This document shows positions 1 to 64,000 of a stretch of DNA of 64,000 nucleotides, in pieces. The notes under the pieces are model-generated. The model saw only the letters and a program-made list of their open reading frames with translations, was not told where the DNA came from and ran no database searches. The stretch is from Candidatus Omnitrophota bacterium (GTDB lineage Bacteria > Omnitrophota > Gorgyraeia > Zapsychrales > Aceulaceae). The stretch lies in assembly GCA_029564765.1 (NCBI GenBank), contig JAKQPK010000075.1, forward strand, positions 4,603 to 68,602. The letters run 5' to 3'. Positions within the stretch are counted from its first letter, which is position 1. Each line of letters starts with the position of its first letter. A program made the translations under genes and the position numbers.

Positions 1-872
<872 letters not shown>

Positions 873-940
873 TAAATTTCAAGCTCGCGTTTCTTAATGT
901 GGTTTGTTTGCAATTACATAATTGTATATTTTTGGATATG

Positions 941-1057
941 TCCAGTGACATTGCCGAAGAGGAAACACCCGTTCCCATACCGAACACGGAAGTTAAGCTC
1001 TCTGGGGTCGATGGTACTACCTTCGCAAGGAGGCGGGAGAGTAGAAAGTTGCTGGGC
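941..1057 (+). rRNA. rrf: 5S rRNA
   Basis: The 5S consensus 'cccataccgaacacggaagttaagc...gatggtac' is present, with terminal helix 'ccagtgac'/'gttgctgg', about 70 nt downstream of the 23S end. Confidence 0.85.
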
Positions 1058-1063
1058 TAAAAT

Positions 1064-1106
1064 TTGCCCCGTATTCTTTTAAAAAAGAATACGGGGTTTT
1101 TTATTT
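1064..1106. terminator. Rho-independent terminator of the rRNA operon; it can also serve the convergent minus-strand gene
   Basis: Hairpin 'ccccgtattctttt-aaaaa-agaatacgggg' followed by 'ttttttatt'. Confidence 0.8.
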
Positions 1107-1653
1107 ACGATCTATTTGGAAACAATTTGTCGCGTTGGAAGGCGTAGCAAAATCCAGCGGTAAAGGATGGCAGTATCAAGAGGATAAATACGAGTGCGAC
1201 CGCGAGCGCTGTGATCGGGCTTGCGTGGGTAAATGCGCAAAGCGTTTTCCACTCGTAGGAGCGGCTTGCTAAAAGAAGTAATATCCTGGCCTCAAAATGT
1301 ATTTGCCAAACGATCGCTGGAAGCCAACGGACATGGAATGTGAACAAAAAGAGTGGAATGATGGACAGAAGCTCAGCGCCAAGGCTGATCAGGTTGAGAT
1401 AGTACATGATCCCATAGGTTTGATTAAAAGCCATTAAGACGCGGTAATATTTTTGGGCCATAGATTCGTCAACAAGGAATGTAAGAAAGATAAACAGCAT
1501 ACCTAACGTGTAAAGCACGAAATAGATCTTCCAAGCCCAATGTGTTTTATTTTTCATAGGTATTATTATGCCATAGCTTCCTAAAATCAGTAGTAGTTTT
1601 CTTGAATTCTCAGAATTCAATTTCTTTTTGGTGTTATTTTTGCGATAATACAT
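1105..1653 (-). CDS. Hypothetical polytopic membrane protein; the start is uncertain because the ORF extends to 1725 and overlaps the next gene's start
   Basis: A 206-aa ORF with about five hydrophobic helices. No family recognised. An internal Met at 1653 avoids overlap with the divergent gene. Confidence 0.4.
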   Translation of the reverse strand: MYYRKNNTKKKLNSENSRKLLLILGSYGIIIPMKNKTHWAWKIYFVLYTLGMLFIFLTFLVDESMAQKYYRVLMAFNQTYGIMYYLNLISLGAELLSIIPLFLFTFHVRWLPAIVWQIHFEARILLLLASRSYEWKTLCAFTHASPITALAVALVFILLILPSFTAGFCYAFQRDKLFPNRS

Positions 1654-1673
1654 GGTAATCAAAGAAGGAAAAG

Positions 1674-2072
1674 ATGAACCAAAATTTTTTCTCAGTCGTC
1701 GATACAATTTGCGAAAAGGATACACGCTATAAGCGTGAAGCCTATGAATTTGTCATGGAGGCGTTGACGTTCACTCAAAAGCGTTTTCGCCGCGATAAGC
1801 ATGTGACCGGTGAAGAACTTTTAGTTGGGATCAAGCAGCTTTTGCAGCGAAAATTCGGCTTAATGACCCTGACGGTCTTGCAGCACTGGGGTGTGCATGC
1901 CACAGAGGATTTCGGACATATTGTTTTCAACCTCGTCCACCACAAGGTCCTTAGCAAGACGGATGAGGATACACTGGAAAGCTTTCGCAATGGATACGAC
2001 TTCCATGAAGTTTTTCATGTTGGATACCGCAAGCGATTCCACCGGCAGATCAGCCGTTTACGCAACGTTTAA
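1674..2072 (+). CDS. Hypothetical cytoplasmic protein (132 aa)
   Basis: Clean ORF with RBS 'aaggaaaag' upstream. It sits directly upstream of lemA. No family recognised with confidence. Confidence 0.5.
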   Translation: MNQNFFSVVDTICEKDTRYKREAYEFVMEALTFTQKRFRRDKHVTGEELLVGIKQLLQRKFGLMTLTVLQHWGVHATEDFGHIVFNLVHHKVLSKTDEDTLESFRNGYDFHEVFHVGYRKRFHRQISRLRNV

Positions 2073-2087
2073 CACAAAGGAGGATGT

Positions 2088-2642
2088 ATGATCATTGCTA
2101 TGGTTCTTTTTGGATTGATCGTTTTGTCTTTTTTGTTTTCGGTCAGCATTTACAATCTTTTGATCGCGATGCGCCAGAACGTGAAGAATGGATGGTCGCA
2201 GATCGATGTCCAGCTCAAGCGTCGCCATGATCTGATCCCCAATCTTGTTGAGACCGCCAAAGGATACATGGCGCATGAAAAACAAACGCTTGAAAATGTG
2301 ATCAAAGCCCGTCAACAGGCTGTTGACGCCAGCGGTCTCAAGGATAAACAGCAAGCGGAGAATTTTCTTTCTAGCACGCTGAAAAGTCTTTTTGCTGTCG
2401 TTGAGAATTATCCCAACCTGAAAGCCGACCAACACATGCTTAAAGTTCAGGAAGAGCTTACGACAACGGAGAACAAGATCGCTTTTGCGCGCCAGTATTA
2501 CAACGATGAAGTCGCGCGCTTTAATACCGCGGTGCAAACATTTCCAAACAATGTGATCGCTGGTTTGTTCCATTTTACCAAAGAAGATTTTTTTGAGATC
2601 GTCAATCCAGCTGAGAAAGAAGCCCCGCAGGTCAAGTTTTAA
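2088..2642 (+). CDS. lemA: LemA family membrane protein
   Basis: N-terminal TM helix followed by the LemA-type sequence 'NGWSQIDVQLKRRHDLIPNLVETAKGY...NYPNLKADQ...YYNDEVARFNT'. RBS 'aaaggagg'. Confidence 0.85.
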   Translation: MIIAMVLFGLIVLSFLFSVSIYNLLIAMRQNVKNGWSQIDVQLKRRHDLIPNLVETAKGYMAHEKQTLENVIKARQQAVDASGLKDKQQAENFLSSTLKSLFAVVENYPNLKADQHMLKVQEELTTTENKIAFARQYYNDEVARFNTAVQTFPNNVIAGLFHFTKEDFFEIVNPAEKEAPQVKF

Positions 2643-2664
2643 ACGATTGATCCGATAAATTTCT

Positions 2665-4353
2665 ATGCCTTATTCTTTCACGCAGATCGAAAAAGAGAAA
2701 GGACGTGTGATTGCCTTTGTCTTTTCCGCCCTTCTTGCCTTTTACTTCGTCACAGCTTTTATTTTGTACGTCGCATGTAAGAATTTATTTTTTGCTCAGT
2801 ATACCCTCAAGCAATATCAGGCGCCGTTTCATTGGCAATGGATCTCCGGCACCGAGGCGTTATCGCTGTTTGCGATAGCATTTTTTTGCGGTATCGGTCA
2901 TTGGGTTTTTACGGTCAACGGCCTTGTTGAAAAGATCCTGGGTATCCTGAAAGCAGAGCGTCTTAATCCGGAAGACAAATACCATGCTGTATTTCGCAAT
3001 ATTATCGATGAGGTTTCTGTGGCAACTGGAGGAGTAAGGATCGAGGGTGTTGTGATCCCAGTTTGCGCCATGAACGCTTTTGCGATCTCGGATTTTAGCG
3101 GGCGCAATGTGATCGGCGTGACAGAAGGGCTTTTGGCAAGGCTTTCACGCGCTCAGCTTGAGGCTGTGGTCGGTCATGAGGCCGCGCATATCGTCTCAGG
3201 AGATTGCTTATCCACGACCGTTACAACCGCGATGTTCGAGATCTATCATTCGATTCGGCAGATCCTCGGCCATCTGATGACCAAGGGAAGATCAAGCAAG
3301 AACGGTGATTATGGTGTGATCCCTGGCATTTTTGTGATATACGTGTTGCTGAGCTTTGCCTCGTTCATGGGGCATCTTCTGCGTCTTTTTGTTTCACGGC
3401 AGCGCGAGCTGCGTGCGGATGCGATCGCGGTAAGATTAACGCGAGATCCTTTAAGCCTCGCCGAAGCCCTTTACAGTGTTTCATCTCGCTGGAGAGGCGC
3501 GGGACTTGCGGGTGAGGAATTGGAAGCCATTTTTATCGTTAATCCACGATTTGATCAGCTGGACGAGAAAGAAGGATTGATCGCAAATATATTTTCAACA
3601 CATCCGCCGGTATCCAAAAGACTCAAGGTGCTTCTGGATATGGCGCGCAGCGATGTGTCTGCTTTGGAAAGAAAATGGCAGGAGCAAAGGGGTCGTCCTC
3701 GCGTTCTAGCCCCAGAGACACGTTCAGCTCGGGCTGATCCATTGTCAGCCGATCAAGAAAAAAAGTGGATCGTCAACAAGGAGGGTCAATGGCAAGGGCC
3801 GTTCTCTTTGCCGGATCTAATGAATCTTGGATGGATGCGATCCGATACGTGGATCAAGAAGATAGGAGTGGGAGAAGTCCAGCAAGCGTTTGAAAATGCT
3901 GAGATCAGGGATTTTTTGTGGAAAAAAGAACAGCAGACAGGTTTTAGTTGTCCTCACTGTCGTGTGGGTCTTTTTTCCGATCGCTATGAAGGGGCAAGCA
4001 TTTATTATTGTCCTAGCTGTAATGGAGCGTTCGTGAAAGAAAATAATGTTCATCGGATCATAATCCGTCAGGACTATGAGTTCTCTGAACGGATCAAGGA
4101 AGCCGCGCGTAAATTTTATGCGCAAACACGCAGGGATCTGCCGAAGGTTGATCTGACTCCTGCCAGTCTTTATTATTGTCCGCAGTGTCAGAAACCGAAA
4201 GTAAAGATGATGCGTATGCTTTATACGTTAGCCTATCCGGTGATCGTGGATAAGTGTAGCTTTTGCGGATTTCTTTGGTTCGATAAAGATGAGCTGGAGA
4301 TCTTGCAGTGTATGATCGAGGACGCCAATCGTGAAAACGCAAAGCCCGCTTAA
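2665..4353 (+). CDS. M48-family (HtpX-like) zinc metallopeptidase fused to a GYF-like (DUF4339-type) domain and two C-terminal zinc-ribbon (zf-TFIIB-like) modules
   Basis: HExxH motif 'VGHEAAHIV', N-terminal TM helices, 'NPRFDQLD...FSTHPPVSKRL', then 'KKWIVNKEGQWQGPFSLPDLMNLGW', then CPHC...CPSC and CPQC...CSFC zinc-ribbon pairs. LemA+M48 is a known conserved gene pair. Confidence 0.8.
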   Translation: MPYSFTQIEKEKGRVIAFVFSALLAFYFVTAFILYVACKNLFFAQYTLKQYQAPFHWQWISGTEALSLFAIAFFCGIGHWVFTVNGLVEKILGILKAERLNPEDKYHAVFRNIIDEVSVATGGVRIEGVVIPVCAMNAFAISDFSGRNVIGVTEGLLARLSRAQLEAVVGHEAAHIVSGDCLSTTVTTAMFEIYHSIRQILGHLMTKGRSSKNGDYGVIPGIFVIYVLLSFASFMGHLLRLFVSRQRELRADAIAVRLTRDPLSLAEALYSVSSRWRGAGLAGEELEAIFIVNPRFDQLDEKEGLIANIFSTHPPVSKRLKVLLDMARSDVSALERKWQEQRGRPRVLAPETRSARADPLSADQEKKWIVNKEGQWQGPFSLPDLMNLGWMRSDTWIKKIGVGEVQQAFENAEIRDFLWKKEQQTGFSCPHCRVGLFSDRYEGASIYYCPSCNGAFVKENNVHRIIIRQDYEFSERIKEAARKFYAQTRRDLPKVDLTPASLYYCPQCQKPKVKMMRMLYTLAYPVIVDKCSFCGFLWFDKDELEILQCMIEDANRENAKPA

Positions 4354-5698
4354 GATTTCTATCCAACGCTTGAAGTTGTTCGAAGTCGCCAGAACAACCG
4401 TTGCCGTTGCGATTGCGTGCATTTTCTTTTTTTATCCCGCGACAGTTTGTTTTAAGATAATCTTCGACCCGTCATTAAGAAATGGAGGGATTTCAGCTTA
4501 TACTGTTGCGCAGTTTCCAAAGGTTTCTGATCGATTTCGGAAATGGGCTGTTGCATATACAAGTTCGCAGCGGGCCGAAAAAGTTGATCTTTCGAACTGC
4601 GCAGCAACAGAATGGCCGATATTTGGCTCAGTTTTTTATTTGTTAGCCGCGGAAGAGATCCAGAGAATAGTCCTGGATCGTCACGATCCCGATGCTGACA
4701 AAATACGGCTGGCGATCAAAAACGCCTCTGAGGCGGCCATCGAGGTTGTTGTGGATCCGAAGACAGCTTCATGGGTTAAGCAAAAATGGGGTGAATCTTA
4801 TCTGAGCAAGGAAAATGTTTTTTATCGGATGCTTTTGATTATGGGTTTATCAAGCTATGAGAATGTTACAGCAGATAGCAAATATCGATTATTGTTGAAA
4901 AGCCAAGCTGAGTCCCTTGCCGCTGAGCTTGACGCAGCGCCTTATCATGTCTTAGATGATTATCCTGGTGAATGTTATCCGAGTGACGTGCTGTGGGCCG
5001 TTGCCGCTATCCTTAGGTCTGACCGTATTCTTGGATCTGATCACTCGCATTTAAAAGACGGCCTAATAAAAGCTTTTTTAGCAAGATCGTTGACGAAGGA
5101 AGGATTGCCGGCTTATGCGGTTGATAAGAACACAGGCTTTCCTACCGCTGTCGCTCGAGGTTGCGCAAACTCAGGAATTCTTATTTTTGCCTCAGAACTA
5201 AACGCAGAGATCGCACAGCAGTGGTATGGAAAGCACGAAAAATATTTTTGGCAAGAGAATCGCTGGATCAGGGGATTTCGTGAGTTTACGCGTGATCATA
5301 GTGGCGAATGGCGTGATGTCGATACGGGCCCTATCATTGGCGGCTACGGCTCCGTTGCGTCATTATTTGGCATTGGGGCAGCACGTACTGTTGGGAGGAT
5401 GGATCATAGCGTGCCGTTAACGATGGAGGTCTTTGCTTTATCTTGGCCGTCACCGTTCGGGCTTCTTATTCCAAGCTTTCTTTCGTATGTAGGGACAGGT
5501 GCGGAATGTCTTGGTGATGTTGCGGTTGTCTTTTTAATGACGCGCCCTATTGCATCAGAATATTTTGTGTCTTTTGACGGAAGCATTCCGCTTATTGTTT
5601 GGATAGCCTTGGGTTTTTATGTAGCAGGCGGCGCGCTCATACTTGTTGATCAATGGTTTTATTGGGTAAAGATCTTGCAAAGAAAAAGGAGGGAGTGA
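4331..5698 (+). CDS. Hypothetical membrane-associated protein (455 aa)
   Basis: Long ORF that overlaps the previous stop. It has an N-terminal TM helix and a C-terminal hydrophobic region. No family recognised. Confidence 0.5.
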   Translation: MKTQSPLKISIQRLKLFEVARTTVAVAIACIFFFYPATVCFKIIFDPSLRNGGISAYTVAQFPKVSDRFRKWAVAYTSSQRAEKVDLSNCAATEWPIFGSVFYLLAAEEIQRIVLDRHDPDADKIRLAIKNASEAAIEVVVDPKTASWVKQKWGESYLSKENVFYRMLLIMGLSSYENVTADSKYRLLLKSQAESLAAELDAAPYHVLDDYPGECYPSDVLWAVAAILRSDRILGSDHSHLKDGLIKAFLARSLTKEGLPAYAVDKNTGFPTAVARGCANSGILIFASELNAEIAQQWYGKHEKYFWQENRWIRGFREFTRDHSGEWRDVDTGPIIGGYGSVASLFGIGAARTVGRMDHSVPLTMEVFALSWPSPFGLLIPSFLSYVGTGAECLGDVAVVFLMTRPIASEYFVSFDGSIPLIVWIALGFYVAGGALILVDQWFYWVKILQRKRRE

Positions 5699-6159
5699 TG
5701 GGGAATATTCTTATCACTGTGTATGCGCTAAGCACCATCGTCGGATTGGTTGCATGCCTTAAGGCTCATCAGAAGTTTTTAAGGTCTTTTGATTGGGTCA
5801 TTTTGTCGGCGGGAACGCTTATCGGGACGACATGCGTCGTGATTTTAGTATATTTTTGGTTGCGAATGAGCGGTGGCGGAGGAACAATAAGACTTTTTGT
5901 CGGCTTATTCACTTTTGCCTTCGGATGGGCCGTTCCTTTCTTAACATTTAGTTATATTTTAGGTCATGCAGCTAGAAAAAAAGCGATGCAGGAGGGAAGA
6001 CCCTCATTTTTTCCGGTAGTGATAGCTTTTGTTTTGTCAGCCTTGGCAGCGCCAGTGCTGAATGGTATTTTTATGATCGCTGTATCCTTTACCACGCTGC
6101 CCTTATTGCAAATGTTAAGACCGTTCTTAAGGCCACTGGAAAATATTTTATTCAGTTAA
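5698..6159 (+). CDS. Small polytopic membrane protein
   Basis: ATG overlaps the upstream stop (TGATG) with RBS 'aaaggaggga'. About four TM helices. The ORF-track start at 5653 is probably an extension. Confidence 0.5.
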   Translation: MGNILITVYALSTIVGLVACLKAHQKFLRSFDWVILSAGTLIGTTCVVILVYFWLRMSGGGGTIRLFVGLFTFAFGWAVPFLTFSYILGHAARKKAMQEGRPSFFPVVIAFVLSALAAPVLNGIFMIAVSFTTLPLLQMLRPFLRPLENILFS

Positions 6160-6180
6160 TTTGTTGAGAGGAGGTAAGAA

Positions 6181-6585
6181 ATGAATTATGTTCTTTTTGG
6201 CATGATTTATGTTCTAGCCATCATTGTTTTCGTCAGGGTGTGTTGGGCGCACAGGCAAATCCTGTCATGGCCATGGGCCGTGGCCTTCTTTTTATACTAC
6301 TATCTTCAATTTGGTTTTAATGTCTTTGGCCGGATGACCGGATATCATCCGCCATCTGGCCTGTGGGGTGTGCTTATCGTTTGGGGATTTTATTCCTTAG
6401 CTCCTTGGGGCGCGCTGGTTACGGCCATTGTGATGCGATATCAAAGAGCAGGGGGTATCAGAAAGAATCTTATCAAGATCACCGCAGAAGCTTTATTATT
6501 GCTCCCGGTTGTCCTGATCATAACAGCTATGATGTTCCAGCTGAGCATCCTTCTTTTTTATCCACGCTATGACTATATGGGTTGA
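6181..6585 (+). CDS. Small polytopic membrane protein
   Basis: RBS 'gagaggaggtaagaaATG'. Four predicted TM helices. Confidence 0.55.
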   Translation: MNYVLFGMIYVLAIIVFVRVCWAHRQILSWPWAVAFFLYYYLQFGFNVFGRMTGYHPPSGLWGVLIVWGFYSLAPWGALVTAIVMRYQRAGGIRKNLIKITAEALLLLPVVLIITAMMFQLSILLFYPRYDYMG

Positions 6586-6609
6586 TGATCCTGAGTTAGG
6601 GAAGTAATC

Positions 6610-8703
6610 ATGAAAACGCAAAATCTGTCTGATATTTCCATCCAATATTTAAAAGGTGTCGGCCCTCAGCGCAAAAAGGTGTTTGAGCGCCTAGGTGTTG
6701 AAACCATTGAGGACCTTTTGTATTTCTTCCCTCGACACTATGAAGACCGCCGCCAAATGACGCCGCTGGCGAAACTTAAGGTCGGTGAGTGGCAGACCGT
6801 GACAGGCAAGATCGCAAATCATTCTGGCCGTCGCAGTTGGTATACCAAAAAGCATGTTTACGAAGTGGAGGTTGGCGACGCAACCTCGCGCGTTTTTTGT
6901 GTTTGGTTCAATCGTCCTTATCTAGATCGATATTTTAAGGCAGGTCAGCAGATCGTTGTTTACGGCAAGGTCGATATTTATAAGGATCGCTTTCAGATCG
7001 TTTCTCCGGATTATGAGATCATTGCTGATGATGAAGAGGATCGCGCGCTAAGTGTTGACCGCATTGTTCCCGTCTATCCGATGACGCGAGGCATGACCCA
7101 GCGATCATTGCGTAAAGCTGTCAAGCAGTGCCTTGAAAAGTACGCGTCAAGCCTTCAGGACATCCTGCCGTATGATATTCGCACAAAATATGCGCTGCAC
7201 AATCTTGTAAAAAGCCTCTGGAGTATCCATTTTCCAGACAAGCCAGAAGATCAGGCAGTAGCTTATCGCAGAGTATCATTCGAAGAATTCTTTTTATTCC
7301 AGATCTCTGTATTATTGCGCCGCCAGAGTATCGTGACCAAAGACGGCATCGCCCACGCGATCAGCGATGAATTCTGTCGGGATTTCGAACGCTTATTTTC
7401 TTTTGTGCTTACTCAGTCCCAGAAAGATGTCATCAGGGAAGTTGCTAAAGACCTTAAAAGCAATTCTCCGATGCACCGGCTTTTGCAAGGGGATGTGGGT
7501 TGCGGTAAGACCGTTGTGGCTTTTTTTGGGTGTTTGGCTTCTGTGCGCAATGGCTATCAGGCTGCCATCATGGCGCCTACGGAAATTTTAGCCCGGCAAC
7601 ATTACGAAAATCTTGTAAAGACGATCGCTGGATCGCCGTTTCGCGATATTCGTCCTTGCCTTTTGATCAGTGATCTTGATGTGAAAAGCCGTGCGCAGGC
7701 ACTTGCCGCGATCCAAGAGGGAGCGATCGATATTGTGGTCGGAACGCACGCGCTTATTCAAGATGCGGTCAATTTTAGATCCTTAAGCTTTGTTGTGATC
7801 GATGAACAGCATAAATTTGGGGTGCGCCAGCGCGCCCTTTTGTCCGCTAAAGGCAAAAATCCAGATGTCCTGGTCATGACCGCCACGCCGATTCCCAGAA
7901 CCCTGTGTCTAACGCTTTATGGTGATCTGGATGTGTCAACGATCAGCGAGATCCCTCCAGGACGAGGAAGTTTATGCACGACGTTGTTCGCCCAGCAGGA
8001 TGCCGGGAAAGCGTATGAGATCGTTCGTCAAGCGGTTGCGCGTGGAGAACAGACATATATTGTTTATCCGATCATTGATGAATCTGAAGATCTTGACCTT
8101 AAATCCGCTCAGGAAATGTATAAGACCTTGCAGAAAGGCGAATTGAAGGGTTTTCGGCTTGGCCTTCTGCACGGGCAGATGAAAAAACAGCAGACTCAGG
8201 ATGTCATGCGTCAGTTTTTGAACAAAGAACTTGATGTATTAGTCGCGACAACAGTGTTAGAAGTCGGCGTTGACGTGCCTAATGCCACCGTGATGGTCGT
8301 TGAGCATGCGGATCGCTTTGGCCTGGCTCAGTTACATCAGCTTCGAGGGCGTATTGGCCGAGGAGCGCTAGATGCACAGTGTGTTCTCGTTGCGGATCTG
8401 GCGACTCCCCAGGCCCAGGCGCGCCTAGAGGTCCTTTTGTCAACGCGTGATGGCTTTCAGATCGCCCAACAAGACCTTCTGATCCGCGGCCCTGGAGAAT
8501 TTTTTGGCCGTCATCAGCACGGGCTCAATGAGCTTAGGATCGCTAATCCGCAGACGCAGCTAGATATTCTAGAAGAAGCCCGCCAGGAGGCGATCGGCAT
8601 CTTAGCAAAAGACCCCAAGCTTTCAGACGTCAATCATGCTATAATTCAAAAAACAATTTTGAAGCGGTACCCAAGTTATCTGGGGAATATATTGTCGGGA
8701 TAA
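6610..8703 (+). CDS. recG: ATP-dependent DNA helicase RecG
   Basis: N-terminal 'IQYLKGVGPQRKKVFERLGVETIEDLLYFFPRHYEDRR' wedge region, Walker A 'GDVGCGKT', DEQH box, 'QLHQLRGRIGRG'. Confidence 0.95.
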   Translation: MKTQNLSDISIQYLKGVGPQRKKVFERLGVETIEDLLYFFPRHYEDRRQMTPLAKLKVGEWQTVTGKIANHSGRRSWYTKKHVYEVEVGDATSRVFCVWFNRPYLDRYFKAGQQIVVYGKVDIYKDRFQIVSPDYEIIADDEEDRALSVDRIVPVYPMTRGMTQRSLRKAVKQCLEKYASSLQDILPYDIRTKYALHNLVKSLWSIHFPDKPEDQAVAYRRVSFEEFFLFQISVLLRRQSIVTKDGIAHAISDEFCRDFERLFSFVLTQSQKDVIREVAKDLKSNSPMHRLLQGDVGCGKTVVAFFGCLASVRNGYQAAIMAPTEILARQHYENLVKTIAGSPFRDIRPCLLISDLDVKSRAQALAAIQEGAIDIVVGTHALIQDAVNFRSLSFVVIDEQHKFGVRQRALLSAKGKNPDVLVMTATPIPRTLCLTLYGDLDVSTISEIPPGRGSLCTTLFAQQDAGKAYEIVRQAVARGEQTYIVYPIIDESEDLDLKSAQEMYKTLQKGELKGFRLGLLHGQMKKQQTQDVMRQFLNKELDVLVATTVLEVGVDVPNATVMVVEHADRFGLAQLHQLRGRIGRGALDAQCVLVADLATPQAQARLEVLLSTRDGFQIAQQDLLIRGPGEFFGRHQHGLNELRIANPQTQLDILEEARQEAIGILAKDPKLSDVNHAIIQKTILKRYPSYLGNILSG

Positions 8704-8711
8704 AATAATTA

Positions 8712-8864
8712 AAAATTCAAAAGTCAAACGTCAAAATTAAAAGATGAGAAAAAAGTAAAAAGAAAGGCGCTAAATTCGCCGATGTTTTGGCGTTAGTATT
8801 CAGCGAAATGAACAACATAGTAACTGTTGTTGATCATTGTTTTTATTTTTGACTTTTGAATTTT
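8712..8864. repeat. MITE-like non-coding element bounded by a perfect 17-bp inverted repeat 'aaaattcaaaagtcaaa'/'tttgacttttgaatttt'
   Basis: The IR arms are about 120 bp apart and enclose internal hairpins ('aacaaca-tagtaac-tgttgtt'). The same 'aaagtcaaa' terminal motif bounds the element at 10699-10802 and the four-helix-bundle cassette at 28814-29287. Confidence 0.55.
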
Positions 8865-8879
8865 AAATTTTGGATCACT

Positions 8880-9452
8880 ATGCGCATACTATCAGGTCGT
8901 CTCAAAGGAAAAAATTTTTATATGCCTTTTGGCATACGCCCCACATCTGATGTGATGCGTAAATCATTATTCGATTTTCTTGACTCTTATATTCAAGGAT
9001 GTGATTTCATTGATATTTTTTCTGGAAGCGGGGCTGTTGGGCTGGAGGCGATGTCCAGAGGCGCGAAAAATGTCACGTTCGTAGAAAAAGACCTAAAAGC
9101 TGCTAGCGTTATTGAGGAAAATCTGATGCTTTTAGCGCTACCCCTGGCCGAGCGTAAGGACCGCTATTTTAACGTTTTCAAAAAAGATGCGCTATCCGCT
9201 ATTAAAGAATTATTTTCCCAGAAAAAGGCCTTTGATATTGTCTTTATTGACCCTCCTTACGGCAAAGGGCTGGTAAAAAAAGCCTTGAAAACCCTCGAGG
9301 GCTATGATATATTGAAACCCAATTCATTGCTGATTTTTCAACACGAAAAACATGAGGCTTTGCCGCAGACGCAAGGCCGTTTTTCTGTTATAAGGGTAAA
9401 GAAGTTCGGGTCATCATTGCTGACCATCTACAGGAGAACGAGTGATGTCTAG
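8880..9452 (+). CDS. rsmD: 16S rRNA (guanine966-N2)-methyltransferase RsmD
   Basis: 'RILSGRLKGK...P..IRPTSDVMRKSLFDFL', 'DIFSGSGAVGLEA', 'DIVFIDPPY'. The ATG at 8880 is chosen over the ORF-track start at 8856, which overlaps the IR element. Confidence 0.8.
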   Translation: MRILSGRLKGKNFYMPFGIRPTSDVMRKSLFDFLDSYIQGCDFIDIFSGSGAVGLEAMSRGAKNVTFVEKDLKAASVIEENLMLLALPLAERKDRYFNVFKKDALSAIKELFSQKKAFDIVFIDPPYGKGLVKKALKTLEGYDILKPNSLLIFQHEKHEALPQTQGRFSVIRVKKFGSSLLTIYRRTSDV

Positions 9453-9927
9453 GTTGGCCATTTATCCAGGCACGTTTGACCCCATCACATATGGGCATAT
9501 CGATATTATCGCGAGAACTCGCCGTCTTTTTCCACAGGTTGTCGTTGCGGTCGCTCAAACATCCCGCAAGAATTTACTTTTTGATATTGATGAACGCGTA
9601 CGCATGGTCCGTCAGGCCGTCAAGGGCTTATCCGGGGTTCGCGTTGAAGCGTTCAACGGCCTCGTGGTAGATGTCGCGAAAAAATACGATACGAATATCC
9701 TGATCCGTGGATTGAGGATGGTATCGGACTTTGAGTATGAATTTCAGATGGCCTTAACTAATCGCCGTTTGGCTGGCAAGGTCGAGACTGTTTTCTTGAT
9801 GCCGTCCGAACAATATTCGTTTATTTCATCGACCTTGCTCAAAGAAGTCGCGCGTCTTGGGGCGGACATCTCAACGCTTGTGCCAAAGCATGTCGAGAAA
9901 AAGCTTAAGGCAAAGCTTGCATCATGA
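9442..9927 (+). CDS. coaD: Phosphopantetheine adenylyltransferase
   Basis: 'AIYPGTFDPITYGHIDII' is the nucleotidyltransferase H/T-x-G-H motif. Length 161 aa. Confidence 0.9.
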   Translation: MMSRLAIYPGTFDPITYGHIDIIARTRRLFPQVVVAVAQTSRKNLLFDIDERVRMVRQAVKGLSGVRVEAFNGLVVDVAKKYDTNILIRGLRMVSDFEYEFQMALTNRRLAGKVETVFLMPSEQYSFISSTLLKEVARLGADISTLVPKHVEKKLKAKLAS

Positions 9928-10340
9928 AATTTGATATTCGCAGTATTTCTTCGACAGGATGTGCTGTTGAAGGTTTCTTGAAACAAGAAGATTTTTGTGT
10001 TCGTATTCATGAGATCGAATGCCTTGCGCCTATTCAGCTTTCCGGCAGAATAGAAAAAACTTCAGCAATGGTCAGAGCGCAGATCAATGTAAAAACAGTC
10101 TTTCGTTATATATGTGGCCGCTGCCTAGAAACGTGTGATAAAGAGTTTTGTGAGCATCTTGATCTTCATTATCCTGTTGAGTCGCAAGAGAACTACATTG
10201 ATATCGGCGAAGATGTTCGCCAGGAGATCCTGCTGGGATTCCCGGACCGCGTCGTGTGTCAAGACCAATGCAAGGGCTTGTGTCCAAGGTGCGGCGTGAA
10301 TTTAAATCAGGAACAGTGCGGGTGCGGAAAGAATGAGTAA
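9924..10340 (+). CDS. yceD: DUF177 / YceD-family protein (large-subunit ribosomal accumulation protein), located upstream of rpmF
   Basis: Conserved position before rpmF-plsX. CxxC...CxxC pattern 'CGRCLE...CPRCGVNLN'. Confidence 0.7.
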   Translation: MKFDIRSISSTGCAVEGFLKQEDFCVRIHEIECLAPIQLSGRIEKTSAMVRAQINVKTVFRYICGRCLETCDKEFCEHLDLHYPVESQENYIDIGEDVRQEILLGFPDRVVCQDQCKGLCPRCGVNLNQEQCGCGKNE

Positions 10341-10492
10341 GGGGGTAAAGGATTAAAGGATTTCAGGGCTTAAGGTTTATTGGGTTGACTCAAAGAACTC
10401 AGCAAACCCTATAAATTTTGTGAATTCTTTATTCCTCTAACCCTATAACCTTTTAACCTTTTATCAATTTACTTTTAAAATAGGAGCCTAAT

Positions 10493-10690
10493 ATGCCATT
10501 ACCAAAAAGACAACATTCTAAGCAGCGTGGACGTAAGCGTCGCACGCATTGGAAGATCGCGATGCCGAATCTAAGCGTTTGCGGCCAGTGCGGTAAACAG
10601 GTTTTGCCGCATCGCGTTTGTCCTTTTTGCGGATCTTACAAAGGACAACAAGTTATTGTCATTAAGACAAAAGAGAAGAAAAAGAAATAG
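10493..10690 (+). CDS. rpmF: 50S ribosomal protein L32
   Basis: 'MPLPKRQHSKQRGRKRRTHWK...CGQCGK...CPFCG'. Confidence 0.9.
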   Translation: MPLPKRQHSKQRGRKRRTHWKIAMPNLSVCGQCGKQVLPHRVCPFCGSYKGQQVIVIKTKEKKKK

Positions 10691-10698
10691 GTCAAGAT

Positions 10699-10802
10699 TT
10701 AAAGTCAAAAATCAAAGCGATAGCACAAAAAATCATTGAGTTGGTGGAGTTCTTGCGATTGCTGAACTTTGAAATATTTTCTCGCTTAGATTTGACTTTT
10801 AA
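10699..10802. repeat. Second MITE-like element with 'ttaaagtcaaa'/'tttgactttta' terminal inverted repeats, between rpmF and plsX
   Basis: Imperfect 11-bp IR of the same motif family as 8712-8864. No ORF. Confidence 0.45.
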
Positions 10803-10821
10803 TTTTTAAACGGAGCTCAAT

Positions 10822-11808
10822 ATGAACATTATTGTCGACGCGATGGGCGGGGATCATGCTCCGCGAGAAATTGTCGATGGAGCGATCCAGGCGGTTAACG
10901 AATTCAACGTTAACATAACGTTTACGGGCGTTGAAGCCAAGATCCGAGCTGAGTTAGCCAAGTACGATTATCCGAAGGAAAAGATCAAGATCATCCATAC
11001 CGATGAAGTCGTGGATATGCACGATCCGGCTACCACCTCGATCCGCAAGAAGAAAAATTCTTCCATTTCTTTGGGTATCAATCTTCTGAAAGAATCCACA
11101 ACCTATAACGCGTTTATTAGTGCCGGCAACACGGGAGCGGTCGTGTGCGCGGCCACATTCTTGCTGGGAATGCTTCCGGGCGTGGAGCGTCCTGCTATTG
11201 GCCTTGTCATCCCAACCTTAAATAAATTTTCTTTCTTAATCGATGTGGGCGCCAATACAGACCCGAAGCCGGAGCATTTATTGCAGTCCGCGATCATGGC
11301 AAAGGTATACGCTCAAGAAGTCATGGGCATCAACGATCCGCGCATTGGTTTGCTGAATATTGGCGCCGAAGAAAGCAAGGGGACGGATTTCGTCAAAGAC
11401 GCGCATAAACTTTTTCTGGAGCGTTTGTCCAATTTTGCTGGCAATGTCGAAGCTAATGAGATTTTTGCGGGCCGCTGTGACTGTATCATTTGCGATGGCT
11501 ATGTCGGTAACGTAGTCATCAAGATCTCAGAAAGCCTGATGGAGTCCGCCTTAACGTTGATCCGGCGTGAGGTCAAAAAAAGTCCTATGTCTATGCTGGG
11601 AGCCATGCTCATGCGTGGATGCATGCGTGATATCAAGAAGCACGCGGATTATACCGAATACGGCGGCGCACCGCTTTTGGGTGTCAACGGCCTTGTGATG
11701 ATCAGTCATGGGCGCTCAAACGCGAAAGCTATTAAGAACGCGATCCGGGCGACGATCCACGAGATCGAAAACAATGTCATTGACCATATCATTCAAGAGG
11801 TTGTCTAA
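10822..11808 (+). CDS. plsX: Phosphate acyltransferase PlsX
   Basis: 'IVDAMGGDHAP', 'SAGNTGA', and the conserved yceD-rpmF-plsX-fabH-fabD operon context. Confidence 0.9.
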   Translation: MNIIVDAMGGDHAPREIVDGAIQAVNEFNVNITFTGVEAKIRAELAKYDYPKEKIKIIHTDEVVDMHDPATTSIRKKKNSSISLGINLLKESTTYNAFISAGNTGAVVCAATFLLGMLPGVERPAIGLVIPTLNKFSFLIDVGANTDPKPEHLLQSAIMAKVYAQEVMGINDPRIGLLNIGAEESKGTDFVKDAHKLFLERLSNFAGNVEANEIFAGRCDCIICDGYVGNVVIKISESLMESALTLIRREVKKSPMSMLGAMLMRGCMRDIKKHADYTEYGGAPLLGVNGLVMISHGRSNAKAIKNAIRATIHEIENNVIDHIIQEVV

Positions 11809-12788
11809 TGACGCCTGTCCAGATCACTGCTGTTGGCCATTATGTTCCTTCCCGCAAGTTGACCAATGCTGATCTTGAGAAGATAGTCGATACATCTGAT
11901 GAGTGGATCGTCACGCGCACAGGCATCAAAGAGCGCCGCATTGCCGGCGAGCACGAAAAAACAAGCCATTTAGCGATCGAGGCTGCCCGCCAAGTTTTAC
12001 ACAACGCCAAGATCGCCGCGAGCAAGATCGACCTGATTATCGTCGCGACAACGTCCCCAGACAGTAATTTTCCTTCTGTCGCATGCCTTGTTCAAAAAGC
12101 CTTGGGCGCAAGATCCGCGATTGCTTTTGATGTGTCAGCTGCTTGCACAGGATTTATTTACGCGATCTCAGTGGCGCATCAATTTTTATTGGCGAAAACA
12201 TACAAGAATGCTCTTGTGATCGCCGCGGACCGTTTGACGACCATGATCGACTGGCAAGATCGCAATACATGTGTTTTGTTCGGTGATGGGGCGGGGGCGT
12301 GCCTGCTGGAGTCCGGGGATAAAAAGGGGATCTTAGCAGAACATCTTGAAAGCTACGGTGAGTATGGTGAGCTGATGAAGATCATCGTTCCTGAAACACG
12401 GCACCCTTTAAAACCAAAGCATGCAAATGGAGTTTTACCTTATATTCAGATGCAAGGGCCTGAGCTATTTAAGATCGCGGTTAATTCGATGGCGGACTGC
12501 GTCGAGAAAGCCTTGGAAAAAGCCAAGATCACGATCAGCGAGGTGGCGTGCGTTGTGCCTCATCAGGCCAACGACCGTATCATCAGCGCGGTCGCGAAAA
12601 AGCTGGACATCCCTAAGGAGAAGTTTTTTATCAATATCGAGAAGTATGGCAATATGTCAGCAGCTTCAGCAGCGGTAGCGCTTTTTGAAGCAGTTGAGTT
12701 GGGGCGTATTCGCAAAGGCGATTACGCGGTCTTGGTCGCGTTCGGGGCAGGGCTTGTCGCTGGTGCGATCGTCATCAAATGGCAATAA
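11808..12788 (+). CDS. fabH: 3-oxoacyl-ACP synthase III
   Basis: 'GHYVPSRKLTNADLEKIVDTSDEWIVTRTGIKERR', active-site Cys 'AACTGF', 'HQANDRII'. Its ATG overlaps the plsX stop. Confidence 0.9.
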   Translation: MTPVQITAVGHYVPSRKLTNADLEKIVDTSDEWIVTRTGIKERRIAGEHEKTSHLAIEAARQVLHNAKIAASKIDLIIVATTSPDSNFPSVACLVQKALGARSAIAFDVSAACTGFIYAISVAHQFLLAKTYKNALVIAADRLTTMIDWQDRNTCVLFGDGAGACLLESGDKKGILAEHLESYGEYGELMKIIVPETRHPLKPKHANGVLPYIQMQGPELFKIAVNSMADCVEKALEKAKITISEVACVVPHQANDRIISAVAKKLDIPKEKFFINIEKYGNMSAASAAVALFEAVELGRIRKGDYAVLVAFGAGLVAGAIVIKWQ

Positions 12789-12801
12789 AGGAATATTGTT
12801 T

Positions 12802-13728
12802 ATGATAAATGTGGCATTGATTTTTCCAGGTCAGGGCGCTCAAAAGGTGGGCATGGGAAAGGAGTTGTACGATGCGATCCCAGCGGCCAAAGCTATTTTT
12901 GATTCTGCTCAGGCAACACTCGGCAATGACCTTCTTGATGTTATTTTTAATGGGCCCCAGGAAAAGCTGACACTTACATCCTACTCACAGCCGGCGATCG
13001 TTTCTTGCAGTATCGCAGGATTAAAGGCGCTTCAAGCGCATCCGAAATTTGGCGAGCTGAAGATCGCTTTTACGGCTGGACTTAGCTTGGGGGAATATTC
13101 GGCCTTGATCGCATCTGGAGCGCTCTCTTTTGAGGATGGTATTCGCTTGGTGCAAAAACGCGGCGCTTTTATGGATGAAGCCTGCAAGCTGCAACAAGGT
13201 GCCATGGCGGCCATTATCGGATTTCCTAAGGACAGGCTCAAAGAGATCTGCCGCGAAACCGGAGCGCAAGTCGCTAACTTTAATTCTCCAGAACAGATCG
13301 TCATTACAGGTCATGCTGACAAGGTCCAGGCTGCTGTTTCCGCGATCGAAAAAGAAAATCCAAAGAATATCGTTATGCTTGAAGTGGCCGGAGGATTTCA
13401 TTCAAGCCTGATGAAGTCTGCCGCGGAAAAGTTTTCTGCGGAGCTTTCAAAATTTAATTTGCAGACATTGAGCATCCCCCTCGTTGGCAACGTCAAAGGT
13501 GTGGCCGAAACAGATCCTGAAATCATCCGCCAAAACCTGCCTTTACAGATCACCTCATCTGTTCTCTGGGAAGATTCTGTCCGTTTTATGGCCGCGCAAG
13601 GTGTGAAGTATTTCATTGAGATCGGCCCTGGCAAGATCCTCAAAGGCCTTATTCGTCGTATCGATCCTACGTTAACTGTCTTTAACATTGAGAAGCCGCA
13701 GGATATAGAAACAGTATTTAGCATTTAG
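12802..13728 (+). CDS. fabD: Malonyl-CoA:ACP transacylase
   Basis: 'ALIFPGQGAQKVGMG', active-site 'GLSLGEYSAL'. The ATG at 12802 is chosen over the ORF-track's upstream extension at 12685, which overlaps fabH. Confidence 0.9.
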   Translation: MINVALIFPGQGAQKVGMGKELYDAIPAAKAIFDSAQATLGNDLLDVIFNGPQEKLTLTSYSQPAIVSCSIAGLKALQAHPKFGELKIAFTAGLSLGEYSALIASGALSFEDGIRLVQKRGAFMDEACKLQQGAMAAIIGFPKDRLKEICRETGAQVANFNSPEQIVITGHADKVQAAVSAIEKENPKNIVMLEVAGGFHSSLMKSAAEKFSAELSKFNLQTLSIPLVGNVKGVAETDPEIIRQNLPLQITSSVLWEDSVRFMAAQGVKYFIEIGPGKILKGLIRRIDPTLTVFNIEKPQDIETVFSI

Positions 13729-13877
13729 TCTTTAGTGTTTAGCTTTTGCCGACCTATCGAAATACTGTTTGAAGATACTAGATATTTTTCATTTTTCCCG
13801 CCAAAGATTTTCCATATTTTTAATGAATCACTGATATAAACTATGTATACTAATATATATTTATATATAAGGACGTT

Positions 13878-14312
13878 ATGCCTTGCCTTGGGACCAAAGA
13901 AATAGAAGCGATCCTGCCACAGAAATACCCATTTCTGCTCATTGATAGGGTTTTAGATTACAAAGAAGATGACTATCTTGTTGCTATTAAGAATATCACG
14001 GGTAACGAATGGAGTTCTGTTGACAGCGTCAGCCAGCTTGAATGTTGGCCGGAGATGTTGGCTGTAGAAGGAGCTTTGCAGGCTGCAATTATTTTGTATC
14101 ATAAAAGTAAGAATTTCCCCGGAGAGACTCCGGTATATTTTATTGGAAAAGTTATTTCTGAGTTTTATTGCTTACCTAAAATTGGTGATTCTTTAAATAT
14201 TGTAGTTTCCGCAGAAAAGCTAATGCGCATTGGTGGATATGCGCGTATCGATTTAAAGAATCAAAAAGAAAGAATTTCCAGCATCGAAATCTTTTTTAGC
14301 GTAAAGAGATGA
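13878..14312 (+). CDS. FabZ/FabA-like hotdog-fold 3-hydroxyacyl-ACP dehydratase. First gene of a low-GC coupled module
   Basis: 'LPQKYPFLLIDRVL' matches the FabZ N-terminal signature. 144 aa. Preceded by a ~150-bp AT-rich gap. Its stop overlaps the next start. Confidence 0.7.
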   Translation: MPCLGTKEIEAILPQKYPFLLIDRVLDYKEDDYLVAIKNITGNEWSSVDSVSQLECWPEMLAVEGALQAAIILYHKSKNFPGETPVYFIGKVISEFYCLPKIGDSLNIVVSAEKLMRIGGYARIDLKNQKERISSIEIFFSVKR

Positions 14313-15538
14313 TTAAACAAAAAAAAGACGAACGACGTGTCGTGGTCACAGGCTTAGGCGTTGTTTCGTCTATTGGTATTGGCTGGCAGGAATTCTGGAA
14401 AAACCTTCTCGCTGGAAAATCCGGTATCAGCAAGATCACTTCATTTGACACATCCTCCTACGACCGTCACTATGGCGGTGAAGTCAAAGATTTTAATCCC
14501 TATAAATTTATTGATAAGCGAAAAGCGGACCGTATGGGCCGGGCTTCACAGATGGCTATTGCTAGCTGTAATCTTGCATTATCTGACGCAGATTTCTCTT
14601 TTGCAAGAGTTGGCAGAAGAAAGGTGGGGGTTTTTATCGGTACCACAACAGGAGAAATTGCACGCCTAGAGCAATACTACAAGACTTGGCATAGCACGAA
14701 CAAAAAAATACCAGTTCCTATGAACCTAATTACTTTTCCAACCTATTGCCTAAGCTCACATGTTAGTAGATATTTTCGGCTTTCTGGACCAAGCGTGGTT
14801 TTTTCTAATGCATGCGCTGCCGGGAATTATGCCATTGGTTACGCGTATGATTTGATAAAGAATGGGCGTATTGAACTTGCTATCGCTGGCGGAGTTGATG
14901 GCATTTCAAATATTGTGTTTACTGGCTTTAGTCGTTTATTAGCTATAGCTCCAGAAAAATGTCAACCTTTTGATAAGGATAGAAAAGGGATGATTCCTGG
15001 GGAGGGGTCTGGAATTCTTTTTCTGGAGAATTTAGATAGCGCATTAAAGAGAAAAGCTAGAATCTATGCTGAAATTTATGGATATGGTCTTTCTTGCGAT
15101 GGCCATCATATGACAAGCCCTTCTCCTGACGGAGTAGTTCTTTCAATAAAGAAATGTTTAGATGCTTCAGGAGTCTGTTGCGATGCTGTAGATTATGTCA
15201 GCGCTCATGGGACCGGTACAATAGAGAATGATCGATTGGAATGCCAAGCTATAAAAACTATTTTTGGGGCACGGCGGAGAAAAATTCCCGTATCATCTAT
15301 TAAGTCTATGATTGGTCATTGCATGGGAGCATCTTCTGCGATAGAGGCGATTACATGTTGTCTTGCGATAAAAGATCAAAAGATTCCACCAACAATTGGT
15401 TTTAACGAAAAAGATCCTGATTGTGATATTGATTGCGTTCCAAATAAATCCCGAGAAGCAAAAGTAGGCGTTGTTTTGAACAATTCGCTAGCATTTGGTG
15501 GTAATAACGCTAGCTTGCTATTAGGAAAAAGAAAATGA
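14309..15538 (+). CDS. Beta-ketoacyl-ACP synthase (KAS I/II-like condensing enzyme)
   Basis: Catalytic triad context 'SNACAAGNYAIGYA', 'SAHGTGT', 'GHCMGASS'. 409 aa. Overlaps its neighbours by 4 nt. Confidence 0.8.
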   Translation: MIKQKKDERRVVVTGLGVVSSIGIGWQEFWKNLLAGKSGISKITSFDTSSYDRHYGGEVKDFNPYKFIDKRKADRMGRASQMAIASCNLALSDADFSFARVGRRKVGVFIGTTTGEIARLEQYYKTWHSTNKKIPVPMNLITFPTYCLSSHVSRYFRLSGPSVVFSNACAAGNYAIGYAYDLIKNGRIELAIAGGVDGISNIVFTGFSRLLAIAPEKCQPFDKDRKGMIPGEGSGILFLENLDSALKRKARIYAEIYGYGLSCDGHHMTSPSPDGVVLSIKKCLDASGVCCDAVDYVSAHGTGTIENDRLECQAIKTIFGARRRKIPVSSIKSMIGHCMGASSAIEAITCCLAIKDQKIPPTIGFNEKDPDCDIDCVPNKSREAKVGVVLNNSLAFGGNNASLLLGKRK

Positions 15539-16950
15539 ATGATGAAAGATATCAGGTAATCATTATTGGGGCTGGAATTGGTGGCCTAGTTTCTGGATGT
15601 CTTCTTGCGCTTGCAAAGAAGAAGGTTTTAATTGTCGAAAAGAATGATGTTCCAGGAGGATACTGCACATCGTTTAAGCAATTTGGTCTGCATTTCGATA
15701 CTTGTGCCCATTCATTGGGAGATTTATCGAAGCAAGGCAAGTTGTTTGCGATACTAAATAAGATTGGAGTCTTAGAAAAGGTAAAGAGAGTCCGGTACGA
15801 TCCAGGAGACATCATTGTCACAGAAGATTTTGAAGTGTGTTTTAATAATTCTTTGGATAAGACAATAAGAAATCTTTCAAGCATTTTTCCAAAAGAAAAA
15901 GAAGCAATTTCTGCATTCTTTAAGAATATTGTATGTCGACAAGATTTTGTTCAGGCAATGCAGCTTCATAAACAAACTTTTAGCATGCTTCTTGATGATT
16001 ATTTTGTTGATTTGCGACTTAAGAAAATTTTAGGTCTTTTTCCGCTTGGAAATCTCGGAACTCCGGCAAACCACGTCTCAGCGTTTATTGCCGTGAAACA
16101 TTTCAAGCAATTCATTGTTGATGGAGGTTATTATTTATCTAGGGGGATGGATGATTTACCAAGAGCTTTGATGCGGCGCTTCACAGCTCTTGGCGGAAAG
16201 CTTAGCTTTGGATCAGAGGTTGCCTCGGTGAAATGCAGAAATAATACAGCTGTAGGGATTATTTTACGAAATGGTCGTGAATTTTCTGCAGATTTTATTA
16301 TTTCTGCTTGCGACCTAAAGAGTGTTTTCATGAGAATGTTAACTGATTTGAAAACAAGGAAGCGTGCAAAAAATATTATTCGAGAAATGCAGCCATCCCT
16401 TTCTTTATTTGTTGCGCATGTTGTATTGAAAAAGAAGCTATGCAATTCTTATTCTCCTGGGACAAATGTCTGGCGTCTTCGTAATTATGAATATGATCGA
16501 GTGCATAAACGGCAAATTAATTATTCTGATATGTCTGTAGGGTGGATAATGCTTAGAATTGGTATCAGAAAAAAGACTGTAACGCTATTTACGAACGCTC
16601 CTTATCGGGGTAGTTCGTTTTGGAGGAGGAATAGGGTTGATTTCTTTAGCAGAATCCTAAAATTAGCCTCAGATGTAGTCCCTGGAATAGATAACAATGT
16701 AAAATCAGTTCAGCTTTTAACTCCTTTTGGGCTAAACAAGATGACTGGAAATTATAATGGTGCAGGATATGGATGGGCCAGCACTCCGAATCAGTCTTTT
16801 GTAGCTGACCTCTTAAGCGACGGAGTCGCTAAGAACCTTTTTTTATCTGGTCATTGGGGTTCAGTTGCCCAGGGAATCCCTGGAGTGGCTATTGCAGGAG
16901 AGCGTGTTTCAAGAATAATTTTAGCTAGAATGAAAAATGTCAAGATCTAA
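15535..16950 (+). CDS. FAD/NAD(P)-dependent oxidoreductase of the phytoene-desaturase/amine-oxidase (CrtI-like) family
   Basis: Rossmann motif 'VIIIGAGIGGLVSGCLLA...VLIVEKNDVPGG'. About 470 aa, typical CrtI/RetSat-family length. Confidence 0.7.
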   Translation: MNDERYQVIIIGAGIGGLVSGCLLALAKKKVLIVEKNDVPGGYCTSFKQFGLHFDTCAHSLGDLSKQGKLFAILNKIGVLEKVKRVRYDPGDIIVTEDFEVCFNNSLDKTIRNLSSIFPKEKEAISAFFKNIVCRQDFVQAMQLHKQTFSMLLDDYFVDLRLKKILGLFPLGNLGTPANHVSAFIAVKHFKQFIVDGGYYLSRGMDDLPRALMRRFTALGGKLSFGSEVASVKCRNNTAVGIILRNGREFSADFIISACDLKSVFMRMLTDLKTRKRAKNIIREMQPSLSLFVAHVVLKKKLCNSYSPGTNVWRLRNYEYDRVHKRQINYSDMSVGWIMLRIGIRKKTVTLFTNAPYRGSSFWRRNRVDFFSRILKLASDVVPGIDNNVKSVQLLTPFGLNKMTGNYNGAGYGWASTPNQSFVADLLSDGVAKNLFLSGHWGSVAQGIPGVAIAGERVSRIILARMKNVKI

Positions 16951-18235
16951 TAATCGAAAAAAAGTTGTGGTAACTGGCTTAGGACCAATTACATCAGTTG
17001 GAATTGGAGCTGATGCATTATGGCAATCGCTTTTTGAGGGAAAAACGGACATTGTTGAACATAAGCATATTTTGTCAGGGGAGCTAATTGATACCTTTCC
17101 TTTGCATATGATTCAATCGTTTAATCTCGATGATTTTAAGATTCCTGAGAATGGGCTGAAATCTATACGAGACTGGAAAAAAGACGCTATAGATAGAGAG
17201 TTGAGTCTTTTTCTTGCTTCAATTAAGGTTGCTCTTGACGATAGCAAAATAAAAAATTCTTATCGTAAGGATATCGGTTTTGTTTTTACTCAAGAAATGC
17301 CAGGGGTAGAAGATTTTTTTGAAAAGGTCATCATAAAGACAATTAATTTTAGTCGTACAGGTAAAAAAATGACACACAAAAATGTTAGCGAATACTTGTA
17401 TGAAGCATGCGAGGCCCAGGGATACGATCTCCAGACTTTTATGTATATATATTTTGCCCTAAAGTGTTTTGGTTGCCACGGATATTCTTTATTTATCAAC
17501 AATGCATGTGCATCAGGATCCTATGCGATTGAAGAAGCTGCTCGGATTATTCGTTCTGGCCATCAGAAAATTATAATTGTTTCCGGGGGAGACTCTCCGA
17601 TAAAATCTTTTAAATATAATTGGTTTAAAAAGCGTGGCCTGTACTCTAGCGATGGTCTTGTAAGACCATTTTGTCGTAACTCTAATGGAATTGTTTTTGG
17701 TGAAGGCGTTTCATCTCTGGTATTGGAAGATTTTGATCATGCAAAAAAGCGTGAAGCTAAGATTTACGCGGAATATCTTGGAGGGGGTTTTTCACAGGAA
17801 GCATGGAAGGTGACATTGCCAAATATCACCGAGAATTTCTATTTGTCAGCCTTTCAGAAAGGACTTAAGGAGTCGAAAGTTGATATTTCGGAAATCGATT
17901 TTGTTAATGCCCATGGGGTAGGCATTAAAATTACTGACAATTATGAGGCTCGTACGATTAAGAAAGTTTTTAGCAGGTTAAAGAATAAGCCTTTAGTTAC
18001 CGCGTTTAAACCTTACATTGGTCATAATTTAGGTGGGAGCAGCTTGATCGAGAGCGTGATATCTATACTTTGTTTAAAAAACAATTGTATTCTGCCAACT
18101 TTAAATACGGAAGATTATGATGAAAATCTTGGGATAAATCTTGCAAGAGAGAAAGTTGAGAAAGATTTACGCATTTTTGCAAAGATGTCGTGTGGTTTTG
18201 CTGGGTTTAATTCGGTTATTTTCTTTAGAAAGTAA
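16937..18235 (+). CDS. Second beta-ketoacyl-ACP synthase-like protein (divergent KAS)
   Basis: 'NNACASGSYAIEEAARII' (Cys retained), 'NAHGVG', 'GHNLGGSS'. Overlaps the upstream gene by 14 nt. Confidence 0.7.
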   Translation: MSRSNNRKKVVVTGLGPITSVGIGADALWQSLFEGKTDIVEHKHILSGELIDTFPLHMIQSFNLDDFKIPENGLKSIRDWKKDAIDRELSLFLASIKVALDDSKIKNSYRKDIGFVFTQEMPGVEDFFEKVIIKTINFSRTGKKMTHKNVSEYLYEACEAQGYDLQTFMYIYFALKCFGCHGYSLFINNACASGSYAIEEAARIIRSGHQKIIIVSGGDSPIKSFKYNWFKKRGLYSSDGLVRPFCRNSNGIVFGEGVSSLVLEDFDHAKKREAKIYAEYLGGGFSQEAWKVTLPNITENFYLSAFQKGLKESKVDISEIDFVNAHGVGIKITDNYEARTIKKVFSRLKNKPLVTAFKPYIGHNLGGSSLIESVISILCLKNNCILPTLNTEDYDENLGINLAREKVEKDLRIFAKMSCGFAGFNSVIFFRK

Positions 18236-18241
18236 TTATCC

Positions 18242-20434
18242 ATGGCTCAATCATTTAGTTTATTGCGAATACTTTTTATCTTATCTGGCCTTACGCTGTC
18301 CCTAACCTGTTTCGCGCTTCTTTTTATAATTTTAAAATTTGGAAGAACCAAATTAACAAAAGTTTGGGCTTGTTTTAATTTATCAGTCTTTGTTTGGGGA
18401 TTAGGTGTTTCGATGATTGGGTTTGCGAAAAATGATAGCGAAGCTTGGTTAGCTTGGAAGATTGGTCATGCGGGAGCGATTTTTATTGCTGGAACGTTCT
18501 TTCACGTCGTCAGCGTCCTGACTGATAAGGGGTTGCGGCGCTTTATCGCAGTTGTTTATAGCTATTCTTGTGTTTTCTTGCTTTTGAATATCCTAGATCA
18601 ACTTAATATCAGTATCATTGAAAAATTTGATGGAATATATTTTATATTTCCAGAAAACTTTTTGTACCCATTCTTAATTACAGCTTGGGTGGTAATCGTT
18701 TTATTTGCATTCATTATTTTAATACAATCTTTGCGGACTGTCAGCCAAAGATTATACAATCAGCTTCGGTATTTTCTGATTGGGACGACAGTCGGATTTC
18801 TTGGCGGTCTTAGCAATTTTCTCCCAATGTTTAATGTAAACATTTATCCTTTAGGAAATTTTTTGATATCATTTTATTGTTGTTTCTGCAGCTATGCAAT
18901 CTTGAGGCATCGCCTTATGGATGTCAGCATTGCGATAACTCGGACGGGGATTTTTGTTTTAGTCTATTCGCTCGTTCTTGGCATCCCTTTTGCCATCGCT
19001 TTCGGACTGAAAGATTATTTATTTTCTATTCTTGGAAATATTTGGTGGATTATTCCTTTATTTGCCTCAACCATGCTGGGCACTGCTGGGCCATATCTTT
19101 ATTTCTTTATCCAGCGCAAGGCAGAAGAAAAGTTATTAGCCGACCAAAAGCGCTACCAATCGACCTTAAAGCAAGCGTCGGCAGGCATGACGCGTATCAA
19201 GGACCTAAAAAAGCTTTTAAATTTGATCGTCTATATTCTCTCTAGAACGGTTAATCTAACGCATGCATCTCTGTATCTCTACAATCCAAAAAGTCGTGAC
19301 TATACCCTTGAGGCTGTGAGAGGCGAGAAGCTTTCGAAGAAGAATTATTACATTAGCCGTCGCTGTGCGTTGATTGATTATCTGGAAAAAGCAAAGCTGC
19401 CTATCGTAGCTGAAGAGATCAAGCAGCAAAGTCAAGATTACAACAATGAAAACTTGAAAGAAGTCTACGCGCAGCTTAAGGAAATTGGCGCGGAAGTTGC
19501 TGTTCCGATCCTTACGGAAAAGCGCTTGTTGGCAATAGGTGTTCTCGGTAAAAAAAATACAGGATCGATGTATACACCGGATGACTTGACAGTTTTCTCA
19601 ATTCTGGCAAGCCAGGTCGCGCTTGCTATCGAAAACGCTCAGTTCTACGAAGAGTCCAAACAGACCCAGGAACAACTTTTCCAGGCGGAAAAAATGGCGA
19701 CGATCGGCACGATGGCTGACGGCCTGTCACATCAGATCAATAATCGTCTACATACGCTTGGCTTTATTGCCGGAGACGCTTTGGACACCATCAACCTGAG
19801 CAAGGATGTTCAGGATCCTTCAAGGTTCCAGTCGATCTTGGCCGAAATATCCAAAGCACTTGTAAAGATCCAGGAAAATGTCCGTCAAGGCGGCGAGATC
19901 GTTCAAGGATTATTGCGCTATACGCGAAAAGGCCAGGAAGGCTTTGGGGAGGTGGTCTTTGACAAGCTTGTCGATGAAGTTGTTGAGATGGCGCAATTCA
20001 AGATCAAAAAAGAATATGTGGCGATCGTTAAGGACTATCCTCAAGATCTGCCTGGGATCCATGGGAATTTTACGCAGCTGCAAGAAGTCTTTTTTAATAT
20101 CATTGATAACGCGTATGACGCGATCATGCAAAAGAAACATGAGATCGCGGATGAAAATTTTAGCGGCAAGATCAAGATCTCAACTCGCCAGACCGAGAAA
20201 TTTTTGGAGGTCAATGTTCTCGATAACGGCATGGGCGTTAAAGAAGATGACCAGACAAAGCTCTTTACACCATTTTTCACGACAAAAGTGTCAAGTCGTA
20301 AAGGTACGGGATTGGGGCTTTATGTGATCAAGAAGATCGTTGAAGACAACCATCAGGGAGAAGTCTTCATTTCCTCCGAACATAAAGTAGGGACATTGTT
20401 CATTGTCAGGCTACCGATAGGAAAGAAGGGATAA
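18242..20434 (+). CDS. Sensor histidine kinase with a polytopic (7TM-type) N-terminal sensor, a GAF-like region, and HisKA/HATPase
   Basis: About seven N-terminal TM helices. H-box 'DGLSHQINNRLHTL', N-box 'FFNIIDNAYDA', G-box 'GTGLGLYVIKKIV'. Confidence 0.8.
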   Translation: MAQSFSLLRILFILSGLTLSLTCFALLFIILKFGRTKLTKVWACFNLSVFVWGLGVSMIGFAKNDSEAWLAWKIGHAGAIFIAGTFFHVVSVLTDKGLRRFIAVVYSYSCVFLLLNILDQLNISIIEKFDGIYFIFPENFLYPFLITAWVVIVLFAFIILIQSLRTVSQRLYNQLRYFLIGTTVGFLGGLSNFLPMFNVNIYPLGNFLISFYCCFCSYAILRHRLMDVSIAITRTGIFVLVYSLVLGIPFAIAFGLKDYLFSILGNIWWIIPLFASTMLGTAGPYLYFFIQRKAEEKLLADQKRYQSTLKQASAGMTRIKDLKKLLNLIVYILSRTVNLTHASLYLYNPKSRDYTLEAVRGEKLSKKNYYISRRCALIDYLEKAKLPIVAEEIKQQSQDYNNENLKEVYAQLKEIGAEVAVPILTEKRLLAIGVLGKKNTGSMYTPDDLTVFSILASQVALAIENAQFYEESKQTQEQLFQAEKMATIGTMADGLSHQINNRLHTLGFIAGDALDTINLSKDVQDPSRFQSILAEISKALVKIQENVRQGGEIVQGLLRYTRKGQEGFGEVVFDKLVDEVVEMAQFKIKKEYVAIVKDYPQDLPGIHGNFTQLQEVFFNIIDNAYDAIMQKKHEIADENFSGKIKISTRQTEKFLEVNVLDNGMGVKEDDQTKLFTPFFTTKVSSRKGTGLGLYVIKKIVEDNHQGEVFISSEHKVGTLFIVRLPIGKKG

Positions 20435-20459
20435 AGGGGCAAAGGACTAAAGGGTTAAA

Positions 20460-20852
20460 GTGATTGAAAAAAGAAAATTGAAAACATATAAAGATCTTAT
20501 TGCTTGGCAGAAGTCTTACAGTTTGTGCTTAGAAATATATCGGGCAACGAAGATATTCCCGCAATCTGAACAATATGGCCTGACCGCACAAATGAAGCGA
20601 AGCGCCCTTTCCGTTCCGTCAAATATTGCTGAAGGGTATGTGCGGCACGGAACGCGAGACTATATTCGTTTTCTTTATATCGCTTACGCTTCGCTTGCAG
20701 AACTAGAAACACAATTGCTTCTTGCAAAAGATTTGGGATATATTAAATCTGATGACTTTAAGCAGATCATTGGTCTGCAAAACGAGGTTCAGAGGGTTAT
20801 GCGCGGGCTAATCGAGTCGCTTAAATCAAGATCTTCACAAAATGCCCTGTAA
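20460..20852 (+). CDS. Four-helix-bundle protein (23S rRNA intervening-sequence protein family)
   Basis: 'YKDLIAWQKSYSLCLEIYRATKIFPQSEQYGLTAQMKRSALSVPSNIAEGY' is the canonical family signature. Flanked by the 11-bp IR 'agggataaagg'/'cctttatccct'. Confidence 0.85.
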   Translation: MIEKRKLKTYKDLIAWQKSYSLCLEIYRATKIFPQSEQYGLTAQMKRSALSVPSNIAEGYVRHGTRDYIRFLYIAYASLAELETQLLLAKDLGYIKSDDFKQIIGLQNEVQRVMRGLIESLKSRSSQNAL

Positions 20853-20899
20853 TCCTATGATCCTTTATCCCTGTAATCCTATTAATATAAGGACTGCCT

Positions 20900-21259
20900 A
20901 TGCCAAAACTACTTATTGTTGATGATGAAACGGATATCACGGAGTTCGCGAAGCATTTCTTCGAGAAGCGGGGGATCGAGGTAATTACAGCTTCAGGAGG
21001 TCAGGAAGCACTGGATCTGATAAGCTTAAGCAATCCTGATCTCACGCTTTTGGATGTGCGCATGGGAGAGGTTACAGGTGTTGATGTCTTGCGTAAACTT
21101 CGCGAATCAGGTAATATGATGAAAGTTGTCATGGTAACTGGCGTAGAGGATCCCGCTATTATTAAGCAAGCACAAGATCTGGGCATAAGCGGTTTTATAC
21201 ATAAACCCTTAGCCTTGGATGAATTAGAGCGGGTTGTGATGAAGGAATTAGAAGGATAA
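20900..21259 (+). CDS. Stand-alone response-regulator receiver (CheY-like)
   Basis: 'LLIVDDE...D', 'LLDVRMGEVTGVDVL', 'VVMVTG'. 119 aa. Confidence 0.85.
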   Translation: MPKLLIVDDETDITEFAKHFFEKRGIEVITASGGQEALDLISLSNPDLTLLDVRMGEVTGVDVLRKLRESGNMMKVVMVTGVEDPAIIKQAQDLGISGFIHKPLALDELERVVMKELEG

Positions 21260-21333
21260 AAAGTATTTAGTCGATAGTCGTTAGTATTTAGCGCGCTGAC
21301 ACCAGATACTATATACCAACAACTGACACAGCT

Positions 21334-22539
21334 ATGTCACTCAATTACAAAAAAGAACTCGAACGTGCAAGCCGTGTTATGATCCGGATCCATGATCCGA
21401 GCATCTTGATACGTTTGATCATTCGCTTGATCGTGCGCAAGGTTGACGTTAAGCACGCTGGCGTTTTGTTGTTTGACGCTAACCGCGATTGCTACGTTCT
21501 TACTCTCTCAGGCGGGGAGAGCGGGACCCGTATCCCGCAGGGGTTCGCGAAATTTGTTAAAGAAAACCCATTGATCAAATTCTTCGTTGATAAAGAATAT
21601 CAATCGCTTATAAGGCGCCATGGGGCTTTGACCATCGAAGAACTTAACCGCATGATCTGGAGCGAAAATGTCTTGCCGCAGAATGAACAGCATAAAGATT
21701 TCTTGCACAAGATCGCTCAGCAGATGGAGATGTTCAATGTAGCGGTCTGTATCCCAGCGTATTTTCGTGAGCATCTTGTAGCGCTTTTGCTTCTTGGCGA
21801 AAAGACAAACGGACATGTTTATCAGCAGGAAGAGTTTGATTTTCTAGCGGCGCTGTCTTCGGATGTTGCCATGGCCATTCAGAACGCGCGGCTTATTGAG
21901 GATTTGCGCAAAGAAGTTGAGAAGAATAAAGCGCTTTTTATCAACACCGCTCTTTCACTTGCTTCGGCCATAGAGGCTAAAGACCGTTACACACGTGGCC
22001 ATACAGAGCGTGTTACAAAATACGCGTTAGCGATTGCCGATGAGCTTGTACACAACCGCGCCTTTCCTCTTTCGAAAAATTTCTCTGAGGATCTGTACAT
22101 TGCGTCTTTGTTGCATGATGTAGGGAAAATAGGCGTTCCTGAGAGCATCTTGAGCAAAGAAACAGGCCTTACGGACCAGGAATTCCAGCAGATACGTCTA
22201 CATCCGCTAAGAGGAGCCGATATTTTAAAAGCTATTCCGGAATTTGAAGAGTGCCTTAAGGGTGTTAAATATCACCACGAGCGCTATGATGGCCGAGGCT
22301 ATCCGGAGGGCTTAAAAGGCGAAGAGATCCCGCTCGTTGCTGCCATTGTCGCTGTCGCGGATAGCTATGACGCGATGACCTCTGATCGAACTTACCGCAA
22401 AGCCATGTCCAAGGACGCTGCTATAAGCGAGATCGAGAAAAATATAGGTATTCAATTTCATCCGGTGGTGGCAAAGGCGTTTTTGGAGGTGTTGAGGAAA
22501 AGCGAAAAAGAGTTAATAAAAGTTACAAATGGTTACTAG
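21334..22539 (+). CDS. HD-GYP domain phosphodiesterase with N-terminal GAF-like region
   Basis: 'HTERVTKYALAIADEL', 'HDVGKIGVPESIL', 'HHERYDGRGYPEGLKGEEIP'. Confidence 0.85.
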   Translation: MSLNYKKELERASRVMIRIHDPSILIRLIIRLIVRKVDVKHAGVLLFDANRDCYVLTLSGGESGTRIPQGFAKFVKENPLIKFFVDKEYQSLIRRHGALTIEELNRMIWSENVLPQNEQHKDFLHKIAQQMEMFNVAVCIPAYFREHLVALLLLGEKTNGHVYQQEEFDFLAALSSDVAMAIQNARLIEDLRKEVEKNKALFINTALSLASAIEAKDRYTRGHTERVTKYALAIADELVHNRAFPLSKNFSEDLYIASLLHDVGKIGVPESILSKETGLTDQEFQQIRLHPLRGADILKAIPEFEECLKGVKYHHERYDGRGYPEGLKGEEIPLVAAIVAVADSYDAMTSDRTYRKAMSKDAAISEIEKNIGIQFHPVVAKAFLEVLRKSEKELIKVTNGY

Positions 22540-22661
22540 GGGTTACGCTTAAAGCGCGTCTTCCATCTTCCTTCACGGTCTAATTTATATAATGCGTCAA
22601 TAAACCTGTCCATTTGAAAGCATGCGGTTTTGATGAGCGTTGTTATTTTCTTATGGTCTTC

Positions 22662-22934
22662 TTACGGGATCAGGTTATCTTCAAGGCAATCATCCATATC
22701 GCCTCCTAGTTCTTCCAGCGAACCTCTGCTGATTTTGATGGAATGTGCGAATTCACCAACGCTATCTTTTGCATAGCCCTCGCGGATATTCTGCTTTGCG
22801 CTTCTGGCCGCATCGCATATTTGACTTACCAGTCGCAGTCGCGACTTTTGGAAGGCCCCTGTCATTTTATTGATAAGACGCCTGATCTCGCAAACATTCT
22901 TGTAAAATTCCAGATTTTCGTAGGCTCGACCCAT
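22662..22934 (-). CDS. Four-helix-bundle protein (IVS-protein family), short member. The start is uncertain because the ORF extends to 23018 and overlaps the kinase gene's end
   Basis: 'NIREGYAKDSVGEFAHSIKISRGSLEELGGDMD' family-type C-terminal half. Confidence 0.6.
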   Translation of the reverse strand: MGRAYENLEFYKNVCEIRRLINKMTGAFQKSRLRLVSQICDAARSAKQNIREGYAKDSVGEFAHSIKISRGSLEELGGDMDDCLEDNLIP

Positions 22935-22983
22935 AAGGCAACCTTTAGTAACCAATAGTAACTTATCATAACCTTTTAGTAAC

Positions 22984-24600
22984 TCATCTTTTCTTCTTCT
23001 TTCCCGGCAATTCCACAATAAACTTTGTCCCTACTCCCGGCTTGCTTTCCACTAAAATCTTCCCACCATGATCTTTGATGATGCGTTGGGTGATTGAAAG
23101 ACCCAGACCGACACCATGGTCTTTTTTGGTGTAGAAGGGGTCAAAGACGTTTTTTAGGTCTTTTTTAGCGATCCCTGTTCCTGTGTCTTCGATAGATAAC
23201 CGCACATGATCGTTAACTCTATCTACGCTCACTGATAATCTGCCGCCTCTATTCATCGCGTCGATCGCGTTAATAAATATATTCAAGAACGCTTGGCGTA
23301 ATCGGTTTGCATCGGCCGTAAGGCGTATGTTCGCAGAGGGGCTGTAGTTTTGATCGACCGTGATGCTGTGCTTGATAAATTTGCTGCTTAGAAATGCCAG
23401 GGTGTTATCAATGAGGCTTGCCAGATCAACCTCTTTAAGCTGAAGAGGGGATGGCTTAGCAAATTCAAGCAGTTCATGCACCAGGTTATCAATACGTTCC
23501 ACTTCGTGTCCGACAATGCGGGAGAAATTACTCAAGAATTCCTTATCATTCATTTTGCGCGGGAGATATTCTGCAAAGGTTTTGATCGCAGTAAGAGGAT
23601 TTTTGATCTCATGAGCGATGCCGCTTGCAAGAATGCTTATGGATTTTAGCTTTTCAGTCTGCTCGACCTCTTGTTTAAGTCGTTCATTCTCTTTCATGAT
23701 CTCTTCGTGCGTGCCGTGGAAGAATATTCTGTCTATTATTAGATTAATGAAGTTTCGCAGGGGAAAAAATATGATTCCGATAACAAATGATATAGAAACG
23801 CTAAGAATTAAAGATTTGTATCCAACGATCCCCTTGAGAAAGTTTTCGAACAGGATGATGGCAAGAAAGTAGAGAAATGAAATTATAGTTATTAAGACCG
23901 AGTAGACAATACTCTTCTTAATTACAATATTTATATCGAGGAAATGATATTTAAATATGATGTGAGTTATTATAAAAGGTGGTACTAAAATTGCAAAATT
24001 TCCATATGGGTAAATATTTATTCCATACCCCGGTAGAAAATCAAGAGTTCCTCCAGCGAAACCAATGCACGATAGAATCAATCCGAGAATCTGGCTTTTT
24101 TGTTCAACATAAACATTTTTCCAGTATTTGATTAGCAAAAAGTATCCAGCCGAGACAACAGTGAGCCAAGTGATAAACGATAAAGTGTAGTAAGCGCTCC
24201 CTTGATGATAATAGAAAGAATTAAACATAAATTTTGTTGTTGGAAACATTTTATTGTTAACTATGGTGTAGAGAAAATAAAAAGCTTGTCCGTAAATTGC
24301 TATTAGGAGAATTTTTCTTTCTTTTTTAATGAGAATTAAGACTGAATGAAGAAAGAAGACTGCAATAAAGAGTGCTGACGGATAAGCAATTTTCCATATT
24401 GTGAAGGAAAAATTCTGGCTTGTATTAATCCCAATAAAAAAGGATCCAATGCCCCACATGGCGATTGAAAGAATGTGGAAGGAGTAGACAATCGAAAGCT
24501 TTGATTTATTATTGATTAAGATTAGGATGAAAAGAGGAAAATATGCAAACGCAATCAATAATCCTGATATCGCAAAAGGATTTAAGCGGGAAAGGTCCAT
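22984..24600 (-). CDS. Sensor histidine kinase with a 7TM-type N-terminal membrane sensor
   Basis: About seven TM helices, coiled coil, H-box 'SGIAHEIKNPLTAI', 'GVGLGLSITQRII'. N-terminal domain architecture resembles that of the kinase at 18242. Confidence 0.8.
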   Translation of the reverse strand: MDLSRLNPFAISGLLIAFAYFPLFILILINNKSKLSIVYSFHILSIAMWGIGSFFIGINTSQNFSFTIWKIAYPSALFIAVFFLHSVLILIKKERKILLIAIYGQAFYFLYTIVNNKMFPTTKFMFNSFYYHQGSAYYTLSFITWLTVVSAGYFLLIKYWKNVYVEQKSQILGLILSCIGFAGGTLDFLPGYGINIYPYGNFAILVPPFIITHIIFKYHFLDINIVIKKSIVYSVLITIISFLYFLAIILFENFLKGIVGYKSLILSVSISFVIGIIFFPLRNFINLIIDRIFFHGTHEEIMKENERLKQEVEQTEKLKSISILASGIAHEIKNPLTAIKTFAEYLPRKMNDKEFLSNFSRIVGHEVERIDNLVHELLEFAKPSPLQLKEVDLASLIDNTLAFLSSKFIKHSITVDQNYSPSANIRLTADANRLRQAFLNIFINAIDAMNRGGRLSVSVDRVNDHVRLSIEDTGTGIAKKDLKNVFDPFYTKKDHGVGLGLSITQRIIKDHGGKILVESKPGVGTKFIVELPGKKKKR

Positions 24601-24722
24601 TCTTTATGCCTTTAGGTGAATTTTTTTACGGCTTTCAATATCTCATCCGACTTCAACGGTTTTACGATGTATCCACAAGCCCCAAGCTTCGCTACCTCAG
24701 CAGGGCAAAAAATTATTTCGTT

Positions 24723-24968
24723 TCAGGCTTGAGCGACTTTATGCAATATTTCAGAAATGAAAGTCTGGTATTTTATACCGAGCTTTTCCGCTTTTTGTTT
24801 GAGCGTTTTTATATCGTTACTGTTGACGCGAATATTGAGAACTGCGTCTTTTTTGCGCGATTCGATCGCTTGGACGATATCTTTGTGTTCATCCGCGCTG
24901 ACAGGGGTGAACTGCTCAATAGTTTCTTCGATCAGTTTTTCTTCGTGAGTTAACTTTAGTTTTTTCAT
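24723..24968 (-). CDS. brnA: BrnA-like (CopG/RHH-type) antitoxin
   Basis: 81 aa, 'DEHKDIVQAIE...KDAVLNIRVNSNDIKTLKQKAEKLGIKYQTFISEIL'. Its start overlaps the upstream toxin gene by 4 nt. Confidence 0.65.
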   Translation of the reverse strand: MKKLKLTHEEKLIEETIEQFTPVSADEHKDIVQAIESRKKDAVLNIRVNSNDIKTLKQKAEKLGIKYQTFISEILHKVAQA

Positions 24969-25225
24969 AGCTTTTTCCTTTGCCGATAAAATTTTGTTAG
25001 CTTACGGCTTGGATATATTGTTTTTAGGAAGATCTGGCTTCCGTCGTACACAAAAGGGACTGCCCAAAGATAGTTTTTGTGCTCAAAGATCATGATCTGC
25101 TGATGGCTTTTTTCAGGGTGGCGACATATATCCACCAAACGGGTATTGATGATCTCTTCAAAGGATACCCCGCGTGCACGCTTCAGCCGTTGGCTTTTAA
25201 CAGGATTCCAGGTGATCTGTTTCAT
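24965..25225 (-). CDS. brnT: BrnT-like (DUF497) ribonuclease toxin
   Basis: 'ITWNPVKSQRLKRARGVSFEEI' matches the BrnT N-terminal signature. 86 aa. Confidence 0.65.
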   Translation of the reverse strand: MKQITWNPVKSQRLKRARGVSFEEIINTRLVDICRHPEKSHQQIMIFEHKNYLWAVPFVYDGSQIFLKTIYPSRKLTKFYRQRKKL

Positions 25226-25278
25226 CGTTTCGCATGTATATACAATTGTAATACACTAATATCGTATTGTCAAAGAAA

Positions 25279-25638
25279 CTATTTAAGTACGGATTTTACC
25301 TTTTTCAATATTTCATCCGATTTGAACGGCTTGACGATATACCCGCAGGCGCCAAGCTTGACGGCCTCGGCGGCTGTTTCCACGCATTTGTATCCCGTAA
25401 TCATAACGACGGGTAGGGTGGGATATACTTTCTTGATCTCAGCCAAGACCTCTAGCCCGTTCATTTCTGGCATTTTGATATCCATCAGGATAAGCCCGAT
25501 ATCCGGGGCGTTCTTTAGGCAGTCAAGCGCCTGGGCCCCGTCTTCAGTCAATATCAAATTGTAATGGTCGCCTAGAATAAGCTTGAGTGATTCACGCACG
25601 CCGAGTTCATCATCGACAACTAGGATCTTTTTAGACAT
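25279..25638 (-). CDS. Stand-alone response-regulator receiver
   Basis: 'ILVVDDE', 'ILMDIKMPEMNGLEVL', 'VVMITGY', 'GACGYIVKPF'. Confidence 0.85.
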   Translation of the reverse strand: MSKKILVVDDELGVRESLKLILGDHYNLILTEDGAQALDCLKNAPDIGLILMDIKMPEMNGLEVLAEIKKVYPTLPVVMITGYKCVETAAEAVKLGACGYIVKPFKSDEILKKVKSVLK

Positions 25639-25717
25639 AAGGCCTCCGTATTTAGTATCTAGTTGCTAGTATTTAGTCGTTAGTGTTAAGTAGTTAGTTG
25701 TTAGGCTAAAAATCATA

Positions 25718-26086
25718 TTAATCAACAAGGTTAAGTTTTTTGATAAGGTTACGAATCATCTTAGATTCAAACTGAATTTTCTCAATCAAGCGAGTTTTAA
25801 ACTGGTTTTCGATATATTTTAAGTCATAACAAATTTCAAGTTGCGTTTCAAGCTCGGAGCAGGACCCAAGCGCGTGAAAAAGGAATTGTCGATATTCTTT
25901 ATTATGATAACGGCTAAATCCTTCTGCAATATTTGAAGGTATTGAGATTGCGGATCTGCGCATTTGAGAAACAAGAGAAAAGAGTTCTTCTTTTGGAAAT
26001 ATTTTTGTTCTTTCGTATATTTCTAAGACAATATCCTTCCCCAGGCTCCAGATTTTTAGTTCCCTAAAGCTTTTTATCTTATCCAT
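25718..26086 (-). CDS. Four-helix-bundle protein (IVS-protein family)
   Basis: 'IKSFRELKIWSLGKDIVLEIYERTKIFPKEELFSLVSQMRRSAISIPSNIAEGFSR'. Flanked by the perfect 15-bp IR 'gtatttagtatctag'/'ctagatactaaatac'. Confidence 0.85.
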   Translation of the reverse strand: MDKIKSFRELKIWSLGKDIVLEIYERTKIFPKEELFSLVSQMRRSAISIPSNIAEGFSRYHNKEYRQFLFHALGSCSELETQLEICYDLKYIENQFKTRLIEKIQFESKMIRNLIKKLNLVD

Positions 26087-26135
26087 TTTTTCCTCTATCG
26101 ACTAAATGCTAGATACTAAATACGTTTTCTTATTG

Positions 26136-26690
26136 TCATAACCCCACCGGTGTCGCGACGCAGATCAATTTTGTTGTTGTTTTTCCTTTATTCGTAAAGA
26201 TATGGGGCAGGGAAGAATCGAAATAAAGCGTGTTACCCTCAGTAAGGTCATAGGATGTTTCGCTGATCCTTACCGACACCTGTCCCTGGAGAACGAAAAT
26301 AAATTTTTCTGAACCGACCGCGTTTTGCTCTTTATTGGTCGCCCCGCCTGGCTCAATCTTAAGAAGTGTTGGCATCATTTTTTTGCTGAGGACCTTGCTG
26401 GTTAGGATCTCATAGGATGACTTATCGCTATAATTAAAGATATCCGCTTGCGCATCTTTCTTCTGAACCTCGACACGGCTCTCTGACGCTTGGACTGCGA
26501 CATCCTTGTAGAGCTCTGTTAAGTCCACTTCCAGTGCTTTGGCGATCTGCATATGGGATTCCAGGGTTCCAGTCATTTTCTGGTTTTCCATGCGGCTTAA
26601 GGTCGCGATCTGAACGCCACTCTTTTCCGAGAGCTCAGTTAAGGATATTTTCTTTGTCTTGCGAAGCTCCTGCATTCTTTTGCCGATCAA
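26136..26690 (-). CDS. XRE-family HTH transcriptional regulator with C-terminal cupin domain
   Basis: 'IGKRMQELRKTKKISLTELSEKSGVQIATLSRMEN' HTH, followed by a cupin-like C-terminus. Confidence 0.8.
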   Translation of the reverse strand: MIGKRMQELRKTKKISLTELSEKSGVQIATLSRMENQKMTGTLESHMQIAKALEVDLTELYKDVAVQASESRVEVQKKDAQADIFNYSDKSSYEILTSKVLSKKMMPTLLKIEPGGATNKEQNAVGSEKFIFVLQGQVSVRISETSYDLTEGNTLYFDSSLPHIFTNKGKTTTKLICVATPVGL

Positions 26691-26847
26691 GGTATACCTG
26701 CCTTCCTATATATAGGGTGTTTTAAGCACCCAGTTATTCAATAGATAATTAATTACATTAATCATAACATATATTGATGAATAGTCAATATTATATTAAT
26801 TTATTTTCAAATAAAATGATACATTTTGACTGATAATCAAAATTATA

Positions 26848-26876
26848 TTGACAAATCATCAAAGTAATGCTATATT
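26848..26876 (+). promoter_or_regulatory. Sigma70-like promoter (TTGACA-17-TATATT) in the divergent AT-rich region between the XRE-cupin regulator gene and the downstream operon
   Basis: 'ttgacaaatcatcaaagtaatgctatatt'. Nearby direct repeats 'caatattatattaa'/'caaaattatattga' look like operators. Confidence 0.5.
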
Positions 26877-26916
26877 CTGCACTACATCATCCAGGAATTA
26901 AGAAAGAACTTCGCTT

Positions 26917-27156
26917 ATGAACAACTCAAAGAACATTTTCTTTCGCACACAAAATATCGTTGTCATCTACACCGCGCTTCGGATCTTGTTGGCGATGCAA
27001 AAACAGCTTGGCTTAGAAGCGATGCTGGAGTACCGCGGCCAGTATCTACGCTCTATTGAAAGCAGCAATCCTTTGCTTAAACATGCAGTGACACGCGCAT
27101 TATCATTGATCGATGTTGAGAAAATTTACCGGGAGGCATTTCTGAATGAAGCTTAA
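26917..27156 (+). CDS. Hypothetical small protein (79 aa)
   Basis: ORF downstream of the promoter. It overlaps the next start by 11 nt. No homology recognised. Confidence 0.3.
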   Translation: MNNSKNIFFRTQNIVVIYTALRILLAMQKQLGLEAMLEYRGQYLRSIESSNPLLKHAVTRALSLIDVEKIYREAFLNEA

Positions 27157-28789
27157 AATTATCATTTTTGTTAGCTTTGTCATTGTATTGACGATACTGC
27201 TTTATCAAAGATCCTTTGCCCCAAGACCACATATTCAAGCACCGGCTTACGTTGATCCTGTTGCCGAAGAGGCCTCAGCGCCGCCAGCCGTTTGGAAAAA
27301 GATCAGCCACGGAATAAGCGAGACAGAGGTAACTCGAATTGCCATCGCCCCTGATGACGCGAATGCCTTGTTGGTGAGTACGCCGCGGGCGGTTTACAGA
27401 AGCCACGGCATTTCGGGTTACCTTGCTTCGCTTTACCTGGAAGGAAACAAACGCGCGGTTAACGATATTTATACTGACTTTATCCAGAAAGTAGCTTTTA
27501 TCGCAACGGACAAAGGGCTTTTCCAAAGCCGGGACGCAGGAGTTTCATGGCAAAGGATCTATGCCTGCGAAAGGTCTAGGGAAGAAGAATGCTTATCCGT
27601 TGCCATGTTCGAGACAGAAATTTTCTTAGGAACAACGCGTGGCTTATTTGTTCTTAGCAAGGATGAGTCCCGATGGAAAATTTTCCACAGTGTTTTCCAG
27701 GATAAGCCAATTGTTCATATTGCAAAAGATGGACAACATCTTTACATCAGCACAGATCGTGAGGTTTTTCGTATCGAGCCTTTAGGCGGGGATGTTCGAG
27801 AAATATTTTCTGTCCTCTCGCGTGAAAAAGAAGAGAGCGATGATGAAGAAACAACAGGCCTTGCCAGGTCGATCTATGGCATCGCTGTGGCAAGCTCTCG
27901 AGGCCTTTCCAGGATCTGGATAGCATCATCGCGCGGTATATTTGTTTCAAGCGATTTTGGCAGAAGCTGGCAGAGCATTCCTCGCGATAGTATTCCTATT
28001 GGAGAGATCACGAGTCTGACAGCTTGCCGTGACGATCTTTTTATCTCAAGCAGCAAAGGTGCTTACCGTTTCCACAATGGCCAATGGCAAGATCTTCGCG
28101 CGGGTGCTGAAACGCAAAGGTTTTCTCAGATAATTTGCGATCCTTCTGATCGTATTTATGCCGCGACAGACAGGGGAGTTTTTATGCTGGCCTTTGATCA
28201 ACAGCCGTTAGCGTTAGCGGGGGAAGATGTCCTAGAGATCAGAAAACGTATCGATCAAGAGCCAAGTATACAGTCTGTTCACAGGATGGCGATCGAATAC
28301 GCGGAGGTCCATCCACAAAAAATACAGCAGTGGCGCAGCCAGCTGGTTAAAAGGGCTTTGCTTCCCAAGCTTTCTATCAGCGTTGATGGTGATAAGAATA
28401 AAACAATATCTGACAGCGTTTACGGAAGCTACACGAGCGGTGGACAGTCATATATCGGTCCTGATGATAAAACTTTTTATAATAATTTTGGCTGGGGTGT
28501 GTCCGTGTCATGGGACCTGGGGGATTTGGTATGGAATTCCAGCCAAACATCCATCGATACCCGTTCTAAACTCATGGTAGAGCTTCGGGAAGACATTCTT
28601 AATGAAGTGACCCGGCTTTATTTTGAAAGGCGACGGCTTTTAGTACAAAGCGTACAGCCTGCTGCAGGCGAGAGTTCGCTAGTAGAATTAGAAATGCGCG
28701 TCGATGAATTGACAGCGCTGATCGACGCGCTTACAGGGGGAGGGTTTAGCAGGGAAATAGAAAGGGGAAGCAAAGATGATGGAGCCTAG
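27146..28789 (+). CDS. Membrane-anchored protein with BNR/Asp-box (Ycf48/sortilin-like) repeats and a C-terminal coiled coil
   Basis: N-terminal TM helix. Repeated 'SxDxGxSW' motifs ('SRDAGVSWQRI', 'SSDFGRSWQSI'). Confidence 0.5.
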   Translation: MKLKIIIFVSFVIVLTILLYQRSFAPRPHIQAPAYVDPVAEEASAPPAVWKKISHGISETEVTRIAIAPDDANALLVSTPRAVYRSHGISGYLASLYLEGNKRAVNDIYTDFIQKVAFIATDKGLFQSRDAGVSWQRIYACERSREEECLSVAMFETEIFLGTTRGLFVLSKDESRWKIFHSVFQDKPIVHIAKDGQHLYISTDREVFRIEPLGGDVREIFSVLSREKEESDDEETTGLARSIYGIAVASSRGLSRIWIASSRGIFVSSDFGRSWQSIPRDSIPIGEITSLTACRDDLFISSSKGAYRFHNGQWQDLRAGAETQRFSQIICDPSDRIYAATDRGVFMLAFDQQPLALAGEDVLEIRKRIDQEPSIQSVHRMAIEYAEVHPQKIQQWRSQLVKRALLPKLSISVDGDKNKTISDSVYGSYTSGGQSYIGPDDKTFYNNFGWGVSVSWDLGDLVWNSSQTSIDTRSKLMVELREDILNEVTRLYFERRRLLVQSVQPAAGESSLVELEMRVDELTALIDALTGGGFSREIERGSKDDGA

Positions 28790-28886
28790 GACACAACAAA
28801 AACCTAATGAAAGAATTCAAAATTCAAGATTCAAAAGTCAAAATGAAATAAACAAAGTCAAGAAATATAAGAAAGATCTTAAAGAT

Positions 28887-29222
28887 ATGTCGCATAGTCT
28901 TGCTTTGCAGGCCATTGATCTGATCGATAGCCTTCCGAAAAACATGAGCTGTCAAGTTATTGGTAGGCAGCTGTTGAGGTCGTCGATGAGTGTTGGCGCA
29001 AATATCTCGGAAGCTCGGTCGTCGGGGTCAAGGAAAGATTTCGTTAACTTTTTGACATATTCTTTGAAATCCGCTAATGAAAGCATCTTTTGTATAGGAC
29101 TGCTGAGCGATAGTGGTAAGGTTTCTCATTCTAGCTTACAGGTGTTTCGAGCAGGTTTTGATGAGATCGCGCGTATTTTAGCAGCGAGTATTATTAAGCT
29201 TAAACAAAAGGATAGCGATTAG
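28887..29222 (+). CDS. Four-helix-bundle protein (IVS-protein family)
   Basis: 'IDSLPKNMSCQVIGRQLLRSSMSVGANISEARSSGSRKDFVNFL' family signature. The start is moved to Met-38 of the ORF-track protein, because the upstream part is the IR flank 'aattcaaaattcaagattcaaaagtcaaa'. Confidence 0.7.
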   Translation: MSHSLALQAIDLIDSLPKNMSCQVIGRQLLRSSMSVGANISEARSSGSRKDFVNFLTYSLKSANESIFCIGLLSDSGKVSHSSLQVFRAGFDEIARILAASIIKLKQKDSD

Positions 29223-29332
29223 TTTTTTAGTTTGAGCTTTAATTTTTACATGTTTTATTTTGAATTTTGAGTTTTGAATCTTGAATTACGACATGTTTTC
29301 ACTAACGGTGCCGGGAAAAGGAGGGAAAGCGT

Positions 29333-29623
29333 ATGGTGAAGAAAGTATTGTTGATGGTCGCATGTGTATTGTTCTTAGCTGCCAATACTATGGCATTCGC
29401 TGAGGACGTTTACGTCACGGCCAACGGCACAAAGTATCACAAGGCTGATTGCCGGTTCATTAAAGACAGGGAAACCCAAAAGTTGGATAAAAAAGCTGCT
29501 GTTGAGCAGGGCTATGTGCCATGCCAGCGGTGCAGCAAAGAAGATCTGGCTGAGCAAGCGCCAGGATCTGACAGCGAAAAGGTTTCCAAAAGCAAGAAGC
29601 CTAAAGCAAAGAACGAAGGCTAA
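29333..29623 (+). CDS. Small secreted protein with Ada-like Cys/His metal-binding motif
   Basis: Signal peptide, 'TANGTKYHKADCRF...GYVPCQRC', Lys-rich tail. RBS 'aaaaggaggg'. Confidence 0.5.
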   Translation: MVKKVLLMVACVLFLAANTMAFAEDVYVTANGTKYHKADCRFIKDRETQKLDKKAAVEQGYVPCQRCSKEDLAEQAPGSDSEKVSKSKKPKAKNEG

Positions 29624-39486: not shown

Positions 39487-39539
39487 TTTCTGAATAAGTA
39501 TTTGTGATTGAGTGAGTTACGATAGAAGTGTCCTATGAA
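39487..39539 (+). repeat. Direct repeat copy 2
   Basis: 'gaacgtttctgaataagtatttgtgattgagtgagttacgatagaagtgtcctatga'. It is preceded by a small ORF whose C-terminus ('HPRTFLNKYL*') parallels the copy-1 ORF ('TPQTFLCKNL*'). Confidence 0.7.
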
Positions 39540-39574
39540 AAGTAGTGAAGTATGTTAAAATGTTAAATTAATTT

Positions 39575-40333
39575 ATGAAACTATTTAAACGTATTATCTT
39601 ATTTTTTGGCCTTATTTTTATTTTACTGTTCGCCTTTCTAACGACAGCCGTATTCGTGACCGCAAACCTGCGCATTAAGGATATCGTCGAGCAGGAGATC
39701 GAGCAGGATATTGGCATTGATATCACAATAGAGCATGTGAGCCTTTCTCCTTTGTTGGCGCGTATTTCCGTGCAGGGGATCACAGTCCATAATCCGGCAG
39801 GATTTACAGAGCCGGAACTTGCTTATATCAATGTGGTGCATTTTGTTTTTGACCCCATTGAGATCATTGTCCAACGTAAACCCAATATCTATTTGTTTGC
39901 CATTGATGTCGAACGTATCAATATCGTGCGTAACGCCCAAAAGAAAATAAACGTTCAGGAGATCATTGCGAACGCAAAAACGAAAGCTACCAGCGAGACT
40001 CAGACTCCTTTTTATTTTGATGTTGCGGTGATCAGTATTGCTAAGGTCCACTTTCTGGACTATGCCTCTGGCAAGAAAAAGATGTCGACCTACCCTGTCC
40101 GTATCAAGAACGCGACATTTTTTGACCTGAAGAATGGTAACGAAGTCGCCCGTATGATCATTGCTGAAGCATTGCGCCATACTGAGATCGGAAAATTGCT
40201 GCACATGACGGTCATTCCGGTTGTGACACAGGTCAACAGTACGATGTCCGCGATGTGGGGTGCGACAAGAACAGGAGCTAAGGGTGCCTTTGAGATCATT
40301 GCGCTGCCTTTTAATCTGCTGACAGGGCGGTAA
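39575..40333 (+). CDS. Membrane-anchored hypothetical protein (AsmA/DUF748-like N-terminal region)
   Basis: N-terminal TM helix 'IILFFGLIFILLFAFLTTAVFV', beta-rich remainder. Confidence 0.45.
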   Translation: MKLFKRIILFFGLIFILLFAFLTTAVFVTANLRIKDIVEQEIEQDIGIDITIEHVSLSPLLARISVQGITVHNPAGFTEPELAYINVVHFVFDPIEIIVQRKPNIYLFAIDVERINIVRNAQKKINVQEIIANAKTKATSETQTPFYFDVAVISIAKVHFLDYASGKKKMSTYPVRIKNATFFDLKNGNEVARMIIAEALRHTEIGKLLHMTVIPVVTQVNSTMSAMWGATRTGAKGAFEIIALPFNLLTGR

Positions 40334-40358
40334 AAGATCTTGGTATAAAAAATTCTAT

Positions 40359-40386
40359 TTGACCAGGGCCGATATGTGAGTATAAT
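40359..40386 (+). promoter_or_regulatory. Near-consensus sigma70 promoter (TTGACC-16-TATAAT)
   Basis: 'ttgaccagggccgatatgtgagtataat'. Confidence 0.55.
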
Positions 40387-40392
40387 ACGCCT

Positions 40393-40450
40393 AAAGATTA
40401 GAACGTCCTAACGCCGCCAAGGAGATAGCTAACCTTGGCGGTTTTTATTT
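40393..40450 (+). ncRNA. Candidate ~55-60-nt small RNA or terminated 5' leader of the DEAD-box helicase gene (promoter followed by intrinsic terminator)
   Basis: The transcript would begin ~7 nt after the -10 element. Perfect 9-bp GC-rich stem 'ccgccaagg-agatagctaa-ccttggcgg' followed by 'tttttatttt'. No ORF. Confidence 0.4.
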
Positions 40451-40478
40451 TAGCTAAAAAAAGAAAGATAGAAGGTGT

Positions 40479-41768
40479 TTGATGAACAGTAAAACAGGGA
40501 ACATGAACCAATTCTCATTACATCCCCTGGAGCAAGGCCAAGGTTTTTTCGGACTCGGCATTGCGCCTAAGATCCTGGATGTTTTGGAGCGTCTTAAGTT
40601 CAAGGCGCCAACGCCCATCCAGAAAAAAGCGATCCCCTTGGCGATCGACGGTAAAGATGTCGTTGGAATCGCCCAAACAGGCACGGGGAAAACGCATTCG
40701 TTCGCTATCCCGATGATCCAGCGCTTAGCCCAGGGTGGAGGCAAAGGCCTTGTTTTAGCTCCCACACGTGAGCTCGCGGTCCAGATCGATGAGGCTTGTC
40801 GTATCCTGGCGCACGCGTTTGGGATGCGTACCAGCTGTCTTATTGGCGGCGCGTCCATGCACGATCAAATACGCGTTCTAAGAAAAGGTCCACGGATCGT
40901 GATCGCTACACCCGGACGCTTGTTAGACCATATCGAGCAAAGAAATATTTCGCTTAATGATGTCAGTATGCTTGTCTTGGACGAAGCGGACCGCATGCTG
41001 GACATGGGGTTTGCGCCTCAGATTAACCAGGTGCTACGCCTTGTCCCTCGCGAGAGGCAAACCATGCTTTTTTCAGCAACAATTCCAAAAGCGATCATGG
41101 AGATCGCTAGCAAATACATGAAGCTTCCTGTTTCGGTTGAGATCGCTCCGTCAGGAACGGTTGCTGAGCGCGTGACCCAGGAAGTCTTTATTATCCCTAA
41201 GGATTCCAAGGTCAAACTCCTTGAAAAGATCCTCGCTCAATATCACGGCTCGGTTTTGCTTTTTTCGCGCACAAAGCATCAAGCGCGAAAGCTGACCATC
41301 GCGATCCGCAACATGCGTTATAGCGCGGCAGAGATCCATTCGGACCGCTCCTTGTCTCAAAGGCGGGAGGCCCTAGAAGGATTTAAGTCGGGAAGGTTCC
41401 GTGTACTCGTAGCGACAGATATCGCCTCGCGAGGGATCGATGTGGCGGGTATCGAACTTGTAGTCAATTATGATCTTCCGGAGGATATTGAGAATTATGT
41501 CCATCGCATTGGCCGTACGGGCCGCGCTGGACAAAAAGGACACGCGATCTCCTTCGCGACTCCTGATCAACGCAGTGATGTCCGTAATATTGAACAGCTT
41601 ATCAAGGCAACATTGCCGATATCCAAACATCCAGAATTTCCTGATATTTCCTTCACTCCAGGCGTTGTTATACAGACTGGGCGCAGGCCGTTTACGCCGC
41701 GCGTGCGCCATCAGAAGGTTCAGCCGCGCAGAGGCTTCTCGCGCAGTTCACGGCGGAGGCCTTGGTAG
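40479..41768 (+). CDS. DEAD-box ATP-dependent RNA helicase (RhlE/DeaD-like)
   Basis: Q-motif 'PTPIQKKAIP', Walker A 'AQTGTGKT', 'PTRELA', 'DEAD', 'SAT', 'HRIGRTGRAG', basic RG-rich tail. Confidence 0.9.
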   Translation: MMNSKTGNMNQFSLHPLEQGQGFFGLGIAPKILDVLERLKFKAPTPIQKKAIPLAIDGKDVVGIAQTGTGKTHSFAIPMIQRLAQGGGKGLVLAPTRELAVQIDEACRILAHAFGMRTSCLIGGASMHDQIRVLRKGPRIVIATPGRLLDHIEQRNISLNDVSMLVLDEADRMLDMGFAPQINQVLRLVPRERQTMLFSATIPKAIMEIASKYMKLPVSVEIAPSGTVAERVTQEVFIIPKDSKVKLLEKILAQYHGSVLLFSRTKHQARKLTIAIRNMRYSAAEIHSDRSLSQRREALEGFKSGRFRVLVATDIASRGIDVAGIELVVNYDLPEDIENYVHRIGRTGRAGQKGHAISFATPDQRSDVRNIEQLIKATLPISKHPEFPDISFTPGVVIQTGRRPFTPRVRHQKVQPRRGFSRSSRRRPW

Positions 41769-41911
41769 AGAATATTTGGAGTTTAAAATTTTATTAAGTT
41801 CTGATAAAATTAATGATCAAGGAAATTTGCGCCTTGCTCACAATATCTCCTGAATTGACAATAAGGGAAGTTGGAGCAGGTGCATCTTTCCTTGAAAAAA
41901 TAGATGTAGAT

Positions 41912-41983
41912 GCGCCTGTAGCGTAACGGATAGCGCATTGGCCTCCGGCGCCATACGTGGCCGTTCGATTCGGCCCAGGCGCG
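41912..41983 (+). tRNA. tRNA-Arg (anticodon CCG)
   Basis: Hand-folded cloverleaf: acceptor 'gcgcctg'/'caggcgc', D-arm 'gcgt-aacggata-gcgc', anticodon arm 'ttggc-ctCCGgc-gccat', T-arm 'ggccg-ttcgatt-cggcc', discriminator g. No encoded CCA. Confidence 0.75.
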
Positions 41984-42175
41984 CTTTCTTTTTCAGCGAT
42001 TAAGGTACGCGCCACGAGAAGGTCTTTCGAGGCGCGCTTTTCTTGAAAGTAACACTAAGGTAACGCGTCCGCTTCCTTGAAGAAAAGATCTTTGTTGAAG
42101 CAGGGCGCGCTTTCTCTTAAAAGTAGATCGCGGTAACCGCGCCCTTCTAAGGTCAGGATAGGGCGCATTTTCTTA
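41976..42175 (+). repeat. Three degenerate ~70-bp direct repeats, each beginning with a copy of the tRNA-Arg 3' end ('ggcgcgctttc')
   Basis: 'caggcgcgctttcttttt' (tRNA 3' end), 'gaggcgcgcttttcttgaaag', 'cagggcgcgctttctcttaaaag', 'agggcgcattttcttatcg'. Recurring 'ctaaggt(a/c)a.cgcg' sub-motifs. Confidence 0.5.
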
Positions 42176-42255
42176 TCGTAATTCCCTTAAAAATCAGTAG
42201 AATTCAACCTGTTTTCTTAATATAATGAAAAAAATCGAAAGCAGGCACTGATCCC

Positions 42256-42690
42256 ATGTTCAACCGTTTGAAATCGTTTTTTAAGAAGGCTCAGCTCTCG
42301 TCAACCTCTTTGTCGGGTCGCCGCATCCTCGTTGTTGAAGATGAAACCGCGCAGCGATTGACGCTGGAGCGTATCTTGCAAAAAGAAGGTGTTCATGTTG
42401 TATCCGCGGAAAACGGCGAGCAGGGATTGCGCAAGGCGGTTGAATTTTTTCCTGATGTCATTTTGTTGGATGAGCGTATGCCTGTTATGAGCGGCGCAGA
42501 TATGTGCCGTGAATTAAAAAAGCATGAGGTGACGAGGGATATTCCGGTCATTTTTTTGACAGCGGCAGATTCTCCTGAAGATGTCGTTGAGCATTTCGAG
42601 CTTGGCGCGGAGATCCATCTTGCCAAACCCATCAACGCCAAAGAGCTTATTTCTCAGATATTGATCAGCTTGAATACTGTAAAGGAATAA
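42256..42690 (+). CDS. Stand-alone response-regulator receiver
   Basis: 'RILVVEDE', 'ILLDERMPVMSGADM', 'VIFLTA', 'HLAKP'. Confidence 0.8.
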   Translation: MFNRLKSFFKKAQLSSTSLSGRRILVVEDETAQRLTLERILQKEGVHVVSAENGEQGLRKAVEFFPDVILLDERMPVMSGADMCRELKKHEVTRDIPVIFLTAADSPEDVVEHFELGAEIHLAKPINAKELISQILISLNTVKE

Positions 42691-42692
42691 AA

Positions 42693-43976
42693 ATGTTAGA
42701 TCTAAAGTTTGTTCGCGAAAATGATAAGGCAGTCCGCAGCGCCTTAGCAGCTCGCAGCGGTTATCGTGTAGATATTGATCTTTTTATGGACTTGGACCAA
42801 AAGCGGCGCAAGCTTCTGACGAAACTTGATGAATTGCGCGAAAAAAGAAATGTCGCCAACGACGAGATCTCTCAATGTTTAAAAGAAAAAAAAGACGCTA
42901 AGGCCAAGATCGAGGCCATGAAAGAGGTGTCGCAGAAGATCAGCGAACTTGAGCCGCAAGTAAAAGAGCTTGAAGCGCAAGTGGAAGCGATCTTGATGGG
43001 CATTCCTAACATGCCCCACATTTCTGTTCCTATCGGCAGTCCTGAAAAAAATCAATATGTCCGCCAAGTCGGTGAACCGGTCAAGTTTGATTTTAAGCCT
43101 AAAGCCCATTTTGAGATCGCGGAAGCGCTCAACATTATTGATTTCAAAAGGGCATCCAAGATCACAGGGTCGAACTTTATCGTTTATAAAGGCGCGGGCG
43201 CGCGGCTTGAGCGCGCGTTGTTAAATTTTATGCTGGAACTGCATACCCGCGAGCATGGGTACGTGGAAATTTTTCCGCCGTTTTTGGTGAACCGTGCTTC
43301 CATGACGGGAACCGGACAGCTGCCAAAGATGGAAGAGGATATGTATCGGCTCAAGGACGAGGATCTTTTTCTGATCCCAACAGCTGAGGTCCCTGTAACG
43401 AACCTTCATCGAGATGAGATCCTTGCAGAAGAAGACCTGCCGATCCGCTATGCCGCCTATACTGCGTGTTTTCGACGAGAGGCAGGGTCTTACGGCAAGG
43501 ATACCCGCGGTTTAATGCGCGTGCATCAATTTGACAAAGTAGAACTTGTAAAATTTGTTAGGCCTGAAACATCCTATGACGAACTTGAGAAACTCCTCGG
43601 TAACGCGGAGAAGGTTTTGCAGCTTTTAGGACTTGCGTATCGCGTGGTCATGCTGGCTACTGGAGACCTAAGCTTTGCAGCTGCCAAGTGTTATGACCTA
43701 GAGGCGTATGCGGCTGGGTTGGATAAATGGCTTGAGGTTTCCAGCTGTTCGAATTTTGAGGATTTTCAGGCCCGACGCTCTAACATCAGATTTAAAGGCA
43801 AAACGACGTCTAAGCCGACATATGTCCATACGTTAAACGGTTCTGGGGTCGCTTTGGCGCGCACGATGGCCGCTATTTTAGAGAATTATCAGACCGCAGA
43901 CGGCAGGGTCGTTATCCCGCAAGTTTTGCGTCCGTTCATGGGAGGGGAGGAATACATTGGTCCAGCGACTCGTTAG
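42693..43976 (+). CDS. serS: Seryl-tRNA synthetase
   Basis: N-terminal coiled-coil arm, class II motifs 'FRREAGSYGKDTRGLMRVHQFDKVE' and 'GSGVALARTMAAILENYQ'. Confidence 0.95.
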   Translation: MLDLKFVRENDKAVRSALAARSGYRVDIDLFMDLDQKRRKLLTKLDELREKRNVANDEISQCLKEKKDAKAKIEAMKEVSQKISELEPQVKELEAQVEAILMGIPNMPHISVPIGSPEKNQYVRQVGEPVKFDFKPKAHFEIAEALNIIDFKRASKITGSNFIVYKGAGARLERALLNFMLELHTREHGYVEIFPPFLVNRASMTGTGQLPKMEEDMYRLKDEDLFLIPTAEVPVTNLHRDEILAEEDLPIRYAAYTACFRREAGSYGKDTRGLMRVHQFDKVELVKFVRPETSYDELEKLLGNAEKVLQLLGLAYRVVMLATGDLSFAAAKCYDLEAYAAGLDKWLEVSSCSNFEDFQARRSNIRFKGKTTSKPTYVHTLNGSGVALARTMAAILENYQTADGRVVIPQVLRPFMGGEEYIGPATR

Positions 43977-44562
43977 TGTTTTAAAATTTGCCTTGTTCGT
44001 TCTCGCGATCCCTCTTATTTTTGCCGCGGTCACGGGCTTTATTAATGAAATATTGCTTTTGGACCCCTCTCAGAGCAATTGTTTCTTTTGGGGTATTATC
44101 AGCTACCTGCTTTTTCATCTCTTTATTGCTGAACCGACCGCTGTTTATCAATACGGCAAAGGACTTGTGGCAGATATCTTTAAATTTTTCCAGCCGCTTG
44201 TTGTGGTCGCTCCTCTGATCCTGCCTATCTTCGCGATCTTTTTTTTGATCTTATTGTACTTAGCGCCATTCGTTATCAAGACAGTTGACTTATCGTTATA
44301 TTTCTTATTTTTTGCCAGCTTCACGTTCGCGATGCACTTAGTGTTGACCGCGAAAGAGTTGCGCGCTCAAGACGCGCAAACTTTGAGGTCTGATTATTTT
44401 TTTTCGATGACCTTGGTCTTTTTTGTCAGCGTGCTTGCCATGGCGGGAATGATCGATCTATGCTTGAACCGTTTTTCATTCATCCAATTCCTGAAAACAA
44501 CATTGACCATCGCAAGCGATATTTACCAAGCGATCTTTAATCAACTTTTTATACCCCGATAA
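43957..44562 (+). CDS. Hypothetical polytopic membrane protein (201 aa)
   Basis: Five or six TM helices. Overlaps the serS stop. Confidence 0.45.
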   Translation: MVQRLVSVLKFALFVLAIPLIFAAVTGFINEILLLDPSQSNCFFWGIISYLLFHLFIAEPTAVYQYGKGLVADIFKFFQPLVVVAPLILPIFAIFFLILLYLAPFVIKTVDLSLYFLFFASFTFAMHLVLTAKELRAQDAQTLRSDYFFSMTLVFFVSVLAMAGMIDLCLNRFSFIQFLKTTLTIASDIYQAIFNQLFIPR

Positions 44563-44590
44563 CTTCAAAACAAAAAGGACCTATAACCTC

Positions 44591-47500
44591 ATGATCAGGA
44601 ACAAGAATATTTTTCTTTTGTACGCGTTGTCATTTTTTTTCTTTTTGTCAGGGGCCTGCGGCCTTATTTATGAGATCATCTGGGTGCGAAAGCTTGGCTT
44701 GATCTTTGGCAATACAACCTTGGCGATCAGCACGGTCTTGGCGGTTTTTATGGCTGGCCTTGGACTGGGAAGTCTTTTTTTTGGGCGCTATATCGACCGT
44801 CATAAGGATCCGTTGCGCTGGTATGGCTGGCTTGAAATAGGGATCGGTATATTCTGCCTGGCAACGCCGAGCATCTGGGCCTTTGTTGAAAGAGGCTATG
44901 TTCTTGTCTATCAGGGGCTGAGGCCAGGGTTTTGGCAGTTCAGCCTTATCCGCTTTGCCGTGTCTTTCCTTGTACTCTTTATCCCGACCTTTTTAATGGG
45001 AGGGACTTTACCGGTCGTAACAAAATTTTTAGTCCGTGATTGCCGAGAGACGGCGAAGACAGTCGGATTTCTTTATGGTGTTAATACCTTCGGGGCCTGC
45101 GCAGGTGTTCTTATTTCAAGTTTTTTTGCCATTTATTATTTTGGCATCAATCAAACTGTTTTTATTGCCGCGGCAATTAATATTTTTATTGGGTTAGCCA
45201 CATTTTTTATATTGAAATTAAAGAGGTCTTGGCAGGGGACAGGCAGTATCGAGGAAGATGTTTCAGAAGGTCCTTTGCCCCAGGCCCAGGCCGATATATC
45301 ACCAGGACGCCTGCCTCACGCCTATCTTGTGAAGTTGTTGTTCTTTGTTTTTGCGCTTTCTGGTTTTACATCGATGACATATCAACTGTGCTGGACAAAA
45401 GTTTTGGCGCTGTGTTTGGGTAGTTCGGTTTACTCTTTCGCGATCATGTTGGCAACTTTTCTCGCTGGCTTGTCAATTGGTAGCTTTTTTCTAGGATGGT
45501 TGGCGCGGCATATCAAGATCGGTTATTCTTTGGTCGGGTTAGTGCAGGTCTTGATCGCCTTATTCGTAGCATGGGGCGTGACCATGTTCGATCAGCTTCC
45601 GTTTTATTTTTTACATTTTTTTAGTCTTTGGAAGACGAACCATTTTCTATTTAATTTATCAAAATTCTTGCTCTCTAGCCTGATTATTCTTCCGCCGACG
45701 ATCCTCATCGGCTGCATGTTCGCCATGGTCACGCATATCCTGAATCGATCAGTTGCGACCACCGGCAAAACGATCGGACACGCATACTTGATCAACACCA
45801 TAGGATGTATTTTAGGTTCGGTGTTCTCTGGATTTATTCTTGTTCCAAGCATGGGGATCTACCGAACATTGATCTTAATGGTCGTTCTTAATTTGATCGC
45901 AGGTTCTCTGTTTGTGTTTGTGTCAAGCAAGGGTTGGAGAAAAAGACAGGTCATTGCAACAGCGGGGCTTATTATAGCCGCTGTCCTTGTTTTGCTGCAG
46001 GCGCGCCCTTGGTCTAAAGGCCTTTTGACAACGAATATCGCTATTGATCCAAAAACTTATTTAGGTCATAGCAAATACGAGATCCTTAGCAGCACCGCTC
46101 AAAATGAGTTGCTGTATTATAAAGAAGGCCTAAGCGGTACAGTTGCCGTTAAGCGTCATCATGAAGTGCTTTCTCTCGCGATCAATGCCAATATTGACGC
46201 CTCAAATGGAACAGACATGTATACTCAGCTTTTGATCGGGCATTTGCCAAGTCTTTTTGCGGATAAGCATGATAAGGCCTTGGCCATCGGCATGGGAAGC
46301 GCTGTCACGGTTGCTGCCTTAGCTGCATATCCCTATAAGGAGATCCACTGTGTTGAGCTTGAGCAGGGAGTCGTGGAAGCAGCCAAGTTTTTTGCAAAAG
46401 AGAATCGTGGTGTTCTTGATGACCCTCGCGTTAAAAGTATCGTAAATGATGGGCGAAACCATTTGCTAGTGGAAGATGTTTTGTATGATGTTATTGTCTC
46501 AGAACCCTCTAGTCCCTGGATGGCTGGCGTGGCAAATTTGTTTACGGTCGAGCAATTTCGCCTTATCCAGAAACGCTTAGCGCCTCAGGGGGTCGTTTGC
46601 CAATGGCTCAACACCTATAGCATGTCATCAGATAATATCCAGATGATCATCAAGACATTTCGCAGCGTCTTTGCGCACACGAGCTTGTGGCAGACTATCG
46701 GCGCAGACCTGTTGTTGATCGGGTCAGATCATGAAATCGTGTATGATCTTCAGAAGATAGACCAGAGGATCCAGACTAATGACTTGCTGAAAAAAGATCT
46801 AGGATCGTTCAAGGTCTTTAATGCGGCGGGACTATTGTCTTGTTTTATGCTGACCAGCGAAGAGCTTGGGCGGGTGGGCGCGAATGCGCAGCTCAACACT
46901 GACAACTTGCCATTATTAGAATATTCTGCTCCCCTTAATTTGTACGGATACGAACAGGTTGTTTCTCAGAATCTTCAGATGATCAACTCTTATCGAGTAA
47001 GTCGTTATCCGAAGATCATGAATGGGCCCCGGTCGGCACAGGAGAAGGTAATATTCCATAATGCGATCGCAAGGGCGGCGCTTGAAAAAGGGGATTTTAC
47101 AACAGCCACAGCTGAGATAGCTTTGTCAAATAAAGAGCAGGCTTTAAATCCGGGATCAGTTCTTAACTATGGTATTTTTCAGTTTCACACCAGAAAGATC
47201 CCTGAAGCGATCGCGAATCTTGAAAGTTACATAAGCCAAGACAGTGGCGATCCGGACGCTCAATTTTATCTTGCCAGAGCGTATATGGCCAAAGGAGAGA
47301 TCGATAAGGCCAGCATGCTGTATGCGAAGGTGGTCTCTATGGCCCCGGATAATTATGACTACCTCATCACTTATGGCCAGGCCTTGATTCAAAAAGGCGA
47401 GATTGACAAAGCGATCGAGATCATACAGAGGGCAATCGACACAAAAGGGTTAACCTTTTCCAATGGTCTTTTGTTGGCCAATGTTCTTTTTGCTGGAAGA

Positions 47501-47794
47501 CAGATGGAAAAAGCGATCGCCATGATCGAGCATGTGATCGGTCTTTATCCGCACTCCTTTGGGGGTTACGACACTCTTGCGAGAATGTTTGAATTTGCTG
47601 GTGCGTTACCTGAGGCGGTCGCGATATATCAGAGGGCATCGCGCATGATCCCATTTGATGCCAGAGTGTATTATGCATTGTCGACCTTGTACGAGAAGAC
47701 CAATGATAAGCGTTCTGCGCGCATTATGGCGAAACTATATAAATTTTATGATAACGCACCTAAAATAGGTGGGAGTTCTCAGAAACAGAAGTAG
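44591..47794 (+). CDS. Fused membrane protein with duplicated polytopic N-terminal halves, a spermidine-synthase-like (polyamine aminopropyltransferase fold) domain and C-terminal TPR repeats
   Basis: Two copies of 'SG(A/F)...Y(E/Q)(I/L)xW(V/T)(R/K)' membrane modules. 'LAIGMGSAVTVAALAAYP...IHCVELEQGVVEAAKFF...YDVIVSEPSSPW'. TPR-like C-terminal 300 aa. Confidence 0.7.
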   Translation: MIRNKNIFLLYALSFFFFLSGACGLIYEIIWVRKLGLIFGNTTLAISTVLAVFMAGLGLGSLFFGRYIDRHKDPLRWYGWLEIGIGIFCLATPSIWAFVERGYVLVYQGLRPGFWQFSLIRFAVSFLVLFIPTFLMGGTLPVVTKFLVRDCRETAKTVGFLYGVNTFGACAGVLISSFFAIYYFGINQTVFIAAAINIFIGLATFFILKLKRSWQGTGSIEEDVSEGPLPQAQADISPGRLPHAYLVKLLFFVFALSGFTSMTYQLCWTKVLALCLGSSVYSFAIMLATFLAGLSIGSFFLGWLARHIKIGYSLVGLVQVLIALFVAWGVTMFDQLPFYFLHFFSLWKTNHFLFNLSKFLLSSLIILPPTILIGCMFAMVTHILNRSVATTGKTIGHAYLINTIGCILGSVFSGFILVPSMGIYRTLILMVVLNLIAGSLFVFVSSKGWRKRQVIATAGLIIAAVLVLLQARPWSKGLLTTNIAIDPKTYLGHSKYEILSSTAQNELLYYKEGLSGTVAVKRHHEVLSLAINANIDASNGTDMYTQLLIGHLPSLFADKHDKALAIGMGSAVTVAALAAYPYKEIHCVELEQGVVEAAKFFAKENRGVLDDPRVKSIVNDGRNHLLVEDVLYDVIVSEPSSPWMAGVANLFTVEQFRLIQKRLAPQGVVCQWLNTYSMSSDNIQMIIKTFRSVFAHTSLWQTIGADLLLIGSDHEIVYDLQKIDQRIQTNDLLKKDLGSFKVFNAAGLLSCFMLTSEELGRVGANAQLNTDNLPLLEYSAPLNLYGYEQVVSQNLQMINSYRVSRYPKIMNGPRSAQEKVIFHNAIARAALEKGDFTTATAEIALSNKEQALNPGSVLNYGIFQFHTRKIPEAIANLESYISQDSGDPDAQFYLARAYMAKGEIDKASMLYAKVVSMAPDNYDYLITYGQALIQKGEIDKAIEIIQRAIDTKGLTFSNGLLLANVLFAGRQMEKAIAMIEHVIGLYPHSFGGYDTLARMFEFAGALPEAVAIYQRASRMIPFDARVYYALSTLYEKTNDKRSARIMAKLYKFYDNAPKIGGSSQKQK

Positions 47795-47820
47795 GCGGGT
47801 GTCGATAGAGTGAGGATGTC

Positions 47821-48156
47821 ATGATGAGAAAAAGGATGCTTTTGATGGCCATGCTCATGTGTCTTTGCTGTTCTTCAGGCCTTTTTGCTCAAGGCTTAGA
47901 AGGGCAGAGCCCGCTTGATATCGTCAAAGGTAGGGTGGTCGAAACAGATTGGGTTGCTGGGAAGCTGGTTGTTAGGATCGACGATGCTTATCAGCCGGAC
48001 CAGATTACATTGTTCGCAACTCGAGACACAAAGATCACCAAGGGCGCAAGTGATATCTCCTTAGCTGATATTTTGCAAATGGACTATGTTACAGTTCAGT
48101 ATTATGTGAATTCTTTTGCGGGATTACGCGCTGTTAGTGTTGAAGTTCGCCAATAA
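47821..48156 (+). CDS. Small secreted hypothetical protein
   Basis: Signal peptide 'MLLMAMLMCLCCSSGLFAQG'. Confidence 0.4.
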   Translation: MMRKRMLLMAMLMCLCCSSGLFAQGLEGQSPLDIVKGRVVETDWVAGKLVVRIDDAYQPDQITLFATRDTKITKGASDISLADILQMDYVTVQYYVNSFAGLRAVSVEVRQ

Positions 48157-48176
48157 ACTAACCCAAGGAGGTCTAT

Positions 48177-48701
48177 ATGAATCGGATCGTTAAGCCTGGC
48201 ATGATCGTTTTGGCAGCGATTATTTGTGTTTCTTTCTTTTTGCCTTGGATTTCTGTAGAGTCACAAATGATCGGGAGTCTTTCAAAAGTCCTGACAGGCA
48301 AACGTCAGGCTGCGATCGACACGGTCAGCGGCTTTAGCGTTCCTATTATGGCCAACAGCTCAGAATCACGATTTATGATCACTGTTATTCAGATATTTAA
48401 TCCTGGGATAAAGGATGCGGATAAGAAAAGTTTCTTGATCTGGGGTGTTCCTTTGTTCGCAGTGCTCTTAGCCATTGTGATACGATTTTTTGATAAAAAC
48501 CGGTGGGTTAATCTTGCGATCGGTATTATAGGCATTGGTATATTCTTAGGCGCGACGTACAAGATCTTAACGACAGATTTGGACAAGTTAGTTTTAAAGG
48601 TAAACATTGCTTTTGGTTTATGGCTTATTCTAGGGTCTTATTTGCTTATGGGTCTTTTATGCCTTGGTCATTTTCTTTTTCTTGCAAAAAAGAAGCGATG
48701 A
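48177..48701 (+). CDS. Hypothetical membrane protein (4 TM)
   Basis: RBS 'aaggaggtctatATG'. Hydrophobic helices. Confidence 0.45.
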   Translation: MNRIVKPGMIVLAAIICVSFFLPWISVESQMIGSLSKVLTGKRQAAIDTVSGFSVPIMANSSESRFMITVIQIFNPGIKDADKKSFLIWGVPLFAVLLAIVIRFFDKNRWVNLAIGIIGIGIFLGATYKILTTDLDKLVLKVNIAFGLWLILGSYLLMGLLCLGHFLFLAKKKR

Positions 48702-48958
48702 ATACGTCCTTCTTTAAGATCATTAATAGAAAAAGCGAGATATCACAAATATAGGCATAGAATGTCTGTTGTAATATCCTGAGAAATTATAGGACTTGCC
48801 CGACATTTTGGCGCTTTATATGCTATACTTTAATTGCTCAAAGTTGTTTATATATTTGATCCTAGAGTTTATAGCTAGCCAAAGAAAAATAATCTATTCA
48901 TGGGCCTAGCTGTTTTCTCTCACATCGAAACCTTATATAAGGGAAAGATTAATTTATC

Positions 48959-50341
48959 ATGACTATCAACAATAATAATAGGATCGTTATCTTTTTTTTC
49001 TTACTGGTGATCGTTTTCTTTAGCTTTTGCCGGGTAAGCGAATCCGCTTTTGACCTTAGCGTCAGCCCACTTCGGGGGGGCAGCAGCCTGAGATTTGGTC
49101 GTGTTACTTCTGCTCAGACAGCAAATCAAGAAGTTCGTCTACGCATCAACACTAACCAAGGGGTTCAGTATCAGGTATTCCAATCTATGATCGAGCCGCT
49201 GATCAGCGAAAAAGGAGAGCCTTTGCGGGCTTCAGCATTAAAAACATATTCCATCACAGGCTCCAATGCTTTGGGAACGCTTTATTTGCAGCAAATGGGT
49301 TCCATGAAAAATATCGACGATCTTGTCTACACATCGAATGGCGCTGGACAAAGTGATTCTTTTACCATGGTTTATGCCATCGATCCTGCGCAAATCGATG
49401 TTCCAGGCCGCTTTTCTGGAAAGATCTTGTATACGCTTAGACCTGTCTCTGGGGGAAGTCAGATCCAAGCCTATTTGGATGTTTTTCTTGAGATACCCCA
49501 AGACTTTAAGGTTCAAACTCAGGCATCTTCAGGGTTAGACACAGTACGTCTGAATACAAGAGGTGCCGCAGGGCTGGAAGGTTATTTCAATATTTCTTTT
49601 TCTGGCAATCTAGGCGACAGTCTTGTGATCTATCAAGATATTGATCGCTTGCCGGTCAATGATCGCAATGAAGAAATCCAAAAAGACATGCTGAAATTCT
49701 TTGTAAGTACGAGCCAGGAGGGGGCCGCGAAGTACCCCAGTCCCACAAACTTTGCGAAGCGTCTGATGATCTACACATCAAAAAATACAAGCGATACGGT
49801 GAATGTGAGATTTTCGTTAGACCAAGAAGTCGCGTCTAAACAAAAGGCAGGTGTTTATCGTGGGCAAGTGAAGTATTTCCTTGAAAAACAAGGCATCGCA
49901 CAAACTGTTTTGCTAAATTTAGAGATTACGATCGATCCTGTTTTTCAGCTTGATGTCAGTTTTCCTGAAGGGCGTGAGCCGCGCTTTGACGATGTTCTGC
50001 CCAATAGCCCACCCCAGGTCAAAGAAGCGATCATTGATATCAAGACGAATCTAGGAAAACCTTATATGATCATTCAGAAAATCGCATCCCCACTTGCAAA
50101 TGTCAAGGGTGCTGTTTTCAAGCAGGAATTCTTTGATATGAAGGTTGAAAATATGAGCGGGCAGGGTAAAAGTAGTTTTGAGGACTTTACGGTTGTCCCG
50201 AAAGAGGAGAGAACCATCTTCCAGTCGGACGCCAAGGGGGCGCCTTGCAGGGTCAGGGTGTTATATCGTTTGAAACCTTATCCGGGAATGGAGCCTGGTA
50301 ATTACTTAACATCGATCGTTTATTCATTGGGCGAAATATAG
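48959..50341 (+). CDS. Secreted two-domain beta-rich protein (possible fibre adhesin or tip component). First gene of a putative surface-fibre cluster
   Basis: Signal peptide. Two ~200-aa halves that end similarly ('YTLRPVSGGSQIQAYLDVFLEI' / 'YRLKPYPGMEPGNYLTSIVYSLGEI'). AT-rich upstream region. Confidence 0.45.
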   Translation: MTINNNNRIVIFFFLLVIVFFSFCRVSESAFDLSVSPLRGGSSLRFGRVTSAQTANQEVRLRINTNQGVQYQVFQSMIEPLISEKGEPLRASALKTYSITGSNALGTLYLQQMGSMKNIDDLVYTSNGAGQSDSFTMVYAIDPAQIDVPGRFSGKILYTLRPVSGGSQIQAYLDVFLEIPQDFKVQTQASSGLDTVRLNTRGAAGLEGYFNISFSGNLGDSLVIYQDIDRLPVNDRNEEIQKDMLKFFVSTSQEGAAKYPSPTNFAKRLMIYTSKNTSDTVNVRFSLDQEVASKQKAGVYRGQVKYFLEKQGIAQTVLLNLEITIDPVFQLDVSFPEGREPRFDDVLPNSPPQVKEAIIDIKTNLGKPYMIIQKIASPLANVKGAVFKQEFFDMKVENMSGQGKSSFEDFTVVPKEERTIFQSDAKGAPCRVRVLYRLKPYPGMEPGNYLTSIVYSLGEI

Positions 50342-50412
50342 AAAGGAGGAAGAGCCACGGAACTAAAAGCTGTTTGTTAAACTAAAAAAAATAAAACAAA
50401 AGGAGAGTTAAA

Positions 50413-51030
50413 ATGAGAAAAATAACCTTGATCATAACGTTGCTGTTAGGCGTTATTTTGATCGCTGCGCCAGTTAGTTTTGCGCAAGTGAATGCAACAA
50501 AGACATTCACGGTATCTGCGACGATCCCTGGAGCGACAGGCATTTCGATTAACGCTTACAATGTGACTGGAAATAATAATCCAGTTCTTGTTTCTGGCCT
50601 TAACCTAAGCTTTGACCCGCTCACGTATGATCCGGTAAATTATATCTACATGCCAGATCATTATTTCTACATTGATGTGCAAGCGACTGGCGGTCCTGGC
50701 ACTCCAACAACCACCTTGACCTTTACCCAGGGCTCAAATCCTAACGCCGCTAATAGCGGTAACGGCCTTGGATGGAAGGGTGCGCTGACATACGCCAAGG
50801 TAGATTCTCTTGGAGCTGTTAATTTGTTGCCCACACATCCTAAAGAGCTTTTCAAGGATGTTAACGGGGATGTCGTTTTGCCGGCTGAGCTTGGAGCAGG
50901 CAGTTTTTTTAGGGCATATTTAGGTCTGAACGTTGATAGTACAATGCCTGCAGGCGGTGAAATGTTTACCTTGAACGATGCCGCTGGTGTTTATGACGGG
51001 ACATTATTAGTCACAGCAACCATACCGTAA
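50413..51030 (+). CDS. Pilin-like secreted subunit (candidate major fibre subunit)
   Basis: Signal peptide 'LIAAPVSFAQV'. About 180-aa mature region rich in T/S/G/N. Strong RBS 'aaaaggagagttaaaATG'. Followed by a perfect 16-bp hairpin. Confidence 0.45.
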   Translation: MRKITLIITLLLGVILIAAPVSFAQVNATKTFTVSATIPGATGISINAYNVTGNNNPVLVSGLNLSFDPLTYDPVNYIYMPDHYFYIDVQATGGPGTPTTTLTFTQGSNPNAANSGNGLGWKGALTYAKVDSLGAVNLLPTHPKELFKDVNGDVVLPAELGAGSFFRAYLGLNVDSTMPAGGEMFTLNDAAGVYDGTLLVTATIP

Positions 51031-51060
51031 AACGACCCTGTTGTCATTTGCCGATATTGT

Positions 51061-51097
51061 CAAGACTTGCTGAGAAAGAACTTCTCAGCAAGTCTTG
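51061..51097 (+). promoter_or_regulatory. Intercistronic perfect stem-loop (16-bp stem) between the pilin-like gene and the chaperone-like gene
   Basis: 'caagacttgctgagaa-agaac-ttctcagcaagtcttg', then RBS 'gaagagagg' and the ATG at 51112. It resembles the mRNA-stabilising or attenuating hairpins found after major-subunit genes in chaperone-usher operons. Confidence 0.55.
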
Positions 51098-51111
51098 AAG
51101 AGAGGCCTTGC

Positions 51112-51924
51112 ATGAAAAGAATCTTATTGTTCTTGGGGCTATGCCTTGCTTTCTTGTCTTTGATATCCTTAAAAGAAGCTTCTGCTCAATTGCTTCTTGA
51201 AACCGGAAAGATCGCGCTTTCTCTAAAGCCTGGAGAAACTGCTGTTGGCGAAATAAAGATTAACAATATTACGGATAAGGAAGTAGCCGTTAAGGCTTAT
51301 TGGCAGGATTTTGTTTATACACCCCCGTTTGACGGTAACAAAAAATTCTTTCCCCCCGCGACGACTCCGCTCTCTTGTTCACAATGGGTTAGCTTTAGCC
51401 CCCAGGATTTCCAGCTCAAGCCATTTGAGAAAAAGACCATTTCTTACAATATTAAATTCCCTGCATCAGCCCAGGGAGGATATTATGGAGTTTTATTTTT
51501 TGAGAATCATAGCGCGCAAAAAGATTCAAAAACAGGCGTCAGCGTGATCGCTAGAGTTGGATGTCTTTTCTTTCTTGAGACAGCCGCAAGCCCCAAGGAT
51601 GCCAAGGTGCGAGATGTGAAGGCTGTTGGAAATCGTATTGAAGGGGATATTCAAAATAATAGTCAAATCATATTGATACCCAAAGGGATTTTTTATATTA
51701 TGAATAAAGAGGGGCTGATCGCTGATCGAGGTGAGTTAGGCGCTTTTTATTTGCCCCCAGGTCAAGATGTCCCGTTCTTTATTAACGTTTCGGATAAGGT
51801 TTCGCTAGGGACATATACCATGGTCCTTACTTTTGATCTGGGCGATGGCGACAGCTTGGTCCAGGAAGTAGATTTTACGAAAACCGAAAGATCAAATCTT
51901 GTGATTCTTCAAGTGCGGGACTAA
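51112..51924 (+). CDS. Secreted PapD-like (pili-assembly chaperone N-domain / DUF916-like) protein
   Basis: Signal peptide 'MKRILLFLGLCLAFLSLISLKEASA'. 'IALSLKPGETAVGEIKINNITDKEVAVKAYWQDF' parallels the PapD/FimC strand motif '...LVQSWI'. The ORF-track start at 51067 is an extension. Confidence 0.45.
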   Translation: MKRILLFLGLCLAFLSLISLKEASAQLLLETGKIALSLKPGETAVGEIKINNITDKEVAVKAYWQDFVYTPPFDGNKKFFPPATTPLSCSQWVSFSPQDFQLKPFEKKTISYNIKFPASAQGGYYGVLFFENHSAQKDSKTGVSVIARVGCLFFLETAASPKDAKVRDVKAVGNRIEGDIQNNSQIILIPKGIFYIMNKEGLIADRGELGAFYLPPGQDVPFFINVSDKVSLGTYTMVLTFDLGDGDSLVQEVDFTKTERSNLVILQVRD

Positions 51925-51939
51925 TGAAACGAATATTTT

Positions 51940-54900
51940 ATGCACAAAAAAATAATTTTCGTTGCCGCAGGATTAGCCTTCCTATTTCTTTCTTGCCTTG
52001 CCAGCACATCACGTGCTGAAGAGCTCGTTTCTTATGATTTTTTTGAAAACAGAGGGATGCTCGAATTAGCGCAAGGGCGCTATGCGGACGCGATTGTCTT
52101 CTTTAACGAAGCCTTAGCGCTCAATCCGCAAGCCAAGAATTCGTTACGCTTTCTAAACGCTATTAGACGGCTTTTGGAAGGACGCTACGGAGTTATTGAA
52201 TTTCGCGAAAAGTCCCAAGGCTTAGAGTGTGAAGCTGCAGCCGTATGGACAGCAGCCAGTCAGGGACAGACGGTGGATGTAGCCCTGCCGGAATCTTCGA
52301 GCGAGGATGATTTTCTTTCTTCAGTTTCTTTCCAAGCAGATCCTGTCTATGTTAGTGAAGGCCGTGTGGCAGATAGGCCAGAAGACCCCGCACAGTCAAG
52401 AAAGCAAGATATTTCTGCCGCACTTGACATCATTGAGTCAGCTGCCAGACAGAAAGTTTCTGCAGAGAAAGCAGCGACTATTGATGGTAAAGAAAGCAAT
52501 GCTCAGCATAAGACGCTTGTGGCAACATCAAGCAACCCTGTTGCTGAAGATGATACCAAAAAAGACCTTTCCCAGTCGAAGACTGATGTTTCAGATACGA
52601 TATATTTAAATGATGAGCTTTGGAGCTTGCCCGTAAAACCTAGACTTGAGATCGAGATTGATCATGCGATCATTCTAGAGGGGGATAATGTTGAACGGTT
52701 TTTGGTCGTAACCCCCGGATTTATTAGCATTAAAAAAATTGATCGTAATAAAATCCTTCTTATGGCCGAAAAAAGGGGGTCCACGATCATACTTGTTTGG
52801 GATGCGCATGGACGTTGGTCCTTTAATGCTGAAGTTATCTTTCCATCTCAGAAAGCAAGTGCAAAGACCGCTCCGGTGCTTCAAGAAGAGTCCAACCCGT
52901 TTCGTTTTACGTATGCAGCAGATTGGAGCCAGTTTTACTCCAGTGAAGATGCGGATATTTTTGAGCGGCGGTCGCTGATCTTTACACAGCGCTTGATGCT
53001 GGATGGAGAAACGCCTTATGGTGACATTGATACATCTGTGATATTTAATAAGTTCGACGCAACGACCAAGGCCACGGGGTACACCATTGGCTTAAGCGAT
53101 GGCTCGATCGGTCCGCTGTCGGATTTTCGCTTACGCGGCTTTGATGCGCGTAAAACTTTTTCACCTCTTACCCTGTCTTCCAAATATTTTCGCGGTATTC
53201 TTTTTGAAAAAGATTTCTTTGATGAAAACATGGAAGCGACATTTTTGTGGGGTCGTGATCGTTCAGCGTACGGTTATCTGCTTCCAGGCGCTGTTGATAA
53301 AAGGGATTTCTTTGTGACAGGGGGGCGTGTACATCTTTTTCCTAAGGGAAAGCATCAGTATGCTTTTAATTATACGGCGAGCGATGGAAACGACCGTCCG
53401 TCGTATGTCAAGAACACGGTCATGTCCGTGGAAACATTTCAAGATTTTGGAAAGATGGACTTTGCGGCTGAAATCGCATACGGCGATAAGGATCTTGCCC
53501 GCACAGCGAATTTTGGTTTTGAGCTAAACCCTCAGATGGATTTTTCAATTAATCTTCGAGATATTGATAAGAATTATGCAACGGCTACCTCTAGCGTTGG
53601 AAGCCAGGGAGAAGCGGGGAGTATCCTTTCTTTTGTTTGGCGCCCTGAAAGTTTTAGTTTTGATTCGACCGTTGATATTTATCGTAATCGATACATCTTT
53701 AACCCTCAAAATGAAGCAGCTATTAACTATGATTGGTCGACCTCCATACGCAAAACGTTGACCAATCTATCCTGGTGGAACACGAATATTTATTATTCGG
53801 ATACTCCGGGGCTTGTTTCGCCCCACAGAGATTTCCGGATCTTTAACACTTATTCTAAGAATTTTAAGATCACGGATATAAAAATGTTGTCGCTCCATTT
53901 TGGCCAATCCTACCAAAAAAGCCGGTACGCATATTCACCCGCCTCTGAGTTTGATCGCGTTGGTCTTTCAGCTGGCGCGCGTGTTCCTCTTTTGAGGGAT
54001 TTCACTTATTTCTGTAATTATGAATATTCCTGGGTCCAAGAGGTCATGACGGGAAAGAGCATACAGCCCAATGTGCTTACCACAGGATTCGATTTCTCAA
54101 GGAACATCACGCAATATATTTCGGGGAATGTAAATTTATCCTATCGTAATGAGCAGAACGCCCAAGGGACCTTGAGCTTTTTGGCGGGAGAAGACAGCGC
54201 CGCGGCCACGCTTGGTCTTTTTTATCGTCCCAGCTCGGACCTTGACCTTTATTTTGAGGGGACTGTTAGGGAGGTTTGGCCGGATGATCAAACGCGTGAT
54301 AATTTCTTAGAGGGAGATTTTCGCATGGGAGTCCGCGTCGCTTGGGATATGCCTTTTCGATGGAACCCCCAAGGATATGCTGGCGGCGTTGTTTTTAAGG
54401 ACCTTAACGGTAACGGCATTCAAGATCCTGGAGAAGACGGTATCCCGGATATCGTGATCAAGGCTGGAAAATCGCGCGCGGTCACTGGCTCTCAAGGATC
54501 GTATTTGGCCAAGGTTAGCGGCAAGAAAGTTCAAGTTGGTATTGATTTTGATAGCGTTCCTGCAGGATATGTTTTTACGACCTCACCCAGCCAGCATATT
54601 ACAATTGCTCCTGATAAGGTTGTTAAGATCAACTTTGGCCTTACGACGCGTTCGGAAATTTATGGCGTTGCTTTTGTGGATAACAATCAAAACGGGAAAC
54701 CCGATGGCCGCGAGCCAACGATCGCTGATATCACGTTGATCCTTGATGGCAAGCAGAGAACAACAACCGATTTTGAAGGTTCTTATTCGTTCTCTGGCAT
54801 TACAGCTGGAAAACATGTTCTTTCGATCGATGTCAATTCAATACCGATCGAATATTTACCAGCAGTTAAAGTGCAAAGCGAGATCGAGGTCCAGGAGGGT

Positions 54901-54984
54901 ACAACGTATATCTTTCACATTCCTTTAAGAAAAAATATTAGCGTGTCAAACGACAAGAAGATCCCTCAAGAGAAGGTCGAGTAA
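51940..54984 (+). CDS. Large secreted/outer-membrane protein with N-terminal TPR, a central beta-rich region, and C-terminal SdrD-B/Cna-B-type (Ca-binding Ig-like) repeats. Candidate usher or platform of the fibre cluster
   Basis: Signal peptide. TPR 'LAQGRYADAIVFFNEALALNPQ'. Barrel-like alternating hydrophobic stretches in the middle. C-terminal 'FKDLNGNGIQDPGEDGIPDIVIKAG' and 'FVDNNQNGKPDGREPTIADITLILDG'. Confidence 0.5.
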   Translation: MHKKIIFVAAGLAFLFLSCLASTSRAEELVSYDFFENRGMLELAQGRYADAIVFFNEALALNPQAKNSLRFLNAIRRLLEGRYGVIEFREKSQGLECEAAAVWTAASQGQTVDVALPESSSEDDFLSSVSFQADPVYVSEGRVADRPEDPAQSRKQDISAALDIIESAARQKVSAEKAATIDGKESNAQHKTLVATSSNPVAEDDTKKDLSQSKTDVSDTIYLNDELWSLPVKPRLEIEIDHAIILEGDNVERFLVVTPGFISIKKIDRNKILLMAEKRGSTIILVWDAHGRWSFNAEVIFPSQKASAKTAPVLQEESNPFRFTYAADWSQFYSSEDADIFERRSLIFTQRLMLDGETPYGDIDTSVIFNKFDATTKATGYTIGLSDGSIGPLSDFRLRGFDARKTFSPLTLSSKYFRGILFEKDFFDENMEATFLWGRDRSAYGYLLPGAVDKRDFFVTGGRVHLFPKGKHQYAFNYTASDGNDRPSYVKNTVMSVETFQDFGKMDFAAEIAYGDKDLARTANFGFELNPQMDFSINLRDIDKNYATATSSVGSQGEAGSILSFVWRPESFSFDSTVDIYRNRYIFNPQNEAAINYDWSTSIRKTLTNLSWWNTNIYYSDTPGLVSPHRDFRIFNTYSKNFKITDIKMLSLHFGQSYQKSRYAYSPASEFDRVGLSAGARVPLLRDFTYFCNYEYSWVQEVMTGKSIQPNVLTTGFDFSRNITQYISGNVNLSYRNEQNAQGTLSFLAGEDSAAATLGLFYRPSSDLDLYFEGTVREVWPDDQTRDNFLEGDFRMGVRVAWDMPFRWNPQGYAGGVVFKDLNGNGIQDPGEDGIPDIVIKAGKSRAVTGSQGSYLAKVSGKKVQVGIDFDSVPAGYVFTTSPSQHITIAPDKVVKINFGLTTRSEIYGVAFVDNNQNGKPDGREPTIADITLILDGKQRTTTDFEGSYSFSGITAGKHVLSIDVNSIPIEYLPAVKVQSEIEVQEGTTYIFHIPLRKNISVSNDKKIPQEKVE

Positions 54985-54990
54985 GGGACC

Positions 54991-55239
54991 TTATTTTGCA
55001 ACGACTGTTTTGACCAAGACTTTTTCGTTATTGCGAATATCTTGCTCCATGGCCACCTGAAAGTTATTCGTGTTAGGCTGTATTCGTGCTTCAGGCTGAA
55101 TGGACGCATGATAAACAGCGGGGATCGTCACAGAAACTTTGTAGCTTTTACTAGCTCCTTGGGCAGCTTCTAGTGGTGAGTAGAAAAGAACGCTGATGAT
55201 CAGCAGGCTAGTGATCTTTTTCAAAGAAAAGTTTTTCAT
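54991..55239 (-). CDS. Small secreted hypothetical protein (82 aa), convergent with the upstream gene
   Basis: Signal peptide. RBS 'aaaggagcacaaaATG' on the minus strand. Confidence 0.4.
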   Translation of the reverse strand: MKNFSLKKITSLLIISVLFYSPLEAAQGASKSYKVSVTIPAVYHASIQPEARIQPNTNNFQVAMEQDIRNNEKVLVKTVVAK

Positions 55240-55255
55240 TTTGTGCTCCTTTCAT

Positions 55256-55294
55256 AAAAAAAGCCCTTTGACGAAAATCAAAGGGCTTTTTAAT
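55256..55294. terminator. Bidirectional intrinsic terminator-like hairpin
   Basis: 'aaaaagccctttga-cgaaaa-tcaaagggcttttt'. On the minus strand it lies directly 5' of the RBS of the 82-aa gene, so it may terminate a minus-strand transcript coming from the 55.3-55.7 kb non-coding region. Confidence 0.6.
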
Positions 55295-55753
55295 TACGTA
55301 ATCAACATCGAATCATTTTATGATTCACGGCAACCAGACAACCTTTTACTGGCTAACGTCAGCAGTCAGGCTCACGGCTTTGTGCCCTACACTTTCGAGT
55401 AGTTTACCTTTCAGTCTTATGAAAGAGCGAATCACAACATCACCAATAAGAATATAGCATGGTAGAAAGCGTTTTTCAACGTAGGGGTAATAATATAACG
55501 CTTTCTTTAGATTTCATAACAATATATATTACAGGTATTTACGTTATATCAAGAGAAGAATTATATAAATTTTATGCAAAAAGTCTTATGAGCCGCAATT
55601 TGTTCTCTAAATCAGTAATTTTTCGGAAACAGTTAATTGCGCATTCTAAGATTGACTCCCGCTTTATAAAATAGTATCATATCGTACTTAAAAGTTGTTT
55701 CGGGGAAATCTACAGGCCAATTATCCGGAAATAAGCCTGATGTTCTTTTTTGA

Positions 55754-55928
55754 GGAGAAGAGGCAGGCCAATCGCCTGAAGATCAAATTGAATGTTTTAG
55801 GGGAATTGGCACGCACCTTTACCTCTAGGAGAAAGTTTTAGGGAGAAGTGGCAGGCCAATCGCCTGAAGATCAAATTGAATGTTTTAGGGGAATTGGCAC
55901 GCACCTTTACCTCTAGGAGAAAGTTTTA
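55754..55928 (+). repeat. Tandem direct repeat (two units of 87-88 bp), each starting with a copy of the first 13 nt of tRNA-Ser
   Basis: Unit: 'ggagaag(a/t)ggcaggccaatcgcctgaagatcaaattgaatgttttaggggaattggcacgcacctttacctctaggagaaagttttag'. The third copy of 'ggagaagtggcag' is the true tRNA 5' end. Confidence 0.8.
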
Positions 55929-56018
55929 GGGAGAAGTGGCAGAGTGGTTGAATGCGGCGGTCTTGAAAACCGTTAGGGGCCTTGCGGTCCCTCGAGGGTT
56001 CGAATCCTTCCTTCTCCG
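55929..56018 (+). tRNA. tRNA-Ser (anticodon TGA), type II with long variable arm
   Basis: Acceptor 'ggagaag'/'cttctcc', anticodon arm 'gcggt-ctTGAaa-accgt', long variable arm, T-arm 'gaggg-ttcgaat-ccttc', discriminator g. Confidence 0.85.
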
Positions 56019-56040
56019 TTTTTTGCTTTGCAAAAAAACA

Positions 56041-56098
56041 GAGCAATTGAGCAATGGACAATAGAAGAACCGATGCTCAATTGCGATTTATTTTTTAT
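56041..56098 (+). terminator. Rho-independent terminator downstream of tRNA-Ser
   Basis: 11-bp inverted repeat 'gcaattgagca...tgctcaattgc', followed by 'gatttattttttatt'. Confidence 0.6.
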
Positions 56099-56147
56099 TG
56101 TTCGATTGTTTTCCGGAGCACGGAAGGTTAAATAAAAGGAGTGGTGT

Positions 56148-56756
56148 ATGCGGATCAAATATTTTACTAGTGTGGCGTGTTTTGTTTTTCTGGCTGGATG
56201 TCTTGTAAGTTGTTCCTCTGTGAAGGTAGCGCGTACCGACTCATCAAGAACAGTTGACCTCAGCGGAAATTGGAATGATTCAGATTCACGCTTGGTTTCT
56301 CAGGAAATGATCCAGTCCTGCGTCGCGCATGCTTGGTTGAGCGAATTCGATCGAAAGAACGGAAGGGTTCCTGTGGTGATCGTTGGGACGATCATGAATA
56401 AGACCTCAGAACACATTGATCCTCAGGTGTTCGTTAGCGATCTCGAGCAGAGCTTGATCAATACGGGACGTGCCAAATTTGTTGCCTCAAGCCCGCAGCG
56501 CCAGGAACTGCGCACGGAAAAAGAAGATCAGTCTTTGCACGCTTCCCGAGAGACTGCCCGAAAGATGAACGCAGAAACAGGTGCTGATTTTATGCTGCAG
56601 GGCATTATCAGTTCTGTCAAAGATGAGATCTCTGGTAAGTACGTTATCTTTTATCAAGTCAATCTTGAGCTTGTCGATCTGACTACAAATGAAAAAATTT
56701 GGATCGGTCAAAAAGAGATCAAAAAGATCGTTTCGCGTAAAGCCTTTGGGTTGTAA
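56148..56756 (+). CDS. lpoB: LpoB-like outer-membrane lipoprotein (penicillin-binding protein activator family)
   Basis: Lipobox 'FLAGCLVSC'. 'DLSGNWNDSDSRLV...VPVVIVGTIMNKTSEHID...GADFMLQGIIS...YQVNLELVDLTTNEKIWIGQKEI' parallels E. coli LpoB ('DWNG...LLVDSVNNRT...VLYSS...LQMQLMLVQTGEIIWSGK'). Confidence 0.6.
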   Translation: MRIKYFTSVACFVFLAGCLVSCSSVKVARTDSSRTVDLSGNWNDSDSRLVSQEMIQSCVAHAWLSEFDRKNGRVPVVIVGTIMNKTSEHIDPQVFVSDLEQSLINTGRAKFVASSPQRQELRTEKEDQSLHASRETARKMNAETGADFMLQGIISSVKDEISGKYVIFYQVNLELVDLTTNEKIWIGQKEIKKIVSRKAFGL

Positions 56757-56762
56757 GCGAGC

Positions 56763-58133
56763 ATGACAGAAAAAAGCAAGGGATCCTCGATAGTATTTCT
56801 GATCGTAGGATCCCTTTTTTTATTATTGTTACCTTCCTGTGCGAGCCCTTCCGGGATCTCCTCCAGCATCCATAATCTCGCCGCGCGCAATGACTGCGCT
56901 CGCGCTAAGGCCTTTCTTGAGAAGAATCAGCGTCATTATGGAGCCAACAATCGATTGCTTTATTTTCTAGACCGGGGGATGCTCTTGCATCTTTGCAAGG
57001 ATTATCAAGAAAGTAATAATGCTTTTGAGCAAGCAAAGAAAGAATACGAAAAACTTTATACCAAATCGGTCACGGGCATTATTGGCTCATGGCTTTTCAA
57101 TGAATATACGCTTCCTTACGCGGGGGAGGATTTTGAGCGGGTCTTGATCAATATTTTTGGGTCGATGAACTATGTGATGCTCAATGATCTTCAAGGCGCT
57201 TTAGTAGAGGCGCGCGATGTTGACGAGACGCTGCGCTTGATCAACAGCCGTTATGATCCCGGCCGCTACAATGTTTACCGAGAAGATGCTTTTGCGCGCC
57301 TTCTAATAGGCGTGCTTTATGAAGCGAGCCTTAACCCTGAAGGCTATAATAACGCGTTTATTTCGTACAAGAAATCAGCGCAAATTTACGCGGATGATTA
57401 CGCGCGTCTTTATCAGGTTCCAATGCCTTCTGTCCTTAAAGAAAATCTATTAGCAGCCGCTCAATGGATGGGGGATGAAGAATTCACAAGAACGAAAGCC
57501 GATTGCGGCGATATCCCTTTTCAAAGTCTTGCCGAAAAATCCAAGAAAGCAGAGGTGTATCTTATTCATTATAATGGTCCAGCTCCTGTTAAGACCGAGA
57601 TCGTTGTTCCGATCCCGCTGCCGGATGGCAACATTGTCACACTGGCGTTAGCGAAATACGACCGTCATTATCCGGTCGTACGTTTTTCTGAGTTGGTGGC
57701 AGAGAAGAACGAGAATGCATCATTTAGGTCAGCAACCGAGATCGTCCAAGATATTAACGCGATCGCGATCAAGAATTTGGAAAACAAGCGATCACGTATC
57801 GTTGCCAAAGCTGTAGCGACATCTGCCGGGAAGTATCTTTTAGAGAAAGCCTTGCAGCAGAAGATCAAGGAAAAATTCGGTCAAACCGCCGAGATCAACG
57901 CCATTCTCCTGAGCAGCTTATTTAATATCTATACTAATCGCGCAGATCTTCGCTCGTGGCAGACAATACCGTCTAAGATCTATCTTGCGCGATTGTTGCT
58001 GGATCCCGGGGAATATTCGCTACGCGTGGATCATTTTAATTTTCAGCATAGTGCTGTTGGCCAGAAAGATCTTGGAAAGGTCCACTTATATTCTGGTGAC
58101 AAGCGATTTTTTATCATTAAAACAGTTCCATAG
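56763..58133 (+). CDS. Hypothetical lipoprotein (456 aa) with TPR-like N-terminal region, probably co-transcribed with lpoB
   Basis: Lipobox 'LLLPSCAS'. 7-nt gap after lpoB. Confidence 0.45.
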   Translation: MTEKSKGSSIVFLIVGSLFLLLLPSCASPSGISSSIHNLAARNDCARAKAFLEKNQRHYGANNRLLYFLDRGMLLHLCKDYQESNNAFEQAKKEYEKLYTKSVTGIIGSWLFNEYTLPYAGEDFERVLINIFGSMNYVMLNDLQGALVEARDVDETLRLINSRYDPGRYNVYREDAFARLLIGVLYEASLNPEGYNNAFISYKKSAQIYADDYARLYQVPMPSVLKENLLAAAQWMGDEEFTRTKADCGDIPFQSLAEKSKKAEVYLIHYNGPAPVKTEIVVPIPLPDGNIVTLALAKYDRHYPVVRFSELVAEKNENASFRSATEIVQDINAIAIKNLENKRSRIVAKAVATSAGKYLLEKALQQKIKEKFGQTAEINAILLSSLFNIYTNRADLRSWQTIPSKIYLARLLLDPGEYSLRVDHFNFQHSAVGQKDLGKVHLYSGDKRFFIIKTVP

Positions 58134-58242
58134 GCAGCATAAAAAAGATTTTTCTTGGGAAGTTATTGACATTACTGTCGAAATTCTTTACGCTATTTAT
58201 AGATATACATATATTATATTTTAATGAACAGGAGCCCTTGAT

Positions 58243-58836
58243 ATGTTTTTCTCAAAGCCAAAAGAAGAAGAGGTATCTGGACAGCTTGAAATCGATTTGA
58301 TCATGTCCATGGTCAAGGCTGTTCAGAAAGTCGTTCTTCAGAAATTTGAAGAGAATTTTAAGGAAAAGCCTAAGATCGAGAAGAAAATGGTCGTGCAGTG
58401 GCAGGGCAAGATGAAGATCACGCGCCCCGCGGATTGCGTGTACACATCGGTTATCTTGATCGAACGGCCCAAGGCCAAGGATAACGGGATCATCATTTTG
58501 TATATTCCGGAGATGATCGCTGAAAGCGTCGCCTTGGCGTGTGGGGCGATGCGCAGCGAAGGCATGGAAGGCCTCTTGAGAGGGTGCGGCGTTTTCTTAA
58601 GCGATGTTGCTAGCATGTTTCAAGCCTATATGAATAAGCTTGGTTATGAGGAATTAAAGTTTTCTCAGACAACAAATTTCGCCTCTAACCCAAATCAGTT
58701 ATTTGACTATTATCAATCAACAAAGTTTCAGATCACATTTATAAAAGATGATGAAAAATTTGTTGAGTTCGATGTAGGTATCGGGCCGATCAAGAAGACA
58801 GCGACCCCAGCAGGTCCGCAAACAACAGTTCTATAA
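58243..58836 (+). CDS. Hypothetical cytoplasmic protein (197 aa) upstream of a receiver/hybrid-kinase pair
   Basis: ORF with an AT-rich upstream region. No confident family assignment. Confidence 0.4.
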   Translation: MFFSKPKEEEVSGQLEIDLIMSMVKAVQKVVLQKFEENFKEKPKIEKKMVVQWQGKMKITRPADCVYTSVILIERPKAKDNGIIILYIPEMIAESVALACGAMRSEGMEGLLRGCGVFLSDVASMFQAYMNKLGYEELKFSQTTNFASNPNQLFDYYQSTKFQITFIKDDEKFVEFDVGIGPIKKTATPAGPQTTVL

Positions 58837-58864
58837 TCAATGATAGGTTTGACAAGGAGGCTTT

Positions 58865-59263
58865 ATGTGGAGAATTTTGGTCGTTGATGATAATCCAAAT
58901 AATTGCATGCTTTTAGTTTCCACCCTTGAAGGGCTTGCGGAATGCGATGTGGCGGAGAACGGGGAAGAGGCTTTGGCCGCCTATGATAAGTCTTTAGCTC
59001 AACAAAAGTTTTATGATGCCATTCTGCTTGATATCGCAATGCCTGGTATCGATGGAGTTGAAGTCTTGCGGCGTATCCGCTCCAAAGAGGAGCAGGCCGC
59101 TACGCCTCAAGGCAAGGCCATTCCGATCTTTATGGTCACAGCCCATAAGGCGCCCTTCATGGATTCATTTAATACCGGATGTGATGATTATATTTTAAAG
59201 CCTATCGAGCCGGATAAGGTCATCATCAAGATCAAGGATCGGCTTGAGAATCCAGCATCTTAA
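58865..59263 (+). CDS. Response-regulator receiver domain protein
   Basis: 'ILVVDDNPNNCMLL', 'ILLDIAMPGIDGVEVL', 'IFMVTAH', 'ILKPI'. Confidence 0.75.
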   Translation: MWRILVVDDNPNNCMLLVSTLEGLAECDVAENGEEALAAYDKSLAQQKFYDAILLDIAMPGIDGVEVLRRIRSKEEQAATPQGKAIPIFMVTAHKAPFMDSFNTGCDDYILKPIEPDKVIIKIKDRLENPAS

Positions 59264-59292
59264 CATGACCCTTTCTTACCTTCTTATTAATT

Positions 59293-61917
59293 GTGCCCAT
59301 GATAAAAGATCTTAGGTCGATAAAAAAGTTTTTCTTAATTTCTTTAGAAGGCTTTGGGCTTGCGTGTGTCGCAAGCCTTATTTTTTGGGTCTTCCAAAAG
59401 GTGCTGAGTAGATCGCTCTCTCAAGACCTTGGAGAGCTTTGTTCTGTTATCGCAGCTGTTATTTTTCTCGCCATTAATTTTCTCAAAAGGATGCCAAGAT
59501 CTTCCCGTGGCAATTTTAATCTTACTATAGAACAACAGAAGGCCTTGCAGTCTATCTTGCCGGCTGGGATCTTTACCGTAGACCTTAACCGCAATGTTAC
59601 AAGCTGGAATATCGTTGCAGAAGAAATAACGGGTTATCGCGCGCAAGAGGTTGTGGGCAGGCCATGTACGATCTTTGCCAAGAAACCATGCGAAGAACGT
59701 TGCGGATTATTTGACCCTAAGACCAGCAAGCCGTTGCGTAATTATGAATGCGTTATCCGTCGCAAAGATGGTGCTGAACGGCATGTCCTTAAGCGCGCCG
59801 ATCTTTTATATGATGCTATGGGTCATATTGTGGGTGGAATCGAAAGCTTTGAAGATATTACAGAGCGCCGCGAATCTGAGCGAAGGCTTAAGGACTCCGA
59901 AGAGCGTTTTCGGACTATTTTTGAGAATTCAGCTATCGGTATTACCGTTGCCGATAACCAAGAGCGTATCATTTCCTGGAACAAGTATGCCGAACAGATC
60001 CTAGGAATGGAAAATAACGAGCTATACCTGCGATCGGTCAGCTCATTATATCCTGCTGAAGAATGGGAAAAGATCCGGGCGATGAATATTCGCGGCGAAG
60101 GATTTCGCCTGAATTTTGAAACAACGATGCTTCGCCAAGACGGAGCAACGATCGATGTGGATGTTTCGATCAGCGTTTTGCGTGACGGGGATGGCAATAT
60201 TTCCGGATCGATTGGCGTTATCCGCGATATCACCGGGCGCAAACTGCATGAGCAGATCTTGCGCGAGTCGGAGTCGAAATTCCGTTCTATTTTTGAGAAT
60301 TCCGCGATCGCGATCATTGTCACAGATAAGAATAACCGCCTTGTGTCGTGGAATCATTTTGCAGAGCAATTTTTGGGGAAAAGCTACGATGACCTGTATT
60401 TTCAACACATCAGCACTCTTTATACGCCTGAAGAATGGAAACGTATCTGTGATCTAGGTCTTCGCGAGCGTGACTCAGATCATCACTACGAAAGTCAGAT
60501 GATCGGCCGCAATGGGAAGGTTTTGGATGTAGAGGTTTCGATCGCTATTGTTCGCAATGAAAAAGGAGAGCTTACGCGTCATGTTGGTTTTGTGCAGGAT
60601 ATTACAGAGCGTAAAAAAATGGAGAGAGATCTTCGCGTTGTCAATGAAGATCTGAGGGCTAATGAAAAAGCGTTAAGAACACTACTTGAAGATCTCAACA
60701 AAACACATGAAGAGTTAAAAGAAGCGCAGGAAGAGCTTTTGAAGAGACACAAGGAAGAAGTCGCTCTTCGCGAGGAAGCTGTCGCTGCCACAAAAGCAAA
60801 AAGCGATTTCTTATCGAATATGAGCCATGAGATCCGTACGCCCTTGAATTCGATCATTGGATTCTCTCAGCTTTTACGCAAGATCGTCGCAAATGACAAA
60901 GAGAAGAAATTTCTATCGATCATTGAATCAAGTAGTCAACATTTGTTAAATATCGTTAATAACATCCTTGATTATGAAAAGGCGATCGCGGGCCGCATTA
61001 TGCTTGATGAAAGCCAGATCGATTTTAATGCTCTTGTTCAAGAGTCCTTTAAAGTCGTTGCCGGCAATGTCGCTAACCGTGCGATCGAACTTGGCTTTGA
61101 GGTGGATGAGAAGATCCCAGCGATTCTTTATGGCGATGATATGAAGATCAAGCAAGTATTGATCAATCTTGTTGCCAATGCTGTTAAATTTACAAAACAA
61201 GGGCATGTCAAGTTGTATGCGCATTTAAGCGATATTCGCGAAGATGCCTCAGGTAAGGTCTTTGATCTCTTGGTTCTCATTGAGGACACAGGTGTCGGTA
61301 TTCCTGAGCAGGCGCAGAAGAAGATCTTTGAACAGTTCACTCAGGCGGATAGTTCGACAACGCGTCATTTCGGCGGAACAGGGCTTGGGCTATCGATCTG
61401 TAAGGCTTATATTGAGTTGATGGGGGGCCGTATCTGGGTGGAGTCCACAATGGGGCAGGGGAGTAGATTTTATTTCAATCTTCCTTTGCGGGACAGTTTA
61501 GATAAAAAGAAGAAAATGGAATATCAGGAGCGTTTTCTTTCTTTTGAGAAAATTCACGTGTTGATCGCGGAAGATGACCCTGCTCGGCGTCAAAAATTGA
61601 CGCAGCTGCTCCAGGACTTTAAATGTCCGTTTGTCTGTGTTCAAGATGGCCAGGCCTTGCTTGATGAAGTTAGGTCAAAGCAATATGATATTTGTTTTGT
61701 GAATATCAAATTGCCAAAAATGACAGGGACAGCCGCGATACAAAAGATCCGTAAGGAAATGAAGAAGAATATCCCCATTATTGCTGTTACAGCAGCAAGT
61801 TTTTTTGCTGATAAGTCGAATTGCCTCGATGCTGGGATGGATGATTTTATCGCTGTCCCGATCTGCGCGGAGCAGGTCAAGGAAAAGATCTACGCATATG
61901 TCAAGGGTGTTGCTTAA
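59293..61917 (+). CDS. Hybrid sensor histidine kinase: 2 TM, three PAS domains, coiled coil, HisKA, HATPase_c, C-terminal receiver
   Basis: Three 'FENSAI(G/A)I(T/I)V(A/T)D' PAS starts. H-box 'MSHEIRTPLNSIIGFSQLL'. 'GGTGLGLSICKAYIELMGGRIWVES'. C-terminal 'VLIAEDDP...D'. Confidence 0.85.
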   Translation: MPMIKDLRSIKKFFLISLEGFGLACVASLIFWVFQKVLSRSLSQDLGELCSVIAAVIFLAINFLKRMPRSSRGNFNLTIEQQKALQSILPAGIFTVDLNRNVTSWNIVAEEITGYRAQEVVGRPCTIFAKKPCEERCGLFDPKTSKPLRNYECVIRRKDGAERHVLKRADLLYDAMGHIVGGIESFEDITERRESERRLKDSEERFRTIFENSAIGITVADNQERIISWNKYAEQILGMENNELYLRSVSSLYPAEEWEKIRAMNIRGEGFRLNFETTMLRQDGATIDVDVSISVLRDGDGNISGSIGVIRDITGRKLHEQILRESESKFRSIFENSAIAIIVTDKNNRLVSWNHFAEQFLGKSYDDLYFQHISTLYTPEEWKRICDLGLRERDSDHHYESQMIGRNGKVLDVEVSIAIVRNEKGELTRHVGFVQDITERKKMERDLRVVNEDLRANEKALRTLLEDLNKTHEELKEAQEELLKRHKEEVALREEAVAATKAKSDFLSNMSHEIRTPLNSIIGFSQLLRKIVANDKEKKFLSIIESSSQHLLNIVNNILDYEKAIAGRIMLDESQIDFNALVQESFKVVAGNVANRAIELGFEVDEKIPAILYGDDMKIKQVLINLVANAVKFTKQGHVKLYAHLSDIREDASGKVFDLLVLIEDTGVGIPEQAQKKIFEQFTQADSSTTRHFGGTGLGLSICKAYIELMGGRIWVESTMGQGSRFYFNLPLRDSLDKKKKMEYQERFLSFEKIHVLIAEDDPARRQKLTQLLQDFKCPFVCVQDGQALLDEVRSKQYDICFVNIKLPKMTGTAAIQKIRKEMKKNIPIIAVTAASFFADKSNCLDAGMDDFIAVPICAEQVKEKIYAYVKGVA

Positions 61918-64000
61918 GGAGCTTCTTCCATCTCGTTCTTAAATCTTGTCCAATTAATATCAAAGACAAAGAGTTGCGTTCTGCCCGTCATATCCTGCTC
62001 GCTAAGAAAAGGTGTGATATAGCTTAGCCCTTTGGCCTTAAAGAAGAAAAGCCTAGCGAGGATCGAATCCGCGATCGCTTCATCCATGAGTACGCATGCA
62101 TAGCGGTCTTTGCTGGCAGGAAAAAGAACGACAACGTAGGAAAGGCTTGGATAAGAAAAGTTCTTCCTAACGACATCTTGATCTGTTTGGTACATAAGCG
62201 CCTTTGGGATACCCTTGCCGAAAACCGGTGAAGAAATAGTACACGTTAATGCGCTCAGGTCAATCGCGATACCGTTATCAAAGAAGAGCACATCATTGTG
62301 ACGGCCGATCTGGTCAATGACCTGCGAGTAACGCAACATTCCTCCCTGGAGATTCCACAGAAGGTCAATAAAGTCTTCTCTCTTCATTTTCCGGACCTGC
62401 TCTAGGATTTCCGGAGCCTCATTGATCTCCTCGATCTTTTTTATGTTCCATCGTGCCGCGAAGCCAATGCCGATGTTCGTTTCCATCATATCATTGTAGA
62501 TCAAGGCATAGGATGGCGGAGGATCGCCATGCGTGAGGGCAAGCAGCTCTTGGGTTTGCTCAGGCGTAAGACGGGTGGCAAGTATGTGCTGTGCCTTTTC
62601 CTGTGAATGTGCCACGATCGAGCGGGTCAATTCGATCGCTTGCGAAAGCCTGAATCCTTGACTTAATAAATATTCCGTCGCCTTGTTCGCGCTGGTATTA
62701 AGCATTCTCAGTATCCCAAGCGTGTATTTTTCGTCAGAACTGTATAAGGCTTGCGCCATCCAATAGGCTTGGGGAATATTGATCGTTGCTCCATCGAAGG
62801 TCACGCGTCTTTTCGCCATAGCTTTTATAAAATGTCCAGGTGGCCACCAGGTATTGATAATGCTATCCGGTGGAGTTTTTTCTCTGATCGCTGTCAGGGC
62901 CTTATCCCATTGTTCGTTGAAGATAGGACGGATCCGCATAGCCCAGTCGCTCGCTTTTATAACGGGATTGATGAGCAAAAGGATTCCTAGCGCTATCCAT
63001 AGAACAGCAGTGCTTATGCCAGAGAATTGTGAGGGGATGCGGATCTTACCGATAAGAACATTTGCGCCAAGAAATATCTTCTGTAATCCATAAGCACCGC
63101 ATAAGCTGAAAGGTACGAGAAGTAAGATAGCAAAGCGTTGGGCTTTTAGGGTTAGGATCATCGCGCTTAAAAGGAAGATCGCAAGGAAAACAGTTTTATA
63201 AAGGGTTTTTATCTTTGTGCTTCTAAGATTGTCAACGAAAAGAAAAATAGCGCCAGCCGCTACAACAATAGCCCAAAAAAGATTCCCGCAAAGGTCGATC
63301 ATCTCACGTAATGTTGTGCGATGTAGCTCTCCGACACTTAAATAAATATCGGGCCAAAGACTTAGCTTGGAGGAGGAAAAGAATTCATTTAAGACCTGCC
63401 ATCCTTCTTGGAACAAGAAGAAGAATTGCCGGATGCCGAAAGACGCGACGATCCCCGTGGATGTTATCACAAAAGCCATCGCAAAGAAAAGCAAAGGGGC
63501 CGCAAGTTGTTTTCTGTTGAGCCTTGGCAGAAAAGTGATGGCCGCGATCACGGTGCCTGCCGTTAGGACAACGCAGAACATATAGACCCATCCCTGCCAG
63601 AAATATGCGTATGTGGCGATGCTCACACCTGTCAGGATGGCGAGAAGAGACCTTTTTTTTGTGTGTTCAAATCTTTCGATCCCTAGGAAGACTAAAAGCG
63701 TGATCAAAAGAGGAAAGAGGACATTATAAACATCGTTGTCATACCAGCCAAAGAAAGTCCTTCGGATAAAGATCGGACTTAGCGCAAAAAAGGTTGCTCC
63801 TAAAGCTGTGATCCAGGGCGTGATCATCAAAGAGCGACAGCAGAAAATAAATAAAAATATACTGATGATCGTTAAGGCGATGGGTGTAAAGCTTACCGCC
63901 TTCATAGGAGAGATGTGAGGATCGAAGGCGTGAATAAGCTTGTAAAAGAGAAATCCAATATGTGGATGATAATTGATCTTTTCCCAGTAACCTATAGGTG
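61914..64000 (-). CDS. Polytopic membrane glycosyltransferase, STT3/AglB/PglB-like oligosaccharyltransferase (putative). 5' end lies beyond the window
   Basis: Thirteen or more TM helices. First-loop 'WYDNDVYN' (DxD-like). 'WWPPGHFIKAM...DGATINIPQ' occupies the position of the STT3 'WWDYG' motif. The reading frame continues upstream of the annotated Met to the window edge ('PIGYWEKINYHPHIGFLFYKLIHAFDPHISPMKAV'). Confidence 0.45.
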   Translation of the reverse strand, partial: PIGYWEKINYHPHIGFLFYKLIHAFDPHISPMKAVSFTPIALTIISIFLFIFCCRSLMITPWITALGATFFALSPIFIRRTFFGWYDNDVYNVLFPLLITLLVFLGIERFEHTKKRSLLAILTGVSIATYAYFWQGWVYMFCVVLTAGTVIAAITFLPRLNRKQLAAPLLFFAMAFVITSTGIVASFGIRQFFFLFQEGWQVLNEFFSSSKLSLWPDIYLSVGELHRTTLREMIDLCGNLFWAIVVAAGAIFLFVDNLRSTKIKTLYKTVFLAIFLLSAMILTLKAQRFAILLLVPFSLCGAYGLQKIFLGANVLIGKIRIPSQFSGISTAVLWIALGILLLINPVIKASDWAMRIRPIFNEQWDKALTAIREKTPPDSIINTWWPPGHFIKAMAKRRVTFDGATINIPQAYWMAQALYSSDEKYTLGILRMLNTSANKATEYLLSQGFRLSQAIELTRSIVAHSQEKAQHILATRLTPEQTQELLALTHGDPPPSYALIYNDMMETNIGIGFAARWNIKKIEEINEAPEILEQVRKMKREDFIDLLWNLQGGMLRYSQVIDQIGRHNDVLFFDNGIAIDLSALTCTISSPVFGKGIPKALMYQTDQDVVRKNFSYPSLSYVVVLFPASKDRYACVLMDEAIADSILARLFFFKAKGLSYITPFLSEQDMTGRTQLFVFDINWTRFKNEMEEAP

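What the first reader, a model, noticed from the sequence alone, without database searches (positions are those of the whole stretch)
13730..18235. Low-GC, translationally coupled FabZ-like / KAS / CrtI-like FAD-oxidoreductase / KAS module in the position where fabG-acpP-fabF normally sit
The canonical yceD-rpmF-plsX-fabH-fabD operon ends at 13728. Where fabG-acpP-fabF usually follow, there is a ~150-bp AT-rich gap and then four genes whose starts and stops overlap by 4–14 nt: a hotdog dehydratase, a KAS, a phytoene-desaturase-family FAD enzyme, and a second divergent KAS. There is no ACP, ketoreductase or enoyl reductase. The nucleotide composition of this stretch is visibly lower in GC than the flanking fab genes, which is consistent with horizontal acquisition. 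A condensing enzyme, a dehydratase and a CrtI-like desaturase/saturase, with no KR or ER, suggests an oxygen-independent route to unsaturated or polyunsaturated acyl chains, or to a polyene- or ladderane-like lipid. It does not look like ordinary saturated fatty-acid synthesis. The kinase gene that follows starts 6 nt downstream and could be co-regulated.
Basis: partly seen in the sequence, partly recalled or inferred. Interest (0 to 1): 0.72.

Follow-up and report, generated by a model that had tools for sequence, protein, structure and literature searches.

The report
Swappable lipid-enzyme cassette fused to sensor kinase
Four intact lipid-building genes in an uncultivated Omnitrophota bacterium, together with the membrane half of the sensor kinase next to them, form a block that has been swapped wholesale between sister genomes, which is the pattern of strain-specific signal-and-receptor pairs rather than of ordinary membrane-lipid synthesis.

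Summary
Four intact, overlapping ORFs follow plsX-fabH-fabD after a 149-nt AT-rich gap, and the block is low in GC. There is no ACP, FabG or FabI anywhere in the 64 kb.

The interpretation needs revising in three ways.

1. The genes are a reduced variant of the anammox "ladderane Cluster I" type set. The closest solved relatives are amxFabF2 and amxFabZ, and the flavoenzyme carries the kuste3607 motif. Related sets occur in Nitrospirota, Omnitrophota, Planctomycetia and Elusimicrobia.

2. In 79 of 82 related loci the CrtI-like gene is followed by a multi-pass membrane histidine kinase, either directly or after one gene.

3. Two sister genomes share the same chromosomal frame. Flanking proteins are mostly 90-99% identical. 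Inside the block, KASA is 60-63%, the CrtI-like enzyme 27-31% and the kinase's 7TM domain 31-35% identical. The rest of the same kinase is 90-97% identical.

This mosaic resembles agr and comQXP specificity loci.

Best reading (inferred, about 0.45): the enzymes make a small unsaturated lipid ligand for the kinase's membrane domain, with output through a response regulator and an HD-GYP protein. Bulk anaerobic unsaturated-lipid or ladderane synthesis is less likely. The product is unknown.

The parts
13729..13877 (+). 149-nt AT-rich (26.8% GC) intergenic gap between fabD and the module. It is a possible promoter region, but this is not demonstrated.
   Evidence: The promoter and terminator scan was uninformative: 27 sites found against 24.8 expected, and no terminator in the gap.
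13878..14312 (+). amxFabZ-like hotdog protein (144 aa). It lacks the FabZ catalytic His (Ser50), keeps the catalytic Glu64, and carries the amx-type tunnel Ile71.
   Evidence: Pfam FabA 28 bits. NCBIfam FabZ 62 bits against a cutoff of 113. Alignment A2. Best PDB sequence hit is 8AYD, K. stuttgartiensis amxFabZ (PMC10139942). It is 83% identical to the L171 copy and 56% to the L169 copy.
14309..15538 (+). KAS-A, an amxFabF2/Iga11-type ketosynthase with an intact Cys-His-His triad. Residues 1-60 are conserved with the sister genomes and the rest has been replaced.
   Evidence: Motifs ACAAGNYA, AHGTGT and GHCMGA. It scores 428 bits to 9s5h_B and 354 to 6kxd, against 308 or less to canonical FabFs. 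TIGR03150 fabF scores 415.8, below the cutoff of 493.75. The identity profile runs 98-100% and then 15-50%.
15535..16950 (+). CrtI/CrtD-fold FAD-dependent oxidoreductase (471 aa) of the kuste3607 'PDH' family. It is the most divergent gene of the cassette.
   Evidence: Pfam Amino_oxidase and NAD_binding_8. crtI_fam scores 102.9 against a cutoff of 238. AF2 pLDDT is 86.8. Foldseek best hit is 4rep (CrtD), TM 0.80. The PGGYCTSF motif is shared with kuste3607, at 36.5% identity over 104 aa. It is 27% and 31% identical to the sister alleles.
16937..18235 (+). KAS-B, a very divergent ketosynthase (28% identical to E. coli FabF) with an intact Cys-His-His triad. In a sister allele a thioester reductase is present instead, placed between KAS-A and the flavoenzyme.
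   Evidence: Motifs NNACASGSYA, AHGVG and IGHNLGG. Orthologues occur in L046, L088, L096, L171 and other loci. L169 carries an NAD_binding_4 reductase instead.
14563..18949 (+). Hypervariable, low-GC cassette (37.8% GC). It has little or no nucleotide similarity to the sister genomes, although the flanks match at 80-94% nucleotide identity.
   Evidence: blastn breakpoints are at 14562 and at 18794 (L171/L172) or 18950 (L169).
18242..18946 (+). 7TM sensor domain (HisKA_7TM, residues 1-235) of the histidine kinase. This is the receptor half of the variable block.
   Evidence: Pfam PF16927. It is 31-36% identical among the three sister alleles. AF2 pLDDT is 91 for a multi-helix bundle. Foldseek matches to GPCR bundles are weak, TM 0.4-0.5.
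18947..20434 (+). Conserved cytoplasmic part of the same kinase: linker, GAF, DHp and HATPase.
   Evidence: Linker 82-87%, GAF 94-95%, DHp 94-97% and HATPase 90-94% identical to the sister genomes. Pfam GAF_2 and HATPase_c.
20900..21259 (+). Single-domain response regulator (CheY-like). Probable phosphoacceptor of the kinase.
   Evidence: Pfam Response_reg. It is 94-96% identical in the sister genomes and syntenic in L005, L169 and L171.
21334..22539 (+). GAF(weak)-HD-GYP protein. Probable c-di-GMP phosphodiesterase output.
   Evidence: Pfam HD_5, HD and a weak GAF_2 hit. It is 92% identical in the sister genomes.
12802..13728 (+). fabD (malonyl-CoA:ACP transacylase). This is the conserved left flank and the likely supplier of malonyl-ACP. 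The ATG at 12802 is the likely start, rather than the TTG at 12685.
   Evidence: TIGR00128 scores 315 bits against a cutoff of 261. The 308-aa gene call appears in three assemblies. It is 83-90% identical in the sister genomes.

Best explanation
The four genes are the biosynthetic half of a two-part signal-and-receptor locus. Steps are marked as shown or inferred.

Inferred steps:
- KAS-A, an amxFabF2-type ketosynthase, uses malonyl-ACP made by the adjacent FabD and an ACP encoded elsewhere.
- KAS-A works with the His-less amxFabZ-like hotdog protein and the divergent KAS-B to build a short or medium acyl chain.
- The CrtI-like flavoenzyme sets the unsaturation pattern by desaturation, isomerisation or saturation. 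This makes it the step that determines ligand identity.
- The product is read by the seven-helix membrane domain of the kinase translated from the same transcript.
- The signal passes to a CheY-like regulator and an HD-GYP (c-di-GMP) protein.

Shown:
- Intact catalytic motifs in both ketosynthases and an intact flavoenzyme.
- Homology to the anammox Cluster I enzymes.
- Near-universal adjacency of the enzyme gene and the kinase gene.
- Replacement, as one block, of the enzymes plus the sensor domain between sister genomes, while the kinase core and the output proteins stay conserved.

Inferred overall: that the product is the kinase's ligand, its size and chemistry, whether it is diffusible, and the c-di-GMP output.
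For: 1. Adjacency. In 82 related loci with enough downstream sequence, the kinase is the next gene in 76 and follows one intervening gene in 3. After dereplication this is 72 of 74 clusters at 90% identity and 57 of 59 at 70%. The loci come from Nitrospirota, Omnitrophota, Planctomycetia and Elusimicrobia.

2. Minimal unit. L087 has the flavoenzyme and kinase with methyltransferases but no ketosynthase. L088 has kinase, flavoenzyme, KAS-B, kinase.

3. Mosaic between sister genomes, identities to the window:
- PlsX 94-99%, FabH 92-98%, RR 94-96%, HD-GYP 92%
- KAS-A 60-63%, CrtI-like 27-31%, KAS-B 39%
- kinase 7TM domain 31-35%
- kinase GAF, DHp and HATPase 90-97%
The breakpoints lie inside KAS-A and inside the kinase gene.

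4. The same mosaic recurs in Nitrospirota-type loci. In L104 against L146: FabG 98, CLF 92, DH 94, KS 94, ACP 89, CrtI 61, 7TM 50, kinase core 89.

5. Across 47 loci, CrtI identity tracks 7TM identity (Spearman 0.74) better than kinase-core identity (0.55).

6. Allele classes track accessory chemistry. The window allele (CrtI-KAS-B-kinase) is nearest to L088, which has the same order. The L169 allele carries a thioester reductase and is nearest to L149 and L008, which also carry one.

7. No DNA-binding regulator is adjacent. The output genes are a CheY-like RR and an HD-GYP protein.

8. The characterised homologues amxFabZ and amxFabF-het prefer C6-C8 chains (PMC10139942; bioRxiv 10.64898/2026.05.19.726425).

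9. Precedents:
- Lipid signals are read by the polytopic membrane domain of the histidine kinase CqsS (PMC3285556).
- ComQXPA has pherotype polymorphism (PMC4408185).
Against: - No product is known for any member of the family.
- The three alleles come from sister species, with flanks at about 80-94% nucleotide identity, and not demonstrably from one population. 'Pherotype' is therefore an analogy.
- Sensor domains of kinases often evolve faster than kinase cores.
- Hydrophobic membrane domains are naturally T-rich, which explains part of the low GC.
- The window cassette has no ACP, no thioesterase and no obvious release or export step.
- The hotdog protein lacks its catalytic His.
- Two related loci (L162, L167) lack the kinase and have a convergent PLD-like phospholipid gene instead.
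- In Kuenenia the homologous cluster is expressed at levels similar to housekeeping fab genes (supplementary file 8).
- The Spearman correlations come from non-independent pairs.
Confidence: 0.45

Rival explanations
1. Regulated membrane-lipid remodelling. The module introduces or alters double bonds in membrane acyl chains without oxygen, following FabX- or UfaD-like flavoenzyme logic together with a FabB-like elongating ketosynthase. The 7TM kinase senses membrane state, as DesK does, and controls the process.
For: - The module sits directly after plsX-fabH-fabD.
- CrtI-family enzymes that act on acyl chains exist, for example UfaD (PMC7380195).
- The sensor is embedded in the membrane.
- The kinase-less relatives L162 and L167 sit next to a PLD-like gene.
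- Relatives often carry lipid-type methyltransferases.
- The Kuenenia homologues are well expressed.
Against: - A homeostatic enzyme and sensor pair is not expected to differ by about 70% between genomes whose PlsX and FabH are 92-99% identical.
- There is no adjacent DNA-binding regulator.
- There is no acyltransferase in the clusters.
- The amx homologues prefer C6-C8 chains.
- Some alleles carry a thioester reductase, which releases an aldehyde or alcohol rather than passing the chain to phospholipid.
Confidence: 0.2
2. Diverged housekeeping FAS II. KAS-A and the hotdog protein are this organism's FabF and FabZ, and the CrtI-like enzyme acts as an unusual enoyl-ACP reductase (a saturase).
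For: - The genes occupy the fabG-acpP-fabF position.
- No other FabF or FabZ is present in the 64 kb.
- KAS-A passes the NF005589 KAS II subfamily cutoff, 401 against 387.
- Some relatives have the order FabG-ACP-KS followed by the flavoenzyme (L009-L011).
Against: - KAS-A fails the fabF equivalog cutoff (415.8 against 493.75) and the hotdog protein fails the FabZ cutoff (62 against 113).
- The FabZ catalytic His is missing.
- KAS-A is closer to amxFabF2 and the polyene ketosynthase Iga11 than to any FabF.
- Essential enzymes would not be 27-63% identical between genomes whose FabH is 92-98% identical.
- Kuenenia, which has the homologous cluster, also has a separate canonical fab operon.
Confidence: 0.1
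3. A sensor and enzyme pair for an exogenous hydrophobic compound. The kinase detects an environmental or host-derived lipid, and the CrtI-like enzyme with the ketosynthases transforms it. Different alleles are specialised for different compounds.
For: - The enzyme and the sensor domain co-vary.
- Minimal loci lack ketosynthases (L087).
- The host phylum is Omnitrophota; that some Omnitrophota are host-dependent is from my own knowledge, not checked here.
Against: - The commonest architecture is a complete biosynthetic set of methyltransferase, KR, CLF, DH, KS and ACP.
- The ketosynthases keep the decarboxylative Cys-His-His triad.
Confidence: 0.1
4. Ladderane or polyunsaturated bulk-lipid biosynthesis, as proposed for the homologous anammox cluster.
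For: - Homology to amxFabZ, amxFabF2 and kuste3607.
- antiSMASH labels clusters in several non-anammox phyla, including Omnitrophota, as 'ladderane' (bioRxiv 10.1101/2022.12.20.521206). I did not check that those clusters are this family.
Against: - There is no radical-SAM gene, CLF or dedicated ACP in the window.
- There is still no experimental link between Cluster I and ladderanes.
- kuste3607 does not complement CrtI (PMC4790861).
Confidence: 0.03

Closest known systems
Anammox 'Cluster I' (Kuenenia kuste3603-3608: amxACP, amxFabZ, amxFabF2, amxFabF-mut (a CLF), phytoene-dehydrogenase homologue, B12 radical-SAM enzyme)
   Same: - KAS-A is most similar to amxFabF2 of all solved proteins (428 bits).
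- The hotdog protein is most similar to amxFabZ and has its tunnel Ile.
- The flavoenzyme shares the PGGYCTSF motif with kuste3607.
- Relatives in other phyla also carry the CLF and a divergent ACP.
   Different: - The window has no ACP, no CLF and no radical-SAM gene.
- The hotdog protein has lost its catalytic His.
- An extra active ketosynthase (KAS-B) is present.
- The cluster is fused to a 7TM histidine kinase, an RR and an HD-GYP protein.
- The host is Omnitrophota, not an anammox planctomycete.
- The literature describes Cluster I as exclusive to ladderane producers. That does not hold for its core.
Pherotype loci: Bacillus comQXPA and staphylococcal agrBDCA
   Same: The signal-making or signal-modifying genes are co-transcribed with a polytopic-membrane histidine kinase. 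A hypervariable block covers the biosynthetic genes and the kinase's membrane sensor domain, while the kinase core and response regulator stay conserved. The comQXPA polymorphism and pherotypes are from PMC4408185. That the N-terminal part of ComP and of AgrC is the variable part is from my own knowledge.
   Different: - Those signals are peptides (ComX is also isoprenylated). Here the enzymes are FAS/PKS-like plus a flavoenzyme, so the ligand would be a lipid.
- The output here is a CheY-like RR and an HD-GYP protein, not a DNA-binding regulator.
- Polymorphism within a single species has not been shown here.
Lipid autoinducer and membrane-kinase pairs: CqsA/CqsS (CAI-1), LqsA/LqsS, PhcB/PhcS, and RpfF/RpfC/RpfG (DSF)
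   Same: A fatty-acid-derived C8-C13 signal is recognised within the transmembrane domain of a histidine kinase, and single residues there set chain-length specificity (PMC3285556). DSF signalling ends in an HD-GYP regulator, RpfG (from my own knowledge), as this locus does.
   Different: - None of those synthases is present (PLP-dependent CqsA, crotonase RpfF, methyltransferase PhcB).
- No homology between the 7TM domain and CqsS or RpfC was tested or found.
- CqsS sensing domains are more than 70% identical between Vibrio species, whereas these are 31-36%.
Highly reducing type II PKS ketosynthase/CLF systems (ishigamide Iga11/Iga12; aryl polyene clusters)
   Same: KAS-A scores 354 bits to Iga11 (6kxd), above any FabF. 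Relatives encode a CLF-like partner that has lost both catalytic His residues and has an altered Cys motif, together with KR, DH, ACP and a methyltransferase but no ER. Pfam ApeP/ApeI-like hits appear on the hotdog proteins of relatives.
   Different: No CrtI-like enzyme or sensor kinase is part of those clusters (from my own knowledge). The window lacks the CLF, KR and ACP.
CrtI/CrtD/CRTISO carotenoid desaturases and isomerases, and the fatty-acyl desaturase UfaD
   Same: The FAD Rossmann domain plus Amino_oxidase fold. TM-score is 0.80 to CrtD (4rep) and there is a full-length profile match to CrtI (4dgk). UfaD shows that this superfamily can desaturate acyl chains (PMC7380195).
   Different: - All NCBIfam carotenoid models score far below their cutoffs.
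- There are no carotenoid genes nearby.
- The homologue kuste3607 does not replace CrtI in vivo.
- The substrate is unknown.

Membership tests
Anammox Cluster I-type FAS-like cluster | amxFabF2-type ketosynthase with an intact Cys-His-His triad | tested here: met
   428 bits to 9s5h_B, against 308 or less to FabFs. Motifs are intact.
Anammox Cluster I-type FAS-like cluster | amxFabZ-type dehydratase: catalytic His and Glu, plus a tunnel Ile in place of Gly | tested here: not met
   Ile71 and Glu64 are present and the best PDB hit is 8AYD, but the catalytic His is Ser50. The sister alleles and L005 also lack the His.
Anammox Cluster I-type FAS-like cluster | CLF-like inactive ketosynthase partner (amxFabF-mut) | tested here: not met
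   It is absent from the window. KAS-B keeps the Cys-His-His triad. A CLF-like gene is present in 25 of 27 relatives that have 5.5 kb or more of upstream sequence.
Anammox Cluster I-type FAS-like cluster | Dedicated ACP | tested here: not met
   tblastn finds no ACP anywhere in the window. An ACP is present in 25 of 27 relatives.
Anammox Cluster I-type FAS-like cluster | Phytoene-dehydrogenase homologue of the kuste3607 type | tested here: met
   36.5% identity over the 104 aligned residues of the 128-residue kuste3607 N-terminal fragment that is available, with the PGGYCTSFK motif shared.
Anammox Cluster I-type FAS-like cluster | B12-dependent radical-SAM enzyme | tested here: not met
   No Radical_SAM hit on any neighbouring ORF. 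The kinase follows KAS-B instead.
CrtI phytoene desaturase family | FAD-binding GxGxxG motif plus the amine-oxidase fold | tested here: met
   Pfam PF01593 and PF13450. G12, G14 and G17 are invariant. TM-score is 0.80 to 4rep.
CrtI phytoene desaturase family | Score above the curated family cutoff (TIGR02734), or carotenoid substrate and context | tested here: not met
   102.9 bits against a cutoff of 238.1. There are no carotenoid genes in the window. kuste3607 fails to complement CrtI.
Housekeeping FabF (KAS II) | TIGR03150 equivalog cutoff | tested here: not met
   KAS-A scores 415.8 and KAS-B 217.1, against a cutoff of 493.75. KAS-A does pass the looser NF005589 subfamily model, 401 against 387.
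Housekeeping FabZ | Equivalog cutoff and the catalytic His-Glu dyad | tested here: not met
   62.1 bits against a cutoff of 113. The His is absent.
Specificity (pherotype-type) signal-receptor locus | Biosynthetic gene(s) and a membrane receptor kinase adjacent, in one transcription unit | tested here: met
   A 6-nt gap in the window. 79 of 82 relatives show the adjacency, or 72 of 74 after dereplication.
Specificity (pherotype-type) signal-receptor locus | A hypervariable block covering the synthase genes and the sensor domain, with a conserved kinase core and regulator | tested here: met
   for the Omnitrophota sisters. for several Nitrospirota-type pairs.
Specificity (pherotype-type) signal-receptor locus | Alleles segregating within one species or population | tested here: inconclusive
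   The alleles come from sister taxa whose flanks are 80-94% identical at the nucleotide level. An assembly break at fabD in sample 3300013126 hints at heterogeneity there.
Specificity (pherotype-type) signal-receptor locus | An identified signal, with activation specific to the cognate receptor | not testable with these tools
   This requires chemistry and reporter assays.
DSF/Rpf system | RpfF crotonase-type synthase | tested here: not met
   No enoyl-CoA hydratase domain in the locus. Only the HD-GYP output resembles Rpf.

The most novel reading that the evidence does not exclude
This locus represents a widespread, undescribed class of lipid-based cell-cell signalling systems in uncultivated anaerobic phyla (Omnitrophota, Nitrospirota, Planctomycetia, Elusimicrobia). 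In this reading a CrtI-like flavoenzyme writes the identity of a short unsaturated lipid, and a seven-helix membrane domain of a histidine kinase reads it. Enzyme and receptor diversify together into mutually private specificity groups. The anammox 'ladderane' Cluster I would then be a derived branch of the same enzyme set, having exchanged the kinase for a radical-SAM enzyme.
Probability: 0.3. Interest if true: 0.9.

Novelty: new variant of a known kind. Interest (0 to 1): 0.8.

Why it matters
- If the reading is right, it gives a first handle on chemical communication, or at least on ligand-specific sensing, in phyla with few or no cultured members. The system would use a chemistry (FAS/PKS-like enzymes plus a CrtI-like flavoenzyme) not known from any quorum-sensing system.

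- It also bears on an open problem. The core of the anammox 'ladderane' cluster has been treated as exclusive to ladderane producers (PMC10139942). It turns out to be common outside them, always without the radical-SAM enzyme and almost always with a sensor kinase. This narrows which genes can be ladderane-specific. It also offers non-anammox homologues for working out what the ketosynthase, hotdog and flavoenzyme set makes.

- The three natural alleles at one chromosomal site form a ready-made specificity-swap experiment.

Tried and rejected
- Recent foreign island. Rejected. Two sister genomes carry a cassette at the same site, and L005 has the same gene set elsewhere. Low GC3 of these genes recurs in L005, L009, L011 and L046.

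- acpP, fabG and fabF just beyond the module. Not found anywhere in the window.

- Pseudogene or frameshift in the CrtI-like gene. Rejected.

- KAS-B as a chain-length factor. Rejected, because its Cys-His-His triad is intact. The true CLF-like genes of relatives are a different family.

- Anti-phage defence system, considered because the block is hypervariable and low in GC. PADLOC gave only generic domain hits.

- Diversity-generating retroelement, considered because bAvd-like four-helix genes lie nearby. The Avd model scores 25.6 against a cutoff of 80, no reverse transcriptase turned up among the ORFs scanned, and DGRs do not replace 4 kb.

- Promoter and terminator scan. No signal above shuffled controls.

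- Fold search of the 7TM domain. Only weak, generic seven-helix (GPCR) matches, which is not evidence of homology.

- Genome-contig scan. It was dominated by an unspecific GxGxxG pattern and did not recover the window's own genome. A second scan with that motif removed worked.

- Full kuste3604-3607 sequences. They were not available, because the supplementary table is truncated to about 128 residues.

- Whether the complete MAG has canonical FAS genes. This could not be checked.

Full report
**Observation**

The window comes from a Candidatus Omnitrophota MAG. The exact proteins are NCBI HOD12118-HOD12121. The operon yceD-rpmF-plsX-fabH-fabD ends at 13728.

After a 149-nt gap of 26.8% GC come four ORFs:
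- a 144-aa FabZ-like hotdog protein, 13878-14312
- KAS-A, 14309-15538
- a 471-aa CrtI-family FAD enzyme, 15535-16950
- KAS-B, 16937-18235

Their junctions overlap by 4, 4 and 14 nt. A histidine kinase starts 6 nt later.

The four genes are 38.4% GC, against 48.9% for plsX-fabD. Their GC3 is 0.31-0.36, against a window mean of 0.455 (sd 0.075).

tblastn with AcpP, FabG and FabI finds nothing in the 64 kb. Pfam on the window's larger ORFs shows no other FAS gene.

The CrtI-like ORF is intact. It is found unchanged on 11 contigs and models with pLDDT 86.8.

**What the proteins are**

KAS-A has an intact Cys-His-His triad. It is only about 38% identical to E. coli FabF and fails the fabF equivalog cutoff (415.8 against 493.75). 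Among solved proteins its best match by far is 9s5h_B (428 bits). Next is the polyene ketosynthase Iga11 (354 bits), and canonical FabFs score 308 or less. I take 9s5h to be the anammox amxFabF2/amxFabF-mut heterodimer described in bioRxiv 10.64898/2026.05.19.726425. This rests on the molecule names and the aligned sequence, not on an explicit accession statement that I read.

The hotdog protein's best solved relative is K. stuttgartiensis amxFabZ, 8AYD (PMC10139942). It carries the amx-type tunnel Ile (Ile71) and the catalytic Glu64. The catalytic His, however, is Ser50. The His is also missing in the sister alleles and in L005, while all other relatives examined keep GHFP. An H48N mutant of amxFabZ keeps roughly 100-fold reduced activity on short chains. 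The protein may therefore be a weak dehydratase, a binding subunit, or something else.

The flavoenzyme has the CrtI/CrtD fold (TM 0.80 to 4rep; profile E = 1e-37 to 4dgk). It scores far below every curated carotenoid model. It shares the PGGYCTSF motif with kuste3607 and is 36.5% identical to it over the fragment available. kuste3607 does not complement CrtI in vivo (PMC4790861).

KAS-B is very divergent (28% to FabF) but keeps the Cys-His-His triad.

**A conserved cluster family**

Homologues of the flavoenzyme at 30-43% identity are abundant in metagenomes.

Neighbourhood analysis used 93 related loci, of which 82 have enough downstream sequence to score the next gene. It gives a canonical order: methyltransferase, FabG, CLF-like KS, amxFabZ-like DH, KAS-A-type KS, ACP, flavoenzyme, histidine kinase. 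In the 27 loci with at least 5.5 kb upstream:
- KAS-A is present in 27
- ACP in 25
- the CLF-like gene in 25
- DH in 23
- the methyltransferase in 19
- FabG in 15

Some loci add a thioester reductase (NAD_binding_4), a nitroreductase, or KAS-B.

The CLF-like proteins have lost both catalytic His residues, like amxFabF-mut. The record titles place these loci in Nitrospirota, Omnitrophota, Planctomycetia and Elusimicrobia.

The core of the anammox Cluster I is therefore not exclusive to ladderane producers, contrary to the statement in PMC10139942. antiSMASH 'ladderane' calls in Omnitrophota and other phyla have been reported without explanation (bioRxiv 10.1101/2022.12.20.521206).

The window carries a reduced variant. 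It has no CLF, ACP, KR or methyltransferase, and it has KAS-B in addition.

**The kinase belongs to the unit**

The gene after the flavoenzyme is a multi-pass membrane histidine kinase in 76 of 82 loci. In three more, one gene intervenes, as in the window. After dereplication the figures are 72 of 74 clusters at 90% identity and 57 of 59 at 70%.

Loci exist with the flavoenzyme and kinase but no ketosynthase (L087, Elusimicrobia), or with kinase, flavoenzyme, KAS-B, kinase (L088).

The only exceptions with enough sequence are L162 and L167. They are related to each other and have a convergent PLD-like gene.

The window kinase has the architecture HisKA_7TM, GAF, DHp, HATPase. It is followed by a small four-helix-bundle gene, a CheY-like regulator and a GAF(weak)-HD-GYP protein. 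No DNA-binding regulator is adjacent.

**The key result: a swapped block**

Two sister lineages carry the same chromosomal frame, recG-rsmD-coaD-yceD-rpmF-plsX-fabH-fabD-[cassette]-kinase-RR-HD-GYP-second kinase. They are L169/L170 from Logan runs and L171/L172 from JGI samples.

Amino-acid identity to the window:

| Protein | L169 | L171/L172 |
|---|---|---|
| PlsX | 99 | 94 |
| FabH | 98 | 92 |
| FabD | 90 | 83 |
| DH-like | 56 | 83 |
| KAS-A | 63 | 60 |
| CrtI-like | 27 | 31 |
| KAS-B | absent (a thioester reductase lies between KAS-A and the flavoenzyme) | 39 |
| Kinase, whole protein | 74 | 74 |
| RR | 96 | 94 |
| HD-GYP | 92 | 92 |

Within the kinase, the 7TM domain (residues 1-235) is 31-36% identical among the three alleles. 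The linker is 82-87%, GAF 94-95%, DHp 94-97% and HATPase 90-94%.

KAS-A is 98-100% identical over its first ~60 residues and then falls to 15-50%.

At the nucleotide level, continuous similarity ends at 14562. Only patchy 66-70% matches persist to about 15722. Similarity returns at 18794 or 18950. That interval is the low-GC block (37.8% GC).

Each allele is stable across independent samples.

The three flavoenzymes are not each other's closest relatives. The window allele (flavoenzyme, KAS-B, kinase) is nearest to L088, which has the same order. The reductase-bearing L169 allele is nearest to L149 and L008, which also carry the reductase.

**The pattern is general**

Among 47 loci with complete gene pairs, non-identical pairs whose kinase cores are 90-98% identical have flavoenzymes at 27-57% and 7TM domains at 30-56%. 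There is one intermediate case, at 89% and 73%.

In L104 against L146, FabG, CLF, DH, KS and ACP are 89-98% identical, the flavoenzyme is 61%, the 7TM domain 50% and the kinase core 89%. In L133 against L152, DH is 97%, KS 86%, flavoenzyme 52%, 7TM 52% and kinase core 90%.

Flavoenzyme identity correlates better with 7TM identity (Spearman 0.74) than with kinase-core identity (0.55). The pairs are not independent.

In several lineages, therefore, divergence peaks at the junction between the flavoenzyme gene and the sensor domain.

**Mechanism**

An enzyme set and the membrane sensor domain of the adjacent kinase are replaced together, while the kinase core and output proteins are held constant. 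This is the signature of signal-receptor specificity loci:
- comQXPA pherotypes (PMC4408185)
- agr (from my own knowledge)

Recognition of C8-C13 lipid signals inside the transmembrane domain of a histidine kinase is established for CqsS (PMC3285556).

The characterised anammox homologues prefer C6-C8 chains. Some alleles carry a reductive release enzyme. Both points fit a small released lipid better than a membrane acyl chain.

I therefore commit, at about 0.45, to the following model. KAS-A, KAS-B and the hotdog protein build a short or medium acyl chain from malonyl-ACP. The flavoenzyme sets its double-bond pattern and hence its identity. The product is the ligand of the 7TM domain. The signal leaves through the CheY-like regulator and the HD-GYP protein.

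All chemical steps are inferred. Only the genetics is shown.

**Rivals**

- A DesK-like membrane-homeostasis system (0.2) fits the fab context and the PLD-linked exceptions. It does not explain about 70% divergence between genomes whose PlsX is 94-99% identical.
- A diverged housekeeping FabZ and FabF with a flavin enoyl reductase (0.1) fits the position. It conflicts with the missing His, the failed equivalog cutoffs, the amx/PKS affinity and the hypervariability.
- A sensor and enzyme pair for exogenous lipids (0.1) remains possible.
- Ladderane or PUFA bulk synthesis (0.03) lacks the radical-SAM enzyme and any supporting chemistry.
- Defence-system and retroelement explanations were checked and dropped.

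**Caveats**

- The three alleles come from sister species rather than a proven single population.
- Sensor domains generally evolve faster than kinase cores.
- Membrane domains are intrinsically AT-rich.
- The window cassette has no obvious ACP, release or export step.
- The 7TM model's resemblance to GPCR bundles is weak (TM 0.4-0.5) and is not evidence of homology.
- I could not inspect the rest of the genome.

**Verdict**

The finding is real and more interesting than ordinary. The unit, however, is not a foreign fatty-acid module. It is a reduced member of the ladderane-Cluster-I-like enzyme family that forms, with the membrane half of the adjacent kinase, a swappable specificity cassette.

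In the literature I could search, I found no paper linking ladderane-type clusters, a phytoene-desaturase homologue and a histidine kinase.

Noticed in passing
window 22984-24600 (- strand): A second histidine kinase (weak HisKA_7TM, then HisKA and HATPase) lies 450 nt beyond the HD-GYP gene. Its N-terminal membrane domain is also low in GC (32.6% against 43.5%). That domain is only about 25-65% identical to the sister genomes, while the kinase core is roughly 60-92% identical. In L088 a kinase of this type sits directly upstream of the flavoenzyme, so it may be a second receptor of the same system.
   Followed up: partly
window 20460-20852 (+), 22662-23018 (-), 25718-26086 (-); L169 4246-4614: Several copies of '23S rRNA intervening sequence' four-helix-bundle genes (PF05635, bAvd-like) are scattered between the signalling genes. 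Their presence differs between sister genomes. L169 has one inserted between fabH and fabD, and the copy after the kinase is only 37-52% identical. They behave like small mobile insertions. No reverse transcriptase turned up among the ORFs scanned with Pfam.
   Followed up: partly
L005, L009, L011, L046 (module genes against flanks): The flavoenzyme and its neighbouring module genes have lower GC3 than flanking genes in at least four other lineages, for example L046 at 0.26 against 0.37-0.45. Low GC is therefore a persistent property of this gene family. It could reflect frequent allele exchange, low expression or something else, and remains unexplained.
   Followed up: partly
L162 7093-8256 (-) and L167 4570-5733 (-): These are the only two related loci without a kinase after the flavoenzyme. 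They have a convergent PLD-like gene (cardiolipin synthase or phospholipase D family), followed by an M17 aminopeptidase and a Zn-dependent phospholipase C-like gene. This is a possible link to membrane lipids in that lineage.
   Followed up: partly
L174 (ends inside fabD) and L171 (starts inside fabD), both from JGI sample 3300013126: The assembly of one metagenome breaks exactly at the left edge of the cassette. That is what strain-level heterogeneity at this site would produce. It was not tested by read mapping.
   Followed up: no
window 29713-37572 (+): A 2619-aa protein with SpvB, TcdB_toxin_midN, FG-GAP and RHS-repeat domains (a Tc-toxin or polymorphic-toxin type) lies about 7 kb downstream of the signalling genes. 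It is also present in the sister contig L171.
   Followed up: no
window 12685-12801: The mechanical ORF for fabD starts at a TTG at 12685 and overlaps fabH by about 100 nt. The ATG at 12802, which three independent gene calls use to give a 308-aa protein, is the likely start.
   Followed up: yes
window 38114-38641 (+) and 38767-39324 (+): An IS200-like Y1 transposase gene is followed by a very low-GC3 (0.205) ORF with no Pfam match.
   Followed up: no
window 44591-47794 (+): An unusual 1067-aa fusion: an MFS-like membrane region, a spermidine-synthase domain and TPR repeats.
   Followed up: no
L087 1676-6181 (Elusimicrobia, GCA_026388075.1): A ketosynthase-free variant. Two small methyltransferases and a second, 406-aa amine-oxidase-family protein precede the flavoenzyme and kinase pair. 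The second oxidase scores higher than the window protein against most family members.
   Followed up: partly

What the first reader, a model, noticed from the sequence alone, without database searches (positions are those of the whole stretch)
13730..18235. Low-GC, translationally coupled FabZ-like / KAS / CrtI-like FAD-oxidoreductase / KAS module in the position where fabG-acpP-fabF normally sit
The canonical yceD-rpmF-plsX-fabH-fabD operon ends at 13728. Where fabG-acpP-fabF usually follow, there is a ~150-bp AT-rich gap and then four genes whose starts and stops overlap by 4–14 nt: a hotdog dehydratase, a KAS, a phytoene-desaturase-family FAD enzyme, and a second divergent KAS. There is no ACP, ketoreductase or enoyl reductase. 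The nucleotide composition of this stretch is visibly lower in GC than the flanking fab genes, which is consistent with horizontal acquisition. A condensing enzyme, a dehydratase and a CrtI-like desaturase/saturase, with no KR or ER, suggests an oxygen-independent route to unsaturated or polyunsaturated acyl chains, or to a polyene- or ladderane-like lipid. It does not look like ordinary saturated fatty-acid synthesis. The kinase gene that follows starts 6 nt downstream and could be co-regulated.
Basis: partly seen in the sequence, partly recalled or inferred. Interest (0 to 1): 0.72.

Follow-up and report, generated by a model that had tools for sequence, protein, structure and literature searches.

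The report
Anammox-like lipid module plus kinase
A four-gene offshoot of fatty-acid synthesis in an uncultured wastewater bacterium (probably Omnitrophota) is a cut-down relative of the still unexplained 'ladderane' gene cluster of anammox bacteria; it is transcriptionally tied to a membrane sensor kinase and differs as one block between close relatives, which suggests it makes a specialised lipid cue rather than ordinary membrane fat.

Summary
Four overlapping genes (13878-18235) follow yceD-rpmF-plsX-fabH-fabD after a 149-bp AT-rich gap, and GC is 0.384 against 0.458 for the genome. The module is not a new invention. It is a reduced version of the anammox 'Cluster I' system (amxACP/amxFabZ/amxFabF2/amxFabFmut/PDH). 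Homologous clusters occur in most of 80 Omnitrophota and Nitrospirota loci. The hotdog protein is amxFabZ-type but lacks the catalytic His. KAS-A is amxFabF2-like. KAS-B is an Omnitrophota-specific ketosynthase with an intact triad. The flavoprotein is not the organism's carotenoid desaturase, because a true crtB-crtI pair lies elsewhere. The partners missing from the module (CLF-like KAS, KR, FabZ, amxACP-like ACP) and fabG-acpP-fabF lie on other contigs. A sensor histidine kinase follows the flavoprotein gene in 55 of 61 loci. Low GC is shared by syntenic relatives, so it does not by itself show foreign origin. However, a block from inside KAS-A to the kinase's 7TM domain (14563-18892) has been exchanged. 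Best reading: the module makes a lineage-variable lipid product that is coupled to the kinase/HD-GYP circuit. The chemistry is unknown. I rate it a new variant of a known kind.

The parts
9924..13728 (+). Upstream housekeeping operon: yceD-like (9924-10340), rpmF (10493-10690), plsX (10822-11808), fabH (11808-12788), fabD (about 12811-13728). It supplies malonyl-ACP.
   Evidence: fabH and fabD score above the NCBIfam cut-offs.
13729..13877 (.). AT-rich intergenic gap of 149 bp (GC 0.268). An AAGGA Shine-Dalgarno-like motif lies 4 nt before the ATG at 13878.
   Evidence: The consensus promoter/terminator scan found no more sites than shuffles.
13878..14312 (+). DH*: a 144-aa amxFabZ-type hotdog protein. 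The catalytic His of the GHFP motif is replaced (Ser). The Glu and the amxFabZ tunnel Ile are kept.
   Evidence: Its best PDB hits are the anammox amxFabZ structures 8ayd/8ayi/7qv0. The His is lost in all 9 fabD-linked relatives, while the other cluster DHs keep GHFP. FabZ models score 62 against a cut-off of 113.
14309..15538 (+). KAS-A: a 409-aa ketosynthase with intact Cys-His-His, of the amxFabF2/Iga11 type. It is mosaic: aa 1-75 resemble the sister genome, and the rest is divergent.
   Evidence: It scores 428 bits to 9s5h_B, 354 to Iga11 (6kxd), about 300 to canonical FabF and 290 to its own FabF. Triad. Mosaic.
14563..18892 (+). Hypervariable, exchanged block. It spans the KAS-A substrate-pocket and dimer region onward, the FAD enzyme, KAS-B and the 7TM sensor domain of the kinase.
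   Evidence: Nucleotide alignment to both same-genus genomes stops at 14562 and, for G001, resumes at 18893. The nearest relatives of the inner segments are distant Omnitrophota, while the flanks are nearest to the same genus. The AU test rejects KAS-A of G000 and G002 as sisters, p=0.007. The junction is bridged in an independent run.
15535..16950 (+). FAD enzyme: a 471-aa flavoprotein of the amine-oxidase/CrtI superfamily, in a distinct cluster-associated clade (PDH-like). The GxGxxG motif is intact.
   Evidence: crtI_fam scores 103 against a cut-off of 238. The closest homologue among 5.8 billion proteins is 43% identical. Homologues sit in KS/CLF/DH/ACP clusters.
16937..18235 (+). KAS-B: a 432-aa divergent ketosynthase with intact Cys-His-His, belonging to an Omnitrophota-specific clade.
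   Evidence: Only 39% identical to the same-genus copy.
18242..20434 (+). Sensor histidine kinase with 7TM (aa about 20-228), GAF (321-464), an H-box and HATPase. It starts 6 nt after KAS-B.
   Evidence: An HK follows the FAD gene in 55 of 61 loci, with a median gap of 5 nt.
20460..20852 (+). Four-helix-bundle '23S rRNA IVP' gene (PF05635). It is an insert whose position varies between relatives.
20900..21259 (+). Stand-alone receiver (CheY-like) response regulator with no DNA-binding domain.
   Evidence: Syntenic in G001, G004, G005 and L027.
21334..22539 (+). GAF-HD-GYP protein with the HD and HHExxDGxGYP motifs present. Its predicted output is c-di-GMP phosphodiesterase activity.
   Evidence: Its GAF domain is paralogous to the kinase's GAF domain.

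Best explanation
Window 13878-18235 is the biosynthetic half of one operon (13878-22539) that this Omnitrophota family carries directly behind plsX-fabH-fabD. It is a reduced and dispersed version of the anammox 'Cluster I' type of non-canonical type II FAS/PKS system.

Shown:
- KAS-A is an amxFabF2/Iga11-type ketosynthase with an intact triad.
- The hotdog protein is amxFabZ-type but has lost its catalytic His.
- KAS-B is an extra, active-looking ketosynthase.
- The flavoprotein belongs to the clade that accompanies such clusters, and it is not the cell's CrtI.
- The partners absent in cis lie elsewhere in the genome: an amxFabFmut-like CLF, a FabG-like KR and a FabZ on C30, and an amxACP-like ACP on C61.
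- A sensor kinase is almost always the next gene. Here it feeds a receiver and an HD-GYP protein, with no DNA-binding output.
- The stretch from the KAS-A pocket region through the tailoring genes to the kinase's 7TM domain behaves as one exchangeable block. The tailoring slot differs between close relatives: FAD enzyme, methyltransferase, thioester reductase, KAS-B.

Inferred:
- KAS-A, probably paired with the CLF-like protein, extends a chain on the dedicated ACP using malonyl-ACP from FabD.
- KR and DH process the chain, and no ER acts on it.
- The flavoprotein oxidises, reduces or isomerises a C-C bond of the ACP-bound chain, and KAS-B extends the result.
- The product is a lineage-specific, probably short or medium-chain unsaturated acyl compound, not bulk fatty acid.
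- The product, or the local membrane state it creates, is the cue read by the co-encoded 7TM-GAF kinase, which lowers c-di-GMP through the HD-GYP protein. This would be a self-made lipid cue with a matched receptor.
For: - Homology to Cluster I proteins: DH* to amxFabZ; KAS-A to 9s5h_B at 428 bits; the C30 KAS to 9s5h_C at 385 bits, with its triad lost as F-N-E; the C61 ACP to amxACP 7qv0_D/9s5i_E/7auf. Literature on Cluster I: PMC2649909, PMC4790861, PMC10139942, bioRxiv 10.64898/2026.05.19.726425.
- Cluster make-up in 80 loci is [MT]-CLF-DH-KS-ACP-[KAS-B]-FAD-HK.
- An HK directly follows the FAD gene in 55 of 61 loci, with two unrelated sensor architectures: 7TM-GAF in Omnitrophota and PAS hybrid in Nitrospirota.
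- The output proteins are REC-only and GAF-HD-GYP.
- The tailoring slot varies among relatives.
- Block exchange has boundaries at 14562 and 18893, and KAS-B and the HK 7TM domain share the same nearest relative, L068.
- The core partner genes are well conserved; the CLF-like KAS is 94% identical in G002.
- A true crtB-crtI pair lies elsewhere in the genome.
Against: - No product, substrate or activity is known for any member of this cluster family, including in anammox bacteria. The flavoprotein's reaction is pure inference.
- Pairing of KAS-A with the C30 CLF-like protein and use of the C61 ACP are inferred from homology only.
- The neighbouring control kinase (22984-24600, minus strand) also has a hypervariable, swapped 7TM domain. 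Sensor-domain turnover is therefore not specific to this operon.
- Linkage to plsX-fabH in two phyla and the high expression of the anammox homologues (as reported in PMC10139942 and the 2026 preprint) fit a structural membrane lipid equally well.
- Nearest-neighbour identities inside the block are only 42-45%, so the donor lineage is unsampled.
Confidence: 0.4

Rival explanations
1. Structural specialised membrane lipid. The module makes an unsaturated, polyenoic or otherwise modified acyl chain that enters phospholipids through PlsX, as is assumed for anammox Cluster I. The kinase only adjusts or monitors this remodelling.
For: The module sits directly after plsX-fabH-fabD here and in L025, L030 and G001-G005. 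It is convergent with fabH-plsX in many Nitrospirota loci. It is homologous to a cluster that is highly expressed in anammox bacteria and thought to make membrane lipids. No FA desaturase and no FabA were recognised in the genome.
Against: There is no DNA-binding regulator in the operon. Gene content differs between species of one genus, and the FAD gene is missing in G001 and G004. A thioester-reductase release enzyme occurs in sister clusters. The biosynthetic genes and the sensor domain are exchanged as one block.
Confidence: 0.3
2. Housekeeping oxygen-independent unsaturated fatty-acid synthesis, as a functional replacement of FabA/FabB. The flavoprotein would act as a desaturase or isomerase (or as the missing enoyl reductase), and the KAS proteins would extend the cis-enoyl intermediate.
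For: No FabI, FabK, FabV or membrane desaturase was recognised in a 98%-complete genome. The gene set (hotdog protein, KAS, flavoenzyme) resembles the FabA/FabB and FabX logic.
Against: The flavoprotein is absent from same-genus genomes at 94-96% completeness. It is only 30-43% identical to its nearest homologues. The hotdog protein lacks the catalytic His. An essential pathway would not vary in content between congeners.
Confidence: 0.1
3. Ladderane-like or polyene pigment synthesis in the strict sense: the same product class as in anammox bacteria, or as aryl polyenes.
For: Four protein types are homologous to Cluster I. The KS is close to the polyene-forming Iga11. There is no ER.
Against: No B12-radical-SAM gene is in or near the module; the seven B12-binding proteins lie elsewhere. 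No aryl starter or ligase genes are present. The dehydratase in the module is inactive-looking. The organism is not an anammox bacterium.
Confidence: 0.07
4. Recently acquired foreign island, or decaying fabZ/fabF paralogues without a specific role.
For: GC is low and sequence divergence is high.
Against: Synteny and the GC dip are shared across the genus and family. All ORFs are intact, with conserved catalytic triads and FAD motifs. The cluster family is conserved in two phyla.
Confidence: 0.05

Closest known systems
Anammox 'Cluster I' (Kuenenia kuste3603-3608: amxACP, amxFabZ, amxFabF2, amxFabFmut, phytoene-dehydrogenase homologue, B12 radical-SAM)
   Same: The same protein types are each other's best characterised relatives: DH* and the C30 FabZ to amxFabZ, KAS-A to the chain taken as amxFabF2, the C30 KAS to the triad-less chain taken as amxFabFmut, and the C61 ACP to amxACP. 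A CrtI-superfamily flavoprotein sits beside the KS. There is no ER. The function is unknown in both systems.
   Different: Here the set is split over three loci. The in-module hotdog protein lacks the catalytic His. There is a third KS class (KAS-B). No B12-rSAM gene is linked; Nitrospirota versions carry a SAM methyltransferase instead. A sensor kinase is co-operonic. The host is not an anammox bacterium, which contradicts the statement that the cluster occurs only in ladderane producers (PMC10139942). Orthology of the flavoprotein to kuste3607 was not tested.
Highly reducing type II PKS / aryl-polyene systems (e.g. ishigamide Iga10-16; Iga11 KS structure 6kxd)
   Same: Iga11 is the second-best structural-database relative of KAS-A (354 bits). 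The logic is KS plus a Cys-less partner plus KR plus DH, with no ER.
   Different: There is no starter-unit ligase, no aryl starter and no product-export genes. The KR, DH, CLF and ACP are not clustered with the KS. A flavoprotein and a second active KS are present.
DSF/Rpf signalling (RpfF synthase acting on FAS intermediates, RpfC sensor kinase, RpfG HD-GYP)
   Same: An enzyme set that taps FAS II sits next to a membrane sensor kinase whose output is an HD-GYP c-di-GMP phosphodiesterase.
   Different: No crotonase-family RpfF is present. The receiver and HD-GYP are separate proteins, and both the kinase and the HD-GYP protein carry GAF domains. The signal role here is inferred only.
Pherotype loci agrBDCA and comQXPA
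   Same: A variable block covers the signal-making genes plus the membrane sensor part of the kinase. It is flanked by a conserved kinase core and regulator, and it is discordant with the species tree.
   Different: The supposed cue would be a lipid rather than a peptide. The neighbouring unrelated kinase shows similar sensor-domain turnover, so the pattern is less specific.
FabA/FabB and FabX anaerobic unsaturated fatty-acid routes
   Same: A hotdog protein plus a dedicated KAS, and in the FabX route a flavoenzyme, branch off FAS II.
   Different: The hotdog protein lacks the catalytic His. The flavoprotein belongs to a different superfamily. The genes are not conserved among congeners.

Membership tests
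Anammox Cluster I-type system | amxFabF2-type KS with a Cys-His-His triad | tested here: met
   KAS-A scores 428 bits to 9s5h_B against about 300 to canonical FabF, and its triad is C-H-H. That 9s5h/9s5i is the amxFabF heterodimer is inferred from the ACP chain in 9s5i and from the preprint's description.
Anammox Cluster I-type system | Triad-less FabF partner (amxFabFmut/CLF-like) encoded beside the KS | tested here: not met
   None is in the window module, and KAS-B has C-H-H. A homologue does exist in trans at G000:C30:52269-53507, with triad F-N-E and best PDB hit 9s5h_C at 385 bits.
Anammox Cluster I-type system | Dedicated amxACP in the cluster | tested here: not met
   There is no ACP in the window. 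An orphan amxACP-like ACP lies at G000:C61:176074-176343, with best PDB hits 7qv0_D, 9s5i_E and 7auf.
Anammox Cluster I-type system | amxFabZ: catalytic His/Glu pair plus a bulky tunnel residue (Ile) in place of Gly | tested here: not met
   The Ile and the Glu are present, but the catalytic His is replaced by Ser. The feature is as defined in PMC10139942.
Anammox Cluster I-type system | CrtI-superfamily 'PDH' flavoprotein in the cluster | tested here: inconclusive
   A flavoprotein of the same Pfam family (PF01593) is present and adjacent. Direct orthology to kuste3607 could not be tested because no anammox sequence was in reach.
Anammox Cluster I-type system | Cobalamin-dependent radical-SAM enzyme in the cluster | tested here: not met
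   None lies in 13878-22539. The seven B12-binding-domain ORFs of the genome are on other contigs.
Housekeeping FAS II FabZ/FabF | Score above the NCBIfam equivalog cut-offs | tested here: not met
   DH* scores 62 against 113. KAS-A scores 415.8 and KAS-B 217 against 493.75 for TIGR03150 (KAS-A does pass the broader subfamily model NF005589, 401 against 387). The real FabF (632 bits) lies with acpP and fabG on C69.
CrtI phytoene desaturase | crtI_fam score above cut-off and linkage to crtB | tested here: not met
   P0003 scores 103 against 238. A genuine CrtI (400 bits) lies next to a phytoene-synthase homologue and a lycopene-cyclase-domain gene at C30:292.5-296.2 kb. The anammox homologues also failed to make lycopene (PMC4790861).
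FabA/FabB-type anaerobic UFA module | Catalytic His in the hotdog dehydratase/isomerase | tested here: not met
   The His is absent.
DSF/Rpf-like lipid signalling | Sensor kinase plus HD-GYP output next to the synthase | tested here: met
   The kinase, REC and GAF-HD-GYP (HHERYDGRGYP motif) are present downstream and syntenic in relatives.
DSF/Rpf-like lipid signalling | Crotonase-family RpfF synthase; diffusible fatty-acid product | tested here: not met
   There is no crotonase-family protein in the operon. The product cannot be tested with these tools.

The most novel reading that the evidence does not exclude
The operon is a lipid-based self-signalling unit with 'pherotype'-like diversification. 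The ketosynthase pocket, the tailoring enzymes (flavoprotein, KAS-B, methyltransferase, thioester reductase) and the 7TM sensor domain are exchanged together, so each lineage makes and senses its own FAS-derived cue and answers through c-di-GMP. By extension, the core of the anammox 'ladderane' cluster would be a widespread signal- or specialised-lipid machine that anammox bacteria repurposed.
Probability: 0.25. Interest if true: 0.85.

Novelty: new variant of a known kind. Interest (0 to 1): 0.6.

Why it matters
The function of the anammox Cluster I proteins, and especially of the CrtI-like flavoprotein, has been open since 2009, and the cluster has been described as exclusive to ladderane producers. 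This analysis shows that homologues of the ACP, FabZ, FabF2 and FabFmut proteins are widespread in Omnitrophota and Nitrospirota, always alongside a CrtI-superfamily flavoprotein whose orthology to the anammox one was not tested. Those clusters lack the radical-SAM gene, almost always have a sensor kinase as the next gene, and in one family have a swappable tailoring slot. That narrows what could be ladderane-specific to the rSAM step. It also offers simpler natural variants for reconstitution, and it raises a testable link between a FAS side-branch and c-di-GMP signalling in a phylum with almost no experimental biology.

Tried and rejected
- The consensus promoter/terminator scan of 13500-22800 found no more sites than shuffles, so nothing can be said about a promoter in the AT-rich gap.
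- Sequencing runs: no RNA holder is listed. Two runs labelled RNA-Seq (X4, X5) hold only small contigs and may be DNA, so they give no evidence on expression.
- The FabV models gave no hit in the control genomes, so the absence of FabV is not shown.
- The idea that hypervariability of the kinase's 7TM domain is specific to this operon was rejected, because the neighbouring control kinase shows the same pattern.
- The idea that low GC marks a recent foreign island was rejected, because relatives share the dip.
- The idea that KAS-B is the CLF-like partner was rejected. It keeps C-H-H and forms its own clade, and CLF-like genes co-occur with it in fuller clusters.
- The 'X' genes of relatives first looked like unknowns or degenerate KAS. 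Pfam shows they are methyltransferases or NAD_binding_4 thioester reductases.
- Literature searches found nothing on the Omnitrophota or Nitrospirota versions of the cluster.
- No structure prediction or complex prediction was run. KS/KS or hotdog/hotdog pairs would pass by likeness to solved dimers and would not discriminate between paralogous partners.
- Orthology of the flavoprotein to kuste3607 could not be tested, because no anammox genome was reachable by name.

Full report
**Observation.** The ORF map matches the finding: hotdog gene 13878-14312, KAS-A 14309-15538, flavoprotein 15535-16950, KAS-B 16937-18235 and kinase 18242-20434. The overlaps are 4, 4 and 14 nt, and the gap to the kinase is 6 nt. 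Upstream lie a yceD-like gene, rpmF, plsX, fabH and fabD. The 149-bp spacer has GC 0.268. The module has GC 0.384, against 0.48-0.50 for the fab genes and 0.458 for the 1.86-Mb, 98%-complete genome. Only 0.66% of 4.5-kb genome windows are as low. All four ORFs are intact. Both KAS proteins keep Cys-His-His, and the flavoprotein keeps its dinucleotide-binding motif and the invariant residues of its family. An independent activated-sludge run carries the sequence without differences.

**What the proteins are.**
- All four score below the equivalog cut-offs of FabZ, FabF and CrtI.
- Against solved structures, the hotdog protein is nearest to the anammox-specific FabZ (8ayd, 8ayi, 7qv0). The catalytic His of the GHFP motif is replaced by Ser, while the Glu and the amxFabZ-typical tunnel Ile are kept.
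- KAS-A scores 428 bits to chain B of 9s5h/9s5i, 354 bits to the polyene ketosynthase Iga11, and about 300 bits to canonical FabF. I take 9s5h/9s5i to be the amxFabF2/amxFabFmut heterodimer of the 2026 preprint. That identification is an inference from its ACP chain and from the preprint's own remark that Iga11 is amxFabF2's nearest structure.
- KAS-B is equidistant from all of these and belongs to Omnitrophota-specific clusters.
- The flavoprotein is only weakly like CrtI/CrtD. Its closest homologue among 5.8 billion proteins is 43% identical.
- The genome has a genuine crtI (400 bits) next to a phytoene-synthase homologue and a lycopene-cyclase-domain gene on another contig. The flavoprotein is therefore not the carotenoid desaturase.

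**The rest of the system lies elsewhere in the genome.**
- fabG-acpP-fabF are on contig C69.
- Contig C30 carries, after the rib genes, a KAS without a catalytic triad (F-N-E) whose best structural relative is chain C of 9s5h (385 bits). A FabG-like reductase and a FabZ follow it.
- An orphan ACP on C61 is nearest to amxACP.
- Homologues of every FAS-like Cluster I protein, together with a PDH-like flavoprotein of the same Pfam family, are thus present but dispersed. No B12-radical-SAM gene is linked.
- The CLF-like gene is 94% identical in the sister genome, so this partner is well conserved.

**Comparative context.**
- Eighty loci encoding relatives of the flavoprotein were fetched. Almost all come from Omnitrophota and Nitrospirota/Thermodesulfovibrionales MAGs.
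- The usual architecture is [SAM methyltransferase]-CLF-like KAS-DH (His intact)-KAS-A-ACP-[KAS-B]-flavoprotein-histidine kinase.
- Of 61 loci with enough downstream sequence, the next gene is a kinase in 55, with a median gap of 5 nt. In three more a kinase follows after one intervening gene.
- The kinases are of two unrelated sensor types, 7TM-GAF and PAS hybrid.
- This contradicts the published statement that the cluster occurs exclusively in ladderane producers. It extends Rattray's 2009 observation of synteny with Desulfotalea.

**The window's own family.** Same-genus (G001-G003) and same-family (G004, G005) genomes, and also L025, L027 and L030, share the layout plsX-fabH-fabD-DH*-KAS-A-[slot]-7TM-GAF kinase-REC-GAF-HD-GYP.
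- All their DH* proteins lack the His.
- The slot differs between genomes:
  - here, L025 and L030: flavoprotein plus KAS-B
  - G001: methyltransferase plus KAS-B
  - G002 and G004: an NAD_binding_4 thioester reductase
  - G005: flavoprotein plus thioester reductase
  - L027: flavoprotein plus methyltransferase
  - one further contig: a Shikimate_DH-like protein
- All relatives show the same GC dip over these genes. Low GC is therefore a long-standing property of the cassette and not proof of foreign origin.

**Evidence for an exchanged block.**
- FabD is 90% identical between this genome and G002, but KAS-A is only 62% identical.
- Along KAS-A, identity to G002 is 98% for aa 13-72 and falls to 25% for aa 103-192, where the relatives share 45-61% with one another.
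- Nucleotide alignments to both G002 and G001 stop at window position 14562. The alignment to G001 resumes at 18893, inside the kinase at the end of its 7TM domain.
- In a KAS-A tree, G001-G005 form a supported clade (100/98) that excludes this genome. An AU test rejects the FabD-based sister pair, p=0.007.
- Segment by segment, the flanks are nearest to the same genus. KAS-A 100-200, the flavoprotein, KAS-B and the kinase's 7TM domain are nearest to distant Omnitrophota. KAS-B and the 7TM domain share the same nearest locus, L068.
- A contig from an independent study bridges the 14562 junction, so this is not a binning chimera.
- Caveat: the adjacent, unrelated 7TM kinase also has a swapped sensor domain.

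**Interpretation.**
- Shown: family membership, the loss of the catalytic His, the partners encoded in trans, the kinase linkage, the variable slot and the exchanged block.
- Inferred: a KS/CLF-type elongation on the dedicated ACP fed by FabD; KR and DH processing without an ER; a redox or isomerase step by the flavoprotein; a further extension by KAS-B; and a lineage-specific product.
- The operon's only output proteins are a receiver and an HD-GYP phosphodiesterase, and the biosynthetic genes and the sensor domain vary together. I therefore favour a self-made lipid cue read by the kinase (confidence about 0.4) over a purely structural membrane lipid (about 0.3).
- Housekeeping unsaturated fatty-acid synthesis, true ladderane or polyene synthesis, and a recent foreign island are less likely, for the reasons given under the rival explanations.

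**Verdict.** It is a new variant of a known but functionally unsolved system, not a new kind. The HGT argument from GC does not hold as stated.

Noticed in passing
whole genome G000 (searched by family): No recognisable enoyl-ACP reductase was found in a 98%-complete genome. None of the five SDRs looks like FabI, the FabK/NMO hits are PyrD and an IMPDH-like protein, and the FabV search had no working control. How this lineage reduces enoyl-ACP is unclear.
   Followed up: partly
G000:C61:176074-180206 (L106): The orphan amxACP-like ACP lies divergently next to an acyl-CoA dehydrogenase and an EtfB/EtfA-ferredoxin fusion. This could be an acyl-ACP dehydrogenase or reductase system.
   Followed up: no
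G000:C18:31145-38575 (L107): A second KS plus a triad-less KAS (R-D-N), a small ACP, a cyclase (PF04199), a polyketide cyclase/SRPBCC protein, an MFS transporter and an SDR lie together. This is a type II PKS-like cluster in a 1.86-Mb genome.
   Followed up: partly
G000:C30:292483-296247 (L140): A carotenoid-type locus: a lycopene-cyclase-domain protein, a phytoene/presqualene-synthase homologue and a genuine CrtI-family desaturase.
   Followed up: partly
window 20460-20852, 25718-26086; L124, L125, L127, L139: Small '23S rRNA intervening sequence'/four-helix-bundle genes (PF05635) sit at different places in the same operon in different relatives. They lie between fabH and fabD in G001, G002 and G004, and between the kinase and the receiver here. 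This suggests mobile or recombination-associated inserts.
   Followed up: no
window 22984-24600 (-): A second HisKA_7TM kinase lies convergent to the operon. Its 7TM domain is 15-21% identical to the same-genus and same-family copies compared (G001, G004, G005) and is nearest to a distant genome (L027), while its kinase core is nearest to G001. Sensor-domain swapping appears to be general in this lineage.
   Followed up: partly
window 29713-37572 (+): A very large ORF of 2619 aa. It was not examined.
   Followed up: no
G000 contigs C24, C20, C61, C2, C30, C72, C17: Seven ORFs carry a B12-binding domain, six of them about 485-525 aa and one 807 aa (probably class B radical-SAM enzymes). None is linked to the module.
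   Followed up: no

Follow-up and report, generated by a model that had tools for sequence, protein, structure and literature searches.

A ketosynthase and CrtI-like flavoenzyme module beside the fab operon of an Omnitrophota bacterium varies as a cassette together with the sensor domain of the adjacent histidine kinase

Introduction

In a Candidatus Omnitrophota bacterium, four tightly packed genes for a hotdog-fold protein, two ketosynthases and a CrtI-like oxidoreductase lie directly downstream of plsX-fabH-fabD, where fabG-acpP-fabF normally sit, and are followed at once by a sensor kinase gene. This arrangement raises the question of what the four genes make, and whether the kinase belongs to the same system.

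Results

Organization and composition of the locus

Within the window (the whole 64,000-nucleotide stretch analyzed), profile matches give the gene order recG-rsmD-coaD-yceD-rpmF-plsX-fabH-fabD upstream of the module. The plsX (10822-11808, + strand; TIGR00182, 349 bits), fabH (11808-12788, +; TIGR00747, 411 bits) and fabD genes (+; an ORF from TTG 12685, with the family match from about 12811, ending at 13728; TIGR00128, 315 bits) all score above their cut-offs. Together, plsX-fabH-fabD (10822-13728, +) is a housekeeping operon of normal composition, with 73-81% identity to the same region of G139, a genome of the same genus. It is followed by a 149 bp gap that reads as AT-rich (13729-13877), in which no sigma-70-like promoter or terminator rises above chance and no Rfam family is matched. 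The module genes, all on the + strand, encode a 144 aa FabZ-fold hotdog protein (13878-14312), a 409 aa ketosynthase, KAS-A (14309-15538), a 471 aa CrtI-like FAD oxidoreductase, CrtIL (15535-16950), and a 432 aa second ketosynthase, KAS-B (16937-18235). They overlap successively by 4, 4, and 14 nt, and the kinase gene (18242-20434) begins 6 nt past the KAS-B stop. A preliminary description made from the sequence alone had reported these overlapping genes and a gap of about 150 bp, as we find them, and profile searches agree with its domain calls: a FabA/FabZ hotdog (weak), two KAS I/II-type proteins, and a CrtI/amine-oxidase FAD protein. Its statement that no ACP, ketoreductase (KR) or enoyl reductase (ER) is present holds for the four-gene locus itself.

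The same description noted a lower GC content and suggested horizontal acquisition. Windowed GC and GC3 bear out the first point: the module's GC of 0.384 falls within the lowest 0.7% (0.7th percentile) of windows of the same size, whose genome-wide mean is 0.458 (sd 0.021), and its genes have GC3 values of 0.31-0.36 compared with 0.49-0.59 for plsX, fabH and fabD (all genome ORFs: mean 0.495, 1st percentile 0.316). The atypical composition thus stands, but not a recent arrival of the whole module: the locus is syntenic at the identical site in other genera and families; it is an internal cassette that moves instead. Nor does the module replace fabG-acpP-fabF, as had been proposed, since that trio is intact on another contig (C69). 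The opposite possibility, a set of normal composition with the true trio immediately beyond it, fails on both counts, the trio being elsewhere and the composition atypical.

The module proteins

The best PDB match to KAS-A is 9S5H_B (428 bits), followed by the ishigamide ketosynthase Iga11 (6KXD, 354 bits), with ordinary FabF proteins at no more than 308 bits. We infer that 9S5H is probably the amxFabF heterodimer and 9S5H_B its amxFabF2 subunit, the code being absent from the text of the preprint (10.64898/2026.05.19.726425). Judged by its sequence, KAS-A is an active-type ketosynthase of the amxFabF2/ishigamide Iga11 clade; the Cys-His-His triad is intact across all orthologues (52-59% identity across the phylum), and it would act as a condensing enzyme. 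KAS-B (217 bits with the fabF model) is a diverged ketosynthase with a KP[YL][IV]GHNLG motif and an N-terminal insertion. Its orthologues all retain the triad too, and it is conceivably a second, active-type condensing enzyme.

The hotdog protein matches PF07977 with 28 bits and FabZ models with 52-62 bits, under their cut-offs of 113-155, and its best PDB match is the Kuenenia amxFabZ (8AYD, 70 bits). It has Ser where amxFabZ has the catalytic H48, with the catalytic Glu retained. None of the four subclass members has the catalytic His; FabZs from fuller clusters retain GHFP. The protein had been described as a FabZ-like dehydratase, of which the fold is upheld and the activity is not, given the missing His. 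It might instead be an accessory protein without dehydratase activity, perhaps one that releases the chain or that serves as a partner subunit.

CrtIL matches PF01593 with 80 bits and the crtI_fam model with 103 bits (cut-off 238), and its AF2 model (pLDDT 87.6) is closest in fold to the carotenoid desaturase 4REP (TM 0.81, 18% identity). All family-invariant residues are kept, GxGxxG among them, and the ORF is full length with no frameshift, which removes the earlier concern that it might be a pseudogene. Such a flavoenzyme would desaturate, isomerise or saturate the lipophilic product and so alter its double-bond pattern. UfaD of the furan fatty-acid pathway, a CrtI/phytoene-desaturase-like FAD enzyme that desaturates a fatty acyl chain to a conjugated diene, with the SAM methyltransferase UfaM alongside, provides a precedent (PMC7380195). 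The pairing recalls our locus by description, as CrtIL and methyltransferases share one tailoring slot: in G139 a 383-aa SAM methyltransferase occupies the CrtIL position. UfaD differs in acting on phospholipid-bound chains, in having activity seen only aerobically (PMC7380195), and in being unlinked to KAS genes or a kinase. Elsewhere among relatives the slot holds other enzymes of small-molecule tailoring, namely a thioester reductase, GMC and nitroreductase flavoenzymes, methyltransferases, or a LuxD-like acyltransferase-methyltransferase fusion, and no lipid acyltransferase was seen.

Partner genes and related systems

A triad-less, chain-length-factor (CLF)-like KAS, a KR and a FabZ are encoded together on contig C30, and contig C61 carries an ACP that resembles cluster ACPs (about 50% identity) more than the AcpP of its own genome (25%). 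In the C30 KAS and the upstream KAS of fuller clusters the triad is lost by Cys to Phe or Tyr, His to Asn or Ala, and His to Glu changes; amxFabFmut and CLFs are likewise triad-less (preprint 10.64898/2026.05.19.726425). Of the 15 genomes in the phylum with CrtIL, 14 have a CLF orthologue, compared with only 6 of the roughly 135 without it. This phyletic co-occurrence, together with similarity but not linkage, suggests that the C30 trio and the C61 ACP are the partners of the module, and the notion of a self-contained, KR-less system is not sustained. KAS-A would pair with the CLF-like KAS, KR, true FabZ and dedicated ACP, and the four genes would be the fab-operon-linked part of a split, ER-less, ACP-dependent acyl-chain synthase of the ketosynthase/CLF type, kin to the anammox 'Cluster I' and to highly reducing type II polyketide synthases. 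The lack of an ER in such a set predicts enoyl or polyene chains.

Cluster I (Kuenenia kuste3603-3608) is a putative ladderane cluster encoding amxACP, amxFabZ, amxFabF2, amxFabFmut, a phytoene-dehydrogenase homologue and a B12 radical-SAM protein (PMC2649909; PMC4790861; preprint 10.64898/2026.05.19.726425). It has the same families as the module, with a ketosynthase paired with a triad-less KAS, a dedicated ACP, a CrtI-like FAD enzyme and no ER, and the hotdog protein and KAS-A are closest to amxFabZ and probably amxFabF2, respectively. With these and the ishigamide ketosynthase as its closest solved relatives, the preliminary description's comparison with polyene and ladderane clusters is well founded, as is its view that this is not ordinary saturated fatty-acid synthesis. 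However, a ladderane product is unlikely because no radical-SAM gene is linked: none was found on the contig, beside the partner loci, or among the cluster ORFs scanned. The module further differs from Cluster I in its His-less hotdog protein, in its second triad-bearing KAS (KAS-B), in the dispersal of CLF, KR, FabZ and ACP genes to other loci, in sharing an operon with a signalling pathway of 7TM kinase, REC and HD-GYP protein, and in its cassette replacement. It also occurs in non-anammox phyla, whereas published work restricts Cluster I to ladderane producers. The highly reducing type II polyketide synthases (ishigamide Iga10-16, aryl-polyene Ape) share the ketosynthase/CLF, KR, hotdog dehydratase and ACP set without an ER, but neither their starter-activating enzyme nor Ape-type genes for export or anchoring are present here, and no exporter gene was seen. 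The module also includes, as integral components, a CrtI-like flavoenzyme and a sensor kinase.

A cassette spanning the enzymes and the kinase sensor

The kinase HK1 (18242-20434, +; PF16927, GAF, HATPase_c) has a 7TM sensor domain at about residues 1-235, predicted to lie wholly within the membrane, followed by conserved GAF, DHp and ATPase domains, with its H-box LSHQINN intact. Downstream are a stand-alone receiver (REC, 20900-21259, +; PF00072, 92 bits), 78% identical to that of G139 and 93% to that of a second relative, L155, and a GAF-like plus HD-GYP protein (21334-22539, +), 79% and 93% identical to the same two. The latter matches a NosR-family c-di-GMP phosphodiesterase model over its HD-GYP part (137 bits), has LLHDVGK and HHERYDGRGYP motifs intact, and is likely a c-di-GMP phosphodiesterase output. 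The link to the kinase, for which co-regulation had been raised from the spacing, is borne out by 65 related loci in Omnitrophota and Nitrospirota: a 7TM kinase gene follows CrtIL immediately in 53 and lies at most two genes away in 60. In Omnitrophota the kinase is followed by a conserved REC gene and by HD-GYP; in Nitrospirota the REC and HD-GYP genes are usually non-adjacent. The module itself is patchily distributed (16/151 genomes), and CrtIL-kinase pairs occur without any KAS genes in L015, L082, L087, L117 and L146.

Between the window and L155, the hotdog protein (83%), REC and HD-GYP proteins (both 93%), and the kinase past about residue 250 (84-98%) are highly similar, and CrtIL (32%), KAS-B (39%) and the 7TM domain (22-42%) are divergent. 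The boundaries fall inside genes. Identities along HK1 in its first ten bins are 42, 26, 22, 40, 66, 84, 96, 92, 94 and 98%, and per 50-aa bin along KAS-A 94, 72, 30, 44, 70, 40, 62, 72 and 37%, so that by sequence all but the N-terminus of KAS-A is part of the variable cassette. KAS-B belongs to it as well: it shares only 39% identity with G139 and the same with L155, against 78-93% for the flanking genes. In G139, where the flanks are 73-81% identical, the methyltransferase stands in place of CrtIL, and the kinase changes from 35% identity over the 7TM domain to 75, 69, 90 and 81% over the linker, GAF, DHp and ATPase. A third comparison, L113 with L127, gives 86-91% for all genes apart from two outliers, the 7TM domain (33%) and the CrtIL next to the kinase (34%). 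We also compared 41 pairs whose kinase cores share 60% identity or more and which are not phylogenetically independent. In these, 7TM identity correlates with that of CrtIL (r = 0.93) and not with that of the core (r = 0.07), and a conserved CrtIL (86%) is accompanied by a conserved 7TM domain (93%). The stretch that runs from within KAS-A, most of which it includes, over the tailoring gene and KAS-B to the 7TM domain thus behaves as one replaceable specificity cassette, with alleles 23-40% identical between near-identical relatives whose flanking proteins are 78-93% identical.

Discussion

Enzymes and sensor domain are swapped jointly, which points to a lipid-derived signal together with a receptor for it. 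We give roughly even odds (about 0.5) to the module being a tailored lipid-derived signal synthase with a cognate receptor, in strain-specific 'dialects'. The 7TM domain of the co-translated HK1 would recognise the product, or the enzyme acting on it in the membrane, and HK1 would signal via the receiver to the HD-GYP phosphodiesterase. In the DSF (RpfF/RpfC/RpfG) and Ralstonia PhcB/PhcS systems, fatty-acid-derived signals are likewise paired with an adjacent sensor, the DSF output being an HD-GYP c-di-GMP phosphodiesterase and the Phc synthase a methyltransferase. Their logic of a synthase on fatty-acid intermediates beside a membrane sensor kinase matches the module by analogy only: the synthases are non-homologous, there is no RpfF crotonase here, and the sensor is a 7TM-GAF kinase rather than RpfC or PhcS. 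The pherotype loci agrBDCA of staphylococci and comCD of streptococci have hypervariable signal genes and kinase sensor domains with a conserved kinase core and response regulator. They resemble our locus in this variable block, which here encodes lipid/polyketide-type enzymes in place of peptide signals. Several points weigh against this reading. No exporter gene was seen, and in Nitrospirota the REC and HD-GYP genes mostly lie apart. A single recombination tract could explain the co-divergence of CrtIL and 7TM domain without functional matching, since their coding DNA is physically adjacent, and sensor domains often evolve fast. HK2, a convergent HisKA-type kinase (22984-24600, - strand; PF16927, HisKA, HATPase_c) that with HK1 carries the genome's only two 7TM sensor domains, is an instance, with bin identities to G139 of 16, 22, 12, 32, 28, 48, 70, 76, 57, 57 and 71%.

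A rather unlikely alternative is membrane-lipid remodelling, in which unsaturated or polyene acyl chains enter membrane lipids and the kinase senses membrane state as DesK does. It would suit the position directly after plsX-fabH-fabD in several lineages, the wholly intramembrane sensor, and the precedent of UfaD, a CrtI-family enzyme active on phospholipid acyl chains (PMC7380195). However, homeostasis does not predict enzyme and sensor alleles 23-40% identical between strains with 78-93% identical flanks, and the distribution is patchy. The output, REC and HD-GYP, is not a transcription factor for lipid genes, and the genes found in relatives are for thioester reductase, methyltransferase, GMC-oxidoreductase and LuxD-like proteins, with no acyltransferase among them; tailoring genes and cassette behavior alike argue against a bulk membrane-lipid route. 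Somewhat less probable again is a specialised polyene-type metabolite or protective lipid, as with aryl polyenes or ishigamide, the two-component system being merely a neighbor. The ER-less enzyme set, the likeness of KAS-A to the ishigamide ketosynthase, precomputed Pfam matches of the hotdog proteins to ApeP/ApeI-like families, and antiSMASH-type 'ladderane' cluster calls reported for Omnitrophota all speak for it. Yet it leaves unexplained why the 7TM domain is exchanged along with the enzymes in an otherwise conserved kinase, and why CrtIL-kinase pairs occur without KAS genes, and none of the adenylating, aryl-starter, and export or anchoring genes of aryl-polyene clusters were seen.

The preliminary description favored an oxygen-independent route to bulk unsaturated, polyunsaturated or ladderane-like lipids, replacing fabG-acpP-fabF and acquired whole by horizontal transfer. 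We consider this improbable: the atypical composition, the fact that three of the four proteins have homologues in anammox Cluster I, and the absence of an ER are set against the intact trio on C69, the missing radical-SAM gene in all places scanned, the His-less hotdog protein, and a locus syntenic across genera with only its inner cassette exchanged. It is more improbable still that CrtIL, working as a saturase, is the organism's missing enoyl-ACP reductase. FabI, FabK, FabL and FabV are undetectable in the 98%-complete genome, and the CrtI superfamily includes saturases, but there is no phyletic complementarity: G139 and many genomes of the same class are without FabI, FabK and CrtIL alike, and G021, G117, G143 and G035 have CrtIL alongside FabK-like or FabI proteins. 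Moreover, a methyltransferase can replace CrtIL.

Between HK1 and the receiver lies one further gene, encoding a four-helix-bundle protein of the 23S-rRNA-IVS family (20460-20852, +; PF05635, 131 bits). Genes of this family differ in position and sequence among the relatives, and it is probably a passenger.

Organization and composition of the module

The gene order leading to the module is recG, rsmD, coaD, yceD, rpmF, plsX, fabH and fabD, and an AT-rich gap of 149 bp separates fabD from four open reading frames encoding a hotdog protein (13878–14312), a KAS (KAS-A, 14309–15538), a CrtI-like FAD protein (CrtIL, 15535–16950) and a second KAS (KAS-B, 16937–18235). Successive reading frames overlap by 4, 4 and 14 nt, and the gene for a 730-aa 7TM histidine kinase (HK1) begins at 18242, 6 nt past KAS-B; coordinates and overlaps are exactly those of the preliminary description. 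The low GC that it reported for this stretch is borne out by windowed GC and GC3, the module having a GC content of 0.384, at the 0.7th percentile of equal-sized genome windows (mean 0.458, sd 0.021), and a GC3 of 0.31–0.36 compared with 0.49–0.59 for plsX, fabH and fabD. The host genome is 1.86 Mb in 76 contigs and 98% complete. A promoter and terminator scan of the fabD-module gap and the locus revealed nothing beyond chance, and neither did an Rfam search of the same regions. The longest fabD reading frame opens at a TTG at 12685, which gives an overlap of about 100 nt with fabH; since the family match starts only at residue 43, the true start is probably near 12811.

Ketosynthases, hotdog protein and dispersed partner genes

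Both KAS-A and KAS-B carry the Cys-His-His triad and the active-site Lys (NACAAG/NACASG, HGTG/HGVG and K..GH), and the intact triad in all orthologues rules out a role for KAS-B as a chain-length factor (CLF). Scores with the fabF equivalog TIGR03150 (416 bits for KAS-A, 217 bits for KAS-B) are below its cut-off of 493.75 bits, compared with 632 bits for the true fabF on contig C69 of the same genome. The fabG-acpP-fabF trio is intact on that contig, so that the module does not replace it as had been proposed. Among solved structures KAS-A comes closest to 9S5H chain B (428 bits), followed by 6KXD, the ishigamide ketosynthase (354 bits), and ordinary FabF structures lie below both at no more than 308 bits. 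From its two different ACP-synthase chains and the similarity, 9S5H is presumably the amxFabF2/amxFabFmut heterodimer of the anammox bacterium Kuenenia, although the PDB code is not stated in the text of the preprint describing these proteins (10.64898/2026.05.19.726425).

The hotdog protein has the FabZ-homologous fold, matching PF07977 with 28 bits (cut-off 23) and many FabZ structures in the PDB, the best being Kuenenia amxFabZ (8AYD, 70 bits). It scores 52.6 bits with TIGR01750 (cut-off 155) and 62 bits with NF000582 (cut-off 113). The catalytic His (H48 of amxFabZ, in the GHFP motif) is replaced by Ser, and is missing in all four members of this hotdog subclass (those of the window, the same-genus genome G139, L014 and G089), although the catalytic Glu is still present. 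The FabZ proteins of fuller clusters keep GHFP. Loss of the His in all four members indicates a protein that is conserved and yet is not the conventional dehydratase it was first taken for.

There are six KAS I/II-type genes in the genome. In the KAS on contig C30, which precedes a FabG-like ketoreductase (KR) and a true FabZ, all three triad residues are substituted (Cys to Phe, His to Asn, His to Glu). The triad is likewise gone from the KAS encoded upstream in the fuller clusters of other genomes, and the chain-length-factor-like amxFabFmut is described in the same triad-less state (10.64898/2026.05.19.726425). Orthologues of the CLF-like C30 protein are well separated from FabF (at least 47% versus at most 41% identity) and, in a 151-genome sample of the phylum, are present in 14 of the 15 other CrtIL-positive genomes but in just 6 of about 135 CrtIL-negative ones, including G139, whose module has a methyltransferase. 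An orphan ACP on contig C61 shares about 50% identity with cluster-type ACPs and 25% with the genome's own AcpP. With partners on C30 and C61 the system is split across three loci in this genome, and the module is not self-contained as it had seemed. Nitrospirota relatives have a single collinear cluster (MT-KR-CLF-FabZ-KAS-A-ACP-CrtIL-HK), and the Omnitrophota relatives are likewise collinear, in the order CLF-(FAR)-KR-ACP-FabZ-KAS-A-(tailoring genes)-CrtIL-HK-REC-REC-HD-GYP. The genes around the C61 ACP (smc and ACAD-EtfBA) do not indicate what becomes of the product.

The CrtI-like protein and enoyl reduction

CrtIL is full length, with every family-invariant residue present including GxGxxG and E35, and is not a frameshifted pseudogene. 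Its predicted structure (pLDDT 87.6) has the three-domain CrtI-type fold, with 4REP as the best Foldseek match (TM 0.81, 18% identity), followed by 4DGK and 5MOG. The score with the carotenoid-type family TIGR02734 (crtI_fam) is 103 bits and does not reach the cut-off of 238. Kuenenia homologues fail to complement crtI (Javidpour et al., PMC4790861). The best 80 genome loci include no anammox locus, and hence not the Kuenenia counterpart kuste3607. A genuine CrtI-family gene, with 400 bits to crtI_fam and adjoined by a TPR protein, is located at C30:294818–296212 (1486–2928 (-) of L023, the extracted locus G000:C30:293318–297712), and points to chemistry of the carotenoid type in this small genome, unconnected with the module.

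No FabI, FabK, FabL or FabV is recognizable in the 98%-complete genome, and CrtIL was therefore tested as a possible enoyl reductase. Its phyletic pattern has no complementarity with those of the known reductases: FabI, FabK-like proteins and CrtIL are jointly absent from many genomes of the same class, including G139, and other genomes carry CrtIL together with FabK-like or FabI. We therefore reject CrtIL as the missing reductase and give its service as an enoyl reductase substitute little credence. Many Omnitrophota genomes of this class with an otherwise full FAS II also have no recognizable enoyl-ACP reductase. An acyl-CoA dehydrogenase and EtfB/EtfA-ferredoxin operon lies divergently beside the C61 orphan ACP (L020, 9078–12207) and could be a candidate for this activity.

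Linkage to a 7TM sensor kinase

The best 80 genome loci come from Omnitrophota, Nitrospirota/Thermodesulfovibrionales and a number of MAGs with loose labels. In 53 of the 65 with downstream sequence, the gene immediately 3' of CrtIL encodes a histidine kinase with a 7TM domain (PF16927), and in 60 of them such a kinase is no more than two genes past CrtIL. KAS-A is found within four genes upstream of CrtIL in 59 of 75 loci, and CrtIL-kinase pairs also exist without any KAS genes. The H-box of HK1 is intact, and the genes past it encode in order an inserted IVS-family protein, a stand-alone receiver and a GAF-like HD-GYP protein in which the HD and GYP motifs are intact. The genome has no 7TM-kinase sensor domains other than those of HK1 and a second kinase, HK2. 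HK2 (22984–24600 (-), HisKA type) is convergent to the HD-GYP gene, a position conserved in G139, L014 and the metagenomic locus L155. Its sensor domain is also hypervariable (12–32% identity, compared with 57–76% for the core).

Three genes for four-helix-bundle proteins of the 23S-rRNA-IVS family (PF05635) are located at 20460–20852 (+), 22662–23018 (-) and 25718–26086 (-), one of which separates the kinase from the receiver. In G139 one sits between fabH and fabD, and the L155 copy is 76% identical to that of G139 and 36% to that of the window. These genes behave like mobile passengers.

Cassette replacement between close relatives

G139 is syntenic with the window across the whole region, with identities of 81, 80 and 73% for PlsX, FabH and FabD, and 78 and 79% for the receiver and the HD-GYP protein. 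The hotdog protein is 66% identical, KAS-A 60% and KAS-B 39%, and an unrelated 383-aa SAM methyltransferase takes the place of CrtIL. Within HK1 the 7TM domain is 35% identical, with 75, 69, 90 and 81% for the linker, GAF, DHp and ATPase segments. L155 is nearer to the window than G139 is, with 93% identity for both the receiver and the HD-GYP protein, 84–98% for the kinase past about residue 250, and 83% for the hotdog protein. KAS-A is 94% identical over the first 50 residues and 30–72% thereafter, CrtIL is 32% identical, KAS-B 39%, and the kinase 7TM domain 22–42%; a further metagenomic relative, L154, has the same allele as L155. Three close relatives thus each have their own, deeply divergent allele of a block of about 4.3 kb, which begins within KAS-A, takes in most of that gene, and continues through the tailoring gene and KAS-B to the 7TM sensor domain; in all three the low-GC3 tract matches this block. 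The preliminary description had found the composition of the stretch consistent with horizontal acquisition. Because the same site is filled in relatives (G139, G089, L074, L077, L148 and many metagenome loci) and exchange is limited to the inner cassette, we reject recent transfer of the module as a whole.

A second example is the pair L113 and L127. Identity is 86–91% for CLF, KAS-A, KAS-B, both HD-GYPs, the kinase core and a first CrtIL, but drops to 34% for the CrtIL beside the kinase and to 33% for the 7TM domain. Where kinase cores share at least 60% identity (41 pairs of loci, not independent of one another), identity of the 7TM domain tracks that of the adjacent CrtIL (r = 0.93) and not that of the core (r = 0.07), and a conserved CrtIL (86%) goes with a conserved 7TM domain (93%). 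The variable slot of relatives contains PF07993 thioester (fatty-acyl) reductases, nitroreductase-family and GMC flavoenzymes, several methyltransferases, a LuxD-like acyltransferase-methyltransferase fusion, a PP-loop ATPase with an NAD-binding dehydrogenase, and a ferredoxin/flavodoxin-like protein. These families are those of enzymes that release and tailor a free small molecule, and no lipid acyltransferase or exporter was seen among them. An IS-type integrase (rve) occupies the slot once, in an Omnitrophota cluster (L131, 9085–9939), consistent with active gene turnover there.

Relationship to known systems and interpretation

The closest parallel is anammox Cluster I, to which the amxFabZ-like hotdog protein (70 bits to 8AYD) and the amxFabF2-like ketosynthase (428 bits to 9S5H chain B, the identity of 9S5H being deduced) both point. 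Cluster I includes its triad-less KAS and dedicated ACP; the putative counterparts here, a CLF-like KAS on C30 and a cluster-type ACP on C61, are off-locus but in-cluster in fuller relatives. Clusters of FAS genes with phytoene-dehydrogenase-like genes have been described in Kuenenia, Desulfotalea and Geobacter (Rattray et al., PMC2649909), and amxFabZ and the amxFabF heterodimer have been characterized in studies that call Cluster I exclusive to ladderane producers (Dietl et al., PMC10139942; 10.64898/2026.05.19.726425). Cluster I also has a cobalamin-dependent radical-SAM enzyme; there is no radical-SAM gene on the window's contig (C35), beside the C30 and C61 loci, or among the relatives' cluster ORFs scanned, where a 424-aa candidate in L013 is in fact the N-terminal part of a 7TM kinase. 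The ladderane-like product suggested earlier is therefore unlikely, and we give little weight to a ladderane or PUFA bulk lipid. The architecture common to Cluster I and the highly reducing type II PKSs is KS/CLF-KR-DH-ACP without an ER; the components of the latter (a triad KS, triad-less CLF, KR, DH and ACP, and no ER) are all in the genome, with KAS-A and the CLF-like KAS as a putative KS/CLF pair.

The comparisons show how the locus is built, which families its proteins belong to, where the partner genes lie, that linkage to the kinase is conserved and that the cassette is replaced between relatives; the function is an inference. We put the probability that the system is a lipid-derived signal synthase with its cognate receptor at about one half. 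The synthase would make an unsaturated or polyene-type acyl product whose double-bond pattern would be changed by CrtIL, with a precedent in UfaD, a CrtI-family enzyme that alters double bonds of a fatty acyl chain (PMC7380195). The 7TM domain of HK1 may recognize that product, or the enzyme, and the signal would pass from HK1 through the receiver to c-di-GMP hydrolysis. In peptide pherotype loci the signal genes and sensor domain are exchanged jointly and the kinase core and regulator are conserved, and in DSF signaling the synthase lies beside the sensor with an HD-GYP output; both are analogies and do not imply membership. Only the HD-GYP output and the synthase-beside-sensor logic are shared with DSF (Rpf); no domain of the crotonase family of the RpfF synthase is present at the locus. 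Two observations weigh against a signal and receptor: the CrtIL and 7TM segments are physically adjacent, and the HK2 sensor is hypervariable too. It is rather unlikely that the module instead remodels the membrane with HK1 as a membrane-state sensor; the 7TM-GAF kinase, the receiver without an output domain and the HD-GYP gene that follows are unlike DesK/DesR. Slightly less probable still is a polyene metabolite with the regulator incidental.

We tentatively extend the signal-receptor reading, as a possibility that we consider doubtful, to a widespread and hitherto unrecognized family in which lipids carry signals between cells, present in Omnitrophota, Nitrospirota and other anaerobes that have not been cultivated. 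A KS/CLF-type synthase with interchangeable tailoring (CrtI-like, methyltransferase, reductases) would yield strain-specific signals, with the 7TM domain of the accompanying kinase as reader and c-di-GMP as output, and synthase and sensor domain would move as pherotype cassettes; the anammox cluster would be a derived offshoot that gained the radical-SAM enzyme. Structural work is in progress on the Cluster I proteins as presumed ladderane machinery. Omnitrophota and Nitrospirota commonly have this enzyme set without its radical-SAM member, which narrows what Cluster I can do and supplies functional studies with numerous natural variants. In a metagenome survey, antiSMASH made 'ladderane' calls without an assigned function in Omnitrophota and other phyla, and the module family offers a concrete explanation for such calls outside anammox bacteria in genome-mining surveys. 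Our literature search found no paper on HisKA_7TM sensor function, the kinase linkage or the cassette; pairing of CrtIL with the 7TM kinase, and their joint replacement in strains otherwise 78–93% identical, is a first functional lead for these sensors. If the product is a signal, it would represent a new chemical class of bacterial signaling, with strain-specific dialects, in phyla without a cultured model.

Other features of the genome and window

A separate type II PKS-like cluster is located at 6139–14576 of L018 (G000:C18:24000–41548). It has one KAS with an intact triad and one without (VSDRASA / CADGAGT / FGNMLG), together with an ApbA-type reductase, two small ORFs, an ACP, a PF04199 cyclase, an SRPBCC polyketide cyclase and an SDR. 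Another SDR, at 1459–2358 of L030 (G000:C43:25108–28656), has the 3-ketodihydrosphingosine reductase KdsR as its second-best NCBIfam match at 217 bits, below the cut-off of 400, a possible hint from family scoring of sphingolipid-type metabolism. Downstream in the window, a very large open reading frame of 2619 aa extends from 29713 to 37572 (+).

Follow-up and report, generated by a model that had tools for sequence, protein, structure and literature searches.

A low-GC acyl-chain module and adjoining 7TM sensor kinase gene in an Omnitrophota genome, with an exchangeable tailoring enzyme

In anammox bacteria, Cluster I (Kuenenia kuste3603-3608) encodes amxACP, amxFabZ, amxFabF2, amxFabFmut, a phytoene-dehydrogenase-like protein (PDH), and a B12 radical-SAM protein; it is the proposed ladderane cluster and is described in the anammox literature as exclusive to ladderane producers. 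Its amxFabF2/amxFabFmut pair forms a KS/CLF-like heterodimer (10.64898/2026.05.19.726425, a preprint that also cites Iga11/12). Here, we describe a module of four genes in a 64,000-nucleotide stretch of DNA from a Candidatus Omnitrophota bacterium (the window), encoding a hotdog protein, a ketosynthase (KAS_A), a CrtI-fold flavoprotein, and a second ketosynthase (KAS_B), together with the sensor kinase gene that follows and partner genes on another contig, C30. The module resembles Cluster I in that amxFabF2, amxFabFmut, and amxFabZ are the nearest solved relatives of KAS_A, the C30 CLF-like protein, and the C30 FabZ, respectively, in that the CLF-like subunit has lost its triad exactly as in amxFabFmut, and in the presence of a PDH-like flavoprotein and the absence of an enoyl reductase (ER). 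On the other hand, the window has no radical-SAM gene or dedicated ACP, the unit is split across two loci, the window hotdog protein lacks the catalytic His, and there is an additional, predicted active ketosynthase (KS), KAS_B. Furthermore, a 7TM histidine kinase comes after the flavoprotein, a link not described in the anammox literature examined, and the unit is carried by Omnitrophota and Nitrospirota rather than by anammox bacteria.

Several other systems share parts of this arrangement. The ishigamide (Iga11/Iga12, Iga11 being 6kxd) and aryl-polyene (APE) systems follow the polyene recipe of a KS with an inactive CLF, a ketoreductase (KR), a dehydratase (DH), and an ACP without an ER, as is the case here, but the present unit adds a CrtI-fold flavoprotein and a sensor kinase and lacks their starter-unit, release, and export genes. 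In comQXP(A) of Bacillus and agrBDC(A) of Staphylococcus, whose signals are ribosomal peptides, the enzyme that modifies the signal and the membrane sensor domain of the neighboring kinase together form a hypervariable block that is mosaic between close relatives, with a conserved kinase core and a conserved response regulator at its borders; the same pattern is found at our locus, although with lipid/polyketide biosynthetic enzymes, an HD-GYP output, and a putative signal molecule. Fatty-acid-derived signals with dedicated kinases are known from Ralstonia PhcB(methyltransferase)-PhcS-PhcR, Vibrio CqsA-CqsS, and Xanthomonas RpfF-RpfC-RpfG(HD-GYP). As in these systems, a lipid-modifying enzyme gene adjoins a multi-pass membrane kinase gene (in variants, a methyltransferase gene lies directly 5' of it) and, as in Rpf, an HD-GYP protein is the downstream output, whereas the synthase here is of the KS/CLF type, the receptor is HisKA_7TM-GAF, and the likeness noted here is one of gene arrangement. 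Anaerobic routes to unsaturated fatty acids involve FabA/FabB, FabM, or FabX, and DesK-DesR is a membrane kinase system. The module likewise places a KS, a hotdog protein, and a flavoprotein beside core fab genes and a membrane kinase beside a lipid-modifying gene, and the genome encodes neither FabA nor a desaturase, but the module's hotdog protein is His-less, its flavoprotein has the CrtI rather than the NMO fold, and its key enzyme is exchangeable and varies together with the sensor, neither of which is predicted by homeoviscous control.

Layout and composition of the locus

The four overlapping ORFs are intact, with no internal stops, and consecutive stops and starts overlap by 4, 4, and 14 nt; the kinase ORF begins after a 6-nt spacing from the KAS_B stop (Table 1). 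A sequence-only reading had described four coupled genes past an AT-rich gap of ~150 bp, occupying the slot after fabD. Both points hold, because the gap measures 149 bp and the genuine fabG-acpP-fabF genes are located on a different contig, C69, and not just past the module. In L009, L014, G087, G147, and the same-genus genome G137, the housekeeping genes are in the same order and the module likewise comes next. The upstream housekeeping operon, with fabD, is the malonyl-ACP supplier. Alignment of the gap to G137 and G087 revealed conserved blocks, conservation with the same-genus genome being partial, whereas no Rfam family matched it and promoter and terminator scans of it gave signal at chance level. 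The module's own promoter probably sits in this gap.

The module genes have a GC content of 0.36-0.41 and a GC3 of 0.31-0.36, as compared with a GC3 of 0.49-0.59 for plsX, fabH, and fabD, in agreement with the lower GC noted earlier. Set against 1283 long ORFs from this genome (mean 0.493, sd 0.060), they fall in the lowest 0.5-2.6 percentiles of GC3, so their low-GC composition exceeds chance. Recent horizontal acquisition of the whole module is, however, not supported, as G137 carries the hotdog, KAS_A, KAS_B, and kinase genes in the corresponding position and their GC3 is low there too. None of the four module genes encodes an ACP, KR, or ER; the reported lack of a KR is correct for the window but not genome-wide, since a FabG-like ketoreductase is encoded on C30. 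No obvious release or export enzyme accompanies the module in the window.

Table 1. Features of the locus, in window positions
Feature	Coordinates	Strand	Evidence or description
Housekeeping operon	9924-13728	+	directly upstream of module
DUF177/yceD-like ORF	9924-10340	+	Cys-rich, 138 aa, read directly from sequence
rpmF	10493-10690	+	L32-like 65-aa ORF, read directly from sequence
plsX	10822-11808	+	NCBIfam score above cut-off
fabH	11808-12788	+	NCBIfam score above cut-off
fabD	about 12808-13728	+	NCBIfam score above cut-off
AT-rich intergenic gap	13729-13877	+	149 bp
Four-gene module	13878-18235	+	
FabZ-fold hotdog protein	13878-14312	+	144 aa; PF07977, TIGR01750
KAS_A, amxFabF2/Iga11 type ketosynthase	14309-15538	+	409 aa; ketoacyl-synt N and C domains
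CrtI-fold FAD oxidoreductase (PDH-like), exchangeable tailoring enzyme	15535-16950	+	471 aa; Amino_oxidase/NAD_binding_8
KAS_B, second ketosynthase, distinct subfamily, part of variable cassette	16937-18235	+	432 aa; ketoacyl-synt N and C domains
Hypervariable, lowest-GC island	15448-18892	+	CrtI-like gene, KAS_B, 7TM-coding kinase part
7TM-GAF histidine kinase	18242-20434	+	HisKA_7TM, GAF, HATPase_c domains
Kinase 7TM domain	about 18242-19111	+	
Kinase GAF domain	about 19139-19651	+	
Kinase DHp/CA domains	19652-20431	+	
Output genes block	20460-22539	+	Pfam and NCBIfam
Four-helix-bundle '23S rRNA IVS' protein	20460-20852	+	
Stand-alone receiver	20900-21259	+	
GAF-HD-GYP protein	21334-22539	+	
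Second sensor histidine kinase, convergent	22984-24600	-	NCBIfam AtoS/ZraS-like

Module proteins and their partners on contig C30

HMM searches called hotdog, two ketoacyl-synt, and Amino_oxidase/NAD_binding_8 domains in the four proteins. KAS_A has all of its catalytic residues (Cys169, His300, Lys332, and His337), and its PDB matches are headed by 9s5h_B (3e-127) followed by 6kxd (7e-105), with FabFs at 1e-90 or weaker; it is 36% identical to the genome's own FabF. Based on these features, KAS_A is a predicted active ketosynthase of the anammox amxFabF2 type. C30 encodes, in addition to the KR, an amxFabFmut-like CLF-like partner with a dead triad (2.2e-114 to 9s5h_C) and a true amxFabZ-like dehydratase (about 1e-36 to 7qv0/8ayb); in the catalytic columns, KAS_A and KAS_B read CHKH and the C30-type proteins F-x-K-E. 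Of the 151 genomes in the phylum sample, 24 have KAS_A, and 22 of these 24, but no others, have the CLF-like gene; the 14 genomes with the CrtI-like gene are all among the KAS_A/CLF-like bearers. The C30-type KR, true dehydratase, and CLF-like partner co-occur with KAS_A across genomes. Because the C30 genes are unlinked to the module, it is this co-occurrence, together with homology, that suggests joint action. KAS_A is presumably the KS subunit of a KS/CLF pair; an ER is not part of the unit.

The hotdog protein scores 28 bits against PF07977 and 52.6 bits against TIGR01750 (cut-off 155), its closest PDB relative is 8ayd (1.7e-18), and it is 64% identical to its G137 orthologue. It had been taken for a FabZ-like dehydratase, which is correct as regards the FabA/FabZ-like fold but not as regards a competent FabZ-type dehydratase, because the catalytic His of the GHFP motif is replaced by Ser; the catalytic Glu is retained. 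The L014 and L007 hotdog proteins show the same His loss, whereas the C30-type FabZs have an intact GHFP. A role in acyl-ACP binding or as a thioesterase or isomerase-like protein may be inferred. KAS_B, 30% identical to KAS_A, carries HG(V/L/I)G(S/I) for HGTGT and AFAG(F/Y)N for FGGxN. It was rightly singled out as divergent in that it forms its own subfamily, but it is not degenerate, as the complete Cys-His-Lys-His set is retained (CHKH in 17/17 members examined).

The flavoprotein matches Amino_oxidase with 80.5 bits, and its AF2 model (pLDDT 87) retrieved 4rep (TM 0.81) as well as 3ka7 and 4dgk (CrtI) with Foldseek. The CrtI fold and the invariant N-terminal GxGxxG FAD motif are shared with CrtI, CrtD, CrtISO, and RetSat, and the gene is intact, so the CrtI-like FAD enzyme recognized from the sequence is not a frameshifted pseudogene. 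However, it remains under all family cut-offs, and little of it can be aligned with the true CrtI of this genome. Its closest homologue among 5.8 billion proteins is 43% identical, and its relatives at E<=1e-30 comprise 389 representative clusters.

Exchange of the tailoring enzyme and co-variation with the 7TM domain

The phospho-acceptor of the kinase, His497 (coded at 19730-19732), and its N, G1, and G2 boxes are invariant across 47 orthologues. In 76 Nitrospirota/Omnitrophota loci with a CrtI-like gene, the kinase gene lies directly 3' of it in 60 and via KAS_B or a methyltransferase in 4 more, and several of the seeming exceptions are fragmented kinases. The link of the module with the kinase, at which the sequence-only reading had hinted as co-regulation, is real and stronger than guessed. 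The response regulator (RR) and HD-GYP genes come after the kinase in Omnitrophota, with the output-gene order conserved in L007/L011, L035, G137, G087, G147, G135, and G125 (identity to G137 76% for the RR and 77% for the HD-GYP protein). A 537-555-aa kinase occurs at the position matching that of the second sensor kinase in L007, L035, and G137.

The tailoring enzyme encoded directly 5' of the kinase is exchangeable: the CrtI-fold flavoprotein, together with KAS_B, occupies this position here, and other loci have a CrtI-like protein, a SAM methyltransferase, an ICMT-type methyltransferase, a fatty-acyl reductase (FAR), or a Rossmann oxidoreductase. For example, G137 has the same gene frame but a methyltransferase in place of the CrtI-like gene, and identities between the two genomes are 60% for KAS_A, just 39% for KAS_B, and 41, 73, and 92% for the 7TM, GAF, and DHp domains, respectively. 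At the DNA level, the island (GC 0.35-0.39), with which the composition outlier coincides, matches G137 over only 128 bp, whereas its flanks are 67-74% identical. Only the stretch of CrtI-like gene, KAS_B, and 7TM domain is exchanged or hyperdivergent relative to the same-genus genome. Similarly, an FAR is swapped for a Rossmann oxidoreductase between G149 and G099, within one genus, with 42% identity in the 7TM domain and 83% in the kinase core. Across loci, tailoring-enzyme sequence co-varies with the kinase 7TM domain (Spearman 0.81) but not with its catalytic core (0.08), the pairs being phylogenetically non-independent. Mosaics are also seen, with L145 and L158 sharing 97% identity in the kinase core but 36% in the 7TM domain and 53% in the methyltransferase, and L145 and L146 sharing 77, 84, and 88%, respectively. 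The low-identity stretch in Nitrospirota ends on either side at conserved sequence, namely the ACP (78-88%) and the GAF domain (87-93%). Because the tailoring gene adjoins the 7TM-coding DNA, a shared recombination or hypermutation tract could yield the correlation without ligand specificity, and fast evolution is common in membrane domains.

Possible roles of the unit

Our preferred reading, which we put forward tentatively, is that a modified acyl product of the ER-less KS/CLF module is sensed by the neighboring kinase, which passes the signal on via the response regulator and the HD-GYP protein. KAS_A/CLF, the ketoreductase, and the dehydratase would use malonyl-ACP from the upstream FabD to form a short/medium enoyl (unsaturated) acyl-ACP, in which the flavoprotein would act on a C=C bond as a desaturase, isomerase, or saturase. 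KAS_B, with its intact triad and altered substrate-handling motifs, may condense or extend the modified chain, and the His-less hotdog protein may handle or release it. The 7TM domain would recognize the lipid-like product within the membrane, and the kinase would relay the signal via the stand-alone receiver to the GAF-HD-GYP protein, with c-di-GMP turnover as the presumed target of control. Against a signal, the module lacks an obvious release or export enzyme, tailoring/7TM adjacency and fast membrane-domain evolution could explain the co-variation, and 7TM-GAF kinases are far commoner (115/151 phylum genomes) than the CrtI-like gene.

It is also possible, although rather unlikely, that the unit remodels membrane lipids under sensor control by making an unusual bulk phospholipid acyl chain, e.g. 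an oxygen-independent unsaturated one, which the sequence-only reading had suggested and which is a plausible output of the module. The flavoprotein would then be a trans-2/cis-3 or cis/trans isomerase or a dehydrogenase (FabX-/FabM-like logic), KAS_B or KAS_A an FabB-like elongating enzyme, and the 7TM kinase a DesK-like sensor of membrane state. The persistent linkage to plsX-fabH (co-directional in the window; the module comes right after plsX-fabH-fabD both here and elsewhere in this bacterial order and is convergent with plsX-fabH in many Nitrospirota) favors such a role, as does the supposed bulk membrane-lipid role of the anammox homologues, which are strongly expressed and of which amxFabZ and amxFabF favor C6-C8 substrates. 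FabA, a membrane desaturase, and an FabK/FabX-type NMO protein are absent from the 98% complete assembly, and Nitrospirota versions include a CMAS-like methyltransferase fused to a PilZ domain. However, a housekeeping role predicts neither the within-genus swap to an unrelated enzyme nor enzyme/sensor-domain co-variation, nor does it fit the patchy distribution of the CrtI-like gene and KAS_A or the extreme codon composition. Moreover, the alternative tailoring enzymes (FAR and carboxyl-type methyltransferases) form neutral end products and not acyl chains for phospholipids, and signal output is through an HD-GYP protein, not a DNA-binding regulator.

Improbable is a polyene-type pigment or protective lipid made, in the manner of aryl polyenes or ishigamide, by a type II PKS-like system of the highly reducing kind, with the flavoprotein adding or isomerising double bonds and the kinase merely a regulator. 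The ishigamide ketosynthase is the second-best solved relative of KAS_A, the KS/CLF, KR, DH, and ACP of the unit without an ER fit the polyene recipe, and the L007 hotdog orthologue has an ApeP-like Pfam match, but the APE-typical adenylation/starter-unit enzyme, thioesterase, LolA/MMPL export, and glycosyl/acyl-transferases were not found in the loci, and a pigment role leaves the enzyme/7TM co-variation unexplained. It is very improbable that the flavoprotein is the missing enoyl-ACP reductase, a RetSat-like saturase completing an alternative fatty-acid synthase. Neither FabI/FabL (none of the five SDRs in the genome is FabI-like) nor FabK and FabV were found in the 98% complete genome, and the flavoprotein's position in Nitrospirota clusters is the one at which an ER would make the set complete; however, most FabI/FabK-less genomes of the phylum sample, including G137, also lack the CrtI-like gene, which elsewhere coexists with FabI (G033) or an FabK-like gene (G019, G071, G115, and G141), and a swap for a methyltransferase is not expected of an essential ER.

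A ladderane-like pathway is more doubtful again. The suggestion is sound insofar as four Cluster I protein homologues are present (FabF2, FabFmut, FabZ, and PDH), and six to eight B12-binding proteins are encoded elsewhere in the genome, but neither a radical-SAM nor an amxACP-like gene lies in or beside the module, making a ladderane product unlikely; the flavoprotein slot is also interchangeable, and many Omnitrophota, as well as aerobic Nitrospira, carry the same core, whereas ladderanes are reported from anammox bacteria only. An ordinary carotenoid desaturase or isomerase that chances to sit among fab paralogues, suggested by the fold and weak family matches, is hardly credible, because the flavoprotein scores far under the crtI_fam and carotenoid isomerase cut-offs (102.9 versus 238 bits and 94 versus 587), is unneeded for carotenoids in a genome with a separate crtB-like/CrtI (400 bits)/lycopene cyclase cluster on C30, aligns with that genuine CrtI over 99 residues only (29% identity), and has KS, ACP, and kinase genes as fixed neighbors but never lies next to carotenoid genes; moreover, the anammox PDH homologues could not substitute for CrtI in vivo (PMC4790861).

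Together, the four genes are the window half of a conserved, widespread, and previously undescribed unit of acyl-chain module and 7TM sensor kinase. Under the signal reading that we tentatively prefer, its enzyme-plus-sensor cassette would behave like a specificity (pherotype-like) module, by analogy with comQXP or agrBDC.

Gene order and composition of the module

The four genes of the module lie behind a yceD-like/rpmF/plsX/fabH/fabD operon, from which they are separated by a 149-bp AT-rich gap, and successive genes overlap by 4, 4, and 14 nt; the sequence-only reading, which had described four overlapping ORFs in this place, agrees with our annotation in coordinates, overlaps, and domain calls. 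The kinase ORF starts 6 nt past the KAS_B stop and is followed by a "23S rRNA IVS" four-helix-bundle protein, a stand-alone receiver, and a GAF-HD-GYP protein, in this order, as assigned with Pfam/NCBIfam. The low GC of the module, read earlier from the DNA by eye, is borne out by codon positions, GC3 being 0.31-0.36 in the module versus 0.49-0.59 in plsX, fabH, and fabD, which puts the module genes into the bottom 0.5-2.6 percentiles among the 1283 long ORFs of this 1.86-Mb, 98%-complete genome. As had also been supposed, the normal fabG-acpP-fabF genes are not in the slot taken by the module; the genuine set lies on contig C69, while C20 encodes an LpxC-FabZ fusion and C61 an orphan ACP.

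Features of the module and its surroundings in the window (domain calls from Pfam/NCBIfam)
Feature	Coordinates	Strand	Length	Assignment
AT-rich gap	13729-13877		149 bp	
hotdog	13878-14312	+	144 aa	FabA/FabZ-like
KAS_A	14309-15538	+	409 aa	ketoacyl synthase
flavoprotein	15535-16950	+	471 aa	FAD protein, amine-oxidase/CrtI-like
KAS_B	16937-18235	+	432 aa	ketoacyl synthase
kinase	18242-20434		730 aa	HisKA_7TM-GAF-HATPase
IVS protein	20460-20852			23S rRNA intervening-sequence protein (four-helix bundle, bAvd-like)
large ORF	29713-37572		2619 aa	SpvB, TcdB_toxin_midN, FG-GAP, RHS-repeat

A promoter/terminator scan of 13400-22800 gave counts no higher than those of shuffled controls, and an Rfam search of the AT-rich gap matched no family. 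Comparison of the gap with L110:4029-4284 reveals conserved blocks shared by the two species of the genus, namely a ATTTTCCAYATTTT..TGAATC motif and a TATATATA-rich stretch, and in the same-genus genome G137 the spacer 5' of the hotdog gene carries a directly repeated AAATACTAGATACTA motif besides the conserved blocks; blocks and repeat may be operator or promoter sites. Named relatives place the organism in the Omnitrophota, and its DNA is present in activated-sludge metagenomes. None of the runs recorded as RNA contains the module stretch; four runs labeled RNA-Seq yield short, 100%-identical contigs over the hotdog, KAS_A, CrtI-like, KAS_B, kinase, and HD-GYP genes, and three of these four are rated as probably DNA. 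The gene of the IVS protein, between kinase and receiver, recurs at the same position in L035 and G137, there only 33% identical, and G137 has a second copy between fabH and fabD. Further downstream in the window, the large ORF encodes a Tc/Rhs-type polymorphic toxin-like protein.

Enzyme assignments and kinship with anammox Cluster I

Both KAS_A and KAS_B keep the Cys-His-Lys-His (CHKH) set, i.e. the KAS II/FabF triad plus Lys. By profile score they fall short of the FabF equivalog level (TIGR03150, cut-off 493.75), reaching 415.8 and 217.1 bits, respectively, compared with 631.6 bits for the real FabF of the genome, to which KAS_A is only 36% identical. Among solved structures, chain B of 9s5h (3e-127) is by far the closest to KAS_A, and the ishigamide ketosynthase 6kxd comes next. 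The source of 9s5h is evidently a 2026 preprint on anammox FabF homologs (10.64898/2026.05.19.726425), in which amxFabF2 and its triad-less paralog amxFabFmut form a heterodimer resembling a ketosynthase (KS) with its chain-length factor (CLF). Chain C of the same structure is the best solved relative (2.2e-114) of a 412-aa KAS encoded on contig C30 of the same genome, which has Phe, Asn, and Glu instead of Cys, His, and His (catalytic columns F-N-K-E) and is flanked by a FabG-like ketoreductase (KR) and by a FabZ that keeps GHFP and whose nearest solved structures are those of anammox FabZ. In the Omnitrophota phylum sample, KAS_A orthologs occur in 24 of 151 genomes and CLF-like orthologs in 22, all of them inside the 24, and this co-occurrence holds for adjacent genes as well as for genes on different contigs. 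The genome under study thus has an active KS and a triad-less partner of the amxFabF2/amxFabFmut type, though the genes are unlinked. Because of homology and co-occurrence, KAS_A and the C30 protein are taken to be a KS/CLF pair, the co-occurrence pointing to the C30 protein rather than KAS_B as the partner; by homology with the solved heterodimer, the two proteins would associate physically and control chain length. KAS_B and 16 relatives retain the triad, with HG(V/L/I)G(S/I) for HGTGT and AFAG(F/Y)N for FGGxN; the window protein itself reads HGVGI and GFAGFN.

The trio of CLF-like KAS, KR, and FabZ genes on C30 (L091:9074-16236) lies directly 3' of ribBA, ribH, nusB, ribD, and ribE on the same strand, and orthologs of the CLF-like protein, up to 94% identical, are plentiful in metagenome data of Omnitrophota. 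Contig C18 (L090:9146-17758) encodes a further KS/CLF pair, with CHKH and RDKN in the catalytic columns, along with a dedicated ACP, a PF04199 cyclase, an SRPBCC polyketide cyclase, an MFS transporter, a KR-like SDR, and an amidohydrolase; together these genes resemble a type II PKS-like cluster, here within an Omnitrophota genome of 1.86 Mb.

The hotdog protein has Ser (SVDSVSQ) at the GHFP position of 8ayd, and the catalytic His of FabZ is absent. This His is missing from the orthologs in L014 and L007 too and present in all C30-type FabZs, and Glu64 is invariant in the window protein and the orthologs compared. The profile score exceeds the cut-off for PF07977 (28 bits, cut-off 23) and stays below it for TIGR01750 (52.6, 155) and NF000582 (62, 113); judged by the lost His, the protein is probably not a competent FabZ. 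The His-less hotdog protein and the CLF-like, KR, and FabZ partners on C30 contradict the earlier view of the module as a self-contained dehydratase/KS/desaturase/KS set. At the closest public locus (L009:4970-6157), a DUF4143/AAA_14 ATPase gene stands between fabD and KAS_A in place of the hotdog gene.

The structural model of the flavoprotein (pLDDT 87) has a CrtI/CrtD-like fold, with 4rep (E 2.5e-30, TM 0.81) and 4dgk (E 6.8e-24) as Foldseek matches, and G12, G14, and G17 of its FAD Rossmann motif are invariant. Its TIGR02734 score of 102.9 is far below the CrtI-family level (cut-off 238), and it is scarcely alignable with the true CrtI of the genome, which reaches 400 bits; its neighbors are KS and kinase genes, not carotenoid genes, and its anammox homologs were unable to substitute for CrtI in vivo (PMC4790861). 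For practical purposes, a carotenoid role can be dismissed. A genuine carotenoid cluster, with a phytoene/presqualene synthase-like (crtB-like) protein, a CrtI-family desaturase, and a lycopene cyclase domain protein, is encoded on C30 (L161:6183-9246). Because FabI/FabL, FabK, and FabV were undetectable in the genome, which has plsX, fabH, fabD, fabG, acpP, fabF, and fabZ, the flavoprotein was also considered as the missing enoyl reductase (ER), a role rejected on the phyletic pattern and on the methyltransferase swap described below. About half of the 151 genomes likewise lack both FabI and FabK-like genes.

Anammox Cluster I is a contiguous set of amxACP, FabZ, FabF2, FabFmut, PDH, and B12 radical-SAM genes, whereas the window encodes only the FabF2-like, PDH-like, and His-less FabZ-like proteins; neither an ACP gene nor a radical-SAM gene lies within the module or next to it. 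According to the anammox papers, Cluster I is exclusive to ladderane producers and its enzymes are "anammox-specific", and Rattray et al. had reported comparable clusters from just a few Deltaproteobacteria. Here, close homologs of four of the six Cluster I proteins are found in an Omnitrophota genome and, in many Nitrospirota, in a single cluster with an ACP. Of the unusual acyl pathway suspected by the sequence-only reading, the ER-less character stands, along with kinship to the anammox cluster; a ladderane product is unlikely because the radical-SAM gene is not clustered. The ladderane-specific part of the pathway, the radical-SAM step, is therefore separable from a shared, older acyl-building core, whose product could be sought in culturable organisms.

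A conserved unit with an exchangeable enzyme and a co-varying sensor

The neighborhood search that the sequence-only reading had proposed uncovered a larger conserved unit across loci bearing the flavoprotein. Relatives of this protein (tblastn, 31-41% identity) are encoded at 80 loci, mostly of Nitrospirota and Omnitrophota and including one labeled N. japonica (L041), typically in the order [PilZ-methyltransferase], KR, CLF-like KAS, FabZ, KAS_A, ACP, flavoprotein, and 7TM-GAF kinase, with KAS_B as an optional neighbor of the flavoprotein; the gene set is that of Cluster I minus the radical-SAM, plus the KR and the kinase. The suggested kinase linkage is widely conserved, the kinase being directly 3' of the flavoprotein in 60 of the 76 loci with enough downstream sequence and one gene away in 4 more, and it is fragmented in several of the remainder. 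H497, N501, N623, D661-G-x-G, and G688-x-G-x-G (phospho-acceptor His, N, G1, and G2 boxes) are invariant in 47 orthologs, and by these motifs the window kinase is an orthodox sensor histidine kinase. In Omnitrophota loci the block extends to the receiver and HD-GYP genes, and even the gene of the small IVS protein is found again; the cluster and plsX-fabH are convergent in many Nitrospirota, and in the taxonomic order to which the window belongs the cluster comes after plsX-fabH-fabD. Kinases of the 7TM-GAF type occur in 115 of the 151 genomes of the phylum, and the genes directly 5' of the closest orthologs encode CrtI-like proteins, SAM methyltransferases, FAR-type reductases, Rossmann oxidoreductases (once START-fused), or ICMT/PEMT-type methyltransferases.

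Several further arrangements were observed. Kinases of about 540 aa with HisKA_7TM-HisKA-HATPase architecture lie between KAS_A and the tailoring gene or in 2-4 tandem copies 5' of the module (L014:6322-7947, L160:6685-8340, L035:3014-6272, L157:1065-7526). L155:3543-4826 encodes a FadL/TodX outer-membrane channel, a type for hydrophobic compounds, two genes 5' of a 7TM-GAF kinase-RR-HD-GYP block without a nearby KS. The first cluster gene at L012:2574-3917, and at its Nitrospirota equivalents, fuses PilZ, a c-di-GMP receptor, to a CMAS-like SAM methyltransferase, a second link between lipid module and c-di-GMP beside the Omnitrophota HD-GYP protein.

G137 has, in the same place, plsX-fabH-fabD-hotdog-KAS_A-X-KAS_B-kinase-IVS-RR-HD-GYP, where X is an unrelated 383-aa SAM methyltransferase. 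The presence of this frame at the same site in G137 and in the same-order genomes G087 and G147 is reason to reject a recent horizontal transfer of the whole module, an acquisition that had been suggested from its composition. The stretch unmatched with G137 at the DNA level (~15448-18892) coincides with the GC minimum.

Identity between the window and the same-genus genome G137 (proteins; domains for the kinase)
Protein or domain	Identity
plsX	79%
fabH	80%
fabD	71%
hotdog	64%
KAS_A	60%
X	none (unrelated)
KAS_B	39%
kinase 7TM	41%
kinase GAF	73%
kinase DHp	92%
kinase CA	82%
RR	76%
HD-GYP	77%

In a second genus (G149 versus G099), an acyl reductase is swapped for a Rossmann oxidoreductase, with 42% identity in the 7TM and 83% in the kinase core. 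A control with same-family pairs, which are equally divergent, ruled out that 7TM divergence is peculiar to pairs with different enzyme families, and therefore tailoring-enzyme identity was set against 7TM identity as a sharper test. Across same-family locus pairs with a kinase-core identity of at least 62%, the two correlate strongly (Spearman 0.81), compared with 0.08 and 0.02 for enzyme and 7TM, respectively, against the kinase core; the p-value means little because the locus pairs are non-independent. Mosaic loci illustrate the point: L145 and L158 are 97% identical in the kinase core, 36% in the 7TM, and 53% in the methyltransferase, and for L145 and L146 these values are 77, 84, and 88%. 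In Nitrospirota, the identity trough comprises the flavoprotein and the 7TM alone, bounded by ACP (78-88%) and GAF (87-93%), and it is present in seven of eight independent close pairs. The 7TM-domain tree, with long branches and poor resolution, names no donor for the window cassette. As in comQXP, modifying enzyme and sensor domain are hypervariable jointly, and kinase core and regulator are conserved. The co-varying segments are adjacent, and a recombination hot spot without ligand specificity may therefore produce such a pattern.

Candidate functions of the module and its kinase

By homology and gene order, the module is a split, ER-less acyl system of the KS/CLF type, kin to Cluster I, with an exchangeable tailoring slot and a near-obligatory kinase neighbor, and the membrane domain of this kinase co-varies with the tailoring enzyme. 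The literature searched on the cluster in Nitrospira/Omnitrophota, on HisKA_7TM ligands, and on KS/CLF in Nitrospirota/Omnitrophota contained nothing relevant; the unit is a "Cluster I-like" KS/CLF system, and its coupling to a hypervariable 7TM sensor kinase is undescribed and probably functional. In the proposed mechanism, the module would make an unsaturated or otherwise modified acyl product, which the 7TM domain would recognize. In comQXP and agrBDC, a modifying enzyme and a sensor domain are polymorphic together, the same pattern as in the cassette; PhcB-PhcS and CqsA-CqsS pair a lipid enzyme with a multi-pass kinase, an arrangement that the window recalls, and the HD-GYP output of RpfG resembles that of the window.

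The main rival explanation is that the module remodels bulk membrane lipids under a DesK-like sensor, in keeping with its linkage to plsX-fabH, with a genome devoid of FabA or desaturase, and with the presumed membrane role of the anammox homologs; however, this leaves the swaps and the co-variation unexplained. A signaling function is, as a whole, a tentative proposal with the balance somewhat against it: Nitrospirota and Omnitrophota might share a widespread, hitherto unrecognized family of lipid-based, strain-specific signaling systems, in which the KS/CLF-DH-ACP core (DH, dehydratase) shared with Cluster I builds the scaffold, the tailoring enzyme, whether CrtI-fold flavoprotein, methyltransferase, or acyl reductase, sets the chemical identity of the signal, and the co-diversifying 7TM is the receptor feeding c-di-GMP control. 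If so, the anammox cluster would have arisen from this system as an offshoot that gained the radical SAM and lost the kinase, and culturable Nitrospira would offer a place to study the enzymes it shares. A "fab paralogue set" annotation conceals a split KS/CLF system, and the variable tailoring enzyme, the co-varying 7TM, and their near-obligatory pairing are the signature that a signal/receptor specificity system leaves in genomes. From this, the uncharacterized HisKA_7TM kinase family gains a testable ligand class and, if signaling is confirmed, the products would form a chemically new class of cell-cell signals of bacteria, found in two phyla that are dominant in the environment and poorly cultured and that include the nitrite oxidizers of wastewater plants.
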